Origin: an uncultured Lachnospiraceae bacterium
Lineage (GTDB): Bacteria; Bacillota; Clostridia; Lachnospirales; Lachnospiraceae
Assembly (NCBI GenBank): GCA_902496125.1
Contig: CABUZU010000001.1
Location: forward strand, 1-51,505
Length of the DNA: 51,505 bases
Direction of reading: 5' to 3'
The notes under the pieces are model-generated. The model searched no databases, was not told where the DNA came from, and was given only the letters and a program-made list of their open reading frames with translations. The position numbers and the translations under genes were made by a program. This document shows, piece after piece, positions 1-51,505 of the stretch (position 1 is its first letter; each line of letters opens with the position of its first letter).

Positions 1-115
1 ATACATATAGTATATCATAAAGGTAAAGAAAAAGCAAGCATTTTAAGAAAAAATGTTTGCTTTTTTACGCTTTCATCTCGGTAATTGAATTACCGAGGAT
101 TCCCGCTTAAGATCC
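1..115 (-). mobile_element. Left end of an IS200/IS605-family element (rest lies outside the window), inserted in the pilin gene
   Basis: Subterminal hairpin CTCGGTAAT-tga-ATTACCGAG (77-97) in a 'ctttcatc...attcccgct' context. Minus-strand TTGCTT-17-TATACT promoter (32-37, 9-14) and ATG TAT at 6..1. The pilin reading frame breaks off at this point. Confidence 0.7.
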
Positions 116-116
116 T

Positions 117-644
117 AAAGTTGATGGTGAAAACCCTGACACCAAATTAAAAGATGCAGAATTTAAATTAAAAAATGCAGATAACAAATGGGTACAAGTT
201 AATACTAATGGCAAAGTAACTGGTTGGGCTGATACAGAAAAAGACGGTACTACATTAAAATCTGACAAAAACGGTTTATTCAAAGTAATCGGTTTAGACG
301 CTGGAACTTACTATTTAAAAGAAACCCAAGCTCCTTCAGGCTACAACCAATTAGCAAATGAAATCAAACTTACAATTACAGCAACTACAAATAATGGTCA
401 AACCTGGACAGATGCAGATGCTAAAAAAGCTCTTACTAACCTTGAAGTTGCCGTTGGAGAAGCTGCTGCTACACCTGGAAATTTAAACGAAGGTACCGTT
501 AATGTAACCATCGAAAACAACAAAGGTACCGTCCTTCCTGCAACCGGTGGTCTTGGTACCACAATGTTCTACACCATTGGTGGACTTCTAATGCTTGCAA
601 CCGCAATCTTACTAATCACCAAGAGACGTATGAACGCTAAATAA
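117..644 (+). pseudogene. C-terminal part of a sortase-dependent major pilin (E-box, LPXTG), interrupted upstream
   Basis: Manual translation KVDGENPDTKLKDAEFKL...YYLKETQAPSGY...VLPATGGLGTTMFYTIGGLLMLATAILLITKRRMNAK*. In-frame TAA at 108-110 and no start codon; class C sortase follows. Confidence 0.9.
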
Positions 645-663
645 TTAATTTAAAATACAAACT

Positions 664-691
664 GGGCGGGCTAAGAGCCCGCCTAATTTTT
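664..691 (+). terminator. Intrinsic terminator after pilin
   Basis: GGCGGGCT-a-AGAGCCCGCC hairpin followed by taattttt. Confidence 0.75.
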
Positions 692-706
692 ATGTAAGGA
701 GTTCGA

Positions 707-1528
707 ATGAAAAAAAAGAAAAATTTTAGTACCATTCTTTTAATTTTACTCTTTCTTCTAGGTCTTTGCATTCTACTCTACCCCACCATCAGTAACTATA
801 TCAACCAACGTAACCAATCAAGAGCCATTGCCAGTTACGATAAGAGTGTAAAAAAGATGACCGACAAGGACTATGCTGCTTACTTTAAAGCTGCAGATGA
901 ATACAATCAAGCTCTTGCAAAAAATCCAGATTTATTTTATTATCCTAATAGGCTAAGTGGTTACAATGATATTTTAGATATCTCTGGAACTGGTGTTATG
1001 GGTTATATCACGATTCAAAAAATCGGAGTAGAGCTTCCAATTTATCATGGCATTGATGTCGACACACTAGAAGTTGCAGTTGGACATTTAGAGGGTAGCA
1101 GTCTGCCTGTTGGTGGTGAAAGTACCCATTCGGTTCTATCTGCCCACCGTGGACTTCCAAGTGCCAAGCTTTTTACAGACCTTGATAAAATGGAGGTGGG
1201 TGATACTTTTACCATTACCATTTTAAACCGTGTACTTACTTATGAAGTAGACCATCTTGCAATTGTCGTGCCTGAAAATGTTGATGATTTACAAATTGAA
1301 GGTGGTAAGGATTACTGTACACTTATGACCTGTACTCCTTATGGAATTAATACCCATCGTCTTCTTGTTCGAGGTCACAGAATTAAGACAGTTGAACAAA
1401 AGAACATCTATGTAACCGCGGATGCTTTCCAAATTGAGCCAATTATTACTGCCCCAATTATTGCAATCCCAATTTTAATTTTATTACTTATTTGGGTGCT
1501 CATTCATACTAAGAAGAAGGAAGAATAA
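707..1528 (+). CDS. srtC: Class C (pilus) sortase
   Basis: N- and C-terminal TM segments, SAHRGLP and TLMTCTPYGINTHRLLVRG motifs. Confidence 0.95.
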   Translation: MKKKKNFSTILLILLFLLGLCILLYPTISNYINQRNQSRAIASYDKSVKKMTDKDYAAYFKAADEYNQALAKNPDLFYYPNRLSGYNDILDISGTGVMGYITIQKIGVELPIYHGIDVDTLEVAVGHLEGSSLPVGGESTHSVLSAHRGLPSAKLFTDLDKMEVGDTFTITILNRVLTYEVDHLAIVVPENVDDLQIEGGKDYCTLMTCTPYGINTHRLLVRGHRIKTVEQKNIYVTADAFQIEPIITAPIIAIPILILLLIWVLIHTKKKEE

Positions 1529-1535
1529 ACTATTT

Positions 1536-2594
1536 ATGACTACAAAAAAGCGTCTCGACATTGAATTTATGCGGATTTTAGCCTGTTTTTTTGTTATTTT
1601 CAATCATACAAAAAGCAACGGATTTTTCTTATTTGCTTCTTGCAATCGTAACAGCTTAAAGTTTTGGATTTATTTATTTATCTCTATTTTTTGCACTTTT
1701 TCAGTGCCATTATTTTATACGATTTCAGGTTCCTTGTTATTAAATCGTGAAGAAGAATCTCTTTGGAATTTTTGGAGACGACGGATTTTTAAAATGGTTT
1801 TAATATTAGTTGTATGGTCTTTTTTCTATTATTTTTATGACCTTCATACAACTGGCAATTCATTTGATTTTGACGAGTTTTTTGAACAATTTTATAACTC
1901 TAGTTGGAACTTTTCATTTTGGTATTTATATGCCTATATCCCGATGCTTATGGGAATTCCTTTATTAAGAAAATTTGTAAAATCTCTTGGTAATAAAGAC
2001 TTTTTATATCTATCTGCATTGGCTTTTAGTTTTTCCTCCTTACTACCAAGTTTTCAATATTTACTTGGACAAGATGAATACATTTTAAATCACAACTTTC
2101 GAATCAGTTGGGTATGTTCTAGCCTCCTTTTATATCCTTGTCTTGGATATTTCTTACAGACAAGGCTTGAAGGATTTTGGAATAAGAAAAGGATTTTTCT
2201 TTTATGGATTGTAAATATTAGTGCCATTGTTTTTTCTAGTTATTTAACTTGTTTAAAAGCAGATATCACTGGAATCCTAAATGAAGGTCATTCTCAAACC
2301 TTCCATAAAACTTTTGTATTTATTAACTGCATTGCTATCTTTGTTACTTGTAAATATTTATTTGAACATATTTCTTTCCCAAATTGGATAAATAAATTGA
2401 TTGAATCAATGGGTGGATGCACTCTTGGCATTTATCTTTTACATATCTTTATAAAAAGTGAACTTGAAATTCATATGAAATTTCATTTTCATAATATGTT
2501 CTCGGCTTTTCTGTATTGTGGACTGATTTTTATACTGGGATACTTAATAACTTTAGTCCTCAAACGAATCCCAATTATTAGTAAATTTGTATAA
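1536..2594 (+). CDS. Acyltransferase-3 family membrane O-acyltransferase
   Basis: N-terminal 'DIEFMRILACFFVIFNH', 'VPLFYTISG', 'FWYLY' and 'GIYLLH' motifs; about 10 TM segments. Confidence 0.85.
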   Translation: MTTKKRLDIEFMRILACFFVIFNHTKSNGFFLFASCNRNSLKFWIYLFISIFCTFSVPLFYTISGSLLLNREEESLWNFWRRRIFKMVLILVVWSFFYYFYDLHTTGNSFDFDEFFEQFYNSSWNFSFWYLYAYIPMLMGIPLLRKFVKSLGNKDFLYLSALAFSFSSLLPSFQYLLGQDEYILNHNFRISWVCSSLLLYPCLGYFLQTRLEGFWNKKRIFLLWIVNISAIVFSSYLTCLKADITGILNEGHSQTFHKTFVFINCIAIFVTCKYLFEHISFPNWINKLIESMGGCTLGIYLLHIFIKSELEIHMKFHFHNMFSAFLYCGLIFILGYLITLVLKRIPIISKFV

Positions 2595-2630
2595 AAACAC
2601 TGCTAAAAAATTACTTAGCAGTGTTTTTTA
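2593..2630. terminator. Bidirectional intrinsic terminator
   Basis: AAAAACACTGCTAA...TTAGCAGTGTTTTT inverted repeat. Confidence 0.8.
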
Positions 2631-2862
2631 TTCATTTTAAACAAGATTACAATTCGTTATCATGATAACAGCAGAAAGCAAAAGGAATTCCTGAAAAATA
2701 GTTAGTATTTATTATTTTTTCAATACAATTTCGATGTATTAAATATTTTTTCATTATTTTGCTGATTGTGAGGTTTCTGCATGATGTTATCGTGATAACT
2801 AATGTTTTTCAGAATTTTATTACAACTGAATTAGAAAGTCAAACAGAAAAGGAGGCATTATA

Positions 2863-3526
2863 ATGAGTAAATCTAATAAAAAAGAATATCGTATTCGTAA
2901 AATTCGTACCAACCGATGAATTTCATAAACTAACAAGAAAAAGAAATGACCAGATTTCAGATCTGATGCATAAAGTGACAAAACACTTTGTATTATGGTG
3001 CGTAGAACATCGTATCGACACCATTGTACTCGGTGAAAATACCCTTTTGAAACAAAAATCGAATCTAGGAAAAACAAACAATCAAAACTTTGTAGCCATT
3101 CCTTATCAGATGCTGAAAAATATCATAAAATATTTAGCAAATGAAAAAGGGATTCATTGCGTATGTCAAGAAGAAAGTTATACTTCGAAAGCTTCTTTTT
3201 CAGACCATGATTTTATTCCTGTATATAAAAAAGAGGAAAATAAGACGTATACTTTTTCTGGAAAACGTGGAGTAAAAGGTTGTCAAGGATTATATCAAAG
3301 TAAAGAGGGACATCTTTTAAATGCGGATTTAAATGGAAGTGCAAATATTTTAAGAAAAGCATTTCCTCATGCATTTACAGAATCAAATACACCTAATTTT
3401 GCAGACATAGAGATTATTGTTCATCCGAATTATGAAAAAAGACAAGAATTAAAGGAAAGACAAAAGCGTACGGTCATTTTAAGCCATTCGAAATCAAAGA
3501 GATTAAATCGTAAGAAGGTTGCGTAA
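2863..3526 (+). pseudogene. tnpB: IS200/IS605 TnpB, internally deleted and frameshifted
   Basis: GGAGG RBS and ATG at 2863 give MSKSNKKEYRIRKIRTNR*. Another frame resumes at about 2909 (PTDEFHKLTRKRNDQISDLMHK...IVLGEN...QEESYTSKAS...NADLNGSANILRK), which is the TnpB C-terminal RuvC part. Confidence 0.85.
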
Positions 3527-3650
3527 TTTGTAATAGAAATCATGTAATCCCACTGGGATAGGGCTTTGTGAATAGCCATAAGCCACTTAGAGGAAGAAAA
3601 CAGAAACCACGCCTGAATGCGTGGAACGCCTTTCAGACGTGGTAATTCAT
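3527..3650 (+). ncRNA. Putative omegaRNA scaffold / IS right end of the tnpB element
   Basis: GC-richer structured tract after tnpB. Terminal hairpin ACCACGCCTGAA(3606-3617)/TTCAGACGTGGT(3632-3643), ending in TTCAT (3646-3650). Confidence 0.6.
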
Positions 3651-3694
3651 TTATTTTATTAGCCATTTGTCTTAGTATCTTTAAGATGTTAAAG

Positions 3695-3724
3695 AAAGAT
3701 GCCGCAAATTAATGCGGCATCTTT
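3695..3724. terminator. Bidirectional intrinsic terminator
   Basis: AAAGATGCCGCA-aattaa-TGCGGCATCTTT. Confidence 0.85.
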
Positions 3725-4118
3725 TTATGATTTCTTTCTGTATTTTTCCTCTAAATTCTTAATAATCTCAATAAATTCATCTGCTGCCTTTTTAGCAACG
3801 CCTTCTTCTTTATAGGTATCCGAATATTTCAAAAGCATACCCTGCTAAACACTCCCACATCTTAACATTTAACCCATATGGATCTGATAAAATCTGTGGG
3901 TTACTAACAAGACTTCTAAAATCACTAATATAATCTCTTAACAGACGAATCGATGCCAAAGCCGTTAAATGCTCTAAATTATCAAAATATCGATAAATAA
4001 CGGTACTTGTACAATTAAGTTCCTTTGCCAAACGTCGAATTTTGATGCCTTCTGGTCCCTCATTTACCAGAATTTCATATGCCTTTTCAATAAAAGTACG
4101 CTTTTTTTCTAAGCTCAT
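3725..4118 (-). pseudogene. TetR-family regulator, frameshifted and probably internally deleted
   Basis: TetR HTH (IRRLAKELNCTSTVIYRYF) in 3810..4118. A plausible C-terminus DTYKEEGVAKKAADEFIEIIKNLEEKYRKKS* continues in another frame to TAA at 3725. Confidence 0.7.
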
Positions 4119-4127
4119 GTGTTTCCC

Positions 4128-4994
4128 CTATTTCACTGTTGTTACAAGCTCCTCAATAAATTTAGGCGTTGTACCGCAACATCCCCCTACAATGTCTGCG
4201 CCAGCCTCTACTATTTTTTTCATTGATTTCGCAAACTCTTTTTCTGTTACATTGTAATGAACACTTCCATCTGGATTTACTTCTGGAAGACCTGCATTTG
4301 GTTTTGCAATTACTGGAATGGTTGCAACCTCTTTCATTTTAGCGATGATTGGAGCTAACTGATCTGGTCCTACCGAACAATTAAGTCCTACTGCTACTGC
4401 TCCATTTTCCTGTAATTTCTTAATGGAATCCACTGCATCACTACCATATAAAGTAAATCCACTTTCCTGAACAGTAAGTGTAATCATTACTGGCAAATCA
4501 CATATTTCCTTTGCAGCTTCTAAAATAACCATTGCTTCGTCTACACTAAGTAAAGTTTCTCCTACAAGCAAATCTACTCCTTCATCTGCTAAAATACGAA
4601 TTTGCTCTTTATATACCTCTAACATTTCATCTTTTGAAATATCAAATTCTAACATTTTACCAGTAGTAGAAATATCTCCTGCCACGAGTGCTTTTTCTCC
4701 TACTGCTTCTTTAGAAAGTGCTACTAACTGTCTATTTAATTCCTCTAATCGGTCCTCTAATTCATGCATCTTAAGTGAAACACGATTTGCTCCAAATGTA
4801 GGTGCATAAATGATTTGACTTCCTGCCTGTGCATACTTTCTTTGTAAATTAATTACTACCTCTTTATTTTCCAATGCCCAAAGTTCTGTACAAACTCCAT
4901 TTGGCATTCCAGCTTCCTTTAAACAAGAACCAGTTGCTCCATCTAAAACTACGATTCCCTGTTTTGTTAAATTTAAAAATTCTTGTTTTGTCAT
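4128..4994 (-). CDS. Homocysteine S-methyltransferase family protein (stand-alone MetH homocysteine-binding domain)
   Basis: LDGATGS, GLNCSVGP, KPNAGLP and GGCCGTTP Zn-ligand motifs. Confidence 0.9.
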   Translation of the reverse strand: MTKQEFLNLTKQGIVVLDGATGSCLKEAGMPNGVCTELWALENKEVVINLQRKYAQAGSQIIYAPTFGANRVSLKMHELEDRLEELNRQLVALSKEAVGEKALVAGDISTTGKMLEFDISKDEMLEVYKEQIRILADEGVDLLVGETLLSVDEAMVILEAAKEICDLPVMITLTVQESGFTLYGSDAVDSIKKLQENGAVAVGLNCSVGPDQLAPIIAKMKEVATIPVIAKPNAGLPEVNPDGSVHYNVTEKEFAKSMKKIVEAGADIVGGCCGTTPKFIEELVTTVK

Positions 4995-5006
4995 AGTGTC
5001 TCTCCT

Positions 5007-6416
5007 TTAAATCCATGATAGTACTAATGGCAAGATGGTTGCTGGGAGTATTCCTGTCAATATTCCTAATACAAAAGCTCCAACCTGTTGTATACTTTTT
5101 TTGCTAGGAATTGGAATAATAATTGCTGCTATTACTAATCCAATACCAAAACAGCATAAAATTTGTAAAATCATCTCGGTAATACCAAACCAATCGCCAA
5201 GTACACGACTGTATACACTATTAATCCAAGATAAAATCAATGGAATTTGAATAAATAGTACACAATTTCTTACCCAAACCACACTCAATGGTTCGACTAA
5301 AAACTTACTAATGATTTGTGCCTTTCCTTTATCATCTATTACAACCTTTGCTGTAACATAGACTAATAGTACAGTAAGTACAAGTGCCAATCCATACATA
5401 AATTTTTGTACAAGTAGCGGTTGACTGTTTACTCTTGTAAAAGTGGAAAATGGATTTTTCTCATACACATAATTCATCCACCCATTTACGAAACTAAAAA
5501 GCTTATCAATACTTGTGTTATTTACAATTGCCTTGCTAATATATAAAGCCCAAATAGATAAAATACCAGCTCCACCTACTGCTACAACAGAAATACAGCC
5601 CGCTTTATCCTTTTTATTTAATTGCTCTAAAAATATTAGCAGATACAAAATCATTCCTACAAAGAAGGATGATAACATTAACATCGTTTCAATGGGCGTC
5701 CATCTTAAGCCACTATGGTTATTATAAGCGATATATGGAACGCTGACTAGTACCTGAGTTGTTATCAGCCCCCTAAAACCTAACTTACTTTCTTTTAACC
5801 ATGTTTTAGCATAGCGAATGATAAATTCCACACTAATGCAAATAGCAATTAAAAGAATCACACAAATAATCGTATAATTAACTGATGGAAACTTACTATC
5901 TAGAAACTCCTTGTTTAGTACGGGCATAATCTCTTGAACCCATAATATCTTAGAAAAACGATATCTCGTACCTGTCCAACCATTTTGCCATACTCTTACA
6001 ATTCCAGAACCTAATAGATATTCTGAAAGCCATAATAAAGCAATATTACGCCCTTCTTCTTTGCTTAGTATAAAGTTTACAATTAAAAATCCAATCGCAA
6101 CAAGTATTAATAAAAGTACAAGCCAATTTTGATAAAAATCCTGTTTAAATAAATCTTGTTTATTTAACTCTAGTGCTGCACAATGAGTAATAATTAGAAT
6201 TGGAAACGCTCCAACGCCAATATAAGTCCATTTCGGTCTTGATTTTATCTTTTTTACCACTACAACAACAAGAGCAAAGGCAACTATAAATAAAATAGCT
6301 GTATAAACAAATGAAGCTACTGTATTCTTATCATTAAAAAAATTTCCAGGTGGGGTGGCAATCTGAATCATAATCCATGCCATTGCCCGATATATTTGCA
6401 TAATTAATTCTTTCAT
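5007..6416 (-). CDS. Hypothetical polytopic membrane protein
   Basis: 469-aa ORF with more than 10 hydrophobic segments, in operon context; no recognised motif. Confidence 0.7.
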   Translation of the reverse strand: MKELIMQIYRAMAWIMIQIATPPGNFFNDKNTVASFVYTAILFIVAFALVVVVVKKIKSRPKWTYIGVGAFPILIITHCAALELNKQDLFKQDFYQNWLVLLLILVAIGFLIVNFILSKEEGRNIALLWLSEYLLGSGIVRVWQNGWTGTRYRFSKILWVQEIMPVLNKEFLDSKFPSVNYTIICVILLIAICISVEFIIRYAKTWLKESKLGFRGLITTQVLVSVPYIAYNNHSGLRWTPIETMLMLSSFFVGMILYLLIFLEQLNKKDKAGCISVVAVGGAGILSIWALYISKAIVNNTSIDKLFSFVNGWMNYVYEKNPFSTFTRVNSQPLLVQKFMYGLALVLTVLLVYVTAKVVIDDKGKAQIISKFLVEPLSVVWVRNCVLFIQIPLILSWINSVYSRVLGDWFGITEMILQILCCFGIGLVIAAIIIPIPSKKSIQQVGAFVLGILTGILPATILPLVLSWI

Positions 6417-6439
6417 AACTTAACAACCTAACCTCTACT

Positions 6440-7624
6440 CTACTCTTGCAAGCTATTTGCTAACAGTGATGCTAATGATGTATCCGTTGAAAATGTATCT
6501 GCATTATATAAATACAACACATCATTTATTTTTTTCGAAGTCATCAATTCCTTCAAATCACCATAGTAATATCTTGGGTCAACAACTACTATTTTTTTAT
6601 AATCATGTGCTAAAAATGGAATCACACAATTGGCATAAGAATCTTTAAAAATCAACAATGTCTTTTTCGAATTGGCATTCGTATCAATTTCTATTAATGG
6701 GTGATTTCCACCTAAAAATACTTGATATTTATCTCGATTTTCTAATGCTTCTTTTTTATATAAGGTAGGTTCTTTATCCTGTTCTTCTACATAATAGACT
6801 AATGTAGATAATTTATCTTCTTTATCAATATAAGTAGAAATCGTATCATAGGTATAAGTTCCATATCCACTTGTAGCAGATAACGTTCCTTGAAATGCAC
6901 TTGTTACATCTAATACTTCATACTTTGTCAAAAGCCCATTTTTTAATCCCATTTCTTTTGCAATTTTCTGATAACCATACCATGCACCTAATGTCGTCCA
7001 ATGATGGTCTGTTTTATAAAAAATATACTCTTTTTTATGAGCTGTCAAGCTCTTTCTTAAATCAATGAATTTAAGGTCACTTCCTAGTTCTTTCTCTAAT
7101 TCATTAATATAAAGATTCTGGTCATAAACTGGTGCATCCTTTGGCAATTTATCAAATAATACAGAAACTGCATTCGGTGCAATTGCAATATAATGATGAA
7201 GTTTTGGATACTCTTTTGTAAAATCATAAATTGCATTTACCTGCTTACGCATATTTTCCTTATCAGGCTTTTTAAAATCCTGAATTAAATATCCATTCTT
7301 TGACTTATAAACTCCATTCGATTCACTCTTACCTAAAAAACTGCTAAATGCACTTCGAAAAACAACACAAATGTCACGAAAAGCAAATTGGTCTGATACA
7401 TATTCCTCATATTCACTCATAAATGTTCCATTTGTGATTTTTTCCCAACTAATATCAGGCTTTTGTGCTAAATTTCGATTTTCTCTTTCTGAATATTCCT
7501 TTGTCTTTGTGAAACTATGAATTAAGAAAGATGCAGCTAAAAGAAAAATAAAGATATAGAGCAACTTACGACTAATCACGTCTCTTTTTATCTGATAGCT
7601 ACTGCGCTCATTTTGATTTATCAT
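6440..7624 (-). CDS. DHHW-family (AlgJ/AlgX-like SGNH) acyl-transfer protein
   Basis: TDHHWTT motif, KDSYAN, N-terminal TM; adjacent to MBOAT. Confidence 0.9.
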   Translation of the reverse strand: MINQNERSSYQIKRDVISRKLLYIFIFLLAASFLIHSFTKTKEYSERENRNLAQKPDISWEKITNGTFMSEYEEYVSDQFAFRDICVVFRSAFSSFLGKSESNGVYKSKNGYLIQDFKKPDKENMRKQVNAIYDFTKEYPKLHHYIAIAPNAVSVLFDKLPKDAPVYDQNLYINELEKELGSDLKFIDLRKSLTAHKKEYIFYKTDHHWTTLGAWYGYQKIAKEMGLKNGLLTKYEVLDVTSAFQGTLSATSGYGTYTYDTISTYIDKEDKLSTLVYYVEEQDKEPTLYKKEALENRDKYQVFLGGNHPLIEIDTNANSKKTLLIFKDSYANCVIPFLAHDYKKIVVVDPRYYYGDLKELMTSKKINDVLYLYNADTFSTDTSLASLLANSLQE

Positions 7625-7638
7625 ATTTCTTCCTCCAG

Positions 7639-9060
7639 CTAAAATCTAAAGTATAAAAATGGATGATAAGTTTCTGTTACTAAATACACTACAGATATAA
7701 TTAATATTAATATATAACCAACTGTAGAAACACCTTCCCATATTTTACCTAAATAATCTTCACGGTCTAATAGGTAACGATTGATTGCACTTCCTAATGG
7801 AGCACATGCCACTATCATAACAAGCATTAATATCATATAACTACTCCAATAGTACTTCGCTACCGAATCGACAAATATTCCACTTGCTCCAAACATCGCT
7901 GCAATATATTTAAATGCAACAGATAAGCTGTCAGATGCAAAGAAAATCCAACCAATTATTACAGCAAACATCGTATAGATATGTCTAAAAATTCCTGGTA
8001 GCTTTACTAAAATTCTACCATATAAATATTTTTCTCCCAATAAGAGCAATCCATAGTAAAGCCCCCAAAATAGAAAGGTCCAATTCGCACCATGCCATAG
8101 GCCTGTAACCATCCATACAATTAAGATATTTCTTATATGTTTTCCTGTAGATACTCGATTTCCACCCAATGGAATATAAATATACTCTCTAAACCATGTT
8201 CCAAGTGAAATATGCCATCTGCGCCAAAATTCTGTAATCGACTTCGAAAGATATGGATATTTAAAGTTTTCTCTTAGACTAAACCCAAACATATGTCCTA
8301 ACCCAATTGCCATATCAGAATAACCACTAAAATCAAAATATAATTGTAATGTATACGCGATAATCCCAAGCCATGCTGCTGAAACTGACATATTAGACGT
8401 ATCGTAAGTACTAATTGTTGTCCACAATTGTCCAATCTGGTCTGCAAAAATCACCTTTTTCCCTAAACCAATAATAAACCTACACACACCTCGTCCAAAT
8501 TGTTCCTTCGTAAATCTGCGATACAACAACTGTCTTTCAATATCTGCATAACGTACAATTGGACCTGCAACAAGCTGTGGAAACATTGCTACATATAGAC
8601 CATAGTTAATATAACTTTTTTGAACTTTAATATCTCCTCGATACAAGTCAACAATATACGATAAACTTTGGAACGTATAAAATGAAATACCCACTGGCAA
8701 TGCTAATGTATGTATTGGAATATTTACATTAAAAATTTGATTAATGTTTCCTACCACGAATCCATAGTACTTAAAAAATCCTAAAATCATAATCTGCAAG
8801 ACCACTGCATAAATCATAGAATTTCGTGCTTTTTTTTGTTGTCCATTCTTCTTACAATTTGCAATATCTAATCCCAAAATATAAGTACAAATCGTCGAAA
8901 ATAACATTAAAAATATATAAACTGGCTCTCCCCATGCATAAAACACTAAGCTTGCCAAAAATAAAATTAGATTCTTCCACTTCTTACTCGGTATAATATA
9001 ATATAAAAATAATACAATCGGAAGAAATGTAAAAATAAAGATAACACTACTAAAAACCAT
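7639..9060 (-). CDS. MBOAT family O-acyltransferase (AlgI/DltB-like)
   Basis: LPVGISFYTFQ, FPQLVAGPIVR, DFSGYSDMAIG, FWRRWHISL and GLWHGA motifs. Confidence 0.95.
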   Translation of the reverse strand: MVFSSVIFIFTFLPIVLFLYYIIPSKKWKNLILFLASLVFYAWGEPVYIFLMLFSTICTYILGLDIANCKKNGQQKKARNSMIYAVVLQIMILGFFKYYGFVVGNINQIFNVNIPIHTLALPVGISFYTFQSLSYIVDLYRGDIKVQKSYINYGLYVAMFPQLVAGPIVRYADIERQLLYRRFTKEQFGRGVCRFIIGLGKKVIFADQIGQLWTTISTYDTSNMSVSAAWLGIIAYTLQLYFDFSGYSDMAIGLGHMFGFSLRENFKYPYLSKSITEFWRRWHISLGTWFREYIYIPLGGNRVSTGKHIRNILIVWMVTGLWHGANWTFLFWGLYYGLLLLGEKYLYGRILVKLPGIFRHIYTMFAVIIGWIFFASDSLSVAFKYIAAMFGASGIFVDSVAKYYWSSYMILMLVMIVACAPLGSAINRYLLDREDYLGKIWEGVSTVGYILILIISVVYLVTETYHPFLYFRF

Positions 9061-9071
9061 GAGTTCTCCGC

Positions 9072-9539
9072 TTATTTCTTAATTGCCTTAAGAAATTTCT
9101 CTGTAATTTCATCTGCATTTTCTGCAACTGCAAAAAACACATATTTTCCCTTTGACTTAATCACGGAATGGTCCAACAAATCCATTTGATTGGTTCCATA
9201 TCCGTTAAAATTGTTCTTCTGTTCTGATAAACGTTTCTCCATCACTTTTTCAACATCTTCACATTGACTACTACCAGATACCTTTACAATTAAAACCTCT
9301 GTTACATCCATCATCGATATTGGTCCATAATAGACATAACCATCTAAATCTCCATCATTCAAACCATAATATTGTTTCAATTGTTGATAGCCTTTCTTTT
9401 CAGCAGATTTTGAATCAATAAGCTGTGAATAAGAGGCAGCAATATCCTCTACCTTCTTATCGGCAACTTGATTTGAATTAATTAGAATTATAATATATCC
9501 ACCTAAGACTACGACCATTAAAATTTTTACGATTAACAT
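9072..9539 (-). CDS. DUF4358-type membrane-anchored protein
   Basis: 'EVLIVKV...KRLSEQKNNFNGYG...KGKYVFFAV' pattern; usual partner of MBOAT/DHHW. Start moved to ATG 9539. Confidence 0.75.
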   Translation of the reverse strand: MLIVKILMVVVLGGYIIILINSNQVADKKVEDIAASYSQLIDSKSAEKKGYQQLKQYYGLNDGDLDGYVYYGPISMMDVTEVLIVKVSGSSQCEDVEKVMEKRLSEQKNNFNGYGTNQMDLLDHSVIKSKGKYVFFAVAENADEITEKFLKAIKK

Positions 9540-9559
9540 CCCGTAATTTTTTATCCAAC

Positions 9560-10777
9560 TCAAATACCTGCTACCTCCGCAATATATGCTGCCCAATATT
9601 TATAGTAACTAAATGTAGGATGAATTCCATCACTAGAATATTTATCAATCAAATAATCCGTTGATAGATAAGAAATCTTTTTCTTTTTACATAATTTTTC
9701 AATCGCTTGATTGTAATCATCCACATGCTTAAACAATGGACGTTTTTTTAACGTTGATTGTTTTATATGAGTAACCTTACAAATATAAATTGTTGCATCG
9801 GGCAATTGTTTTTGTATCTTATTTATTTTCTCTTCATATAAACGGATAAAATGCTTGGCATCTCCATTGTAATATTCGATATCGTTTAATCCATATTCTA
9901 AAACAACAATCTTTGGTAGCATTTTAGATACTGTAGCGATATGCTTATCAATCGTTGCCATACCTGCTCCACGCTTTGCAACTACGGATTGAGAATCTAA
10001 TAGATTATATTCTATTAATCCCATTGCTAGTGAATCTCCCATTACTACAATTTGACCGTCTATAAATCTCTTTTTCAAATCTTTTGTATTTAATTTTTCT
10101 TTGGTTATTTTCCCTGTAGCTTTTTTACTCGTATTCTTCGTCTTTTTCGGTGGAATCACTTGATTTGATACAACCGCTAAATCTACTTTTTCCTTTACTA
10201 CCAAATTGGCTTTCGCACAAGAGTTACTATTTTTTCCCAATGCTTTGCTTAAATATTGGTCTGCAATACTAGAGTTTAAATAAAGATTTCCAGTAATGGA
10301 TTTACCGATTATCTTTCCCTCATGTGAAACAATGTAGTTTGTCATTTTATCACTTTTAATATTATTTTTTTCTAAAATAATATTGGGATACTTCAAATCC
10401 TTAATTTGTTGCAAATCTTCAATCGATGAATCATCCACTATAATTCCAATAAATCCAATATGGTCTTGCTTTAATTGTTCATAGTAATCATTCATCTGTT
10501 TCGCTACTGTTCCATCAGACTCTTTAGATGGACTCCAACAAAATACCACACAAGCATCATAATCGGAAAATATATGCTCTGTAATTTTTGTCCCTGTAGC
10601 TGTTTGTCCAGTAAACTTAAAAAATCCTGTATTTTTATCTAATACATGAAAGACCATGAATACACCAAATAAACATAGTAATACTACCAATAGAATTATT
10701 GTTTGTATCGTACTTTTATAAGGTCTTTTTTGCATATGCATCACCAATTCTAAAGTTCTTTCGATTTTTTTGTACAA
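9560..10777 (-). CDS. GDSL/SGNH hydrolase with N-terminal TM and a thioredoxin-like domain
   Basis: GDSL, GLND and DGIHP motifs in the C-terminal half; start uncertain. Confidence 0.8.
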   Translation of the reverse strand: MYKKIERTLELVMHMQKRPYKSTIQTIILLVVLLCLFGVFMVFHVLDKNTGFFKFTGQTATGTKITEHIFSDYDACVVFCWSPSKESDGTVAKQMNDYYEQLKQDHIGFIGIIVDDSSIEDLQQIKDLKYPNIILEKNNIKSDKMTNYIVSHEGKIIGKSITGNLYLNSSIADQYLSKALGKNSNSCAKANLVVKEKVDLAVVSNQVIPPKKTKNTSKKATGKITKEKLNTKDLKKRFIDGQIVVMGDSLAMGLIEYNLLDSQSVVAKRGAGMATIDKHIATVSKMLPKIVVLEYGLNDIEYYNGDAKHFIRLYEEKINKIQKQLPDATIYICKVTHIKQSTLKKRPLFKHVDDYNQAIEKLCKKKKISYLSTDYLIDKYSSDGIHPTFSYYKYWAAYIAEVAGI

Positions 10778-11541
10778 GCTTTCATCGCTTCGATAACAGA
10801 GCTTCTAAAGCCTTTTTCTTCTAATACTCGAACTGCTTCAATTGTTGTTCCAGCTGGTGAGCATACCATATCCTTTAATTCCCCTGGATGCTTTCCCGTT
10901 TCTAATAATAGTTTTGCACTGCCAATAACTGACTGAGCTGCAAATTCATAAGCCATTGCTCGCGGCATACCATCTGCAACTGCTGCATCTGCCATCGCTT
11001 CAATAAACATAAAGACATAGGCCGGTGAACTACCACTTACCGAAACTACTACATCCATTAAAGATTCTGGTACAATTTCTGTTCTACCACAGCTTCCTAA
11101 AATCTCTAATACCATCTTTTTATCTTCATCAGTAATTAATTTTCCAGGACATATTGCCATCATACCCTCTCCTACTAAAGCTGGAGTATTTGGCATTACA
11201 CGAATTAATTTAACTTGCTTTTCAAATGTAGCCTCTAGCCACTCTAATGTCTTTCCTGGTGCAATCGAAATAACAATTTGATTTTCCTTTACTTCATCTT
11301 TAATTTCTTTAATGACTTCTTCATAATACTGTGGCTTAATTGCTAAAATCAAAACATCGGTCTGCTTTACTACTTCAATATTTGTCTTAACAGCACAAAC
11401 ACCAAATTCATTTTTTATTTGCTCTGTAGTTTTTCCCTTATCCGAAGCAATGACCCCATCAGGAGATGCAATTTTTTTTGCAAGAATCCCATTCATGATT
11501 GCTCCACCCATGTTTCCACAACCAATAAATCCAATACTCAT
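10750..11541 (-). CDS. proC: Pyrroline-5-carboxylate reductase
   Basis: GFIGCGNMG, RVMPNTP, SGSSPAY and CSPAGTT motifs. Confidence 0.97.
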   Translation of the reverse strand: MSIGFIGCGNMGGAIMNGILAKKIASPDGVIASDKGKTTEQIKNEFGVCAVKTNIEVVKQTDVLILAIKPQYYEEVIKEIKDEVKENQIVISIAPGKTLEWLEATFEKQVKLIRVMPNTPALVGEGMMAICPGKLITDEDKKMVLEILGSCGRTEIVPESLMDVVVSVSGSSPAYVFMFIEAMADAAVADGMPRAMAYEFAAQSVIGSAKLLLETGKHPGELKDMVCSPAGTTIEAVRVLEEKGFRSSVIEAMKACTKKSKEL

Positions 11542-11553
11542 TTAATTATCCTC

Positions 11554-12597
11554 CTATAATTTTTTCTTAGAAGTTTTCTTCTTTTTATCACTAGTTTTCG
11601 TTGTCTTCTTAGTTGTCGTTTTCTTTGTCTTTTTCTTCGTATCTTTTTTCGTTTCATCTACTCGGTCTACGCCAGTATAGAAAGCAAGTTTAATAAAGAC
11701 TGGATATTCTTTTCGATACTGAGCAAGAGTTGTTCGATTATAGGGTAATGGGTCATTAATAATAAAGTCTTTTTCCTTTAATTCTTCCCCATTTCCTTTA
11801 TAACCAGTAATCAATACCCAATGCGGTCTACCATTTTTTCTCTCGGAACCAATTAATACTGGAATTCCTTTATGAAGCTTTTCTAAAACGACCTCTAAAT
11901 AAACCGATTTATCATAACAAAAATCATACTTTAATGGCCAACCCAAACTTCCTCTCGAAGTATAATAGAGTTTTTTCTCCATATCACTTGGTAGGATTTC
12001 TTTCTTTTGCAAAAAGCTTTCAGACATTGCAAGACAACTAGTTGTGCATCCAATATCATAAATTGTTCTTCCTGAATTACCAAGTGTTACCTTTGCCCAT
12101 CTGTCATCTGTCTGAAGATACAATGGAACATTTAGCTGTACCTTTGCCGATGCTGGTTGCTTAAATGTTATATATTTTACCGCACAATAACCACTAATTT
12201 TTTTACCTGTGTCACAATCAGTTGCTGTAATTTTATAAAATCCTTTTTTCTTTTTATCACCTTTTACAACTACTCGTTGACGATATTTTATATGACCTAC
12301 GATGTCACTTTTCTTATTTGCTTTTTTTCTTACATTTAAACGTCCAGTAATCGATACCCAACCATATTGATAACCTTCCTTTAATGCTGGAAATGTTGTA
12401 GAAGCCTGCGTAGACTCTTCCACCTTTGCACTCGTTTGTGCCTGTGTCGTTATCGTTTCTTGTGTCGATGTTTCACGTGAAACATTTTGTGTTGTTGACG
12501 TTTCTTCTGTCTGTTTAGTGGTTGTTGGTGTACAACTACTAAATACAAGGGACGTTAAAACAGCTGCAACTGTTAATCGAATTGATATCTTCTTCAT
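11554..12597 (-). CDS. Lipoprotein with SH3b and peptidase C39-like domains
   Basis: Lipobox-like FSSC, Thr-rich linker, LNVRKKA SH3b start, YLQTDDRW / GCTTS / HWVLITG / INDP catalytic pattern. Confidence 0.75.
   Translation of the reverse strand: MKKISIRLTVAAVLTSLVFSSCTPTTTKQTEETSTTQNVSRETSTQETITTQAQTSAKVEESTQASTTFPALKEGYQYGWVSITGRLNVRKKANKKSDIVGHIKYRQRVVVKGDKKKKGFYKITATDCDTGKKISGYCAVKYITFKQPASAKVQLNVPLYLQTDDRWAKVTLGNSGRTIYDIGCTTSCLAMSESFLQKKEILPSDMEKKLYYTSRGSLGWPLKYDFCYDKSVYLEVVLEKLHKGIPVLIGSERKNGRPHWVLITGYKGNGEELKEKDFIINDPLPYNRTTLAQYRKEYPVFIKLAFYTGVDRVDETKKDTKKKTKKTTTKKTTKTSDKKKKTSKKKL
12469..12484. promoter_or_regulatory. parS site (inside CDS)
   Basis: Perfect TGTTTCACGTGAAACA. Confidence 0.9.
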
Positions 12598-12611
12598 GTT
12601 CTCTCCTGAAT

Positions 12612-13472
12612 TTACAATTTACAAACTTTTTCTACTGCCATCTCTAATTCGGGATTTTCATACTCTTCTACTTTACCCTCATCTTCTAGAACAGCAAACT
12701 CAGGATCAATTGGTAGTTTACCTAGAATTTCTAATTGATTCTCGTTAGCAAACTCCTCTAACTTACTCTTACCAAATACATCCATCTTTTCATTACAATT
12801 TTTACAACGCATATAGCTATAATTTTCAATCAAACCTAAAATTGGAATATTCAACTTCTCAGCCATCTTACATGCCTTTTTAACAATCATTCCTACTAAA
12901 GACTGTGGAGTCGTAATCATTAAAATTCCATCTACTGGGAATGACTGGAATACAGTAAGCGGAACATCTCCAGTTCCCGGTGGCATATCAATTAATAAAT
13001 AATCAAGTTCTCCCCAGATAACATCCGTCCAAAACTGTTTCACAACACCCGCAATAACTGGTCCTCTCCAAACAACAGGAGTATCTTCTGATTCTAACAA
13101 TAAATTAATGGACATTAACTTAATTCCATTTTTTGTCTCTACTGGCATGATTCCATCTTTTTTATTTCCTTCTGCAATTGTATGAACGCCAAAGATTTGT
13201 GGAATCGAAGGTCCTGTGATATCCGCATCTAAAATACCTACTTTATAACCTTTTTTATTAAGTGCCACTGCCATCATAGAAGTAACCGATGATTTTCCTA
13301 CTCCACCTTTGCCACTAACAACTGCAACAATTTTCTTAATTTTATTCTTTTCATTTGGTGCAATCTTTAAATTTTTCTTTTTATGTGCACAATTCTTACA
13401 GTCTGTTTTGGAACAAGTGCTACTGTCACACCCCTTTTTATTTTCCTCACTCATTATCTTATTTCCTCGCAT
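12612..13472 (-). CDS. Mrp/NBP35 Fe-S cluster carrier ATPase
   Basis: SGKGGVGKS, DADITGPS, PVVWRGP, DMPPGTGD motifs and CxxC. Confidence 0.93.
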   Translation of the reverse strand: MRGNKIMSEENKKGCDSSTCSKTDCKNCAHKKKNLKIAPNEKNKIKKIVAVVSGKGGVGKSSVTSMMAVALNKKGYKVGILDADITGPSIPQIFGVHTIAEGNKKDGIMPVETKNGIKLMSINLLLESEDTPVVWRGPVIAGVVKQFWTDVIWGELDYLLIDMPPGTGDVPLTVFQSFPVDGILMITTPQSLVGMIVKKACKMAEKLNIPILGLIENYSYMRCKNCNEKMDVFGKSKLEEFANENQLEILGKLPIDPEFAVLEDEGKVEEYENPELEMAVEKVCKL

Positions 13473-13476
13473 TTTC

Positions 13477-13752
13477 CTAATAATTTGAATCTTCTTCTAT
13501 TACATGGATTTCTAAATAGTCAAAATCAACGTCTTCTATAAAGCTATCCTTTGTAAAACGACATTTACTATGTCTTTTAAATTCTTCGATTGTATGCTCT
13601 AACCAAACTGGATTTTGTAAATCAAATTCCTGGCAGATTTCATCTAATCCTTTAAACACCTTTCTTGTACGATTTAACTCTTCATCATTACAATAAACAG
13701 TATCTTTTAGCATACGATTGTCTTTAAATATTTTGCCCCATAAGCGAAACAT
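13477..13752 (-). CDS. Small hypothetical protein
   Basis: 91-aa ORF with GGAGTG RBS, in operon context. Confidence 0.75.
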   Translation of the reverse strand: MFRLWGKIFKDNRMLKDTVYCNDEELNRTRKVFKGLDEICQEFDLQNPVWLEHTIEEFKRHSKCRFTKDSFIEDVDFDYLEIHVIEEDSNY

Positions 13753-13816
13753 AAAACTATCACTCCCTAGTATATCCTTAAATTTCTTTGTTGTAAAGTA
13801 ACTAAAGAATTCCTAA

Positions 13817-14818
13817 TTAATTCTTAAGATAACTTTCAAATCCATCCGAATAATAAATTTTTCCATTCTTATCAATAAACATTCCACAGACTCCATCCGT
13901 GTTATTTAATAGCTTCATTCCTTCCTCAAGACCTAATGAAAAACAAGTGGTTGAAAGACCATCTCCCTCTACCGATTTATCACTGATAATCGTTACCTCT
14001 ACTAATCCATTCTGATATCCATATCCAGTCTTTGGATTTAAAATATGGTGGTAATCCACTCCATCTACTGTAATATATCTCTCATAAGACCCAGAAGATA
14101 CTACTGACTTATCATCAATTGATAAAACCTTTGCAACCTCTGCACTATCCCTTTCAGGTTTTTGAACTCCAATTGCAAAATTTTCATCATTTGTGTTTCT
14201 TCCTATACATAATACATTGCCACCTAAATTAATTACTGCACTCTTCACACCATTTTTTGTTAAATAATCTTTTAGTCTATCTGCAATATATCCCTTTGCA
14301 ATCGCACCTAAATCAATTCCCATTCCTTTTTGCTTAAACTCAACATGATTTCCACTAATCTTTACCTTTTTATAATTTACCTTCTTCGTAGCATTCTCTA
14401 GTTTTGCTGCATCTGGAAGAGTCGGCTTGTCCGCTGTGAAATCCCATAGTGATGAAACTGGTTGAATTGTAATGTCAAATGCTCCATTCGAAATCTTACT
14501 ATAATACAAACCTTCCTGTATTAACTCCAATGTTTCACGTGAAACATCTGCTTCCCCGTTTGCATTTAACTGATAGATTTCACTCTGCTCTTTCGTTCTC
14601 GAAAATTTATTTTCATATTCTCTACACAGTGCAAAACACTTATCAATTAAACTGTCATCTTGTGAATCATATAATGTGATTTGAATAATTGTATCCAATG
14701 CATAAGTTGTCTTCTGAACAGGCTCTTTCTTTGATGATGAAGAATTACATGCCGTTAAGCTTATCATCAATCCGATGAGCAGAATACAACTTAAACTTCT
14801 TTTTATCTTATTTGTCAT
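13817..14818 (-). CDS. apbE: FAD:protein FMN transferase (ApbE family lipoprotein)
   Basis: Lipobox LTAC, DLGAIAKGY, SSGSYERY, HHILNPKTG and DGLST motifs. Confidence 0.93.
   Translation of the reverse strand: MTNKIKRSLSCILLIGLMISLTACNSSSSKKEPVQKTTYALDTIIQITLYDSQDDSLIDKCFALCREYENKFSRTKEQSEIYQLNANGEADVSRETLELIQEGLYYSKISNGAFDITIQPVSSLWDFTADKPTLPDAAKLENATKKVNYKKVKISGNHVEFKQKGMGIDLGAIAKGYIADRLKDYLTKNGVKSAVINLGGNVLCIGRNTNDENFAIGVQKPERDSAEVAKVLSIDDKSVVSSGSYERYITVDGVDYHHILNPKTGYGYQNGLVEVTIISDKSVEGDGLSTTCFSLGLEEGMKLLNNTDGVCGMFIDKNGKIYYSDGFESYLKN
14531..14546. promoter_or_regulatory. parS site (inside apbE)
   Basis: Perfect TGTTTCACGTGAAACA. Confidence 0.9.
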
Positions 14819-14987
14819 CTTATCCTCTCTTTTCTAAAGCATACTACTTTCCTTTTCATTATAAGGGCAAAAGTCCCAATTCTTCTTACAAGCAAGCTTA
14901 CATCAGATTTTCACCTTTTGACCCTGGTATCATTATACATAAATATTTCAATTTTTCCAATACTAAGATTTAGGAGGTATATACAAA

Positions 14988-15968
14988 ATGAAAATTGCTT
15001 TTTATGGAACAAAACCTTATGATCGCCTGTGGTTTGAACCCTTAAGTAAGGAATACGGGCATGAGATTTTATTTATTGATGGACTCCTTACAATGGATAC
15101 CGTCTCTCTTGCAAATGGATGTGGTGCAGTCTGTGTCTTTGTCAATGATAAAGTAGATAAAGAGCTTATCGATACACTTTATCAGATGAACGTCCAAGGT
15201 ATTTTACTTCGCTCGGCTGGGTTTAATCATGTGGATATTAAAGCTGCTAAAGATAAGCTTACCATCTTACGTGTACCTAGCTATTCGCCTGAAGCTGTTG
15301 CAGAATTTGGTGCTGCTCTTCTACTAACCATTAATAGACAGACACACCGTGCCTATGCAAGAACTAGAGATTTCAATATGACGATTAATGGTCTAATGGG
15401 AACCGACTTACATGGTAAGACTGCTGGTATTATCGGTACTGGTAAAATTGGACGCGCGATGATTCAAATTTTAAAAGGCTTTGGTATGAATATACTCGCT
15501 TATGACTTGTATCCAGACCATGGATTAGATGTGGAATATACCGATTTAGATTATCTTATTGCCAATAGTGACTGCATTTCCCTTCATTGCCCACTTACCG
15601 ATGGAACCTATCACCTTATCAATAACAAAACCATTTCCATGATGAAAAAAGGCATTTATCTAATTAATACTTCTAGAGGTGCATTAATTGATTCATCCGC
15701 ACTTCTAGAAAGCCTTCGTTCCACTGATATCTTCGCCGGTGTTGCACTTGATGTATATGAAGAAGAAGACGGTGTATTTTATGAAGACTATTCCAACCGC
15801 GTAATCTTAGATGACACCTTAGCAAGACTTACTACTTTTCCTAATGTATTAATTACTTCTCATCAAGGATTCTTTACAAAAGAAGCGTTAAAGGCAATTG
15901 CCGAGACGACACTTTTTAATGCAACCTGCCTTGAAAAAAAGCAAGAGTTTGTCAATGAAGTATTATAA
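14988..15968 (+). CDS. ldhA: D-lactate / D-2-hydroxyacid dehydrogenase
   Basis: RVPSYSPEAVAE, GTGKIG, SLHCPL, INTSRG, LDVYEEE and TSHQGFFT motifs. Confidence 0.88.
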   Translation: MKIAFYGTKPYDRLWFEPLSKEYGHEILFIDGLLTMDTVSLANGCGAVCVFVNDKVDKELIDTLYQMNVQGILLRSAGFNHVDIKAAKDKLTILRVPSYSPEAVAEFGAALLLTINRQTHRAYARTRDFNMTINGLMGTDLHGKTAGIIGTGKIGRAMIQILKGFGMNILAYDLYPDHGLDVEYTDLDYLIANSDCISLHCPLTDGTYHLINNKTISMMKKGIYLINTSRGALIDSSALLESLRSTDIFAGVALDVYEEEDGVFYEDYSNRVILDDTLARLTTFPNVLITSHQGFFTKEALKAIAETTLFNATCLEKKQEFVNEVL

Positions 15969-16075
15969 TCTACTTGACTTGAATTAAAATTTGTAGGATA
16001 CTGTAATCTATCGGAGAATAATCCCTCACCCTTCGATGGATTACTGTAAATAATTTTTTATAGGAGGAACAATCT

Positions 16076-18358
16076 ATGATTAAACTTTATGAAACTGGAG
16101 CCTATCTATTAAATGGAGACACTCTAGTGACCGATAATGCAGATGCTCCTGCACTACTCTCTTCTTTATTAGGTCAGGTTCCTAATAAAGAAGAAGCTTC
16201 ACATGGAACAATGGCATATTCCATTTTACAAGCTCATAATACCTCTGGTGATGATAAACAGTTAAAAATCAAATTCGACTGTTTAACTTCTCATGATATT
16301 ACATATGTTGGTATTATTCAAACTGCAAGAGCAAGCGGATTAGAGAAATTCCCTATCCCTTACGTTTTAACAAACTGTCATAATAGTCTCTGTGCTGTTG
16401 GTGGTACAATTAATGAAGATGACCACATGTTTGGTCTTACCTGTGCACAAAAATACGGCGGAATCTATGTACCTCCTCATCAGGCTGTTATCCACCAATA
16501 TGCTAGAGAAATGCTCGCTGGCTGTGGAAAAATGATTCTAGGTTCTGATAGCCACACTCGTTATGGTGCTCTTGGTACTATGGCAATTGGTGAAGGTGGT
16601 GGCGAACTAGCAAAACAACTTCTTGGTCGTACCTATGACATTAAATCTCCAGAAGTTGTTGCAATCTATTTAACTGGTGAACCTATAAAAGGAGTTGGTC
16701 CTCAAGACGTTGCACTTGCTATTATCGGAGCTGTATTTAACAATGGATATGTAAATAATAAGGTTATGGAATTTGTAGGTCCTGGTGTTGATAAATTAAG
16801 TGCAGATTTTCGTATCGGTATCGATGTCATGACGACTGAAACGACCTGTCTATCCTCCATTTGGAAAACTGATTCCACTATTAAAGATTTCTTAGAAATC
16901 CATCATCGTGGTGATGCTTATAAAGAATTAAATCCTGCTAATGTTGCTTACTACAACGGCGTTGTATACGTTGATTTAAGCACAATTAGACCAATGATTG
17001 CAATGCCATTTCATCCAAGCAATACTTATGAAATCGACTTCGTAAATCAAAACCTTGGTGACGTTTTAGCTGATGTTGAAAAAAGAGCAAAGGTAAGTTT
17101 TGGAGAAAATTGTGACTTTACTTTAACAAATAAAATTATTAACAACAAGCTCTATGTAGACCAAGGAATTATTGCTGGTTGTGCGGGTGGCGGTTTTGAA
17201 AACATCTGTGCAGCAGCTGATATTTTAAAAGATAAATTTACTGGAAATGATAAATTCACATTAAGTGTATATCCTGCAAGTACTCCAATCTATATGGAAC
17301 TTGTTAAGAATGGTGCTGTTGCCGAACTTATGAGAAGCGGTGCAATTGTTAAAACTGCATTCTGTGGTCCTTGCTTCGGTGCTGGTGACACTCCTGCAAA
17401 TGGTGCATTCAGTATTCGTCATTCTACTAGAAACTTCCCGAACCGTGAAGGCTCTAAAATTCAGAATGGTCAGCTTTCAAGTGTTGCTCTTATGGATGCT
17501 CGTTCCATCGCTGCAACTGCTGCCAATAAAGGTTTCTTAACACCTGCTACTGAAATGGATGTTGAATATACTGGTTCTAAATACTTCTTTGATAGCACTA
17601 TTTACGAAAACCGTGTATACGACAGTAAAGGCGTTGCTCACCCAGAAGTTGAAATCCAATTTGGTCCAAATATCAAAGACTGGCCTTCTATGACTGCCCT
17701 TACCAAAGATTTAGTTCTACGTGTAGCCTCTGTCATCCATGACCCAGTTACCACTACCGACGAACTCATTCCTTCTGGTGAAACATCTTCTTTCCGTTCA
17801 AATCCTTTAGGACTTGCTGAATTTACTCTTTCTCGTAAAGACCCAGCTTATGTTGGCAAGGCTAAAGCCGTTCGTACACAAGAAGAAATTAGAAGAGAAA
17901 ATAAGCAAACTACCGATGCCGACTACTTAAAAGCTTTTGAAACCATCAAAGCTAAATTTGCAGATTTTGATACAGCTCAGACCGGAATCGGTTCTACTAT
18001 CTACGCTGTAAAACCTGGCGATGGTTCCGCTAGAGAACAGGCTGCATCCTGTCAGAAAGTATTAGGCGGTTGGGCTAATATCGCAGGTAGCTACGCTACT
18101 AAACGTTATCGTTCAAACTTAATCAACTGGGGTATGTTACCATTCTTATTTGATAAAGAAGAACTTCCATTTGACTTAGATGATTTCATCTTCATTCCTG
18201 GTATTCGCCAAGCTATAATTGATAAGCAGGCAGAGATTACCGCTTATGTTGTTAAGGACGAATTAGTACCGTTTACTGTTCGTTTAGGAGACTTGACAGA
18301 TGATGAAAGAAAGATTATTTTGTCTGGTTGCTTGATTAATTATTATAAAGAAAATTAA
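16076..18358 (+). CDS. Aconitase-family hydratase (YbhJ-like)
   Basis: [40 protein letters not shown] and [10 protein letters not shown] motifs. Confidence 0.9.
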
Positions 18359-18363
18359 AGAAC

Positions 18364-18411
18364 TAGAAAAAGGTTGCAATGTTTCACGTGAAACATTGCA
18401 ACCTTTTTCTA
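18364..18411. terminator. 48-bp perfect palindrome: parS (18380-18395) embedded in a bidirectional terminator
   Basis: TAGAAAAAGGTTGCAA-TGTTTCACGTGAAACA-TTGCAACCTTTTTCTA between convergent genes. Confidence 0.88.
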
Positions 18412-18419
18412 AACTTTAT

Positions 18420-18929
18420 TTAATAAAGCTTTACTTTCTCAGCATCATTTCCAAAATTTCGAAATTTATTAGCTGGCATCTTATTCCAAAATTTTTTAAT
18501 ATCAAATTGGCATTTTTTCAATCGTGCCCCTAAATTAGAACAACTAATTAAATCTCTCTTATATTCTTTCTTCGTTCCACTTTTTGTCAATTCTGCAATA
18601 TTTTTTATTTCAAAAGCATCAACTAGTTCATCTTCTAAGTTTTTAACTTGAGGTATACATATTACATCTTTTATTCCGCTATGTTTTTTCAAGAAATTAA
18701 CATTATCATTCAAAATCGATATATTTGTATCAACATCTGTATCATACACTAATACTACTATTGTTCCAACTTTCAATGGACGAATCCTTGCATTAGTAAA
18801 TCTGTTTTGGACTGGATTGAATTTCTCAACTCTTCCACTCGCAATACATCCTAAATCAGATTTTAATGCATTTAGCAAACTTTTTTCGTCATCTCCCTCG
18901 ACATAGTAATAGTAACTAGCTCTTTTCAT
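18420..18929 (-). CDS. TOPRIM-like (RloB/AbiLii-like) protein
   Basis: YYVEGDDEK and VYDTD acidic motifs, NLEDEL; directly downstream of the ATPase. Confidence 0.55.
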   Translation of the reverse strand: MKRASYYYYVEGDDEKSLLNALKSDLGCIASGRVEKFNPVQNRFTNARIRPLKVGTIVVLVYDTDVDTNISILNDNVNFLKKHSGIKDVICIPQVKNLEDELVDAFEIKNIAELTKSGTKKEYKRDLISCSNLGARLKKCQFDIKKFWNKMPANKFRNFGNDAEKVKLY

Positions 18930-18945
18930 CAGTACACCTCCATAA

Positions 18946-20049
18946 TTATAGGTCTGCTAATTCGTACAACCTATGCAATTCTGGTGCTGTACAAAATAAA
19001 TCATTCTCTACGGCATGTTTCAACGAATCTGTATTACGTTTCAAATACTGTTCAGCATAAACGCACTTTATTGGTCTTTCAGTATCATTTGTATCTTTCT
19101 TTAAAAAGATAAATGAATGCTTTGGTAATTGCATATCTAAAATATCTGTATTATGTGTAGTAAAAAATAACTGTTTTCTATCCGTTAGTTTGTCAATAAT
19201 AATTGATAAACATGCCTTCTCTACATCGCTATTGATATAAGAAAATAATTCATCGCAATAATATAAATCATGTTTATCGCAAATCAACGAAGCAATAATA
19301 TAAGAAATATCAAGTCCAGCCTTTGTACCACTTGACAATACCTCTCCATCAGCAATTCTTCCATCTTTAATAATCGCTGAACAATTCTCCCATTTTATTG
19401 CATAAGAATTATTAATTTCCCTAATCTTAACAATTTCTTTAATTGACGGATCTAGAGTTTGTAATATTTGCTTTAATATATAAATGTAACGTGAATCATC
19501 TTCAATTGTTATATAAGTTTTATTCTTCGAAGCATCTTCAGGATATGAAAAATGCCATCCTTGTGTATTAATTTCTCCATATGAAACTTGTACATCTTTT
19601 TTCTCGTCTAATCGTTTTGCACAAATTTCATAATTATCCTTTTTATTGATACATGTTGCATAAATCTTAATATCAACATCATTCTCCGTGTATTCTGAAT
19701 TTGATTTAGATCCAATATTCATTATAAATCGATATAATACATCTACATTTGTTAAAAAATCAACTTGTAACATTGCACTCTTTTGTTTATCATCTACTTT
19801 ATCCGTAAAACGTTCATATGAACCATCTCTGAAATAATTTGCAAATAGCATTATTAACTTACCTAATGAAGTTTTTCCTGTAGCATTTCCCCCCATAATG
19901 ATATTTACTTTTTTATATCTAAAATTAGGTCTGCTTTCTAAATACTCCATTTCTATTGTAGAATCTACAATTTTTTTAGGATAAGACATATTAATATGAA
20001 AATTTTTGAATGCATACAAATTATCTACTTTTATATCCATTATTACCAT
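18946..20049 (-). CDS. ABC-like ATPase (AAA_21 / RloA / AbiLi-like)
   Basis: Walker A GGNATGKTS, signature LSSGT, Walker B YYCDE, H-loop FFTTHN. Start moved to ATG 20049 (GAGG RBS). Confidence 0.85.
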   Translation of the reverse strand: MVIMDIKVDNLYAFKNFHINMSYPKKIVDSTIEMEYLESRPNFRYKKVNIIMGGNATGKTSLGKLIMLFANYFRDGSYERFTDKVDDKQKSAMLQVDFLTNVDVLYRFIMNIGSKSNSEYTENDVDIKIYATCINKKDNYEICAKRLDEKKDVQVSYGEINTQGWHFSYPEDASKNKTYITIEDDSRYIYILKQILQTLDPSIKEIVKIREINNSYAIKWENCSAIIKDGRIADGEVLSSGTKAGLDISYIIASLICDKHDLYYCDELFSYINSDVEKACLSIIIDKLTDRKQLFFTTHNTDILDMQLPKHSFIFLKKDTNDTERPIKCVYAEQYLKRNTDSLKHAVENDLFCTAPELHRLYELADL

Positions 20050-20216
20050 TGTTTGTCCTCTTTTTTTGTTTTTTTGTTCGTAATTTATGAAGTAATATTC
20101 TTTATTCAAATTATACCTCCTGCACAAATGAAATTCAAGTATATTTTTAATATATGTTCTTATCTAAAAAATATAATTCATTTTTTATTAATTTTCTTTA
20201 TCAAAAAAAGCTGTAA

Positions 20217-20232
20217 TGTTTCACGTGAAACA
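20217..20232. promoter_or_regulatory. parS site
   Basis: Perfect TGTTTCACGTGAAACA, extended by TGTAA/TTACA. Confidence 0.9.
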
Positions 20233-20244
20233 TTACAACCCAGA

Positions 20245-20460
20245 CTGTAGAATGCCAATTCCATCTGGTGGTGGTAATGGTTGCTCTGCCGTTTTATTAA
20301 TAGCCTTCAAAATTTTTTTATGATTATATGGAACAAGCTTTTTTAAGTCTTTCTGAGCTTCTTTAATATACTCGATTTTTCATTCCATTTACAGTATTCC
20401 TCACTCTAATTCTACTTCTACATCTTCTAAATCTTTCTTCTGTAATACCAAGTGATTCCA
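20245..20460 (-). pseudogene. Degenerate type II toxin-antitoxin remnant (antitoxin C-terminus + RelE/ParE toxin N-terminus)
   Basis: Minus strand reads ESLGITE..DLEDVEVELE*, then ATG 20388 ME*KIEYIKEAQKDLK..(frameshift)..KKILKAINKTAEQPLPPPDGIG, truncated next to parS. Confidence 0.65.
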
Positions 20461-20488
20461 TCCCTCAAAAACATAAAATAATTTGTGT

Positions 20489-22348
20489 TTATTCTTTATG
20501 CCAAATTGTCAAAATGCCATCAAGTGATTCATATTCAAAATAACCATTCTCTTTCAACAGTTCTATTAAGTTTTCATAACCATTATTTAGACCGCCTGTC
20601 GCATATTTTTTATATGAATTATTTACCGAAATATTTAATACAACATAGTCGGTCTCCAGTAGATGTTCTTGAGAACAATATTCTACATCATATAATATTT
20701 CTCTCTGAGAAAGATATGTAGTGTAAAATGTAGTGGCAGTAACTGATGCCCCATCAGGAATCATATCTAAGGTGTCACGAATATTCTGATAATATCTATA
20801 CTGCTGGACTGCCTGTACGGGATAATTAACTGCTTTCGGAACAACTACTCTAGCAAAACACCCTACGCTTATAACAGCAGATGAAATCAAAATTAATATT
20901 CGTTTCCAGTTAATCTTTAAGTCAGCAAGATTTATAACCATCAGATACGCAAGAAATGCATTAGAACCAAATGTGTACTGAAAAAAAATATCATGCTGAT
21001 ATTTATAGTCTGGCATGAGATTTACTAAGATATAAGGAATTAGTAAAATGTATCGCTCATATCGTCTTGTCAACAGCGGAAGTCCCAATAAAGGTAAAAG
21101 TGTCAAGGCAATAAAATATAGTTTTTCTGTGTCTACACACTCATAAATTGTTTTCATAGGATTGAGAATCACCGACTTAATAACGGTAATCAATGAGGTC
21201 GATCCATCATACATAAAATTGCTATAACGGTATGTCATAACACCGTCTCCGTGTTCTGACAGATATCCAGTAACAACAACGAACCAGCAAATGGATATCA
21301 CAAGCAAAGCAAGCCCAGTTATAAGATTTTGTGAATCCAATTTATTGAACCGTAAGACAGTTTTAGCAATCAGCCACAGAGCAATCACCGCCACATATAC
21401 AGCAGCGTCCTCTTTGACCATCAATGTGAGTACAGAAGCAATAATGGTAATCGCTATACTCTTTTTGTCGACACCGTAGAACAACCAAAGAAGCAAAGAA
21501 GTTAAGAAGCAGTTTTCGTGAATGTCATAACTTGTACCACCAGAAAAAGCCGGATATAAAAGCAGGACCAAACACATCAACATTCTCTGTGCACCTGTCA
21601 GACCATGATACTTTCCAATTTTCCACAAAGGGATTACTGAAGAAGTTATGACTGCTGCTTGAAGTACCTGTAAAGTGGCAGGAGTTGGGACCAACCAGTA
21701 AAACGGCAACATTAAATAATAGATTGGTGAAACATGGACGGCAAAATGGGACAGTAAACCGTTGCGCTCAACTGTGGTCATAGGCAAACAAGACTCTTTC
21801 ATATTATAGAACATTTGAGAAAAAATACCGAAGTCATAAGTCGGTGAACTGAAACTATACACACGTCCTACCGTCCATGCACTAGCAAACACCCCAAAAG
21901 CTATCGACAATCCTACAGTTATCCAAACATAGACTTTATGTGATTTCTTTAGCTCGATAATTGGTTCCTCACTTTTATCCCAGCCATAAATATTGAAAAC
22001 AACTAAAATAATCAACACTAATATGCAAACCGTAAGAAAAGCCCCTGTGGAATTTGACAACAAGGCAATAATTGCAAGAACGGCAAATGCTATAACAATG
22101 CTCAATCGCTCCGCTCTCTCTATTTTTGCAATGTAAGATATTCTAACCAGTAGGATAGTGAGGATACAGGCAATTCCAATTATCCGAATCAAGGACATTT
22201 GTGCCAGACCCGCTAGTTTTGCTAGATCTCGCAATTCGTTAGGCAGAATGGAATACTCTATTACAACAGCCAATAACCATGAAAGGATAATGTGGCGAAC
22301 AAAATCGGCAACATTAAATGAATTGCAAAAAATTTTAAAATTAGACAT
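20489..22348 (-). CDS. DUF2079-type polytopic membrane protein (GT-C-like)
   Basis: YDFGIFSQMF, SHFAVHVSPI, YDIHENCF, VKEDA and FQY motifs; RBS AGGAGGT supports start at 22348. Confidence 0.8.
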   Translation of the reverse strand: MSNFKIFCNSFNVADFVRHIILSWLLAVVIEYSILPNELRDLAKLAGLAQMSLIRIIGIACILTILLVRISYIAKIERAERLSIVIAFAVLAIIALLSNSTGAFLTVCILVLIILVVFNIYGWDKSEEPIIELKKSHKVYVWITVGLSIAFGVFASAWTVGRVYSFSSPTYDFGIFSQMFYNMKESCLPMTTVERNGLLSHFAVHVSPIYYLMLPFYWLVPTPATLQVLQAAVITSSVIPLWKIGKYHGLTGAQRMLMCLVLLLYPAFSGGTSYDIHENCFLTSLLLWLFYGVDKKSIAITIIASVLTLMVKEDAAVYVAVIALWLIAKTVLRFNKLDSQNLITGLALLVISICWFVVVTGYLSEHGDGVMTYRYSNFMYDGSTSLITVIKSVILNPMKTIYECVDTEKLYFIALTLLPLLGLPLLTRRYERYILLIPYILVNLMPDYKYQHDIFFQYTFGSNAFLAYLMVINLADLKINWKRILILISSAVISVGCFARVVVPKAVNYPVQAVQQYRYYQNIRDTLDMIPDGASVTATTFYTTYLSQREILYDVEYCSQEHLLETDYVVLNISVNNSYKKYATGGLNNGYENLIELLKENGYFEYESLDGILTIWHKE

Positions 22349-22409
22349 AAAAAGTACCTCCTGTACCAATAGTGTACAAGAGGTGTCTTTCATAAATTTG
22401 GAATAATTC

Positions 22410-24008
22410 TTACAAATTTCTTTCAATTTTAGGAAGTTCTACAATAGCACCAAATTGATCTCCGTCTACCAATACTCTAAATAAACCACCGACAGATTCT
22501 GTATAGGTTTGAGCAATTGCAAGACCTAAACCGCTACCCTTTGTAGAACGAGATTTATCCCCACGGGCAAATCGTTCTATGATTTCGTCTGGCTTGAAAT
22601 CCATCTCATAAGAGGCAGTATTCACCATACGGATAAAATAATTGTTCTCTGTTTCCTTGACCTCAAGATAAATTCGGGTGCCGGTTAATGCGTATTTGAT
22701 TGCATTACCCAAAAGATTCGCAAATACTTGGTGCATTCTCGCTCCATCAGTAATGACAGGGAGCGTTTCAGCACAATAACTACGTTTCACAGTAAGACCA
22801 GAATTCACAAGCTGATCGTCAAATAATCCGATCGTCTGTTCCAATAATCGAATTAGATCAATTTGGTCTTTCTTGCTTTCTATTGCGCCACTAGATACTT
22901 TGGTTAACTCAAAAAGAGATTCTACAAGATCATTCATATAAACAGCTTTCTGATGCAGATAGCGAAGCTGTTCTTGTCCCTTGGGAGATAGTATTTCATT
23001 TTGCAGAAGTTCGCTATAACCAATAATAGATGTAAGCGGTGTACGCAGATCGTGAGATACATTGGAGATCAATTCGACCTTGAATTGTTCACTGGTGACA
23101 GCAGTACGAACCGCTTCTTCATGCTGAACTTGCACATCCAGAAGCTGAGCTTCCGTTTGAGCAAAAGTGCCGTCACCCACCGTGATGGGCTTACCCTTCT
23201 GATAGTTATTAAGCTGTTTCTTGAAATGATTGAGATCCGTTCCGTATTTCCAAAGGCACAGAAATCCAATAACTGATATTGCTATAAACTCAAAGACAAT
23301 AAACCACAATGCTTCGTATATAAAATTCGCATCTAAGAAAATACCAAAAAAACAAAGTAGCACGATCCAAGGAATAACAATCCATCCAGCAAAGATCAAC
23401 AAAGAAATTTGTGGAATAGTACATCGTTTAGTAATTCTATGAACCAAACACCAAGACACAGAAAACTTTGCCCTTATCCATCCAATCAGCTCACGAACAT
23501 TCAATAAAACTAAAAATATACTGATAATCCTCGAAAACACGCGTAATATATTAATCATAGAACTTTGCGTGTATTCTGTATAAAAAGTCGCATTATATAC
23601 CATCGCTAACAAAGCCAGTATCAGACTGACTCCATCTGGTCCAAAGAAAGGCATAGTCTGGAATAATACGACAATTGCTATAAAAGCAACGACAACAGAA
23701 ATCAAAGAAAGGATAGAGCCTATCATCCTTTCAGAAAGATAATTCTTTTTCTCAGTTGTGCTAAATGTCTTTGATTGGGTTAAGTCAATATCAGAAAATG
23801 ATTGATCAATTATATCACTCTCAAGACTTTCTTCTGGTGATGTTGTTGTAGGATCTCCTGTTTCCATCATTGTTATGGATACCGTAGTTTCATCGGTGTT
23901 GTCATCTTCTTTAATAATATTGTTCAACATTTGTTGTCCTAAGGTCCAACAAAATGCTGCTATGAAAAGTAGAATAAATGCAACTACATTATGTCGTTTC
24001 AAAAACAT
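22410..24008 (-). CDS. Sensor histidine kinase
   Basis: H-box NVSHDLRTPLT, N-box NLLGNAIKY, G-box GSGLGLAIA; several TM segments. Confidence 0.93.
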   Translation of the reverse strand: MFLKRHNVVAFILLFIAAFCWTLGQQMLNNIIKEDDNTDETTVSITMMETGDPTTTSPEESLESDIIDQSFSDIDLTQSKTFSTTEKKNYLSERMIGSILSLISVVVAFIAIVVLFQTMPFFGPDGVSLILALLAMVYNATFYTEYTQSSMINILRVFSRIISIFLVLLNVRELIGWIRAKFSVSWCLVHRITKRCTIPQISLLIFAGWIVIPWIVLLCFFGIFLDANFIYEALWFIVFEFIAISVIGFLCLWKYGTDLNHFKKQLNNYQKGKPITVGDGTFAQTEAQLLDVQVQHEEAVRTAVTSEQFKVELISNVSHDLRTPLTSIIGYSELLQNEILSPKGQEQLRYLHQKAVYMNDLVESLFELTKVSSGAIESKKDQIDLIRLLEQTIGLFDDQLVNSGLTVKRSYCAETLPVITDGARMHQVFANLLGNAIKYALTGTRIYLEVKETENNYFIRMVNTASYEMDFKPDEIIERFARGDKSRSTKGSGLGLAIAQTYTESVGGLFRVLVDGDQFGAIVELPKIERNL

Positions 24009-24693
24009 ATCCTATCCCCCAAACCACTTTCAAATACTCCGGTTTCTTTGGATTTAACTCCAACTTATTCCTGATACGACTGATATGAACCATGACCGTG
24101 TTTTCAACTGCATAAGCATCACTCTTCCAAACTCGCCCATAAATTTCTTCTGCTGAATATACCCTGTTTGGATTGGACATCAGCACTTTGAGAATCTTGA
24201 ACTCTGTTGCAGTAAGTCGAACTGACTGACCACGGACAATGAGCTGTTTGGTAACTGTATTCAGAACAATATTACCTGCTTTTATTTCAGCGTCAGATTT
24301 TGTTTCACGAATAGAACCAAAATCGTCATATCTGCGAAGAAGTGCCTTAACTCTGGCAAGCAACTCCTGTTGGTAGAAAGGCTTTACTAAGTAATCATCC
24401 GCCCCTGCTTCAAGCCCAATTACACGGTCTGACCCCTCTGCCTTTGCGGATAAAATAAGAATAGGGACGTTGTTGTTTTTACGAATACGCATGGTAGCGA
24501 TAATGCCATTGCACTGCGGCATCATAACATCCATAATAATAAGATGTGGATGGTTTGTATTTACGATATGGCAAGCAGCTTCTCCATTATAGGCAGTCAA
24601 CACTTGGTATCCTTCTTGCTTCAAGGAAGTTTCAATGATATTAACAATGGAAAAGTCATCATCAACAACAAGAATTTGATATGTATCTTCCAT
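23989..24693 (-). CDS. OmpR-family response regulator
   Basis: VVDDD, MDVMMP, GADDYLVKPF, VHISRIR and VWGIGY motifs. Confidence 0.95.
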   Translation of the reverse strand: MEDTYQILVVDDDFSIVNIIETSLKQEGYQVLTAYNGEAACHIVNTNHPHLIIMDVMMPQCNGIIATMRIRKNNNVPILILSAKAEGSDRVIGLEAGADDYLVKPFYQQELLARVKALLRRYDDFGSIRETKSDAEIKAGNIVLNTVTKQLIVRGQSVRLTATEFKILKVLMSNPNRVYSAEEIYGRVWKSDAYAVENTVMVHISRIRNKLELNPKKPEYLKVVWGIGYVFETT

Positions 24694-24919
24694 GAAAAAT
24701 CTCCTTTCATTGAATAATTATAATATTATTATGGAATAAAATTATAAAATTTTATTCCTCTAATACTTTTCTCATTCAAAATTTATCTTATAATTATATT
24801 ATTTGAAATAAAAAATGTAAATAGTACAAATTAAGTAAGTTTTTGCTTGCCCTTGTTAAAATATCTTTTATTATATCCTCTCTTTTATAAATTACAAGTA
24901 AACACCTTGCTTCCCTTCT

Positions 24920-25749
24920 CTAAGATAAATATTGTGAGGTCTCTTTACACATATCATATTTAACTCTGTAATCAAAGTAAATATCACATGTTGTTGGTGC
25001 ATTGTAAATTGTTGTAATTATATAATTTTTTATTGATGAAATCTCTCCTGTAAAATCTTGAAACACCAATTTGATATATTCAAGATGTTTATACCTTATT
25101 TTTCTGAAACGCCCTTTCACCAATTCAACAGGTAAATCTAATTGATTAACTCGAATCGTTGTATCACTTGGCATATTTAAAATTTCTGTCATGAGCAAAA
25201 CAATATTTTCAATAAAAGTATCTTGCATCTGTGGTACATATCCAATCTGTTCCATCACATCTACTTCTGATATGATATGATTGGATAAGATATTATTGCT
25301 TATAGTATTATTATTTATAGTATTATTATATAGACCTACCTTTTTCAGACCTTCAAATTGAACACCTTCATTTTGAACCCCTACAAAACGTGGGTGTGGC
25401 TCTTCTAATATTTCCATATCTACATTTTGTAATGGTGGATTCGGTTCATCTAATAATTCATATTCATAATAATATCTATTATTTTCATCTTTCAACTTAT
25501 ACTGGATGAGATATCCTTGTGTTTTGAGTTCTTTCCACGCACTGCTAAAAGCTCTCTCACCTTCAATACATTTACTCTGTAAAAATCCCTTATACAATGT
25601 AAAATCTTCTAGTGATATGTATGATTGAATTAACACATATAAACCTTTCGCCTTTAATGAAAGATTCTCATCTCGTATTGCAATATTGGAAACCATCGAA
25701 AAATTTACTCTTTTCTTACGAAATTTTCCACCTGTCTTACTACTGACAT
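24920..25749 (-). CDS. Phage/ICE-type replication-initiator-like protein (HTH + DUF6017-like C-terminus); 5' end frameshifted
   Basis: 'RDENLSLKAKGLY...AWKELKTQGYL' HTH and 'VKGRFRKI...IKNYIITTIYNAPTT' tail. The ATG with an RBS at 25749 is out of frame with ORF 24920..25696. Confidence 0.65.
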
Positions 25750-25936
25750 TTTACCTCCTAATCTAATATAAGTCTAATATACTCATTTAAAAATCGTGTT
25801 TTTGAATTTATTTTATTATATATTGGCTTTATAAAAATGTCAATACAAAAAATCTATATTTTCGACTTTTCCCAATGTATAATTGACTTTCTTATTTACA
25901 AATACTATAATAGTTCAAAAGTAAAGGAGATTTCAA

Positions 25937-26152
25937 ATGCTTCAGTATTATAGATTATTCGACTATTTAAGAAAACACAATATTCGTCAAAAAGATTTAT
26001 TAAATGAAAAAATCATAAGTAGTGGAACCTTACAAAAATTAAGAAATAATGAAAGTGTAAACACTTCAATCTTAACAACTTTATGTGATTATTTAAACTG
26101 TGACCTTACAGACATTGTAGAATATGTTCCATCAACCAAAAAAGACGAGTAG
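25937..26152 (+). CDS. Cro/C1-type XRE HTH regulator
   Basis: ISSGTLQKLRNNESV...LCDYLNCDLTDIVEY; AAGGAG RBS and TTGACT-17-TACTAT promoter. Confidence 0.88.
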   Translation: MLQYYRLFDYLRKHNIRQKDLLNEKIISSGTLQKLRNNESVNTSILTTLCDYLNCDLTDIVEYVPSTKKDE

Positions 26153-26178
26153 CCAAATTAATTGCTACTCATCTTTTT
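26140..26178. terminator. Bidirectional terminator
   Basis: AAAAAGACGAGTAGC...GCTACTCATCTTTTT between convergent genes. Confidence 0.75.
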
Positions 26179-27344
26179 TATGAATTCCTATTACTTCTTC
26201 GATCACGATCACTCATTCGATAATATTCCTTTTTCTGTTCATACATCCCTTTATCAGCCTCTTTTACAAGCTCCTCAATCGAAAATTCTTTGTATTCTTC
26301 TGCAATGGCATATCCAACAGACAAACTCAATTCATCAACCTTTTGACCTGACCATTCACTTGTTTTTTTCTTCAATTCAAGAAGACTTGTCTCAATCTGT
26401 TTTTGTTTCATTGTAGTAAATACAACAAATTCATCACCACCGATACGGAATGTCTGCCCCTTCCTACCGATAGATGCTTCAATACACCTAGCAGCTCCAC
26501 AAATCAACTCATCTCCTGCCTCATGTCCAATTGAATCATTCACTACCTTTAATCCATTAATATCAACTAGAAAAACAACTAAATTATCTGGAAAACCTTC
26601 TGCATAAGTATCCATTGTATCCACATAAGCGAAACGGCTTAGAACCCCCGATAACGGGTCATTCGATAATTTTATCTGTTGTTCGGTAAGCTTTTCATCC
26701 AATCGAAGTTGGGAAAACTCCGAATAATGAATATACAAAAATATAGCAGCAAAAGCAGCGGTAAGATATGCCACACGGCATGTTCCTCCTGATAGCTCTT
26801 GTATTGCAATACCAAAATAGGCAAGAGCTATTGCTGTATAAAGCGAGCTTCTATTTTGTTTTTTAAAGGACTTTCCATAATCTAGCATTCGAATCATAAG
26901 GTCAATAATAATCAATATGTAAAAAACCCTATAAATTGGATAAAGTGGTCCATGCGTATAATAATTTTTATCATCAATGATAACCATCCAACCTTCAAAT
27001 GCAGATATTATCTGTATAATCGCATTTCCAATAAATATTTTTTGAAAAATCTTACTCTTTTTATCTTTTTCTTGCATCAGTAAAATCAATGCCCCACCCA
27101 TCATCGGTGTAAACGTATAGTCAGCTGCCTTTACTGCTGCTAGAATGCCTCTTGGAACATTTTCTTTTCCTCCAATACAAACTCCCGCATATTCGGCAAT
27201 TGCTGCTAAAGCAATCAAAATGTTAGTTGTAATAAAAATCCTCTTTTTGTTCCTAGGTAATCGATTGTTCTCCAAAATCAAAATAGAACTTACCGCAAGT
27301 GCCAATACTACTATTATAATTATTGATGTATAATAATTCATCAT
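26178..27344 (-). CDS. Membrane-bound diguanylate cyclase (GGDEF)
   Basis: About 7 TM segments, then DPLSG, DINGLKVVNDSIGHEAGD and RIGGDEF motifs. Confidence 0.92.
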   Translation of the reverse strand: MMNYYTSIIIIVVLALAVSSILILENNRLPRNKKRIFITTNILIALAAIAEYAGVCIGGKENVPRGILAAVKAADYTFTPMMGGALILLMQEKDKKSKIFQKIFIGNAIIQIISAFEGWMVIIDDKNYYTHGPLYPIYRVFYILIIIDLMIRMLDYGKSFKKQNRSSLYTAIALAYFGIAIQELSGGTCRVAYLTAAFAAIFLYIHYSEFSQLRLDEKLTEQQIKLSNDPLSGVLSRFAYVDTMDTYAEGFPDNLVVFLVDINGLKVVNDSIGHEAGDELICGAARCIEASIGRKGQTFRIGGDEFVVFTTMKQKQIETSLLELKKKTSEWSGQKVDELSLSVGYAIAEEYKEFSIEELVKEADKGMYEQKKEYYRMSDRDRRSNRNS

Positions 27345-27526
27345 CGTGTTTTCCTCAATTTCTCTCTATATCCTTCCATAACCAAAATAGGGACCTCTAA
27401 TGAGCCCCCTATTAATTACCACAATCAAAATTATTTATAATTTTTTATAGTATATTCCATATTTCAACAAAAATACAGTATTGATTTTTTAATTATTTTA
27501 TAGTAGAATAATTTATTACCTATTCT

Positions 27527-28006
27527 TTATTTCTCATTTACAAGTTTTCCTGTCATCTGTTCAATTTCTATCTCAAACATCTGAACACGATTTGCAGCTG
27601 AGCTTTTCATCTCTTCTTCTACTTCATCCATTGTAGGATAATATTTTATAGCCAGCCTTCTAAGTCTATCTTCTGCCACATTTTTATCTGCTACTAATTC
27701 CACCTTGCCAAATACAACAACACTCGTCGAATTCCATTCCCATCTTCCTTCTTTTTTGAAACCTTGATTCCAGACAGTGAAGCACACCTTATTACATTTT
27801 TTCATTGCATCTATCTTATGCCCTTCTTTTGCTCCATGAAAATAGATTTTTTTATCGTTTTCATCATAATAAAAATTAATTGGAACTGTATAAGGATATC
27901 CATCATCGCCTATTACTGAAAAAGCTGCCCTTTTTTCAGTTTCTAGTATCTTCTTACATTCCTCATCTGAAATCTGTTGTTTAAATCTTCTCATTCTTCG
28001 AAACAT
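27527..28006 (-). CDS. Pyridoxamine 5'-phosphate oxidase-like / NimA-family flavin-binding protein
   Basis: MFRRMRRFKQQ, GYPYTVPIN, IYFHGAKEGHK and SVVVFG motifs. Confidence 0.88.
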   Translation of the reverse strand: MFRRMRRFKQQISDEECKKILETEKRAAFSVIGDDGYPYTVPINFYYDENDKKIYFHGAKEGHKIDAMKKCNKVCFTVWNQGFKKEGRWEWNSTSVVVFGKVELVADKNVAEDRLRRLAIKYYPTMDEVEEEMKSSAANRVQMFEIEIEQMTGKLVNEK

Positions 28007-28042
28007 ATTAATATTCTCCTCTTTTTCCAAATCAAAGGTTAA

Positions 28043-28810
28043 TTATCTTTTTTTATAAAGAACCAATTCTGGATTTCTTCCATTTTCATCATACGTACAA
28101 ATCATAATAAAATCCATATTTGCAAGAACTCCAAAACATCTTTCTCCTCCAAATTCAGATTCTAATTGATTTCCTAAGTATGTTTTTTGATCGTCTAAAA
28201 ACTTAACCATCTTCCCATTTGGAAGTCTATATTCAAGATTTACATATTTTCCAACAAGTGCATTTAACTTCTCCACCTTAGGCAAGCCTTCTATCTGAAG
28301 CTCATTAATTTCATTCATTAATTTTAACTTAAACTCTTCAAATTGACCATTATCACTAAGCTCATCGTATCTTTTCCAATAGTCCAATTTGGGAAGTAAC
28401 TCTTTCATGTAAGAACGTGCTTGTTCTTCTGTAAAATCTTCATTTACCATATGTTTAATACAAACATCGATCAACTCATCCATATCGTTGTAAGTATAAG
28501 TTCCATCAGAATAGCACCATTTACAATAATCTTCATTTAACATTCCATCATTGTCTCGACCTAGAATTGCATCATCTTCAATTGGCATTCCACAACACTG
28601 GCAAATAAGTTTTCTAGGTGCCCCTAAAAGTGTATTAATTGAAACGTTAAATTCCTTAGATAAAAGTTTTAATGTTTCTGTATTTGGAACGGTTTCACCA
28701 TTTTCCCAACGAGACACGGCTTGTCTTGTAACTAAAACTTTCTTAGCTAATTCATCCTGTGACATTCCTTTTTGAGTACGAAGTTCTAAAATAATATTTT
28801 TTGTTTCCAT
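28043..28810 (-). CDS. XRE regulator with zinc-ribbon domain
   Basis: SQDELA...VTRQAVSRWENG HTH; CQCCGMP...YCKWCY. Confidence 0.88.
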   Translation of the reverse strand: METKNIILELRTQKGMSQDELAKKVLVTRQAVSRWENGETVPNTETLKLLSKEFNVSINTLLGAPRKLICQCCGMPIEDDAILGRDNDGMLNEDYCKWCYSDGTYTYNDMDELIDVCIKHMVNEDFTEEQARSYMKELLPKLDYWKRYDELSDNGQFEEFKLKLMNEINELQIEGLPKVEKLNALVGKYVNLEYRLPNGKMVKFLDDQKTYLGNQLESEFGGERCFGVLANMDFIMICTYDENGRNPELVLYKKR

Positions 28811-28888
28811 TGCAGTTACCTCCTTAAACTATATCATACATGAAAATATATTTTAGGAAAAGCAACTTATTGTTTCCCGTAAAAAATC

Positions 28889-29080
28889 CTATATCACTAC
28901 TAACAGCAATGTCCCTGCCACAATACATACCAATCCCAATGCAGCCTTTTTTGACAACTTTTCTTTAAAAACAATCCATAAAAAAATTAAAAACACGATT
29001 GTTTTAATAGCCGTTGCTACATCTGAATCTTTTTTTTGATTCCACATTTTATCTTCTCCTTTTTTATAGTAGCATTTCAA
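28889..29080 (-). pseudogene. EamA/DMT transporter remnant
   Basis: DSDVATAIKTIV joined directly to VFKEKLSKKAALGLVCIVAGTLLLV; most of the protein is missing. Confidence 0.55.
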
Positions 29081-29107
29081 AAATCAAATATCAAGTTCCT
29101 TTTTAAA

Positions 29108-29123
29108 TGTTTCACATGAAACA
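29108..29123. promoter_or_regulatory. parS site (1 mismatch) overlapping the parA promoter region
   Basis: TGTTTCACATGAAACA; extended -10 TGCTATAAT at 29146-29154. Confidence 0.82.
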
Positions 29124-29182
29124 TCTAGAATTGTCTAAGAAATGATGCTATAATCAATGAAAAAAGATTGGAGGAACGCAAG

Positions 29183-29944
29183 ATGGGCAGAATTATTGCA
29201 ATTGCTAATCAAAAAGGTGGCGTAGGAAAAAGTACTACCAGTATTAATTTGTCAGCCTGTTTAGCCGAAAAAGGTAAGAAAGTTTTAGCAGTAGACATGG
29301 ACCCTCAAGGAAATACAACAAGCGGTTTAGGTGTCGATAAAAATGAACAACAAATTACAATCAATGATATCTTAATTGGAGAAAATGAAATTGAGGAATG
29401 TATTTTAAAAGATGTTTTAGAAAATTTAGATGTTATTCCTTCTAATATGGAATTGTCTGGTGCAGAAATCGAATTAATTGGTGTTGACCATAAAGAATAT
29501 GTGTTAAGAAATAGTATTAACAAAGTAAAAGACAATTATGACTATGTAATTATAGATTGCCCTCCTTCTCTTAGCATTTTAACAGTGAATGCACTCACAA
29601 CAGCAGATAGCGTATTAGTACCCATTCAATGTGAATATTATGCATTAGAAGGATTAAGCCAATTAATTTATACCATTGATTTAGTTCAAAAACGTCTAAA
29701 TCCAAATTTGATTATGGAAGGTGTAGTATTTACGATGTATGATGCACGAACAAACCTTTCTCTTCAAGTAGTAGAAAATGTAAAAAACAATTTAGACCAA
29801 AATATCTATAAAACAATTATTCCTAGAAATGTAAGACTAGCCGAAGCTCCAAGCCATGGTATGCCAATTAATCTTTATGATTCAAGGTCATCAGGCGCAC
29901 AAGGTTATCGACTTTTAGCTGAAGAAGTCATCAACAATGAATAA
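29183..29944 (+). CDS. parA: Chromosome partitioning ATPase ParA/Soj
   Basis: ANQKGGVGKST, DMDPQGN, DCPPSL, PIQCEYYALEG and IPRNVRLAEAPSHG motifs. Confidence 0.97.
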   Translation: MGRIIAIANQKGGVGKSTTSINLSACLAEKGKKVLAVDMDPQGNTTSGLGVDKNEQQITINDILIGENEIEECILKDVLENLDVIPSNMELSGAEIELIGVDHKEYVLRNSINKVKDNYDYVIIDCPPSLSILTVNALTTADSVLVPIQCEYYALEGLSQLIYTIDLVQKRLNPNLIMEGVVFTMYDARTNLSLQVVENVKNNLDQNIYKTIIPRNVRLAEAPSHGMPINLYDSRSSGAQGYRLLAEEVINNE

Positions 29945-29955
29945 AGGAGGAAATA

Positions 29956-30843
29956 ATGAGTAAAAAAGGCGGACTAGGAAAGGGACTAGACCTTTTAATC
30001 CCTAAAGGGGTTATGAATATCCCTAAAGCAGATAGTAAAGAAGAAAAATTAGGAATTCAAACTTTAAAACTATCTGAAATCGAACCGAATAAGGAACAAC
30101 CAAGAAAAAAATTTGACGAAGGCTCTATTAATGAATTATCTGACTCTATTAAACAATATGGCGTAATTCAACCAATTGTAGTATGTAAAAAAGACGAACA
30201 CTATGAAATCGTTACAGGCGAAAGACGCTGGAGAGCTGCTAAGAAAGCCGGATTAAAGGAAATTCCTGTTGTTGTTAGAGAATATACCGAGCAAGAAATC
30301 ATGGCTATTTCATTAATAGAAAATATTCAGCGACAAGATTTAAATCCCATTGAAGAAGCAGTTGCTTATCAAAGGCTTTTAGATGAATTTCAAATTACCC
30401 AAGAAGAATTAGCAAATCGAGTATCGAAAAGCCGAACCACTATCACAAATACTATGAGGTTATTAAAGCTTCTTCCCAAAGTACAGCAAATGCTAATTAA
30501 TGAGGAAATTAGTAATGGTCATGCTCGTGCATTGCTTGCACTTGAAGATTCAACCAAACAATTACAAGTTGCACAAAGCATTGTCAGCAATAATCTAAAT
30601 GTAAGAGACACTGAACAATTAGTGAAAAAAATAAATGAAGAAGCAATTCAAAAAGATATCAAAAAAGATATCGAACACGAAAAAGCTTCTAATGCATATC
30701 GTGAAATTGAAGAACAATTAAAAAATATCTTAGGAACAAAAGTTCAAATAAAAAATAAAAAAGGCAATAAAGGTAAAATCGAAATTGAATATTATTCATT
30801 AGAAGATTTTGAAAGACTTATTGACTTATTTAATCACAACTAA
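29956..30843 (+). CDS. parB: Chromosome partitioning protein ParB/Spo0J
   Basis: GLGKGL, QPRK, GERRWRA, ENIQRQDLNPIEEA, KSRTTITN and GHARALL motifs. Confidence 0.97.
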   Translation: MSKKGGLGKGLDLLIPKGVMNIPKADSKEEKLGIQTLKLSEIEPNKEQPRKKFDEGSINELSDSIKQYGVIQPIVVCKKDEHYEIVTGERRWRAAKKAGLKEIPVVVREYTEQEIMAISLIENIQRQDLNPIEEAVAYQRLLDEFQITQEELANRVSKSRTTITNTMRLLKLLPKVQQMLINEEISNGHARALLALEDSTKQLQVAQSIVSNNLNVRDTEQLVKKINEEAIQKDIKKDIEHEKASNAYREIEEQLKNILGTKVQIKNKKGNKGKIEIEYYSLEDFERLIDLFNHN

Positions 30844-30860
30844 ATATTAGGAGAAAATTA

Positions 30861-31367
30861 ATGGAAGAATTCTTACAACAGCTAACAACATACTTTTCCG
30901 TTTCTGAAAATTTATTATTACTTTTAATAGCCTCTATCGGAATTTTATTACTATTAAATATTATTTCATTTATTAGAATTGGCTCTCTTAAAAGAAAATA
31001 TAAAAAGTTTATGTCTGGTAAAGATTCCATATCCTTAGAAGATACCATCTTACAGCAAAAAGTTGAAATTGAAAAACTAACAGGAGCGATCAAAGATAAA
31101 GATGCGGTAATTGATGAAATTCACTTATTATTAAATAAAACCTATTCAAAATGTGGACTAGTAAAATATGATGCCTTAGACAATATGTCTGGTAAAATTA
31201 GTTTTGCATTTGTCCTCTTAAATAAACAAAATGATGGATTCTTAATGAACTCTATTCATACACGCAATGGCAGTTATGTATATTTAAGAGATATAAAAAA
31301 TGGATTATGTGATGTAAAACTTGGCGAAGAAGAAACACAAGCTTTAGAAATGGCAATAAAATCATAA
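30861..31367 (+). CDS. DUF4446 family protein
   Basis: N-terminal TM, 'KYDA...GKISF...GFLMNSIHTRNG'; usual position after parB in Clostridia. Confidence 0.8.
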   Translation: MEEFLQQLTTYFSVSENLLLLLIASIGILLLLNIISFIRIGSLKRKYKKFMSGKDSISLEDTILQQKVEIEKLTGAIKDKDAVIDEIHLLLNKTYSKCGLVKYDALDNMSGKISFAFVLLNKQNDGFLMNSIHTRNGSYVYLRDIKNGLCDVKLGEEETQALEMAIKS

Positions 31368-31370
31368 GAA

Positions 31371-31386
31371 TGTTTCACGTGAAACA
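31371..31386. promoter_or_regulatory. parS site
   Basis: Perfect TGTTTCACGTGAAACA. Confidence 0.9.
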
Positions 31387-31411
31387 TTTTAGAAAGGAAC
31401 TAGAACTATAA

Positions 31412-32509
31412 ATGGCAGGCTCAATTTTAGGAGATATTTTTAAAATTAGTACATGGGGAGAATCCCATGGAAAAGCATTAGGGGTTGTCGTAGATGGATG
31501 CCCCGCAGGAATTGAATTATGCGAAGAAGATATTCAAATATATTTAGATAGAAGAAAACCAGGAAAAAACGAATTCACAACAAATCGTAAAGAATCTGAT
31601 TGTGTAGAAATTTTATCGGGAGTATTTGAAGGAAAGACAACCGGAACACCAATTAGTATGGTAGTTTTTAATAAAGACCAACGCTCAAAAGATTATTCAC
31701 AAATTGCAGCTTGTTATCGACCAGGACATGCGGATTATACTTTTGATGCGAAATTTGGATTTAGAGATTATCGTGGTGGTGGACGTTCTTCTGGTCGTGA
31801 AACAATTGGACGAGTTGCTGCTGGTGCAATTGCAGCAAAAGTCTTAAAAGAATTAGGTATTAAACTTTGTGCCTATACGAAAAGTATTGGAGATATCGAA
31901 ATTAATTTTAACAATTTTGATAAAAAATGGATTAATAAAGACCCACTCTATATGCCAGATAAAGAAGCATCTATAAAAGCTCAAGCCTATCTTCAAAAAG
32001 TTCGAGAAGAACAGGACTCTGCTGGTGGGATTATTGAATGTAAAATTTCTAATTTACCAACTGGTATTGGAAATCCAGTATTTGATAAATTAGATGCAAA
32101 TCTAGCAAAGGCAATTTTATCCATTGGAGCTGTAAAAGGCTTCGAAATTGGTAGTGGTTTTGAAGTTGCTAAAATGAAAGGCAGCCAAAACAATGACAAC
32201 TTTAAACTCCAAGGCGATAAAATTATAAAAGAAACAAACCATGCTGGTGGAGTTCTGGGTGGAATGAGTGATGGAGATGAAATTGTATTTCGTGCAGCAA
32301 TCAAACCAACTCCTAGTATTTCTAAAGAACAAAAAACCGTAACAATAGATGGTGAAGAAACTACTATTCAAATTCATGGACGTCATGATCCTGTAGTAGT
32401 CCCAAGAGCTGTAGTAGTAGTAGAATCTATGGCAGCAATTACTGTATTAGACTTGTTACTTTCTGGAATGAGTAGTACAATTGATAGAGTAAAAAAAATT
32501 TACTTATAG
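31412..32509 (+). CDS. aroC: Chorismate synthase
   Basis: GESHG, RPGHAD, RGGGRSSGRET, KPTPSI and GRHDP motifs. Confidence 0.97.
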   Translation: MAGSILGDIFKISTWGESHGKALGVVVDGCPAGIELCEEDIQIYLDRRKPGKNEFTTNRKESDCVEILSGVFEGKTTGTPISMVVFNKDQRSKDYSQIAACYRPGHADYTFDAKFGFRDYRGGGRSSGRETIGRVAAGAIAAKVLKELGIKLCAYTKSIGDIEINFNNFDKKWINKDPLYMPDKEASIKAQAYLQKVREEQDSAGGIIECKISNLPTGIGNPVFDKLDANLAKAILSIGAVKGFEIGSGFEVAKMKGSQNNDNFKLQGDKIIKETNHAGGVLGGMSDGDEIVFRAAIKPTPSISKEQKTVTIDGEETTIQIHGRHDPVVVPRAVVVVESMAAITVLDLLLSGMSSTIDRVKKIYL

Positions 32510-32511
32510 AT

Positions 32512-32547
32512 AAAAGCTAGATGTTTCACGTGAAACATCTAGCTTTT
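32512..32547. terminator. 36-bp perfect palindrome: parS (32522-32537) embedded in a terminator-like hairpin
   Basis: AAAAGCTAGA-TGTTTCACGTGAAACA-TCTAGCTTTT right after the aroC stop. Confidence 0.85.
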
Positions 32548-32570
32548 GTATAAAAATGGGAGGTGCAAAT

Positions 32571-33524
32571 ATGAAATCGAAAAATAAAGTTCTTTTAAAA
32601 GCAGCAACCACCACTGCTCTCTCTCTTGGTGTAATTTCTATCGGAAATTATAAAGAATTTAAACTATCAACCAAGAACAACCTTTTAGCAAATTCAAACT
32701 CTTTATTTTATCAATGGCGTTTTGGCAAGATTCATTACACAAAACAAGGAAAAGGTACACCGCTACTCCTACTCCATGACCTTTCACCTATAAATTGTGA
32801 TTACGAATGGCATCTAATTATAGATAAACTTTCTACAAAATATACTGTTTATACTCTAGATTTTCTAGGATGTGGACAGTCCGATAAACCCGCTTTAACT
32901 TATACTAATTTTTTATATGTACAAATGCTATCTGATTTTATTAGACAAATTATTAATCAAAAGACTCAAGTAATTGCCAGTGGAAATGCTTGTTCGATTG
33001 TAACAATGCTATGCAATTATGATAAGGAATTGGTTGAAAAGATTATTTTTATTAATCCCCCAAATCTTAAATCAACTGCAAAGGCTCCTAGCAAACGAAA
33101 AAAAACGCTCAAACGCTTACTATCCTTTCCAATTATTGGTACACTTATTTATAATTTACAATATTCAGAAAACATGATTGAAGAAACACTTCAACAACAG
33201 TTTTCTAATATTCAGTCTATCACAAAAAAGGAATTATTATTAAGAAAAGAATGTGCTCACTTAGGTTCTCCTAGTTGTAAAGATTTCTTTACCAGTTTAA
33301 ATTCAGACTATATAAACTTTCCAACTTATCGTGCGTTTAAAAACTTAAATAATTCTATTATTATTTTAGGCGGAATAAGTGAACCGAATATATGTTCCAA
33401 TTTAAACGAATACAAACAATTAAATCCCTCTATAGAAATCGATTTTATTCATAATAGTAAACATTATCCAGCTTTAGAAAATCCAAATGCATTATTGAAT
33501 CTTATTTCTGTATACTTTATCTAA
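32571..33524 (+). CDS. Alpha/beta-hydrolase fold protein
   Basis: GKGTPLLLLH, DFLGCGQSDKP and HYPALENP motifs; atypical nucleophile elbow (IASGNA). Confidence 0.8.
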   Translation: MKSKNKVLLKAATTTALSLGVISIGNYKEFKLSTKNNLLANSNSLFYQWRFGKIHYTKQGKGTPLLLLHDLSPINCDYEWHLIIDKLSTKYTVYTLDFLGCGQSDKPALTYTNFLYVQMLSDFIRQIINQKTQVIASGNACSIVTMLCNYDKELVEKIIFINPPNLKSTAKAPSKRKKTLKRLLSFPIIGTLIYNLQYSENMIEETLQQQFSNIQSITKKELLLRKECAHLGSPSCKDFFTSLNSDYINFPTYRAFKNLNNSIIILGGISEPNICSNLNEYKQLNPSIEIDFIHNSKHYPALENPNALLNLISVYFI

Positions 33525-33532
33525 TATTAAAA

Positions 33533-33577
33533 AAATCTTGAAAATTCTAAGAATCCCTTAGTTTTTCAAGATTTCTT
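33533..33577 (+). terminator. Probable terminator hairpin
   Basis: AAATCTTGAAAA..CTAAG / CTTAG..TTTTCAAGATTT. Confidence 0.6.
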
Positions 33578-33711
33578 TAAGTTTTATCCAATCCCTTCAA
33601 TTTTAGACTATTTAAAATTTAATATTTCAACTATTTACAAACGTCAATTTTTGTTGTAAAATAATATACTACTATAATTGCGGAAAGAAGTCAGAAAGGA
33701 GGGAAATCATC

Positions 33712-34782
33712 ATGTTTTTATCAAATGTTGCGTCAATTGAACGAGATGTTTTAATTCGAGCACTCGGTCTACAAAAGAATTACAAAGAAACCTATGAAGA
33801 AGATGGATTTGCTATCGATTTAGATAAATCTGGTTGCTATGGATGTCCATTTTATCAACGTAAAATAAATCCTGATGATTACTCTCCTGCTGAAATTCAA
33901 GATGCATACTCTTATTGTAAGACTTGTCCTACAGTTATGTACAAACGTACTTACAAGAAGGTTCAAACTCCTTATAATCATGCAAAAATAAAACTTGGCT
34001 ATCTTTCTCGATTACCAAAAAATTCTCTTAAATTGTTTTTACTTTATCATTTTCTATCTCCTGATAGATATGGTACATTATACGATTTAAATGTTCACGA
34101 ATTAGCTGAAATTATGAATTGCTCTCCTCAGACAATTTACAATAGCAATAATAAGTTGATAAATTTTGGCTATGTCATTGAAGGTGAGTCTTATTATCAG
34201 AGCTGTCTCACACTCTGCTTAAGTGAATACCACAATTATTTTGTAAATCCTATCGAAGATACTTCTAGTTATATTGTATTAACAAAAGAAATTCTACTAG
34301 GATTAATGACTCTTCCAGTAAATGCTCTACGTCTCGCTCTTCGTGCCTACTTAGAGCTTGATTATGATGCCCAAAGTGCAACAGATACTGGAAAGACCTT
34401 TTCTTTAAAAGAATTACAACATTATTTACCAGATTATTGTCATCCTAATATTATCCGTAAGGCTTTAGAACATCTAAAGGATATCTTTAGTGTTTCTATA
34501 TCTACTTACAGTACCGATATAATTATGGATTCTAAGAAAAATCCTCATCAAATTATCAAAAAGGAGAAGCAACTGGCACTTAATGCGATTAAACATTCTT
34601 CTTACCTAAGTATCAATAGTTCAGACCGTGACCGTGAAGACTTTGTGCGTTTAGCAGCTGAATATACTTGTCAAACGGTAAAAAAAGCTTTTTCCTATTT
34701 CCAACGACACAAAGTTAAAACTTCCAATTTAGGTGCATGGTTGAATTATTTTATTCACAATCCGATACCTGAAAAAACGTAG
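33712..34782 (+). CDS. Hypothetical DNA-binding protein (CxxC..CxxC, winged HTH, DnaD/Rep-like C-terminus)
   Basis: CYGC...CKTC; LNVHELAEIMNCSPQTIYNSNNKLINFGYV; strong RBS AAAGGAGG and TTTACA-17-TAAAAT promoter (33634-33662). Confidence 0.7.
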   Translation: MFLSNVASIERDVLIRALGLQKNYKETYEEDGFAIDLDKSGCYGCPFYQRKINPDDYSPAEIQDAYSYCKTCPTVMYKRTYKKVQTPYNHAKIKLGYLSRLPKNSLKLFLLYHFLSPDRYGTLYDLNVHELAEIMNCSPQTIYNSNNKLINFGYVIEGESYYQSCLTLCLSEYHNYFVNPIEDTSSYIVLTKEILLGLMTLPVNALRLALRAYLELDYDAQSATDTGKTFSLKELQHYLPDYCHPNIIRKALEHLKDIFSVSISTYSTDIIMDSKKNPHQIIKKEKQLALNAIKHSSYLSINSSDRDREDFVRLAAEYTCQTVKKAFSYFQRHKVKTSNLGAWLNYFIHNPIPEKT

Positions 34783-34805
34783 CATTATGAAACTAAATAT
34801 AGTCG

Positions 34806-34833
34806 AAAGCCTTCTGAAATAAGAGGGCTTTTT
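34806..34833 (+). terminator. Intrinsic terminator
   Basis: AAAGCCTTCT-gaaata-AGAGGGCTTTTT. Confidence 0.75.
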
Positions 34834-34905
34834 GTCGTGTCAATAATCTCTTTTTTTCATTTTAATTTTCATTTTTTCTAGTATAACACCTTTTTACCTA
34901 TTAAA

Positions 34906-35031
34906 TTTTTCATCATTTTCTTAAAAAAATCATCAATACTGTTATAAAAAAATCATCAGATATTTTTAATTATAAAACTGAAAAATTAATAATCAAAAAA
35001 ATCACCAGTATCAACTTTTTTCATCATTTTT
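34906..35031. repeat. Iteron-like array, five TCA(T/C)CA units in an AT-rich tract
   Basis: A7-TCATCA at 34923 and 34946, A7-TCACCA at 34995; TTTTTCATCATTTT at 34906 and 35017. Confidence 0.6.
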
Positions 35032-35045
35032 CTAAATAATTCTGT

Positions 35046-35098
35046 AAAAAAAAAGTAGGTTGAAGTTAAACTATCCTTTGTATAACTTCAACCTACTT
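35046..35098 (-). terminator. Terminator of the mnmE-mnmG-rsmG operon
   Basis: 16-bp stem AAGTAGGTTGAAGTTA/TAACTTCAACCTACTT with a U-tract on the minus strand. Confidence 0.85.
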
Positions 35099-35111
35099 CT
35101 ATAATCTTATT

Positions 35112-35816
35112 CTATAGTGGACTCTTCACTGGAGTTCCTGCTTTTCTAGGATACTTTTTCGGTGTATTTTCTTTCTTTCGAATCACCAACAAATTTCTTT
35201 CACTATCGCCTAAATTAAAACTATAATTTGCTTCTAACTGACATTTTAGTACCTTTAATGCATTGCTAGACTGCTCAATTTCTTCGTTTGCTTTTAACGA
35301 TTTATAAGCAATAAAACAACCATTTTTTTTCAAAAATGGAATGCAAAACTCTAATAAAATTGGTAAAGATGCTACCGCACGAGATACGCAAAAATCAAAT
35401 TGTTCCCTATAATCTGCATTTCTACCTAGCTCTTCTGCTCTTGCATGAATAGCCTCTATTCCTTCAAGACCTAATTGGGCAATTACATCATTTAAAAACT
35501 TTACTCTTTTATTTAAAGAATCCACTAATGTTACCTTTAAATTTGGATATAAAATCTTTAATGGAATACCTGGAAAGCCAGCTCCAGTACCCATATCAAG
35601 TACCTTGGCATCTTCTTTCCAATGTACAAATTTCGAAGCCATTACGCTGTCTAAATAATGTTTTTCTAACACTTCTTCATACTCTGTAATTGCCGTTAAA
35701 TTCATAACTTTATTCACTTCTATCATTTTATGATAATACATTAGAAACTGTTCTACTTGTTTATCATTTAAGCTAAATCCTTGTTCTTTAAATACTTCTT
35801 TTAATTTTTCTTTCAA
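35112..35816 (-). CDS. rsmG: 16S rRNA m7G527 methyltransferase
   Basis: MNLTAI, DMGTGAGFPG, SRAVA and YPRKAG motifs. Confidence 0.97.
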   Translation of the reverse strand: MKEKLKEVFKEQGFSLNDKQVEQFLMYYHKMIEVNKVMNLTAITEYEEVLEKHYLDSVMASKFVHWKEDAKVLDMGTGAGFPGIPLKILYPNLKVTLVDSLNKRVKFLNDVIAQLGLEGIEAIHARAEELGRNADYREQFDFCVSRAVASLPILLEFCIPFLKKNGCFIAYKSLKANEEIEQSSNALKVLKCQLEANYSFNLGDSERNLLVIRKKENTPKKYPRKAGTPVKSPL

Positions 35817-35824
35817 TGTATCAC

Positions 35825-37699
35825 CTACTTATTTTGCTTTAAATATACAGTCAACACCGAAATATCAGCTGGTGAAACCCCTGAAATACGACTTGCCTGT
35901 CCAATTGACAATGGTTTATAAAGGTTTAATTTCTGAATTGCTTCTCTTCTTAGACCTTGAATTTGAGAGTAATCAAAATTAGGGTCTAACTTTCTTCCTT
36001 CTGCCTTTTTAAATTGATGTACCTGTTGTGTTTGACGTTTAATATAGCCTTCATATTTTAAATTAATATTAACTTGTTCACGCACATCTTCTGGCAATTC
36101 TTCTCTCTTTTCATCAATTTCGCCAACTAAATCATAATTTAATTCTGGTCTTCTTATAAGTTCGGCAAGCGTTGTTCCACTCTTTAATGGTGTACTATTA
36201 TTTGCTTCAAGAAAAGCTTGTACTTTCTTATTTGCACCAATGTTTGTACTCTTTAAACGCTCAAGTTCCTTATTTATTGCATCAATTTTATCTAAAACTG
36301 CCTGATATCTTTCATCGGAAATTAAACCAACTTTATGTCCAATTCCAGATAAACGAATGTCTGCATTATCCTGTCTTAATAACAAACGATATTCTGACCT
36401 TGAAGTCATCATTCGATAAGGTTCATGGTTTTCCTTTGTTACTAAATCATCGATTAAAACGCCGATATAAGCCTCTGAACGGTCAATAATGAGTAAATCC
36501 CTATCTAACACACTTAAAGCTGCATTTATGCCCGCTACAAGCCCTTGTGCGGCTGCTTCTTCATAACCCGAACTACCATTAAACTGTCCGCCAGCAAAAA
36601 GCCCCTTAATTTTCTTAAATTCTAAGGTAGCTCTTAACTGATTTGGATTAATACAATCATACTCAATTGCATAAGCGTTTCGAACAATCTTAACATGTTC
36701 AAGACCAGGAACTGTCTTATACATTTCATACTGTACGTCTTCTGGCAAAGAGCTTGACATCCCACCTAAATACATCTCATTTGTATATAATCCTTCTGGT
36801 TCAATAAATACCTGATGTCTATTTTTATCTGCAAATTTTACTACTTTATCTTCAATAGAAGGACAATATCTAGGACCTGTACCCTCAATTGCACCTGAAA
36901 ATAGTGGAGAACGGTCTAAATTTGCCTTAATAATCTCATGTGTTTTCTCATTCGTATAAGTTAACCAGCAAGAAACTTGGTCTTTTTGCACACTTTTAGG
37001 GTCTGTAGTAAATGAAAATGGTACAACCTTTTCATCACCAAATTGTTCTTCCATCTTACTAAAATCAATGCTTCTTCTATCAACTCTAGCAGGTGTACCG
37101 GTTTTAAATCTTACCATTTCAATTCCATTTGCTTTTAAACTATCAGTCAAATGGTTTGCTGCTTGGAGACCATTAGGTCCTGTATAATTACTAACATCTC
37201 CATAGATGCAACGAGCTCTTAAATAAGTTCCTGTACATAAAACAACGCTCTTACAATAATAAGTTGCACCAGAGAAGGTTTTTACACCTTTTATTGTGCC
37301 ATTTTCTACAATTAATTCGCTAACCTCTGCCTGTCGAATGGTCAAATGGTCTGTATTTTCTAATGTAAATCTCATTTGTCTACTATAATCTTGTTTGTCA
37401 GCCTGTGCTCTTAAGGAATGTACAGCAGGTCCTTTCGACTGGTTAAGCATCTTAGATTGGATAAAGGACTTATCAATATTTTTACCCATTTCTCCACCTA
37501 ATGCATCAATTTCACGAACCAAATGTCCCTTTGAGCTTCCACCTACATTAGGATTACATGGCATTAAAGCAATACTATCTACGCTGACTGTAAACATAAT
37601 AGTTTCAAGTCCAAGTCTTGCAGATGCTAATGCAGCTTCACAGCCTGCATGACCAGCACCTACAACTACTACATCATATTTTTCTACTAAATTAGGCAT
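35825..37699 (-). CDS. mnmG: tRNA uridine 5-carboxymethylaminomethyl modification enzyme
   Basis: [27 protein letters not shown] and GYEEAAAQG motifs. Confidence 0.98.
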
Positions 37700-37717
37700 T
37701 GTAGCACCTCATTTCTA

Positions 37718-39097
37718 TTATTTGCCCATACAGAATTTACTAAATATTTCATTTACCAAATCATCTTCTACAGATTCGCCAATAATCATTCCCAATTGCT
37801 CATATGCATCCATTAAATCAATTGAGAAAAAATCCTCTGGCATTTCATTGTGAATGCTATCTAACACTAATGCTAAGCTTTTTCTAGCATTCTCTAAAGC
37901 CACTTTATGTCTAGCATTAGTAAGATAAAGCTCATCATTAAACTTGATTTCATTTTGATAAAATAGGTCTTTTATTTTCTCTTTTAATTCTACAAATCCT
38001 GTAGCCTCTTTTGCTGAAAAAGCAATCACAGTTTTATTCGTTAACCTACTAATTTCTTCTTGTGAAATCACCGCTTCTAAATCGCTTTTATTATATAATA
38101 CAATTACCTTTTTATCTTGAATCTGGTTGATAATTTCATAGTCATTATCATCTAAGTTTCTGGTTGCGTCAACTACATATAAGATTAAATCTGCATTCTG
38201 TGCCTGTTCTTTTGCTCTTGTAACACCAATTTTTTCTACAATATCCTCAGTATCTCTAATTCCAGCTGTATCTACAATATTTAAACTAATCCCATCTAAG
38301 GTAATATGCTCTTCTAATGTATCCCTTGTCGTTCCTGCAATATCGGTAACAATCGCTCTTTCTGAGCCTACTAATAGGTTTAATAGAGAAGATTTACCCG
38401 CATTAGGCTTTCCTAAAATAACGGTCTTAATTCCCTCTGCTAAAATTCGACCATCTTCTGAATTTCGAAGTAAATTATCCACATCTTTTAACAAGATATC
38501 AATCGTTTTCTCTAATTTCTGTGGATAACCATCTAAACTAATGTGTTCTGGATCATCTAAAGCCGACTCAATATACGCAATCTCATAAATTACTTTCTCT
38601 CGCAATTCTTTTACTTTCTTTGATACTTGCCCTGAAAGTTGGCCTACTGCACTGTGTAAAGCAAATTCGTTTTGCGAATTAATTACATCGATGACAGCCT
38701 CTGCTTGAGATAAATCAATTCGTCCATTTAAAAATGCTCTCTTTGTAAATTCTCCTGCTTCTGCTGGACGTACTCCTTGCTTTAATACGGTTTCTAATAC
38801 CTTTCTAGTAACTAATACACCACCATGACAGTTAATTTCAATAACATCTTCCGCTGTATAGCTTCCTGGTCCTCTCATAACAGAAACTAAAACTTCATCT
38901 ATTACCTCATCTCCATCGCAAATATGACCATAATGAAGAGTATACGTTGGAGCATCTATTAGTTTCTTTTTCTTATTTTTAGGCTTAAAAATTTTATCTG
39001 CTACTAAAATTGCATCAGGTCCACTCATTCTTACTATTCCAATACCAGAATGGCTCATTGCAGTTCCAATTGCAGCAATTGTATCATTATGATTCAT
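37718..39097 (-). CDS. mnmE: tRNA modification GTPase
   Basis: GKPNAGKSS, GTTRD, DTAG, NKSD motifs and C-terminal FCMGK. Confidence 0.98.
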   Translation of the reverse strand: MNHNDTIAAIGTAMSHSGIGIVRMSGPDAILVADKIFKPKNKKKKLIDAPTYTLHYGHICDGDEVIDEVLVSVMRGPGSYTAEDVIEINCHGGVLVTRKVLETVLKQGVRPAEAGEFTKRAFLNGRIDLSQAEAVIDVINSQNEFALHSAVGQLSGQVSKKVKELREKVIYEIAYIESALDDPEHISLDGYPQKLEKTIDILLKDVDNLLRNSEDGRILAEGIKTVILGKPNAGKSSLLNLLVGSERAIVTDIAGTTRDTLEEHITLDGISLNIVDTAGIRDTEDIVEKIGVTRAKEQAQNADLILYVVDATRNLDDNDYEIINQIQDKKVIVLYNKSDLEAVISQEEISRLTNKTVIAFSAKEATGFVELKEKIKDLFYQNEIKFNDELYLTNARHKVALENARKSLALVLDSIHNEMPEDFFSIDLMDAYEQLGMIIGESVEDDLVNEIFSKFCMGK

Positions 39098-39126
39098 AAA
39101 ACGCCTCCATTTATAAATTATTCACA

Positions 39127-39155
39127 AAAGGGGATGCCATTTTGACATCCCCTCT
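39127..39155 (-). terminator. Terminator after jag
   Basis: AGGGGATGTC-aaaat-GGCATCCCCTTTT on the minus strand. Confidence 0.75.
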
Positions 39156-39162
39156 ATTATTT

Positions 39163-39975
39163 CTATTCTTCTGTTGTAGACTCCTCAACTGGGCTATCAA
39201 CAGCTTCCTCACGGTTTTGAGTAAAATCATGATTATACTCATGACGCTCTTGACGATATTTACTATGACCGTTTGTTCTATAATTATTGTTATAACGACC
39301 ATATCCACTCTTACTACTATTTCCTCTAGCCGCATAAGATTTCTCTCTCTTTAGAGAAATTACAATATGACGGAAAGGCTCTTCACCCTCACTACGAGTA
39401 ACGACATATTTGTCATTTTGTAATGCTGAATGAATCACTCTTCGTTCATAAGGATTCATAGGTTCAAGTGATACTGGACGTTTGGTTTTCTTTACTTTAA
39501 AAGCAATATTTCTTGCAAGATTTTCTAAAGTTTCTTTTCTTCTTTCACGATAATTTTCTGTATCTAGTTTTACGCGAATATATTCATCTTCGTTCTTATT
39601 CACGATTAAACCAGTTAAATACTGTAAAGAATCTAAGGTCTGTCCTCTTTTTCCGATTAAGATACCCATATCTTCACCGATTAGGTTAATATCCATTACT
39701 TTTTCTTCTTCATTAACCTTACAGTCTACCGTTACATCAATTCCCATTGCTTTACATACTTGCTGTAAAAAGTCCTCTGGAGTTTTTGTAACTGGAACTT
39801 CTTCTTCTTTCACCCATGCCTTAATTATCGCTGGTTTTCTACCAATTCCGAAAAGACCTGCACTACCTTTTTCAATCACTTCATATTCAATTTTATCACT
39901 AGTAGTCTCTAGTTTGATTAATGCTTGTGTTACTGCATCCTCTACTGTTTTAGCAGAAATTTCTACTGCATCCAT
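39163..39975 (-). CDS. jag: RNA-binding protein Jag/KhpB/EloR
   Basis: Jag_N domain, KH (LIGKRGQTLDSLQ) and R3H (ERRVIH); RBS supports ATG 39975. Confidence 0.95.
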   Translation of the reverse strand: MDAVEISAKTVEDAVTQALIKLETTSDKIEYEVIEKGSAGLFGIGRKPAIIKAWVKEEEVPVTKTPEDFLQQVCKAMGIDVTVDCKVNEEEKVMDINLIGEDMGILIGKRGQTLDSLQYLTGLIVNKNEDEYIRVKLDTENYRERRKETLENLARNIAFKVKKTKRPVSLEPMNPYERRVIHSALQNDKYVVTRSEGEEPFRHIVISLKREKSYAARGNSSKSGYGRYNNNYRTNGHSKYRQERHEYNHDFTQNREEAVDSPVEESTTEE

Positions 39976-40001
39976 CACACGACCTCCGCTAAATAAAGAC
40001 A

Positions 40002-41279
40002 TTATTTCTTTGTCTTCTTTTCATTATAATTCTGTACCATACGAGCTTTTGAAGCTATGCCACCGTCTTTATAATTGTGATTTTCGTAATATTTAGAGCT
40101 ATCAACGTTCTTTAAATTTTTACTTGGCATGGTAGGCTCTTTCTTTACTTTAGTTTCTACTTTTTTACTATTATTACGATTTGCATTTGAAGCTTTTCCA
40201 CTTGCATCATCTCTAATAGGTGGTAGACCTTGTTTTGCTCGTTTCTTATTTTGCTTTTCTCGATTCTTCGCAATCATATCATCAATTGATATTCGATTCA
40301 TATAAGCATTGATACCTAATTGCTGGAAAATTCTTACTGTAGCACTTGCAATCCAATAAATACCAAGACCTGCTGGTAATGTGATACAAAATACAGCTGA
40401 CATAATTGGCATAAAAGTATTCATGCTCTTCATCGTTGCATTCATTGTATCATTCGCTTGTGAATTAGCATTGTTATTGTTTACTGACATTGTTAATTTC
40501 GTACTTAACCATTGAGTAAACCATGCTAAAATTGGAATAATAAGTGCAATAGAAAGCTTAAATCCAGGTGCTTCAGCTAAATTAATTCCTCCAAAAAAGG
40601 AATTCATACTCATAATTTGATTAATATGAGGCTGAATTTGACTTGCAATATTAGGGAATAGGTCTGTAAACTGTCCCCATTCTTTTATATCAAACTTATA
40701 GAATAAATCTACTAAATAATTTAATGATTCAGTTGACGAACCATCTAATAAATACTTACTTGTAGGCATTGAGTTTGCCGCTGCTAAATCTGCAATTTTT
40801 GTTACAAATCCGTCCTGTGCAACTGCTACATTTACAATTTCCATGAATACAGATTTAATACTCGTTACATAAGCTGGCACATTATAAATTACACGATATA
40901 ATGCTAATAAAATTAACATTTGCACAATCATCGGCATACAACCAGCTGTCATGGAAACACCATATTTTTCATAAACCGCCTGCTGCTCAGCCTGCTGCTT
41001 TTGCATAGACGCTTGGTCTGTTTTTCCTTTATACTTTGCTGCAATCTTTTGAAGTTCGGGACTCATTACAGCATTCATTTTCGAAAATTTCTGTTGTTTA
41101 AATGTTAATGGGAGTATAAAAAGATTAATTATTATAGTAAATAAAATAATAGCTAATGCAATGTTTGGAATGCCTATCAACTCACAAAACTTAAAAATTG
41201 CATTCATCAGATATCCCAGTACTTTTGCAACGGGTCCCAAAATAATCCCATCATACTGGGTTAGTACAATATAATTCAA
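40002..41279 (-). CDS. yidC: Membrane protein insertase YidC
   Basis: AIILFTI..ILPL, GCMPMIVQM and PAGLGIYW motifs; conserved position. Confidence 0.93.
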   Translation of the reverse strand: MNYIVLTQYDGIILGPVAKVLGYLMNAIFKFCELIGIPNIALAIILFTIIINLFILPLTFKQQKFSKMNAVMSPELQKIAAKYKGKTDQASMQKQQAEQQAVYEKYGVSMTAGCMPMIVQMLILLALYRVIYNVPAYVTSIKSVFMEIVNVAVAQDGFVTKIADLAAANSMPTSKYLLDGSSTESLNYLVDLFYKFDIKEWGQFTDLFPNIASQIQPHINQIMSMNSFFGGINLAEAPGFKLSIALIIPILAWFTQWLSTKLTMSVNNNNANSQANDTMNATMKSMNTFMPIMSAVFCITLPAGLGIYWIASATVRIFQQLGINAYMNRISIDDMIAKNREKQNKKRAKQGLPPIRDDASGKASNANRNNSKKVETKVKKEPTMPSKNLKNVDSSKYYENHNYKDGGIASKARMVQNYNEKKTKK

Positions 41280-41302
41280 AGGTTTGTCCTCCTACTTTTT
41301 GT

Positions 41303-41524
41303 TTAAGGAACAGGATCATATCCTCCTTTGGCAAAAGGATTACATCTCAATATTCGATAAACTGACAATACCCCACCTTTAATGACACCATATTTCTCTA
41401 ATGCTTCAATTGCATATTGAGAACATGTTGGATAATACTTACAACATGGTGCTATTTTCAATGGGGACAGATACTTTCGATATATTTTGATACAAAAAAT
41501 CAAACATCGTTTCATTATTATCAC
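41303..41524 (-). CDS. yidD: Membrane protein insertion efficiency factor
   Basis: [10 protein letters not shown]...[15 protein letters not shown]. Confidence 0.95.
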
Positions 41525-41871
41525 TCTTTTTCATTGTTAACTAACAAATTATGAATTTTAAATAAATGCAACAATGCACTCTCTATTTCCTTGTAATCTT
41601 TATCTTTTGCACTTTGACGAGCTATTACAACAATATCATAACCCGTTTTTACTTGATTTACATGTAATCTAAAACTTTCCTTAATTAAACGTTTCACACG
41701 ATGCCTTACTACACTATTTCCTACTTTTTTACTAACGGAAATCCCAATCCTTACCGAATTATCTTCTACTTTAGATACATACATCACTAAATAACGATTG
41801 GCTTTTGATTTCCCATTCTTATAAATCTTGATGAAATCTTCGTTTTTTTTAATAGAAATTATAGAATTCAT
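41521..41871 (-). CDS. rnpA: Ribonuclease P protein component
   Basis: [21 protein letters not shown]; start probably ATG 41871. Confidence 0.95.
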
Positions 41872-41906
41872 AAAGTCAAAACAAAAGGCCACAAAAAAAT
41901 TGCGGC

Positions 41907-42041
41907 CTATGCTGATAATTTCTTTCTACCTTTTGCTCTTCTTGCCTGCAATACTTTTCTTCCACCAGCAGAACTCATTCTTGCTCTAAAACCATGTACT
42001 TTAGATCTCTGTCTTTTCTTTGGCTGAAATGTCATTTTCAT
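41907..42041 (-). CDS. rpmH: 50S ribosomal protein L34 (missing from ORF track)
   Basis: [54 protein letters not shown]. Confidence 0.98.
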
Positions 42042-42151
42042 TATACATACACCTCCTTAAACAAATAATTATAGTAAAACATCATTCCCATTATATTAGA
42101 AGATTATAGTTACGTCAAGTATTTTTTTATTTTTAGAAAAAATATCTAAAG

Positions 42152-42251
42152 TTATCCACAATAACCCCCTAGTTATCCACAAGTTATCCACAATTTTTAA
42201 AGTTATCCACAAAATATCCACACTATGTGGATAACTTGTGACTTATCCACT
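42152..42251. promoter_or_regulatory. oriC upstream DnaA-box cluster
   Basis: TTATCCACA at 42152, 42173, 42184 and 42203; TGTGGATAA at 42226; near matches at 42214 and 42243. Confidence 0.93.
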
Positions 42252-42385
42252 ATATCTCGTGTATAAGATAGTTCATTTTTCTACATATTGTGTATAAAGA
42301 CTGCATTTACGATTGACTTGTTTTTTTTCCTTAATTATAGTAAACTTGGAATCGAACATGATAACAATGTAAAGAGAGGAATTTT

Positions 42386-43741
42386 ATGCTACAGACAATA
42401 AAAAACAACTGGGAGCATATTCTGCAAAATTTAAAAGTAGACCAAGAAGTATCACCGGTTTCATTTGAAACATGGCTAGAACCACTTCAACCTGTGTCAT
42501 TTGAGAATAATACTTTAACAATATTATTTCCTGGAGAAAATTTTGGAATTGATTATATTCAAAAAAAATATGGTTTTTTCCTAAAGTTTCATATACAAGA
42601 TGTTACGGGTATTGCTTGCGACTTAGTTTTTACTAAAAAGCATGAATATGAACCCTCTAGTACCGTAAAACAAGAACCATCTTTAAGTATCACTTCATTA
42701 AATAGTGGACTTAACCCTAAATATACATTTGATTCCTTTGTAGTAGGTTCAAATAATCGTATGGCATCTGCTGCTGCCCTAGCTGTTGCCGAATCTCCTG
42801 CCGAGGCATTTAACCCTTTATTTATCTATGGGGGTGTTGGTCTTGGTAAAACACATTTAATGCATTCAATTGGAAACTTTATCTTAAAAAACAATTCTAA
42901 TATTAAGATAACTTATACCACATCCGAAGTATTTACAAATGAACTTATTGATTCTATTCGTAATAAGAACAATAAGGCAACGATTGAATTTAGAGAAAAA
43001 TATCGTGGCACCGATGTTCTTTTAGTCGATGATATTCAATTCATTGTAGATAAGGAAAGTACTCAAGAAGAATTTTTCCATACCTTTAATGCATTATACC
43101 AAAGTAAAAAACAAATCATCCTTTCTTCGGATAGACCACCTAATGAAATGAAATTATTAGAAGAAAGACTTCGTTCACGATTTGCTGGTGGACTTACCGT
43201 AAGTATATCAGAACCTGATTATGAAACTCGTATGGCCATCCTTCAAAAGAAAGATGAGGCCGAAGGCTATCATATGAGTAATGAAATTATTAAATATATT
43301 GCTGCTCATGTAAAGTCGAACATTCGTGAACTCGAAGGAGCATTGACTAAGGTAGTGGCTTTTTCAAGACTTGAGAATAAAGAACTGACTCTTTCTTCTG
43401 TTGCAGATATTTTAAAAGACCAAATCGCTCCACAAGAAGAAACACCAGATATTACACCTGAATTAATTATTCGAACTGTTGCTGAATATTTTGAAATCAG
43501 TATTGACGATATCTGTTCTTCAAAGCGAAGTAAAGATATTGCTTATCCGCGACAAATTGCAATGTTCTTATGTAAAGACATGACATCTATCCCATTACAA
43601 ATCATTGGACAAAAATTAGGAAAGAAAGATCATTCGACTATTATACATGGTTGCGACAAGATAAAAAAGGACTTAGTAAACAATGAAAGCTTACAAAATA
43701 CCATAAATGTATTGCGTAAAAAGATTAACCCTTTGTTTTAA
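42386..43741 (+). CDS. dnaA: Chromosomal replication initiator DnaA
   Basis: GGVGLGKTHL, DDIQF, NIRELEGAL, PRQIAM and KDHSTI motifs. Confidence 0.99.
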   Translation: MLQTIKNNWEHILQNLKVDQEVSPVSFETWLEPLQPVSFENNTLTILFPGENFGIDYIQKKYGFFLKFHIQDVTGIACDLVFTKKHEYEPSSTVKQEPSLSITSLNSGLNPKYTFDSFVVGSNNRMASAAALAVAESPAEAFNPLFIYGGVGLGKTHLMHSIGNFILKNNSNIKITYTTSEVFTNELIDSIRNKNNKATIEFREKYRGTDVLLVDDIQFIVDKESTQEEFFHTFNALYQSKKQIILSSDRPPNEMKLLEERLRSRFAGGLTVSISEPDYETRMAILQKKDEAEGYHMSNEIIKYIAAHVKSNIRELEGALTKVVAFSRLENKELTLSSVADILKDQIAPQEETPDITPELIIRTVAEYFEISIDDICSSKRSKDIAYPRQIAMFLCKDMTSIPLQIIGQKLGKKDHSTIIHGCDKIKKDLVNNESLQNTINVLRKKINPLF

Positions 43742-43749
43742 CCTCACAT

Positions 43750-44040
43750 TTATCCATAAAAAACAACATTTATCCACAGAGTTATCCACAATTTATGTGG
43801 ATAACTCTGTGGATAGTGTGTGGATAACTTGTGGATAACTCGTGCTTTTATTTTTCCATGTGGATAACTCGCAAGTTATCCACACACTATCCACAAGTTA
43901 TCCACAAGTTATCCACAACGAAAACCCTTGTATTTACAAGCTAAAACCCACTTATCCACATATCCACATCCCCTACTACTACTACTACTAAATAAAACAT
44001 ACATATTATACATAATTATCCACGAAAGGAGTTATCCACA
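43750..44040. promoter_or_regulatory. oriC downstream region: about 16 DnaA boxes, DnaA-trios and AT-rich DUE
   Basis: Dense TTATCCACA/TGTGGATAA boxes; tandem boxes 43952-43968 followed by (CTA)6 at 43973-43990. Confidence 0.95.
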
Positions 44041-44043
44041 AAT

Positions 44044-45147
44044 ATGAAAGTCATTTTTTCAAAGAACGATTTATTAAATGGACTAAACATTGTATCAAAA
44101 GCAGTAGCATCAAAATCAACAATGAGTATTTTAGAATGTATTTTAATTGATGCTCAAGATGAACAAGTTATTTTAACAGCTAATGATATGGAACTTGGAA
44201 TTGAAACAAAATTTATGGCACATGTTGTTGAATCTGGTAAGACAGCTGTTGAAGCAAAACTGTTTACCGAAATTATAAGAAAATTACCAGATAGCCAAAT
44301 CATACTAGAAATGAAAAATAACAGCATTCAAATTAGTTGTGAAAATGCATTATTTAAAATTCCTTGTTTTTCAACAGATGAATTTACGTATTTACCAGAT
44401 ATCAACAAAGAAGAATATATTAAGATTTCACAATTTACCTTAAAGGATATTATTAGACAAACAATATTCGCATTATCACCAGGAGATAATAATCCTTTAA
44501 TGACTGGGGAACTATTCGAAGTTTTTGAAAATCAATTAAAGGTAGTCTCATTAGATGGTCATCGTATTGCAATTCGTACGGTAATCTTAAATGAAGTGTA
44601 CCCTTATCACAAAGTAATTATTCCTGGTAAGGTTTTAAATGAAATTAGTAAGATTTTAAATGGAGACCGTGAAAGTCAAGTAATAATTTATTTTACAAAG
44701 AATCATGTTTGTTTTGAATTTGATGAGACAGTAGTGGTATCTAGACTTATTGAAGGTGAATATTTTAAGATTGAACAAATGTTATCAGCAGATTATATTA
44801 CTAGCATTGAGGTAAATAAAAAGAATTTATTAAGCAGTATTGAACGTTCAACTTTATTAGTTAAAGAAAGTGATAAAAAGCCAATTATTTTAACAATTAC
44901 AAATAATAAAATGGAATTAGTAATGAATTCATCATTGGGCTCTATGCGTGAGGAAATTGAAATTACACAATTTGGTAATGATATTCAAATCGCATTTAAT
45001 CCAAGATTTTTAATTGAAGCATTAAAAGCAATTGACGATGAAAATATTACTATGTATACTATCAATGCAAAAGCCCCTTGTTTTATTAAAGACAAAGAGG
45101 AATCATATATTTATTTGATTTTACCAGTTAATTTCAATACCATTTAA
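44044..45147 (+). CDS. dnaN: DNA polymerase III beta clamp
   Basis: ANDMELGI, SLDGHRI, SRLIEGEY, FNPRFL and YLILPV motifs. Confidence 0.98.
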   Translation: MKVIFSKNDLLNGLNIVSKAVASKSTMSILECILIDAQDEQVILTANDMELGIETKFMAHVVESGKTAVEAKLFTEIIRKLPDSQIILEMKNNSIQISCENALFKIPCFSTDEFTYLPDINKEEYIKISQFTLKDIIRQTIFALSPGDNNPLMTGELFEVFENQLKVVSLDGHRIAIRTVILNEVYPYHKVIIPGKVLNEISKILNGDRESQVIIYFTKNHVCFEFDETVVVSRLIEGEYFKIEQMLSADYITSIEVNKKNLLSSIERSTLLVKESDKKPIILTITNNKMELVMNSSLGSMREEIEITQFGNDIQIAFNPRFLIEALKAIDDENITMYTINAKAPCFIKDKEESYIYLILPVNFNTI

Positions 45148-45163
45148 ATTTTAGGAGAAAAAT

Positions 45164-45376
45164 ATGCAAGAATTAAAATTAAGAGATGAATTTATAAAAT
45201 TAGGACAGGCATTAAAAGCAGCTAATTTAGTTTCATCAGGAGTTGAGGCAAAAATTGTTGTTCAAGATGGGCAAGTTTTAGTAAATGGAGAAGTAGAAAC
45301 CCAAAGAGGTAAGAAATTACATGATGGTGATGTAGTTACTTACCAAGGAGAATCTGTAAAGATTGTTGCAAATTAG
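45164..45376 (+). CDS. yaaA: S4-domain RNA-binding protein
   Basis: FIKLGQALK...SGVEAK...VNGEVETQRGKKL. Confidence 0.92.
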   Translation: MQELKLRDEFIKLGQALKAANLVSSGVEAKIVVQDGQVLVNGEVETQRGKKLHDGDVVTYQGESVKIVAN

Positions 45377-45378
45377 TT

Positions 45379-46479
45379 ATGATTATAAAGCATATAGAGC
45401 TAAGCAATTTTAGAAATTATAAAGAGCTTAGTTTAAATTTTCATAGTGGAACAAATATTTTTTATGGAGATAATGCACAGGGCAAGACAAATATTTTAGA
45501 AAGTATTTGTCTTTGCAGTACAGCAAAGTCTCATAGGACAAATAAAGACAGAGAGCTTATTTATTTTAGCGAGGAAGAAGCTCATATAAAGTTGTTTTTA
45601 GAAAAGAAAAATTCAGAATATCGGATTGACGTTCATCTAAAAGCAAATAAACCAAAGGGTATTGCAATCAATGGAATACCGATTCATAAAATCAGTGAAC
45701 TATTAGGAATTTTAAACTTAATATTTTTTTCACCAGAGGATTTAAATTTAATTAAAAGAGGTCCAAGTGAAAGAAGAAGATTTTTAGATATTGAGTTATG
45801 TCAATTAAATTCGTTTTATACAAACTCTTTAGCTAGCTATAACAAAGTGTTGAATCAAAGAAATCATCTTCTTAAGGATCTCTTTTTTCAACCTGGATTA
45901 ATTGATACTTTAGATATTTGGGACTTACAACTTTGCAATTATGGCAAAAATGTCATGAGAGAAAGAAAAAAATTTATCGAAGAATTAAATCAAATCATTG
46001 TAGAGATTCATAAAAACCTTACATCAGGTAAAGAAACGATAGAGCTTATTTATGAACCTAGTGTTGAAGAGGAAGATTTTGAAAAAAATTTAAATGATTT
46101 AAGAGAAAGAGAAATAAAGCAAAAGATATCATTAATTGGTCCGCATAGAGACGATATTTGTTTTTTAGTAAATGGAATTGATATTCGAAAATTTGGTTCA
46201 CAAGGGCAACAGCGTACAGCAGCATTATCTTTAAAATTATCAGAAATTGCTTTAATAAAAAAAATACGCAATGATACACCGGTACTTCTTTTAGATGATG
46301 TGATGTCGGAATTAGATAATAGCAGACAGCTACAATTATTAAATTATGTCTCTAGTGTACAAACTTTTTTGACCTGTACAGGACTTGATGATTTAGTAAA
46401 TTGTCATTTCCCGATTGATAGATTATTTTTCGTATCAGAAGGAAAAGTTATTTGCAAAAATACTAGAGAAGAGTTATAA
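45379..46479 (+). CDS. recF: DNA replication/repair protein RecF
   Basis: GDNAQGKTN, GPSERRRFLD, GPHRDD, GSQGQQR and LLLDDVMSELD motifs. Confidence 0.98.
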   Translation: MIIKHIELSNFRNYKELSLNFHSGTNIFYGDNAQGKTNILESICLCSTAKSHRTNKDRELIYFSEEEAHIKLFLEKKNSEYRIDVHLKANKPKGIAINGIPIHKISELLGILNLIFFSPEDLNLIKRGPSERRRFLDIELCQLNSFYTNSLASYNKVLNQRNHLLKDLFFQPGLIDTLDIWDLQLCNYGKNVMRERKKFIEELNQIIVEIHKNLTSGKETIELIYEPSVEEEDFEKNLNDLREREIKQKISLIGPHRDDICFLVNGIDIRKFGSQGQQRTAALSLKLSEIALIKKIRNDTPVLLLDDVMSELDNSRQLQLLNYVSSVQTFLTCTGLDDLVNCHFPIDRLFFVSEGKVICKNTREEL

Positions 46480-46505
46480 TAAAATTTAAGACAATCATTA
46501 ATTAG

Positions 46506-48467
<1,962 letters not shown>

Positions 48468-48486
48468 TTTGTTTGGAGGTAAAACA

Positions 48487-50994
48487 ATGGACGATACCAT
48501 ATTTGATAAAGTTCAAGAGGTAGACTTAAAGAAAACAATGGAAACTTCTTACATCGATTATGCAATGAGTGTAATTGCTGCAAGAGCATTGCCAGATGTA
48601 AGAGATGGATTAAAGCCAGTTCAACGAAGAATTCTTTTTTCGATGATTGAGTTAAATAATGGACCAGACAAGCCACATCGTAAATGTGCACGTATTGTCG
48701 GTGATACCATGGGTAAATATCATCCTCATGGTGATAGTTCAATCTATGAGGCATTAGTAAAATTAGCACAAGATTTTAATACAAGATATCCATTAGTTGA
48801 TGGACATGGAAATTTCGGTTCAGTTGATGGTGATGGTGCAGCTGCGATGCGTTATACAGAAGCAAGACTTAGTAAAATATCTATGGAAATGCTAGCTGAT
48901 ATCAATAAAAATACAGTTGATTTTGAACCAAACTTTGACGAAACAGAAAAAGAACCAGTAATTTTACCAAGTCGTTATCCGAATTTATTGGTAAATGGAA
49001 CATCAGGAATTGCTGTAGGTATGGCAACGAATATTCCACCTCACAATTTAAAAGAAACGATTGATGCGGTTGTTAAAATTATTGATAATCGTGTCATGGA
49101 AAACAGAGAAACGGATATCGAAGAATTAATGGATATCATAAAAGGACCTGATTTTCCAACTGGTGCGACCATTATGGGAAGACGTGGTATTGAAGAGGCT
49201 TATCGTACTGGTAGAGGAAAGATTCGCGTAAAAGCAGTAACAGATATTGAAACCATGGCAAATGGTAAGAGTCGTATTGTCGTAACTGAGTTACCTTACA
49301 TGGTAAATAAGGCAAAATTAATTGAGAAAATAGCAGAATTGGTTCGAGATAAGAAGATTAGTGGTATAACGGACTTAAGAGATGAATCAGACCGTTTTGG
49401 TATGAGAGTTTGTATTGAACTTAGAAGAGACGTAAACGCTAATGTTATTTTAAATCAATTATATAAACACACGCAGTTGATGGATACTTTTGGTGTAAAT
49501 ATGTTAGCTTTAGTAAACAAAGAGCCAAAGGTACTTAATTTAAAACAGATGCTAGAAGAATATTTAAAGCATCAAGAAGAAGTTGTTACAAGAAGAACCA
49601 AATATGAATTAAATAAGGCAAAAGAACGAGCTCATATTTTGCAGGGATTATTAATTGCCTTAGACCATATTGATGAAGTAATTTCAATTGTTAGAAGTTC
49701 TAAAACTGCACAAGTTGCAAAGGAACGTTTAAGCGAGAGATTTGGACTTAGTAATGCACAAGCACAAGCAATTGTTGATATGCGTATTCGTGCACTTACT
49801 GGATTAGAAAGAGAGAAATTACAAAACGAATATAAAGAATTACAAGAAAAGATTGCTTATTATGAATCTATTTTAGCAGATGAGAATAAGTTATTAATGG
49901 TTATTCGTGGCGAAATTTCTGAAATTGCTAATAAATATGCAGATGAAAGAAGAACTGCTATTGGTAGAGATGAAGGAGAATTGTTAGACGAGGATTTAAT
50001 TCCTGATGAATCGGTTGTCATTGCAATGACACGTTTAGGTTATATCAAACGTATGTCAATTACAAACTTTAAGAGTCAGCACCGTGGTGGTAAGGGAATT
50101 AAAGGTATGCAGACAGTTGCAGAGGACTTTATTGAAGATTTAATGCTTACTACAACGCATCATTATTTGATGTTCTTTACGAATAAAGGAAAAGTATATC
50201 GCCTTAAAGCTTATGAAATTCCAGAAGCTGGTAGAACTGCAAGAGGAACTGCGATTGTCAATCTATTACAGATTGATTCTGGTTCCGGTGAACGAGTAAC
50301 TGCTGTGATTCCAATTCGTGAATATAAAGAAGGAGCTAGTCTATTTATGGCTACTCATAATGGACTTGTAAAGAAAACTGCTATCAAAGAATATGTAAAC
50401 ATTAGAAAGAGTGGATTACAAGCAATTACGTTAAGAGAAGGCGATGAGCTTATTGAAGTAAAACCTACTGATGGTACAAAGGATATTTTCCTTGTTACAG
50501 CTAAGGGACAGTGTATTCGTTTCCATGAAAGTGATGTAAGAGCAACAGGACGTACAAGTATGGGTGTCATTGGTATGAAACTTGACAAAGATGATTGTGT
50601 CATTGGTATGCAGTTAAATAGTCAAGGTGAATATTTACTAGTAGTATCTTCTAATGGTTTAGGTAAAAAGACCTCTATTTCTGAATTTACTCCTCAAAAT
50701 AGAGGTGGCAAAGGTGTTAAGTGCTATAAAATCAATGAGAAGACCGGTGACATTGTCGGTGCTAAGATGGTAAAAGATAATCAAGAATTAATGATTATTA
50801 CAACAGAAGGAATTATTATTCGAATTACTGTGGAGGGAATTTCTACATTGGGTAGAATAACCTCAGGTGTAAAATTAATAGATATTGATTCAGAGGCAGG
50901 AATTTCTGTAGCAAGTGTAGCAAAAGTTAGAGAACGCGATATTTGTACTGAAGAAGAAGGAGAAGTTCAAACTGTAAAAGAGGAAAATAACTAG
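48487..50994 (+). CDS. gyrA: DNA gyrase subunit A
   Basis: [22 protein letters not shown] motifs and GyrA-box QHRGGKG. Confidence 0.98.
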
Positions 50995-51032
50995 TATTTT
51001 ATCAAGGGATTTTTTAAATTAAAAAAAATCCC

Positions 51033-51061
51033 TTGACAAGTTAGCTAAGAATAAGTATAAT
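51033..51061 (+). promoter_or_regulatory. Sigma-A promoter for tRNA-Ser
   Basis: Consensus TTGACA-17-TATAAT; the -35 overlaps the inverted repeat 51002-51036 after gyrA. Confidence 0.9.
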
Positions 51062-51114
51062 AACAGATGTCTCTTGTGAGATAATAACGCATAAATATGG
51101 ATTTTAATTTGTTT

Positions 51115-51202
51115 GGAGAAATACTCAAGTGGCCGAAGAGGTGCCCCTGCTAAGGGTATAGGTCGTTCACGCGGCGCGAGGGTTCAAATCCCTCTTTCTC
51201 CG
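51115..51202 (+). tRNA. tRNA-Ser (GCT)
   Basis: Acceptor stem GGAGAAA/TTTCTCC, anticodon arm TGCCC-CT-GCT-AA-GGGTA, long variable arm, GGTTCAAATCC; CCA not encoded. Confidence 0.95.
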
Positions 51203-51278
51203 TTCTTCCATAGATATGCGTTTTTATTTGCTTATATCATTATGGAATATGTAAATAAAAAAATAAACAAAAAAGTTG

Positions 51279-51505
51279 TTGACAAATAATTATTTACATG
51301 GTAGTATATATGAGCGTTGTGAGTAAGAAACACAAACAACAAAAATAAATAAAAAAAGTTCTTGACAAAGACAACAACTTATGATAAGATATCAGAGTTG
51401 CTGATGAAAAAGAACAGCACAGAACCTTGATAATAAAACAATACATTCCAACCCTGAAAGATTCTAAAAGAGAATAATTCAGAACAAACGAGCATTAGTA
51501 ACAAA
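51279..51505 (+). promoter_or_regulatory. Tandem P1/P2 promoters and leader, probably of an rRNA operon beyond the window
   Basis: TTGACA-17-TAGTAT (51279-51307) and TTGACA-17-TAAGAT (51362-51390), each with an A-tract UP element; boxA-like AACCTTGATAA at about 51423. Confidence 0.75.

Follow-up and report, generated by a model that had tools for sequence, protein, structure and literature searches.

A two-gene cassette in this uncultured Lachnospiraceae bacterium lies between two similar hairpins, each with a chromosomal centromere site (parS) at its core, and this arrangement raises the question of whether the hairpins brought the cassette in, as attachment sites or recombination hotspots would, or are a by-product of the way in which the locus was put together. 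We analyzed this locus in a window of 51,505 nucleotides (the whole stretch of DNA studied), using the following features:

16076..18358, plus strand: aconitase-family hydratase gene (Pfam Aconitase, 9e-92), the conserved left flank
18364..18411, no strand: hairpin H1, with parS at 18380-18395, preceded by an A run and followed by a T run
18410..20254, no strand: strain-variable segment (cassette, promoter, H2 and 14 bp), defined by contigs X7 record 28 and X1 record 7 (right edge)
18420..18929, minus strand: small protein of 169 aa, AbiLii-like/TOPRIM-like by its motifs and phrog_10204 (3e-13)
18946..20049, minus strand: AbiLi-like ABC/SMC-type ATPase of 367 aa (PADLOC AbiLi, 7e-28)
20050..20203, minus strand: upstream region of the cassette, rich in AT and containing a promoter-like TTGAAT-17-TATAAT (20138-20110)
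20201..20241, minus strand: hairpin H2, with parS at 20217-20232
20254..20388, minus strand: RelE/ParE toxin pseudogene, of which codons 1-45 of 111 survive, interrupted by TGA at codon 3 and lacking its 3' part
20389..20468, minus strand: 3' remnant of a Phd/YefM-type antitoxin gene; likeness to intact modules stops at about 20461-20468
20489..22426, minus strand: DUF2079 membrane protein gene, the last gene of an RR-HK-DUF2079 operon and the conserved right flank
29168, 29956 and 42386: parA, parB and dnaA, respectively
32512..32547, no strand: H3, the third of the parS-tipped hairpins, which follows aroC and differs in its arms (-24.6 and -23.2 kcal/mol)

The preliminary description of this locus had reported a pair of 37-bp direct repeats built on parS, with covarying arms that the other parS copies do not share, around an AT-rich two-gene cassette, and this anatomy holds. 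Positions 18367-18403 (H1) and 20204-20240 (H2) are identical at 33/37 positions, with a longest perfect identity of 20 bp, and both contain the perfect 16-mer TGTTTCACGTGAAACA. H1 is a perfect extended palindrome with parS at its tip. The arms differ as GCAA/TTGC versus GTAA/TTAC, a compensatory change from C:G to T:A, and occur in none of the other parS copies of the window; the copy at 32522 has an extended palindrome of its own, AAAAGCTAGA-parS-TCTAGCTTTT. Apart from the two genes, at 18420-18929 and 18946-20049 on the minus strand, the repeats enclose only 154 bp of upstream DNA with a promoter-like match, and the enclosed DNA has a GC content of 0.24-0.32, compared with 0.35-0.41 in the flanks.

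Both hairpins resemble intrinsic terminators. The RNA fold of H1 has an energy of -32.4 kcal/mol on the plus strand and -32.6 kcal/mol on the minus strand (z about -12 and -11), and a terminator scan matched it on both strands. On the minus strand H2 forms a 15-pair stem followed by U7 (-19.4 kcal/mol), in which one pair is G-U and corresponds to C-A on the plus strand; the plus strand itself folds at -12.5 kcal/mol without a U run, and the scan matched H2 on the minus strand only. The stem-loop and U run of an intrinsic terminator are accordingly present on both strands of H1 and on the minus strand alone of H2, and both hairpins sit suitably for terminators, where the aconitase gene, the cassette and the DUF2079 operon end. 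H1 is thus a predicted bidirectional terminator, at which the transcripts of the aconitase gene (plus) and of the cassette (minus) would end, and H2 a predicted terminator of minus-strand transcripts only, namely those of the DUF2079 and toxin-antitoxin-remnant operon.

A scan for parS found six perfect sites, one with one mismatch and one with two, where 0.13 matches would be expected by chance. This contig carries all of the genome's seven parS sites, which surround parAB between 12.4 and 32.5 kb, at a distance of 10-30 kb from dnaA. The 16-bp consensus and the oriC-proximal clustering with parA and parB that characterize parS are both found here, making H1 and H2 putative ParB-binding sites. 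They are like the parS of ordinary ParABS systems (the Firmicutes consensus 16-mer) in being perfect 16-bp palindromes, the seven copies of which all cluster around parAB, close to dnaA, over about 20 kb, but differ in that the 16-mer forms the tip of a palindrome that extends further, has covarying arms and A/T runs and stands at gene ends, as it does in a sizeable share of the family's sites. Since H3 is built in the same way, the parS-hairpin design is general in this region. Across the window and nine genus loci, 10/36 parS sites have a perfect extra palindrome of at least 7 bp, and 12/75 family sites among the matches listed have one of at least 8 bp (counted by hand); parS built into a terminator hairpin is a design that recurs in the family. 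In the arms of seven aconitase-side hairpins, 10/19 pairs have changed on both sides and 94% of cells are paired, a covariation equalled by none of 500 shuffles (0/500), which indicates that the aconitase-side hairpin is under selection. In the literature listings searched, no description of parS coupled to terminator-like hairpins was found.

The aconitase gene is conserved in nine genus relatives (83-89% amino-acid identity), and in 5/9 of them a parS hairpin with different self-complementary arms stands between it and aroC; this comparison points to H1 as the ancestral terminator of the aconitase gene. The window differs from all nine relatives (9/9) in that its parA-aroC block is inverted and bounded by parS on either side; this genome also has a 10.7-kb insertion next to H1. 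Different cargo at the site, one of the signs of a hotspot named in the preliminary description, was seen in part: 2/9 relatives have another gene there (GNAT, in G001, and in G010 as judged by gap size), both without parS at the cargo-bearing site, and 7/9 have no cargo. The RR-HK-DUF2079 operon of three genus relatives is on other contigs and lacks parS.

The cassette itself has the makeup of a defence operon. The ATPase (inferred start ATG at 20049, with a GAGGA ribosome-binding site, in a reading frame open to a TTG at 20127) also matches phrog_5836 (5e-46), more weakly the PADLOC models AriA, PtuA and LmuB and, below cut-off, Pfam SMC_N and AAA_21; phmmer found no match for it in the PDB. 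In the small protein, E11-G12, D63-x-D65 and E99-D100-E101 are invariant across seven homologues, of which PADLOC assigns two to AbiLii (2/7, weakly; best 4.5e-4) and one to GajA (1/7), with no match of either model to the window's own protein. Its AF2 model (pLDDT 87.7) has generic Rossmann-like fold matches only: Foldseek returned nothing at E <= 0.001 (the OLD C-terminal region ranked only 16th, with E 0.025), the highest Z from VIA was 7.3, for generic Rossmann-like folds, with 5.6 for DnaG, and a PDB profile search gave chance matches only. The small protein is likely the effector nuclease, with a putative TOPRIM fold that structure search does not confirm. The promoter-like sequence matches 10/12 positions in a consensus scan, in which such matches are not above the shuffled count.

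AbiL is described as an ABC ATPase with a TOPRIM/OLD nuclease, related to PARIS (PMC13064643). Like AbiL of Lactococcus (AbiLi/AbiLii) and PARIS (AriA/AriB), the cassette has an ABC/SMC-like ATPase as its first gene, followed by a small protein with TOPRIM-type acidic motifs; unlike in AbiL, the small protein of the window has no AbiLii model match, and two of seven homologues match weakly. We assign the cassette to the AbiL/PARIS class of two-gene operons and infer an anti-phage function for it. Its distribution is patchy (10/300 family genera and 4/400 order genomes, at <=48% identity), with a decayed remnant in G094. The cassette DNA has a single 131-nt match at 72% identity among phage records and none among plasmid records. 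Homologous cassettes have a terminator about 90 nt before the ATPase start in 3/11 loci, which is uninformative, and parS is absent from 14/14 homologous cassette loci elsewhere. On present evidence the cassette is a defence system of an ordinary kind with a patchy distribution.

To the right of H2 is the wreck of a type II toxin-antitoxin module. The remnant at 20254-20468 has 93% identity to PF05016 toxins of 111 aa and also matches the end of a Phd/YefM antitoxin, but compared with intact RelE/ParE-Phd/YefM modules it is broken in three respects, with a stop at codon 3, toxin codons 46-111 lost and the 5' part of the antitoxin gene lost. The relE fragment, which had been noted as truncated just outside the right repeat, is indeed cut 14 bp beyond H2; it covers residues 1-45 of the 111-residue PF05016 proteins (91-93% identity) in place of a full-length toxin domain, and similarity to intact relE homologues begins exactly at 20255 in 21/28 blastn rows. 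Contigs of X1 and X7 part from the window at 20450-20462. A relE (P0001) search of 400 family genomes gave a best identity of 54%, and a scan of genome contigs found 33 loci at 55-84%, one of which abuts aroC. Neither parS, aconitase nor DUF2079 is near relE at any of these loci (0/33), parS is likewise present at 0/3 DUF2079 loci elsewhere, and none of the 33 was suitable as a stand-in for the cassette-less allele. A genus DNA search with 20241-20520 gave two short chance-level matches only.

The locus is a genuine site of strain-level gain and loss. In a same-species contig from another study (X7 record 28), 17254-18409 is joined to 20255-20462 through 889 other bases, and cassette pieces with 0-5 differences, accompanied by near-identical aconitase pieces, occur in runs of three other studies (X1, X2 and X6). 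X2 and X6 are uncovered at 20771-22000 and X7 has no cassette cover; these gaps were not used alone as evidence. The breakpoints, 18409/18410 and 20254/20255, are 6 and 14 bp beyond the repeats, so that H2 lies within the variable segment and not at a crossover point. To its right, H2 is followed by sequence unlike that which follows H1, a difference that speaks against simple insertion of the Campbell type.

Whether H2 descends from H1 was judged against 37 hand-picked hairpin-type parS sites, which form 655 unrelated pairs. An identity of 33/37 is reached by 7/655 of these (1.1%), and the observed 8/12 at informative arm positions is equalled by 47/655 (7.2%); at these chance rates common descent is likely, not proven. 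Against 36 other hairpins H1 scores at most 29/37 and H2 at most 28/37, whereas the score is 33 between the two and for either of them against the G006 orthologue. Similarly, only 6 of 630 parS pairs from the window and nine genus loci have a flank match of at least 17/21: three pairs of positional orthologues, H1 with H2, and the G006 hairpin with H2 and with H1. In this wider set the H1/H2 flank score is otherwise reached by positional orthologues only, and by its scores H2 behaves as an orthologue of the aconitase hairpin would. H2 is probably a local paralogue of H1, a reading that draws on few informative positions and does not account for how a 37-bp hairpin was copied 1.8 kb away. It is unlikely that the two are instead independent parS terminators made alike by shared design (A run, short GC-containing arm, AA-parS-TT), in which case H2 may have come with donor DNA from another family member. 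The core, the adjoining AA/TT and the A run impose 25 of the 33 matches, unrelated pairs do equal the arm score and reach 33/37 at the rates given, H2 is inside the imported segment, and local-alignment shuffles of the H1 and H2 flanks alone gave no significance. A metagenome scan for GYTGYAA-parS-TTRCARC found five loci, all from unrelated organisms of 53-68% GC and none a strain variant, so such arms arise independently; the very arms GTTGTAA...TTACAAC are present in an unrelated 53%-GC contig. Against this stand the mutual scores of H1, H2 and the G006 hairpin and the lack of parS at every cassette, relE or DUF2079 homologue elsewhere. Two further origins of the repeats were rejected. H2 resembles H3 in its left flank (82% over 44 nt including the core, E 0.02), but the idea that it is a chimera, with its left arm from H3 and its right arm from H1, fails, since without the core 251/2000 shuffles are as good; a recent inversion through the parS cores, rejected by inspection, should leave two hairpins that are identical chimeras, whereas only H1 is a perfect palindrome.

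The preliminary description took the hairpins to be att-like junctions or hotspots, and of this the strain-variable cargo and the adjacency of H1 to the left breakpoint stand, while the placement of the breakpoints outside the repeats and the lack of a recombinase and of an empty site do not agree with it. In its active form, this explanation has cargo swapped, lost or inverted by recombination within the shared palindrome of about 20-37 bp, in either orientation because the repeat is palindromic. It is rather unlikely, even with probable paralogous repeats bracketing variable cargo, a left breakpoint 6 bp from H1, the inverted parA-aroC block and 10.7-kb insert beside parS, and the GNAT cargo of G001 and, by gap size, G010; the 889 bases of the cassette-less contigs might also include a second hairpin. 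The right breakpoint, however, is inside relE codon 45, the right flanks of H1 and H2 are unlike, perfect identity extends over just 20 bp, G001 and G010 carry cargo without parS, and 0/14 homologous cassettes are near parS. Because parS is in most intergenic gaps of the region, coincidence with breakpoints is to be expected. An empty site with a single repeat, which the preliminary description had proposed looking for, was not seen (the cassette-less contig has the 889 bases instead), and no true excision junction was seen among the contigs. Contig joints of 18396-18398 to 20214-20216 were rejected as such, having sides of only 18-22 nt, several with foreign letters between; they are parS sites of other organisms. 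No recombinase gene lies within about 10 kb, and the genes at 13.8-35 kb include neither an integrase nor a recombinase; mobile-element proteins are represented by a TnpB fragment at 2966-3526 alone. That an assembly artefact joined the cassette into the locus through a shared parS is highly improbable. The genome is a 219-contig, 87.7%-complete bin, and none of 32 public contig pieces among the matches listed bridges 18409/18410 or 20254/20255 with the cassette, so that the position of the cassette between the hairpins rests on this one assembly; but the junctions are in unique sequence, 6 and 14 bp outside repeats whose perfect run is only 20 bp, and the cassette pieces co-occur with near-identical aconitase pieces in X1, X2 and X6.

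We consider it reasonably probable that the repeats are a by-product of locus assembly in a region that commonly marks its gene ends with such hairpins, dual-purpose gene-end modules and not dedicated attachment sites; that the hairpins themselves move genes in or out is unproven. In the order of events that we reconstruct, H1 and H2 would be two copies of a module in which a ParB-binding parS tips an intrinsic-terminator hairpin. H1 would be the ancestral terminator common to the aconitase gene and whatever converges on it, and H2 most likely a lineage-specific copy that would now end the DUF2079 and toxin-antitoxin-remnant operon just before the cassette promoter. The cassette, with an ABC ATPase as sensor and a TOPRIM-like effector, would occupy a strain-variable slot, the RelE/ParE-Phd module having been destroyed by its arrival or by a later deletion. 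The hairpins would insulate the cassette transcriptionally and add ParB loading sites.

The short direct repeats around accessory cargo are like attL/attR, and palindromic as integron attC is, but neither a cognate recombinase nor a single-repeat empty site with a crossover inside the repeats was found, the junction flanks are non-reciprocal, and the repeat serves at once as a centromere site of the host. Phages of the T4 type have PeSL cassettes in many copies, which according to abstracts mediate shuffling (PMC2839356, PMC4122927). The likeness is in repeated terminator-type hairpins bracketing small accessory cassettes in variable regions, and the difference in that the present hairpins number two, their sequence does not contain the breakpoints and the contigs show no recombinant form. 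It is unlikely that parS-tipped terminators are portable, orientation-free boundary modules near the origin, each a perfect palindrome that ParB would bind as well, whose copying and recombination yielded the parA-aroC inversion and the bracketing and exchange of cassettes (AbiL-type, toxin-antitoxin and GNAT), as a chromosomal PeSL analogue using centromere sites.

If parS routinely sits in terminator hairpins at convergent gene ends, ParB loading and transcription boundaries would be physically coupled in this gut Firmicute family; such coupling would bear on ParB/SMC loading alongside transcription and would give a simple sequence rule for these sites. Besides, it is a clean case from nature in which a small defence operon takes the place of a toxin-antitoxin module in decay, at some 22 kb from the origin, and whether centromere palindromes favour rearrangement nearby is a question that can readily be tested here. 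A distant genus has a homologous cassette immediately behind its aconitase gene; this hints at a site preference, for which the by-product explanation does not account.

The 37-bp direct repeats at 18367-18403 and 20204-20240 are, as the preliminary description had it, identical at 33 of 37 positions, with arms that covary so that pairing is kept (GCAA/TTGC vs GTAA/TTAC). The perfect 16-mer TGTTTCACGTGAAACA is the centre of each, and both belong to longer, parS-tipped hairpins (H1 on the left, H2 on the right). The features concerned are as follows.

16076-18358, plus strand: aconitase gene
18364-18411: H1, a perfect palindrome with an A run before it and a T run after it
18420-18929, minus strand: small protein of 169 aa, second gene of the cassette
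18946-20049, minus strand: ATPase gene of the cassette, 367 aa from the ATG at 20049
20204-20240: right repeat, in H2
20254-20388, minus strand: RelE/ParE remnant, residues 1-45
32522: H3, a third hairpin of like design with other arms, after aroC

The window holds six perfect parS matches, one with one mismatch and one with two, where 0.13 would be expected. All seven parS sites of the genome (at most one mismatch; genome 87.7% complete) lie on this contig, at 12.4-32.5 kb, where they surround parA (29168) and parB (29956) at 10-30 kb from dnaA (42386). The one-mismatch site, TGTTTCACATGAAACA, stands before parA at 29108, and the related genome G006 has the same variant before its parA (L013 11623).

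It is well supported that two predicted parS-tipped terminators insulate an AbiL-type operon in a strain-variable slot. H1, between the convergent aconitase gene and cassette, reaches -32.4 kcal/mol (z about -12) on the plus strand and -32.6 kcal/mol (z about -11) on the minus strand, and a terminator scan flagged it on both. H2 is asymmetric, a C-A mismatch on the plus strand becoming a G-U pair in the minus-strand RNA: the plus strand is weak (-12.5 kcal/mol) and has no U run, and in the minus-strand RNA a stem of 15 pairs runs into seven U (-19.4 kcal/mol). Because stem and U run occur together on the minus strand only, H2 reads as the predicted terminator for the RR-HK-DUF2079 operon and for the remnant of the toxin-antitoxin module, both on that strand. 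The cassette has a promoter-like TTGAAT-17-TATAAT ahead of it, and H2 lies about 65 bp upstream of that element.

The ATPase matches PADLOC AbiLi (7e-28), more weakly AriA, PtuA and LmuB, and phrog_5836 (5e-46). The small protein itself has no Pfam or PADLOC match; seven homologues share invariant E11-G12, D63-x-D65 and E99-D100-E101, and among them two have a match to AbiLii (best 4.5e-4) and one to GajA. Its AF2 model is confident (pLDDT 87.7), and structure searches returned generic Rossmann-like matches only, with the OLD C-terminal region at Foldseek rank 16 and DnaG at Z 5.6. AbiL is described in a 2026 review (PMC13064643) as an ABC ATPase plus a TOPRIM/OLD nuclease, grouped with PARIS. 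The gene pair is patchy, found in 10 of 300 other family genera at no more than 48% identity over full length and in 4 of 400 genomes of the order, and no close match was found among phage and plasmid records. A decayed remnant with 73.5% nucleotide identity in G094 (L053, G094:C12, about 10569-11180) retains the ATPase's C-terminal portion (78% identity at the amino-acid level) plus some 20 first codons of the small gene, followed by a terminator. In G084 (L032, G084:C36, 900-1260; contig only 2184 nt) the aconitase gene is immediately followed, in the same direction, by a cassette whose ATPase is 41% identical, with an ordinary, non-parS GC hairpin terminator ahead of it.

When window 15500-23000 was compared with public contigs, X7 record 28 (2503 nt) was found to follow 17254-18409 with 36 differences, then to carry 889 other bases, then to resume at 20255-20462; X1 record 7, from another study, has the same right edge. 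Cassette pieces with 0-5 differences are present in X1, X2 and X6, so that 18410-20254 is a polymorphic segment within the species. Its right end coincides with the point at which relE is truncated. The fragment noticed earlier beyond the right repeat encodes 45 residues, full-length relatives (93% identical, with PF05016) having 111, and similarity to intact homologues begins exactly at 20255 in 21 of 28 blastn rows; if relE is intact in the cassette-less allele, about 200 of the 889 bases would be its remainder. The remnant also has a TGA at codon 3, and similarity to intact modules stops at about 20461-20468, within the 3' end of the Phd/YefM-type antitoxin gene. Three separate lesions, a codon-3 stop, a cut toxin and a cut antitoxin, have thus disrupted the module. 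Both X7 record 28 and X1 record 7 diverge from the window again at 20450-20462, and X1 and X7 contigs on both sides lose their match within these same 13 bases. This suggests that a deletion at a short repeat removed the antitoxin gene's 5' portion from the window. At 20434, three runs show a 1-nt difference.

The preliminary description proposed that the parS palindromes act as att-like junctions or recombination hotspots. The repeats do flank strain-variable cargo, and this part of the proposal holds. The att-like part is not well supported, since no recombinase was found among the neighbouring genes, no empty site with a single repeat was seen among the contigs listed, the breakpoints lie outside the repeats (the left break 6 bp beyond H1, which belongs to the shared flank; the right break 14 bp beyond H2, which belongs to the variable segment), the flanks are non-reciprocal, and cassettes of this family elsewhere show no association with parS. 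Joints of 18396-18398 to 20214-20216, considered as excision junctions, were rejected: their sides are only 18-22 nt, several have foreign letters between, and they represent parS of other organisms. Among the contigs listed, none spans either junction in cassette-bearing form. A softer model, in which the palindromes would offer short stretches of homology through which cassettes are exchanged and DNA is inverted locally, is possible and resembles the PeSL cassettes of T4-type phages (PMC2839356, PMC4122927).

We also asked how H2 relates to H1. Over 21 flank positions their score of 17 is reached by 6 of 630 site pairs, three of them positional orthologues and the rest H1/H2, H2/G006 hairpin and H1/G006 hairpin. 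This score overstates their kinship because the A run, the core-adjacent AA/TT and palindromy are shared design. The comparison was accordingly repeated among 37 hairpin-type sites, of which 26 were hand-picked and 11 came from earlier loci. In this set 33/37 is attained by 7 of 655 unrelated pairs (1.1%), and 8 of 12 informative arm positions by 47 of 655 (7.2%). Against the 36 other hairpin sites the best scores are 29/37 for H1 and 28/37 for H2; their mutual score is 33/37, and each also scores 33 with the G006 orthologue. Flank-only local alignments are not significant. With the core counted in, the left flanks of H2 (20190-20233) and H3 (32497-32538) share 82% identity over 44 nt (E 0.02), a likeness not significant once the core is removed (251 of 2000 shuffles). 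No parS was found near homologues elsewhere of the cassette (0 of 14 loci, each covered with 1.5 kb or more of flank as far as contig ends permitted, seven of them with up to about 10 kb), of relE (0 of 33) or of DUF2079 (0 of 3). From these comparisons H2 is probably of local origin, a paralogue of H1.

Comparison with nine of the ten other species of the genus (all except G002) indicates that H1 is ancestral and that the region is rearranged in the window genome. In 9/9 relatives the aconitase gene and aroC are convergent, and beyond aroC come a small gene, parB and parA; this parA-parB-small gene-aroC block is inverted in the window. The aconitase-aroC gap has parS with long self-complementary arms in five of the nine, parS lacking such arms in one and no parS in three. 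It measures 146-540 bp in seven of them; in the other two, G010 and G001, it is about 1.04-1.08 kb long, and the G001 gap (L021 9371-9871) carries a 166-aa GNAT acetyltransferase ORF (Pfam 3e-11) and no parS. In the window about 10.7 kb (18410-29107) separates H1 and the aconitase gene from parA, comprising the cassette, the toxin-antitoxin remnant, the DUF2079 operon and four further genes. G001, G004 and G002 have the DUF2079 operon on other contigs, and the DNA examined around it contains no parS.

Several further features were observed. Window 24920-28810 is low in GC (0.26-0.33), encodes DUF6017, GGDEF, Nim-family and HTH repressor-like genes, and is possibly another accessory block; the Nim-family (5-nitroimidazole reductase-like) match, at 119 bits, is under the NCBIfam cut-off of 260. 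A 186-aa ORF at 2966-3526 resembles TnpB (RNA-guided endonuclease family, 3e-18) over that protein's C-terminal part only and is probably a fragment. In another genome of the class (L079 1255-3065) an intact Phd/YefM-RelE module, its toxin 79% identical, ends 8 nt from the aroC stop codon with no hairpin between. Gene ends around aroC acquire small mobile modules in more than one lineage.

The parS-hairpin design is general and under selection. At least 7 further perfectly palindromic base pairs surround 10 of 36 parS sites in the window and nine genus loci, and among 75 family matches counted by eye (266 more exist) 12 have at least 8 and 18 at least 6 extra palindromic pairs. When the aconitase-side hairpins of five relatives were aligned with H1 and H2, both sides had changed in 10 of 19 pairs and 94% of cells were paired, a level reached by 0 of 500 shuffles; in slid controls paired cells fall to 38-49%. 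In the available text of the literature searched, no description of parS inside terminators was found. In the window (12469-32537), the genus loci and the listed family sites, parS frequently caps a longer perfect palindrome that has A/T runs and lies where genes end, with arms covarying between species; centromere sites and putative terminators thus seem to be coupled throughout the family.
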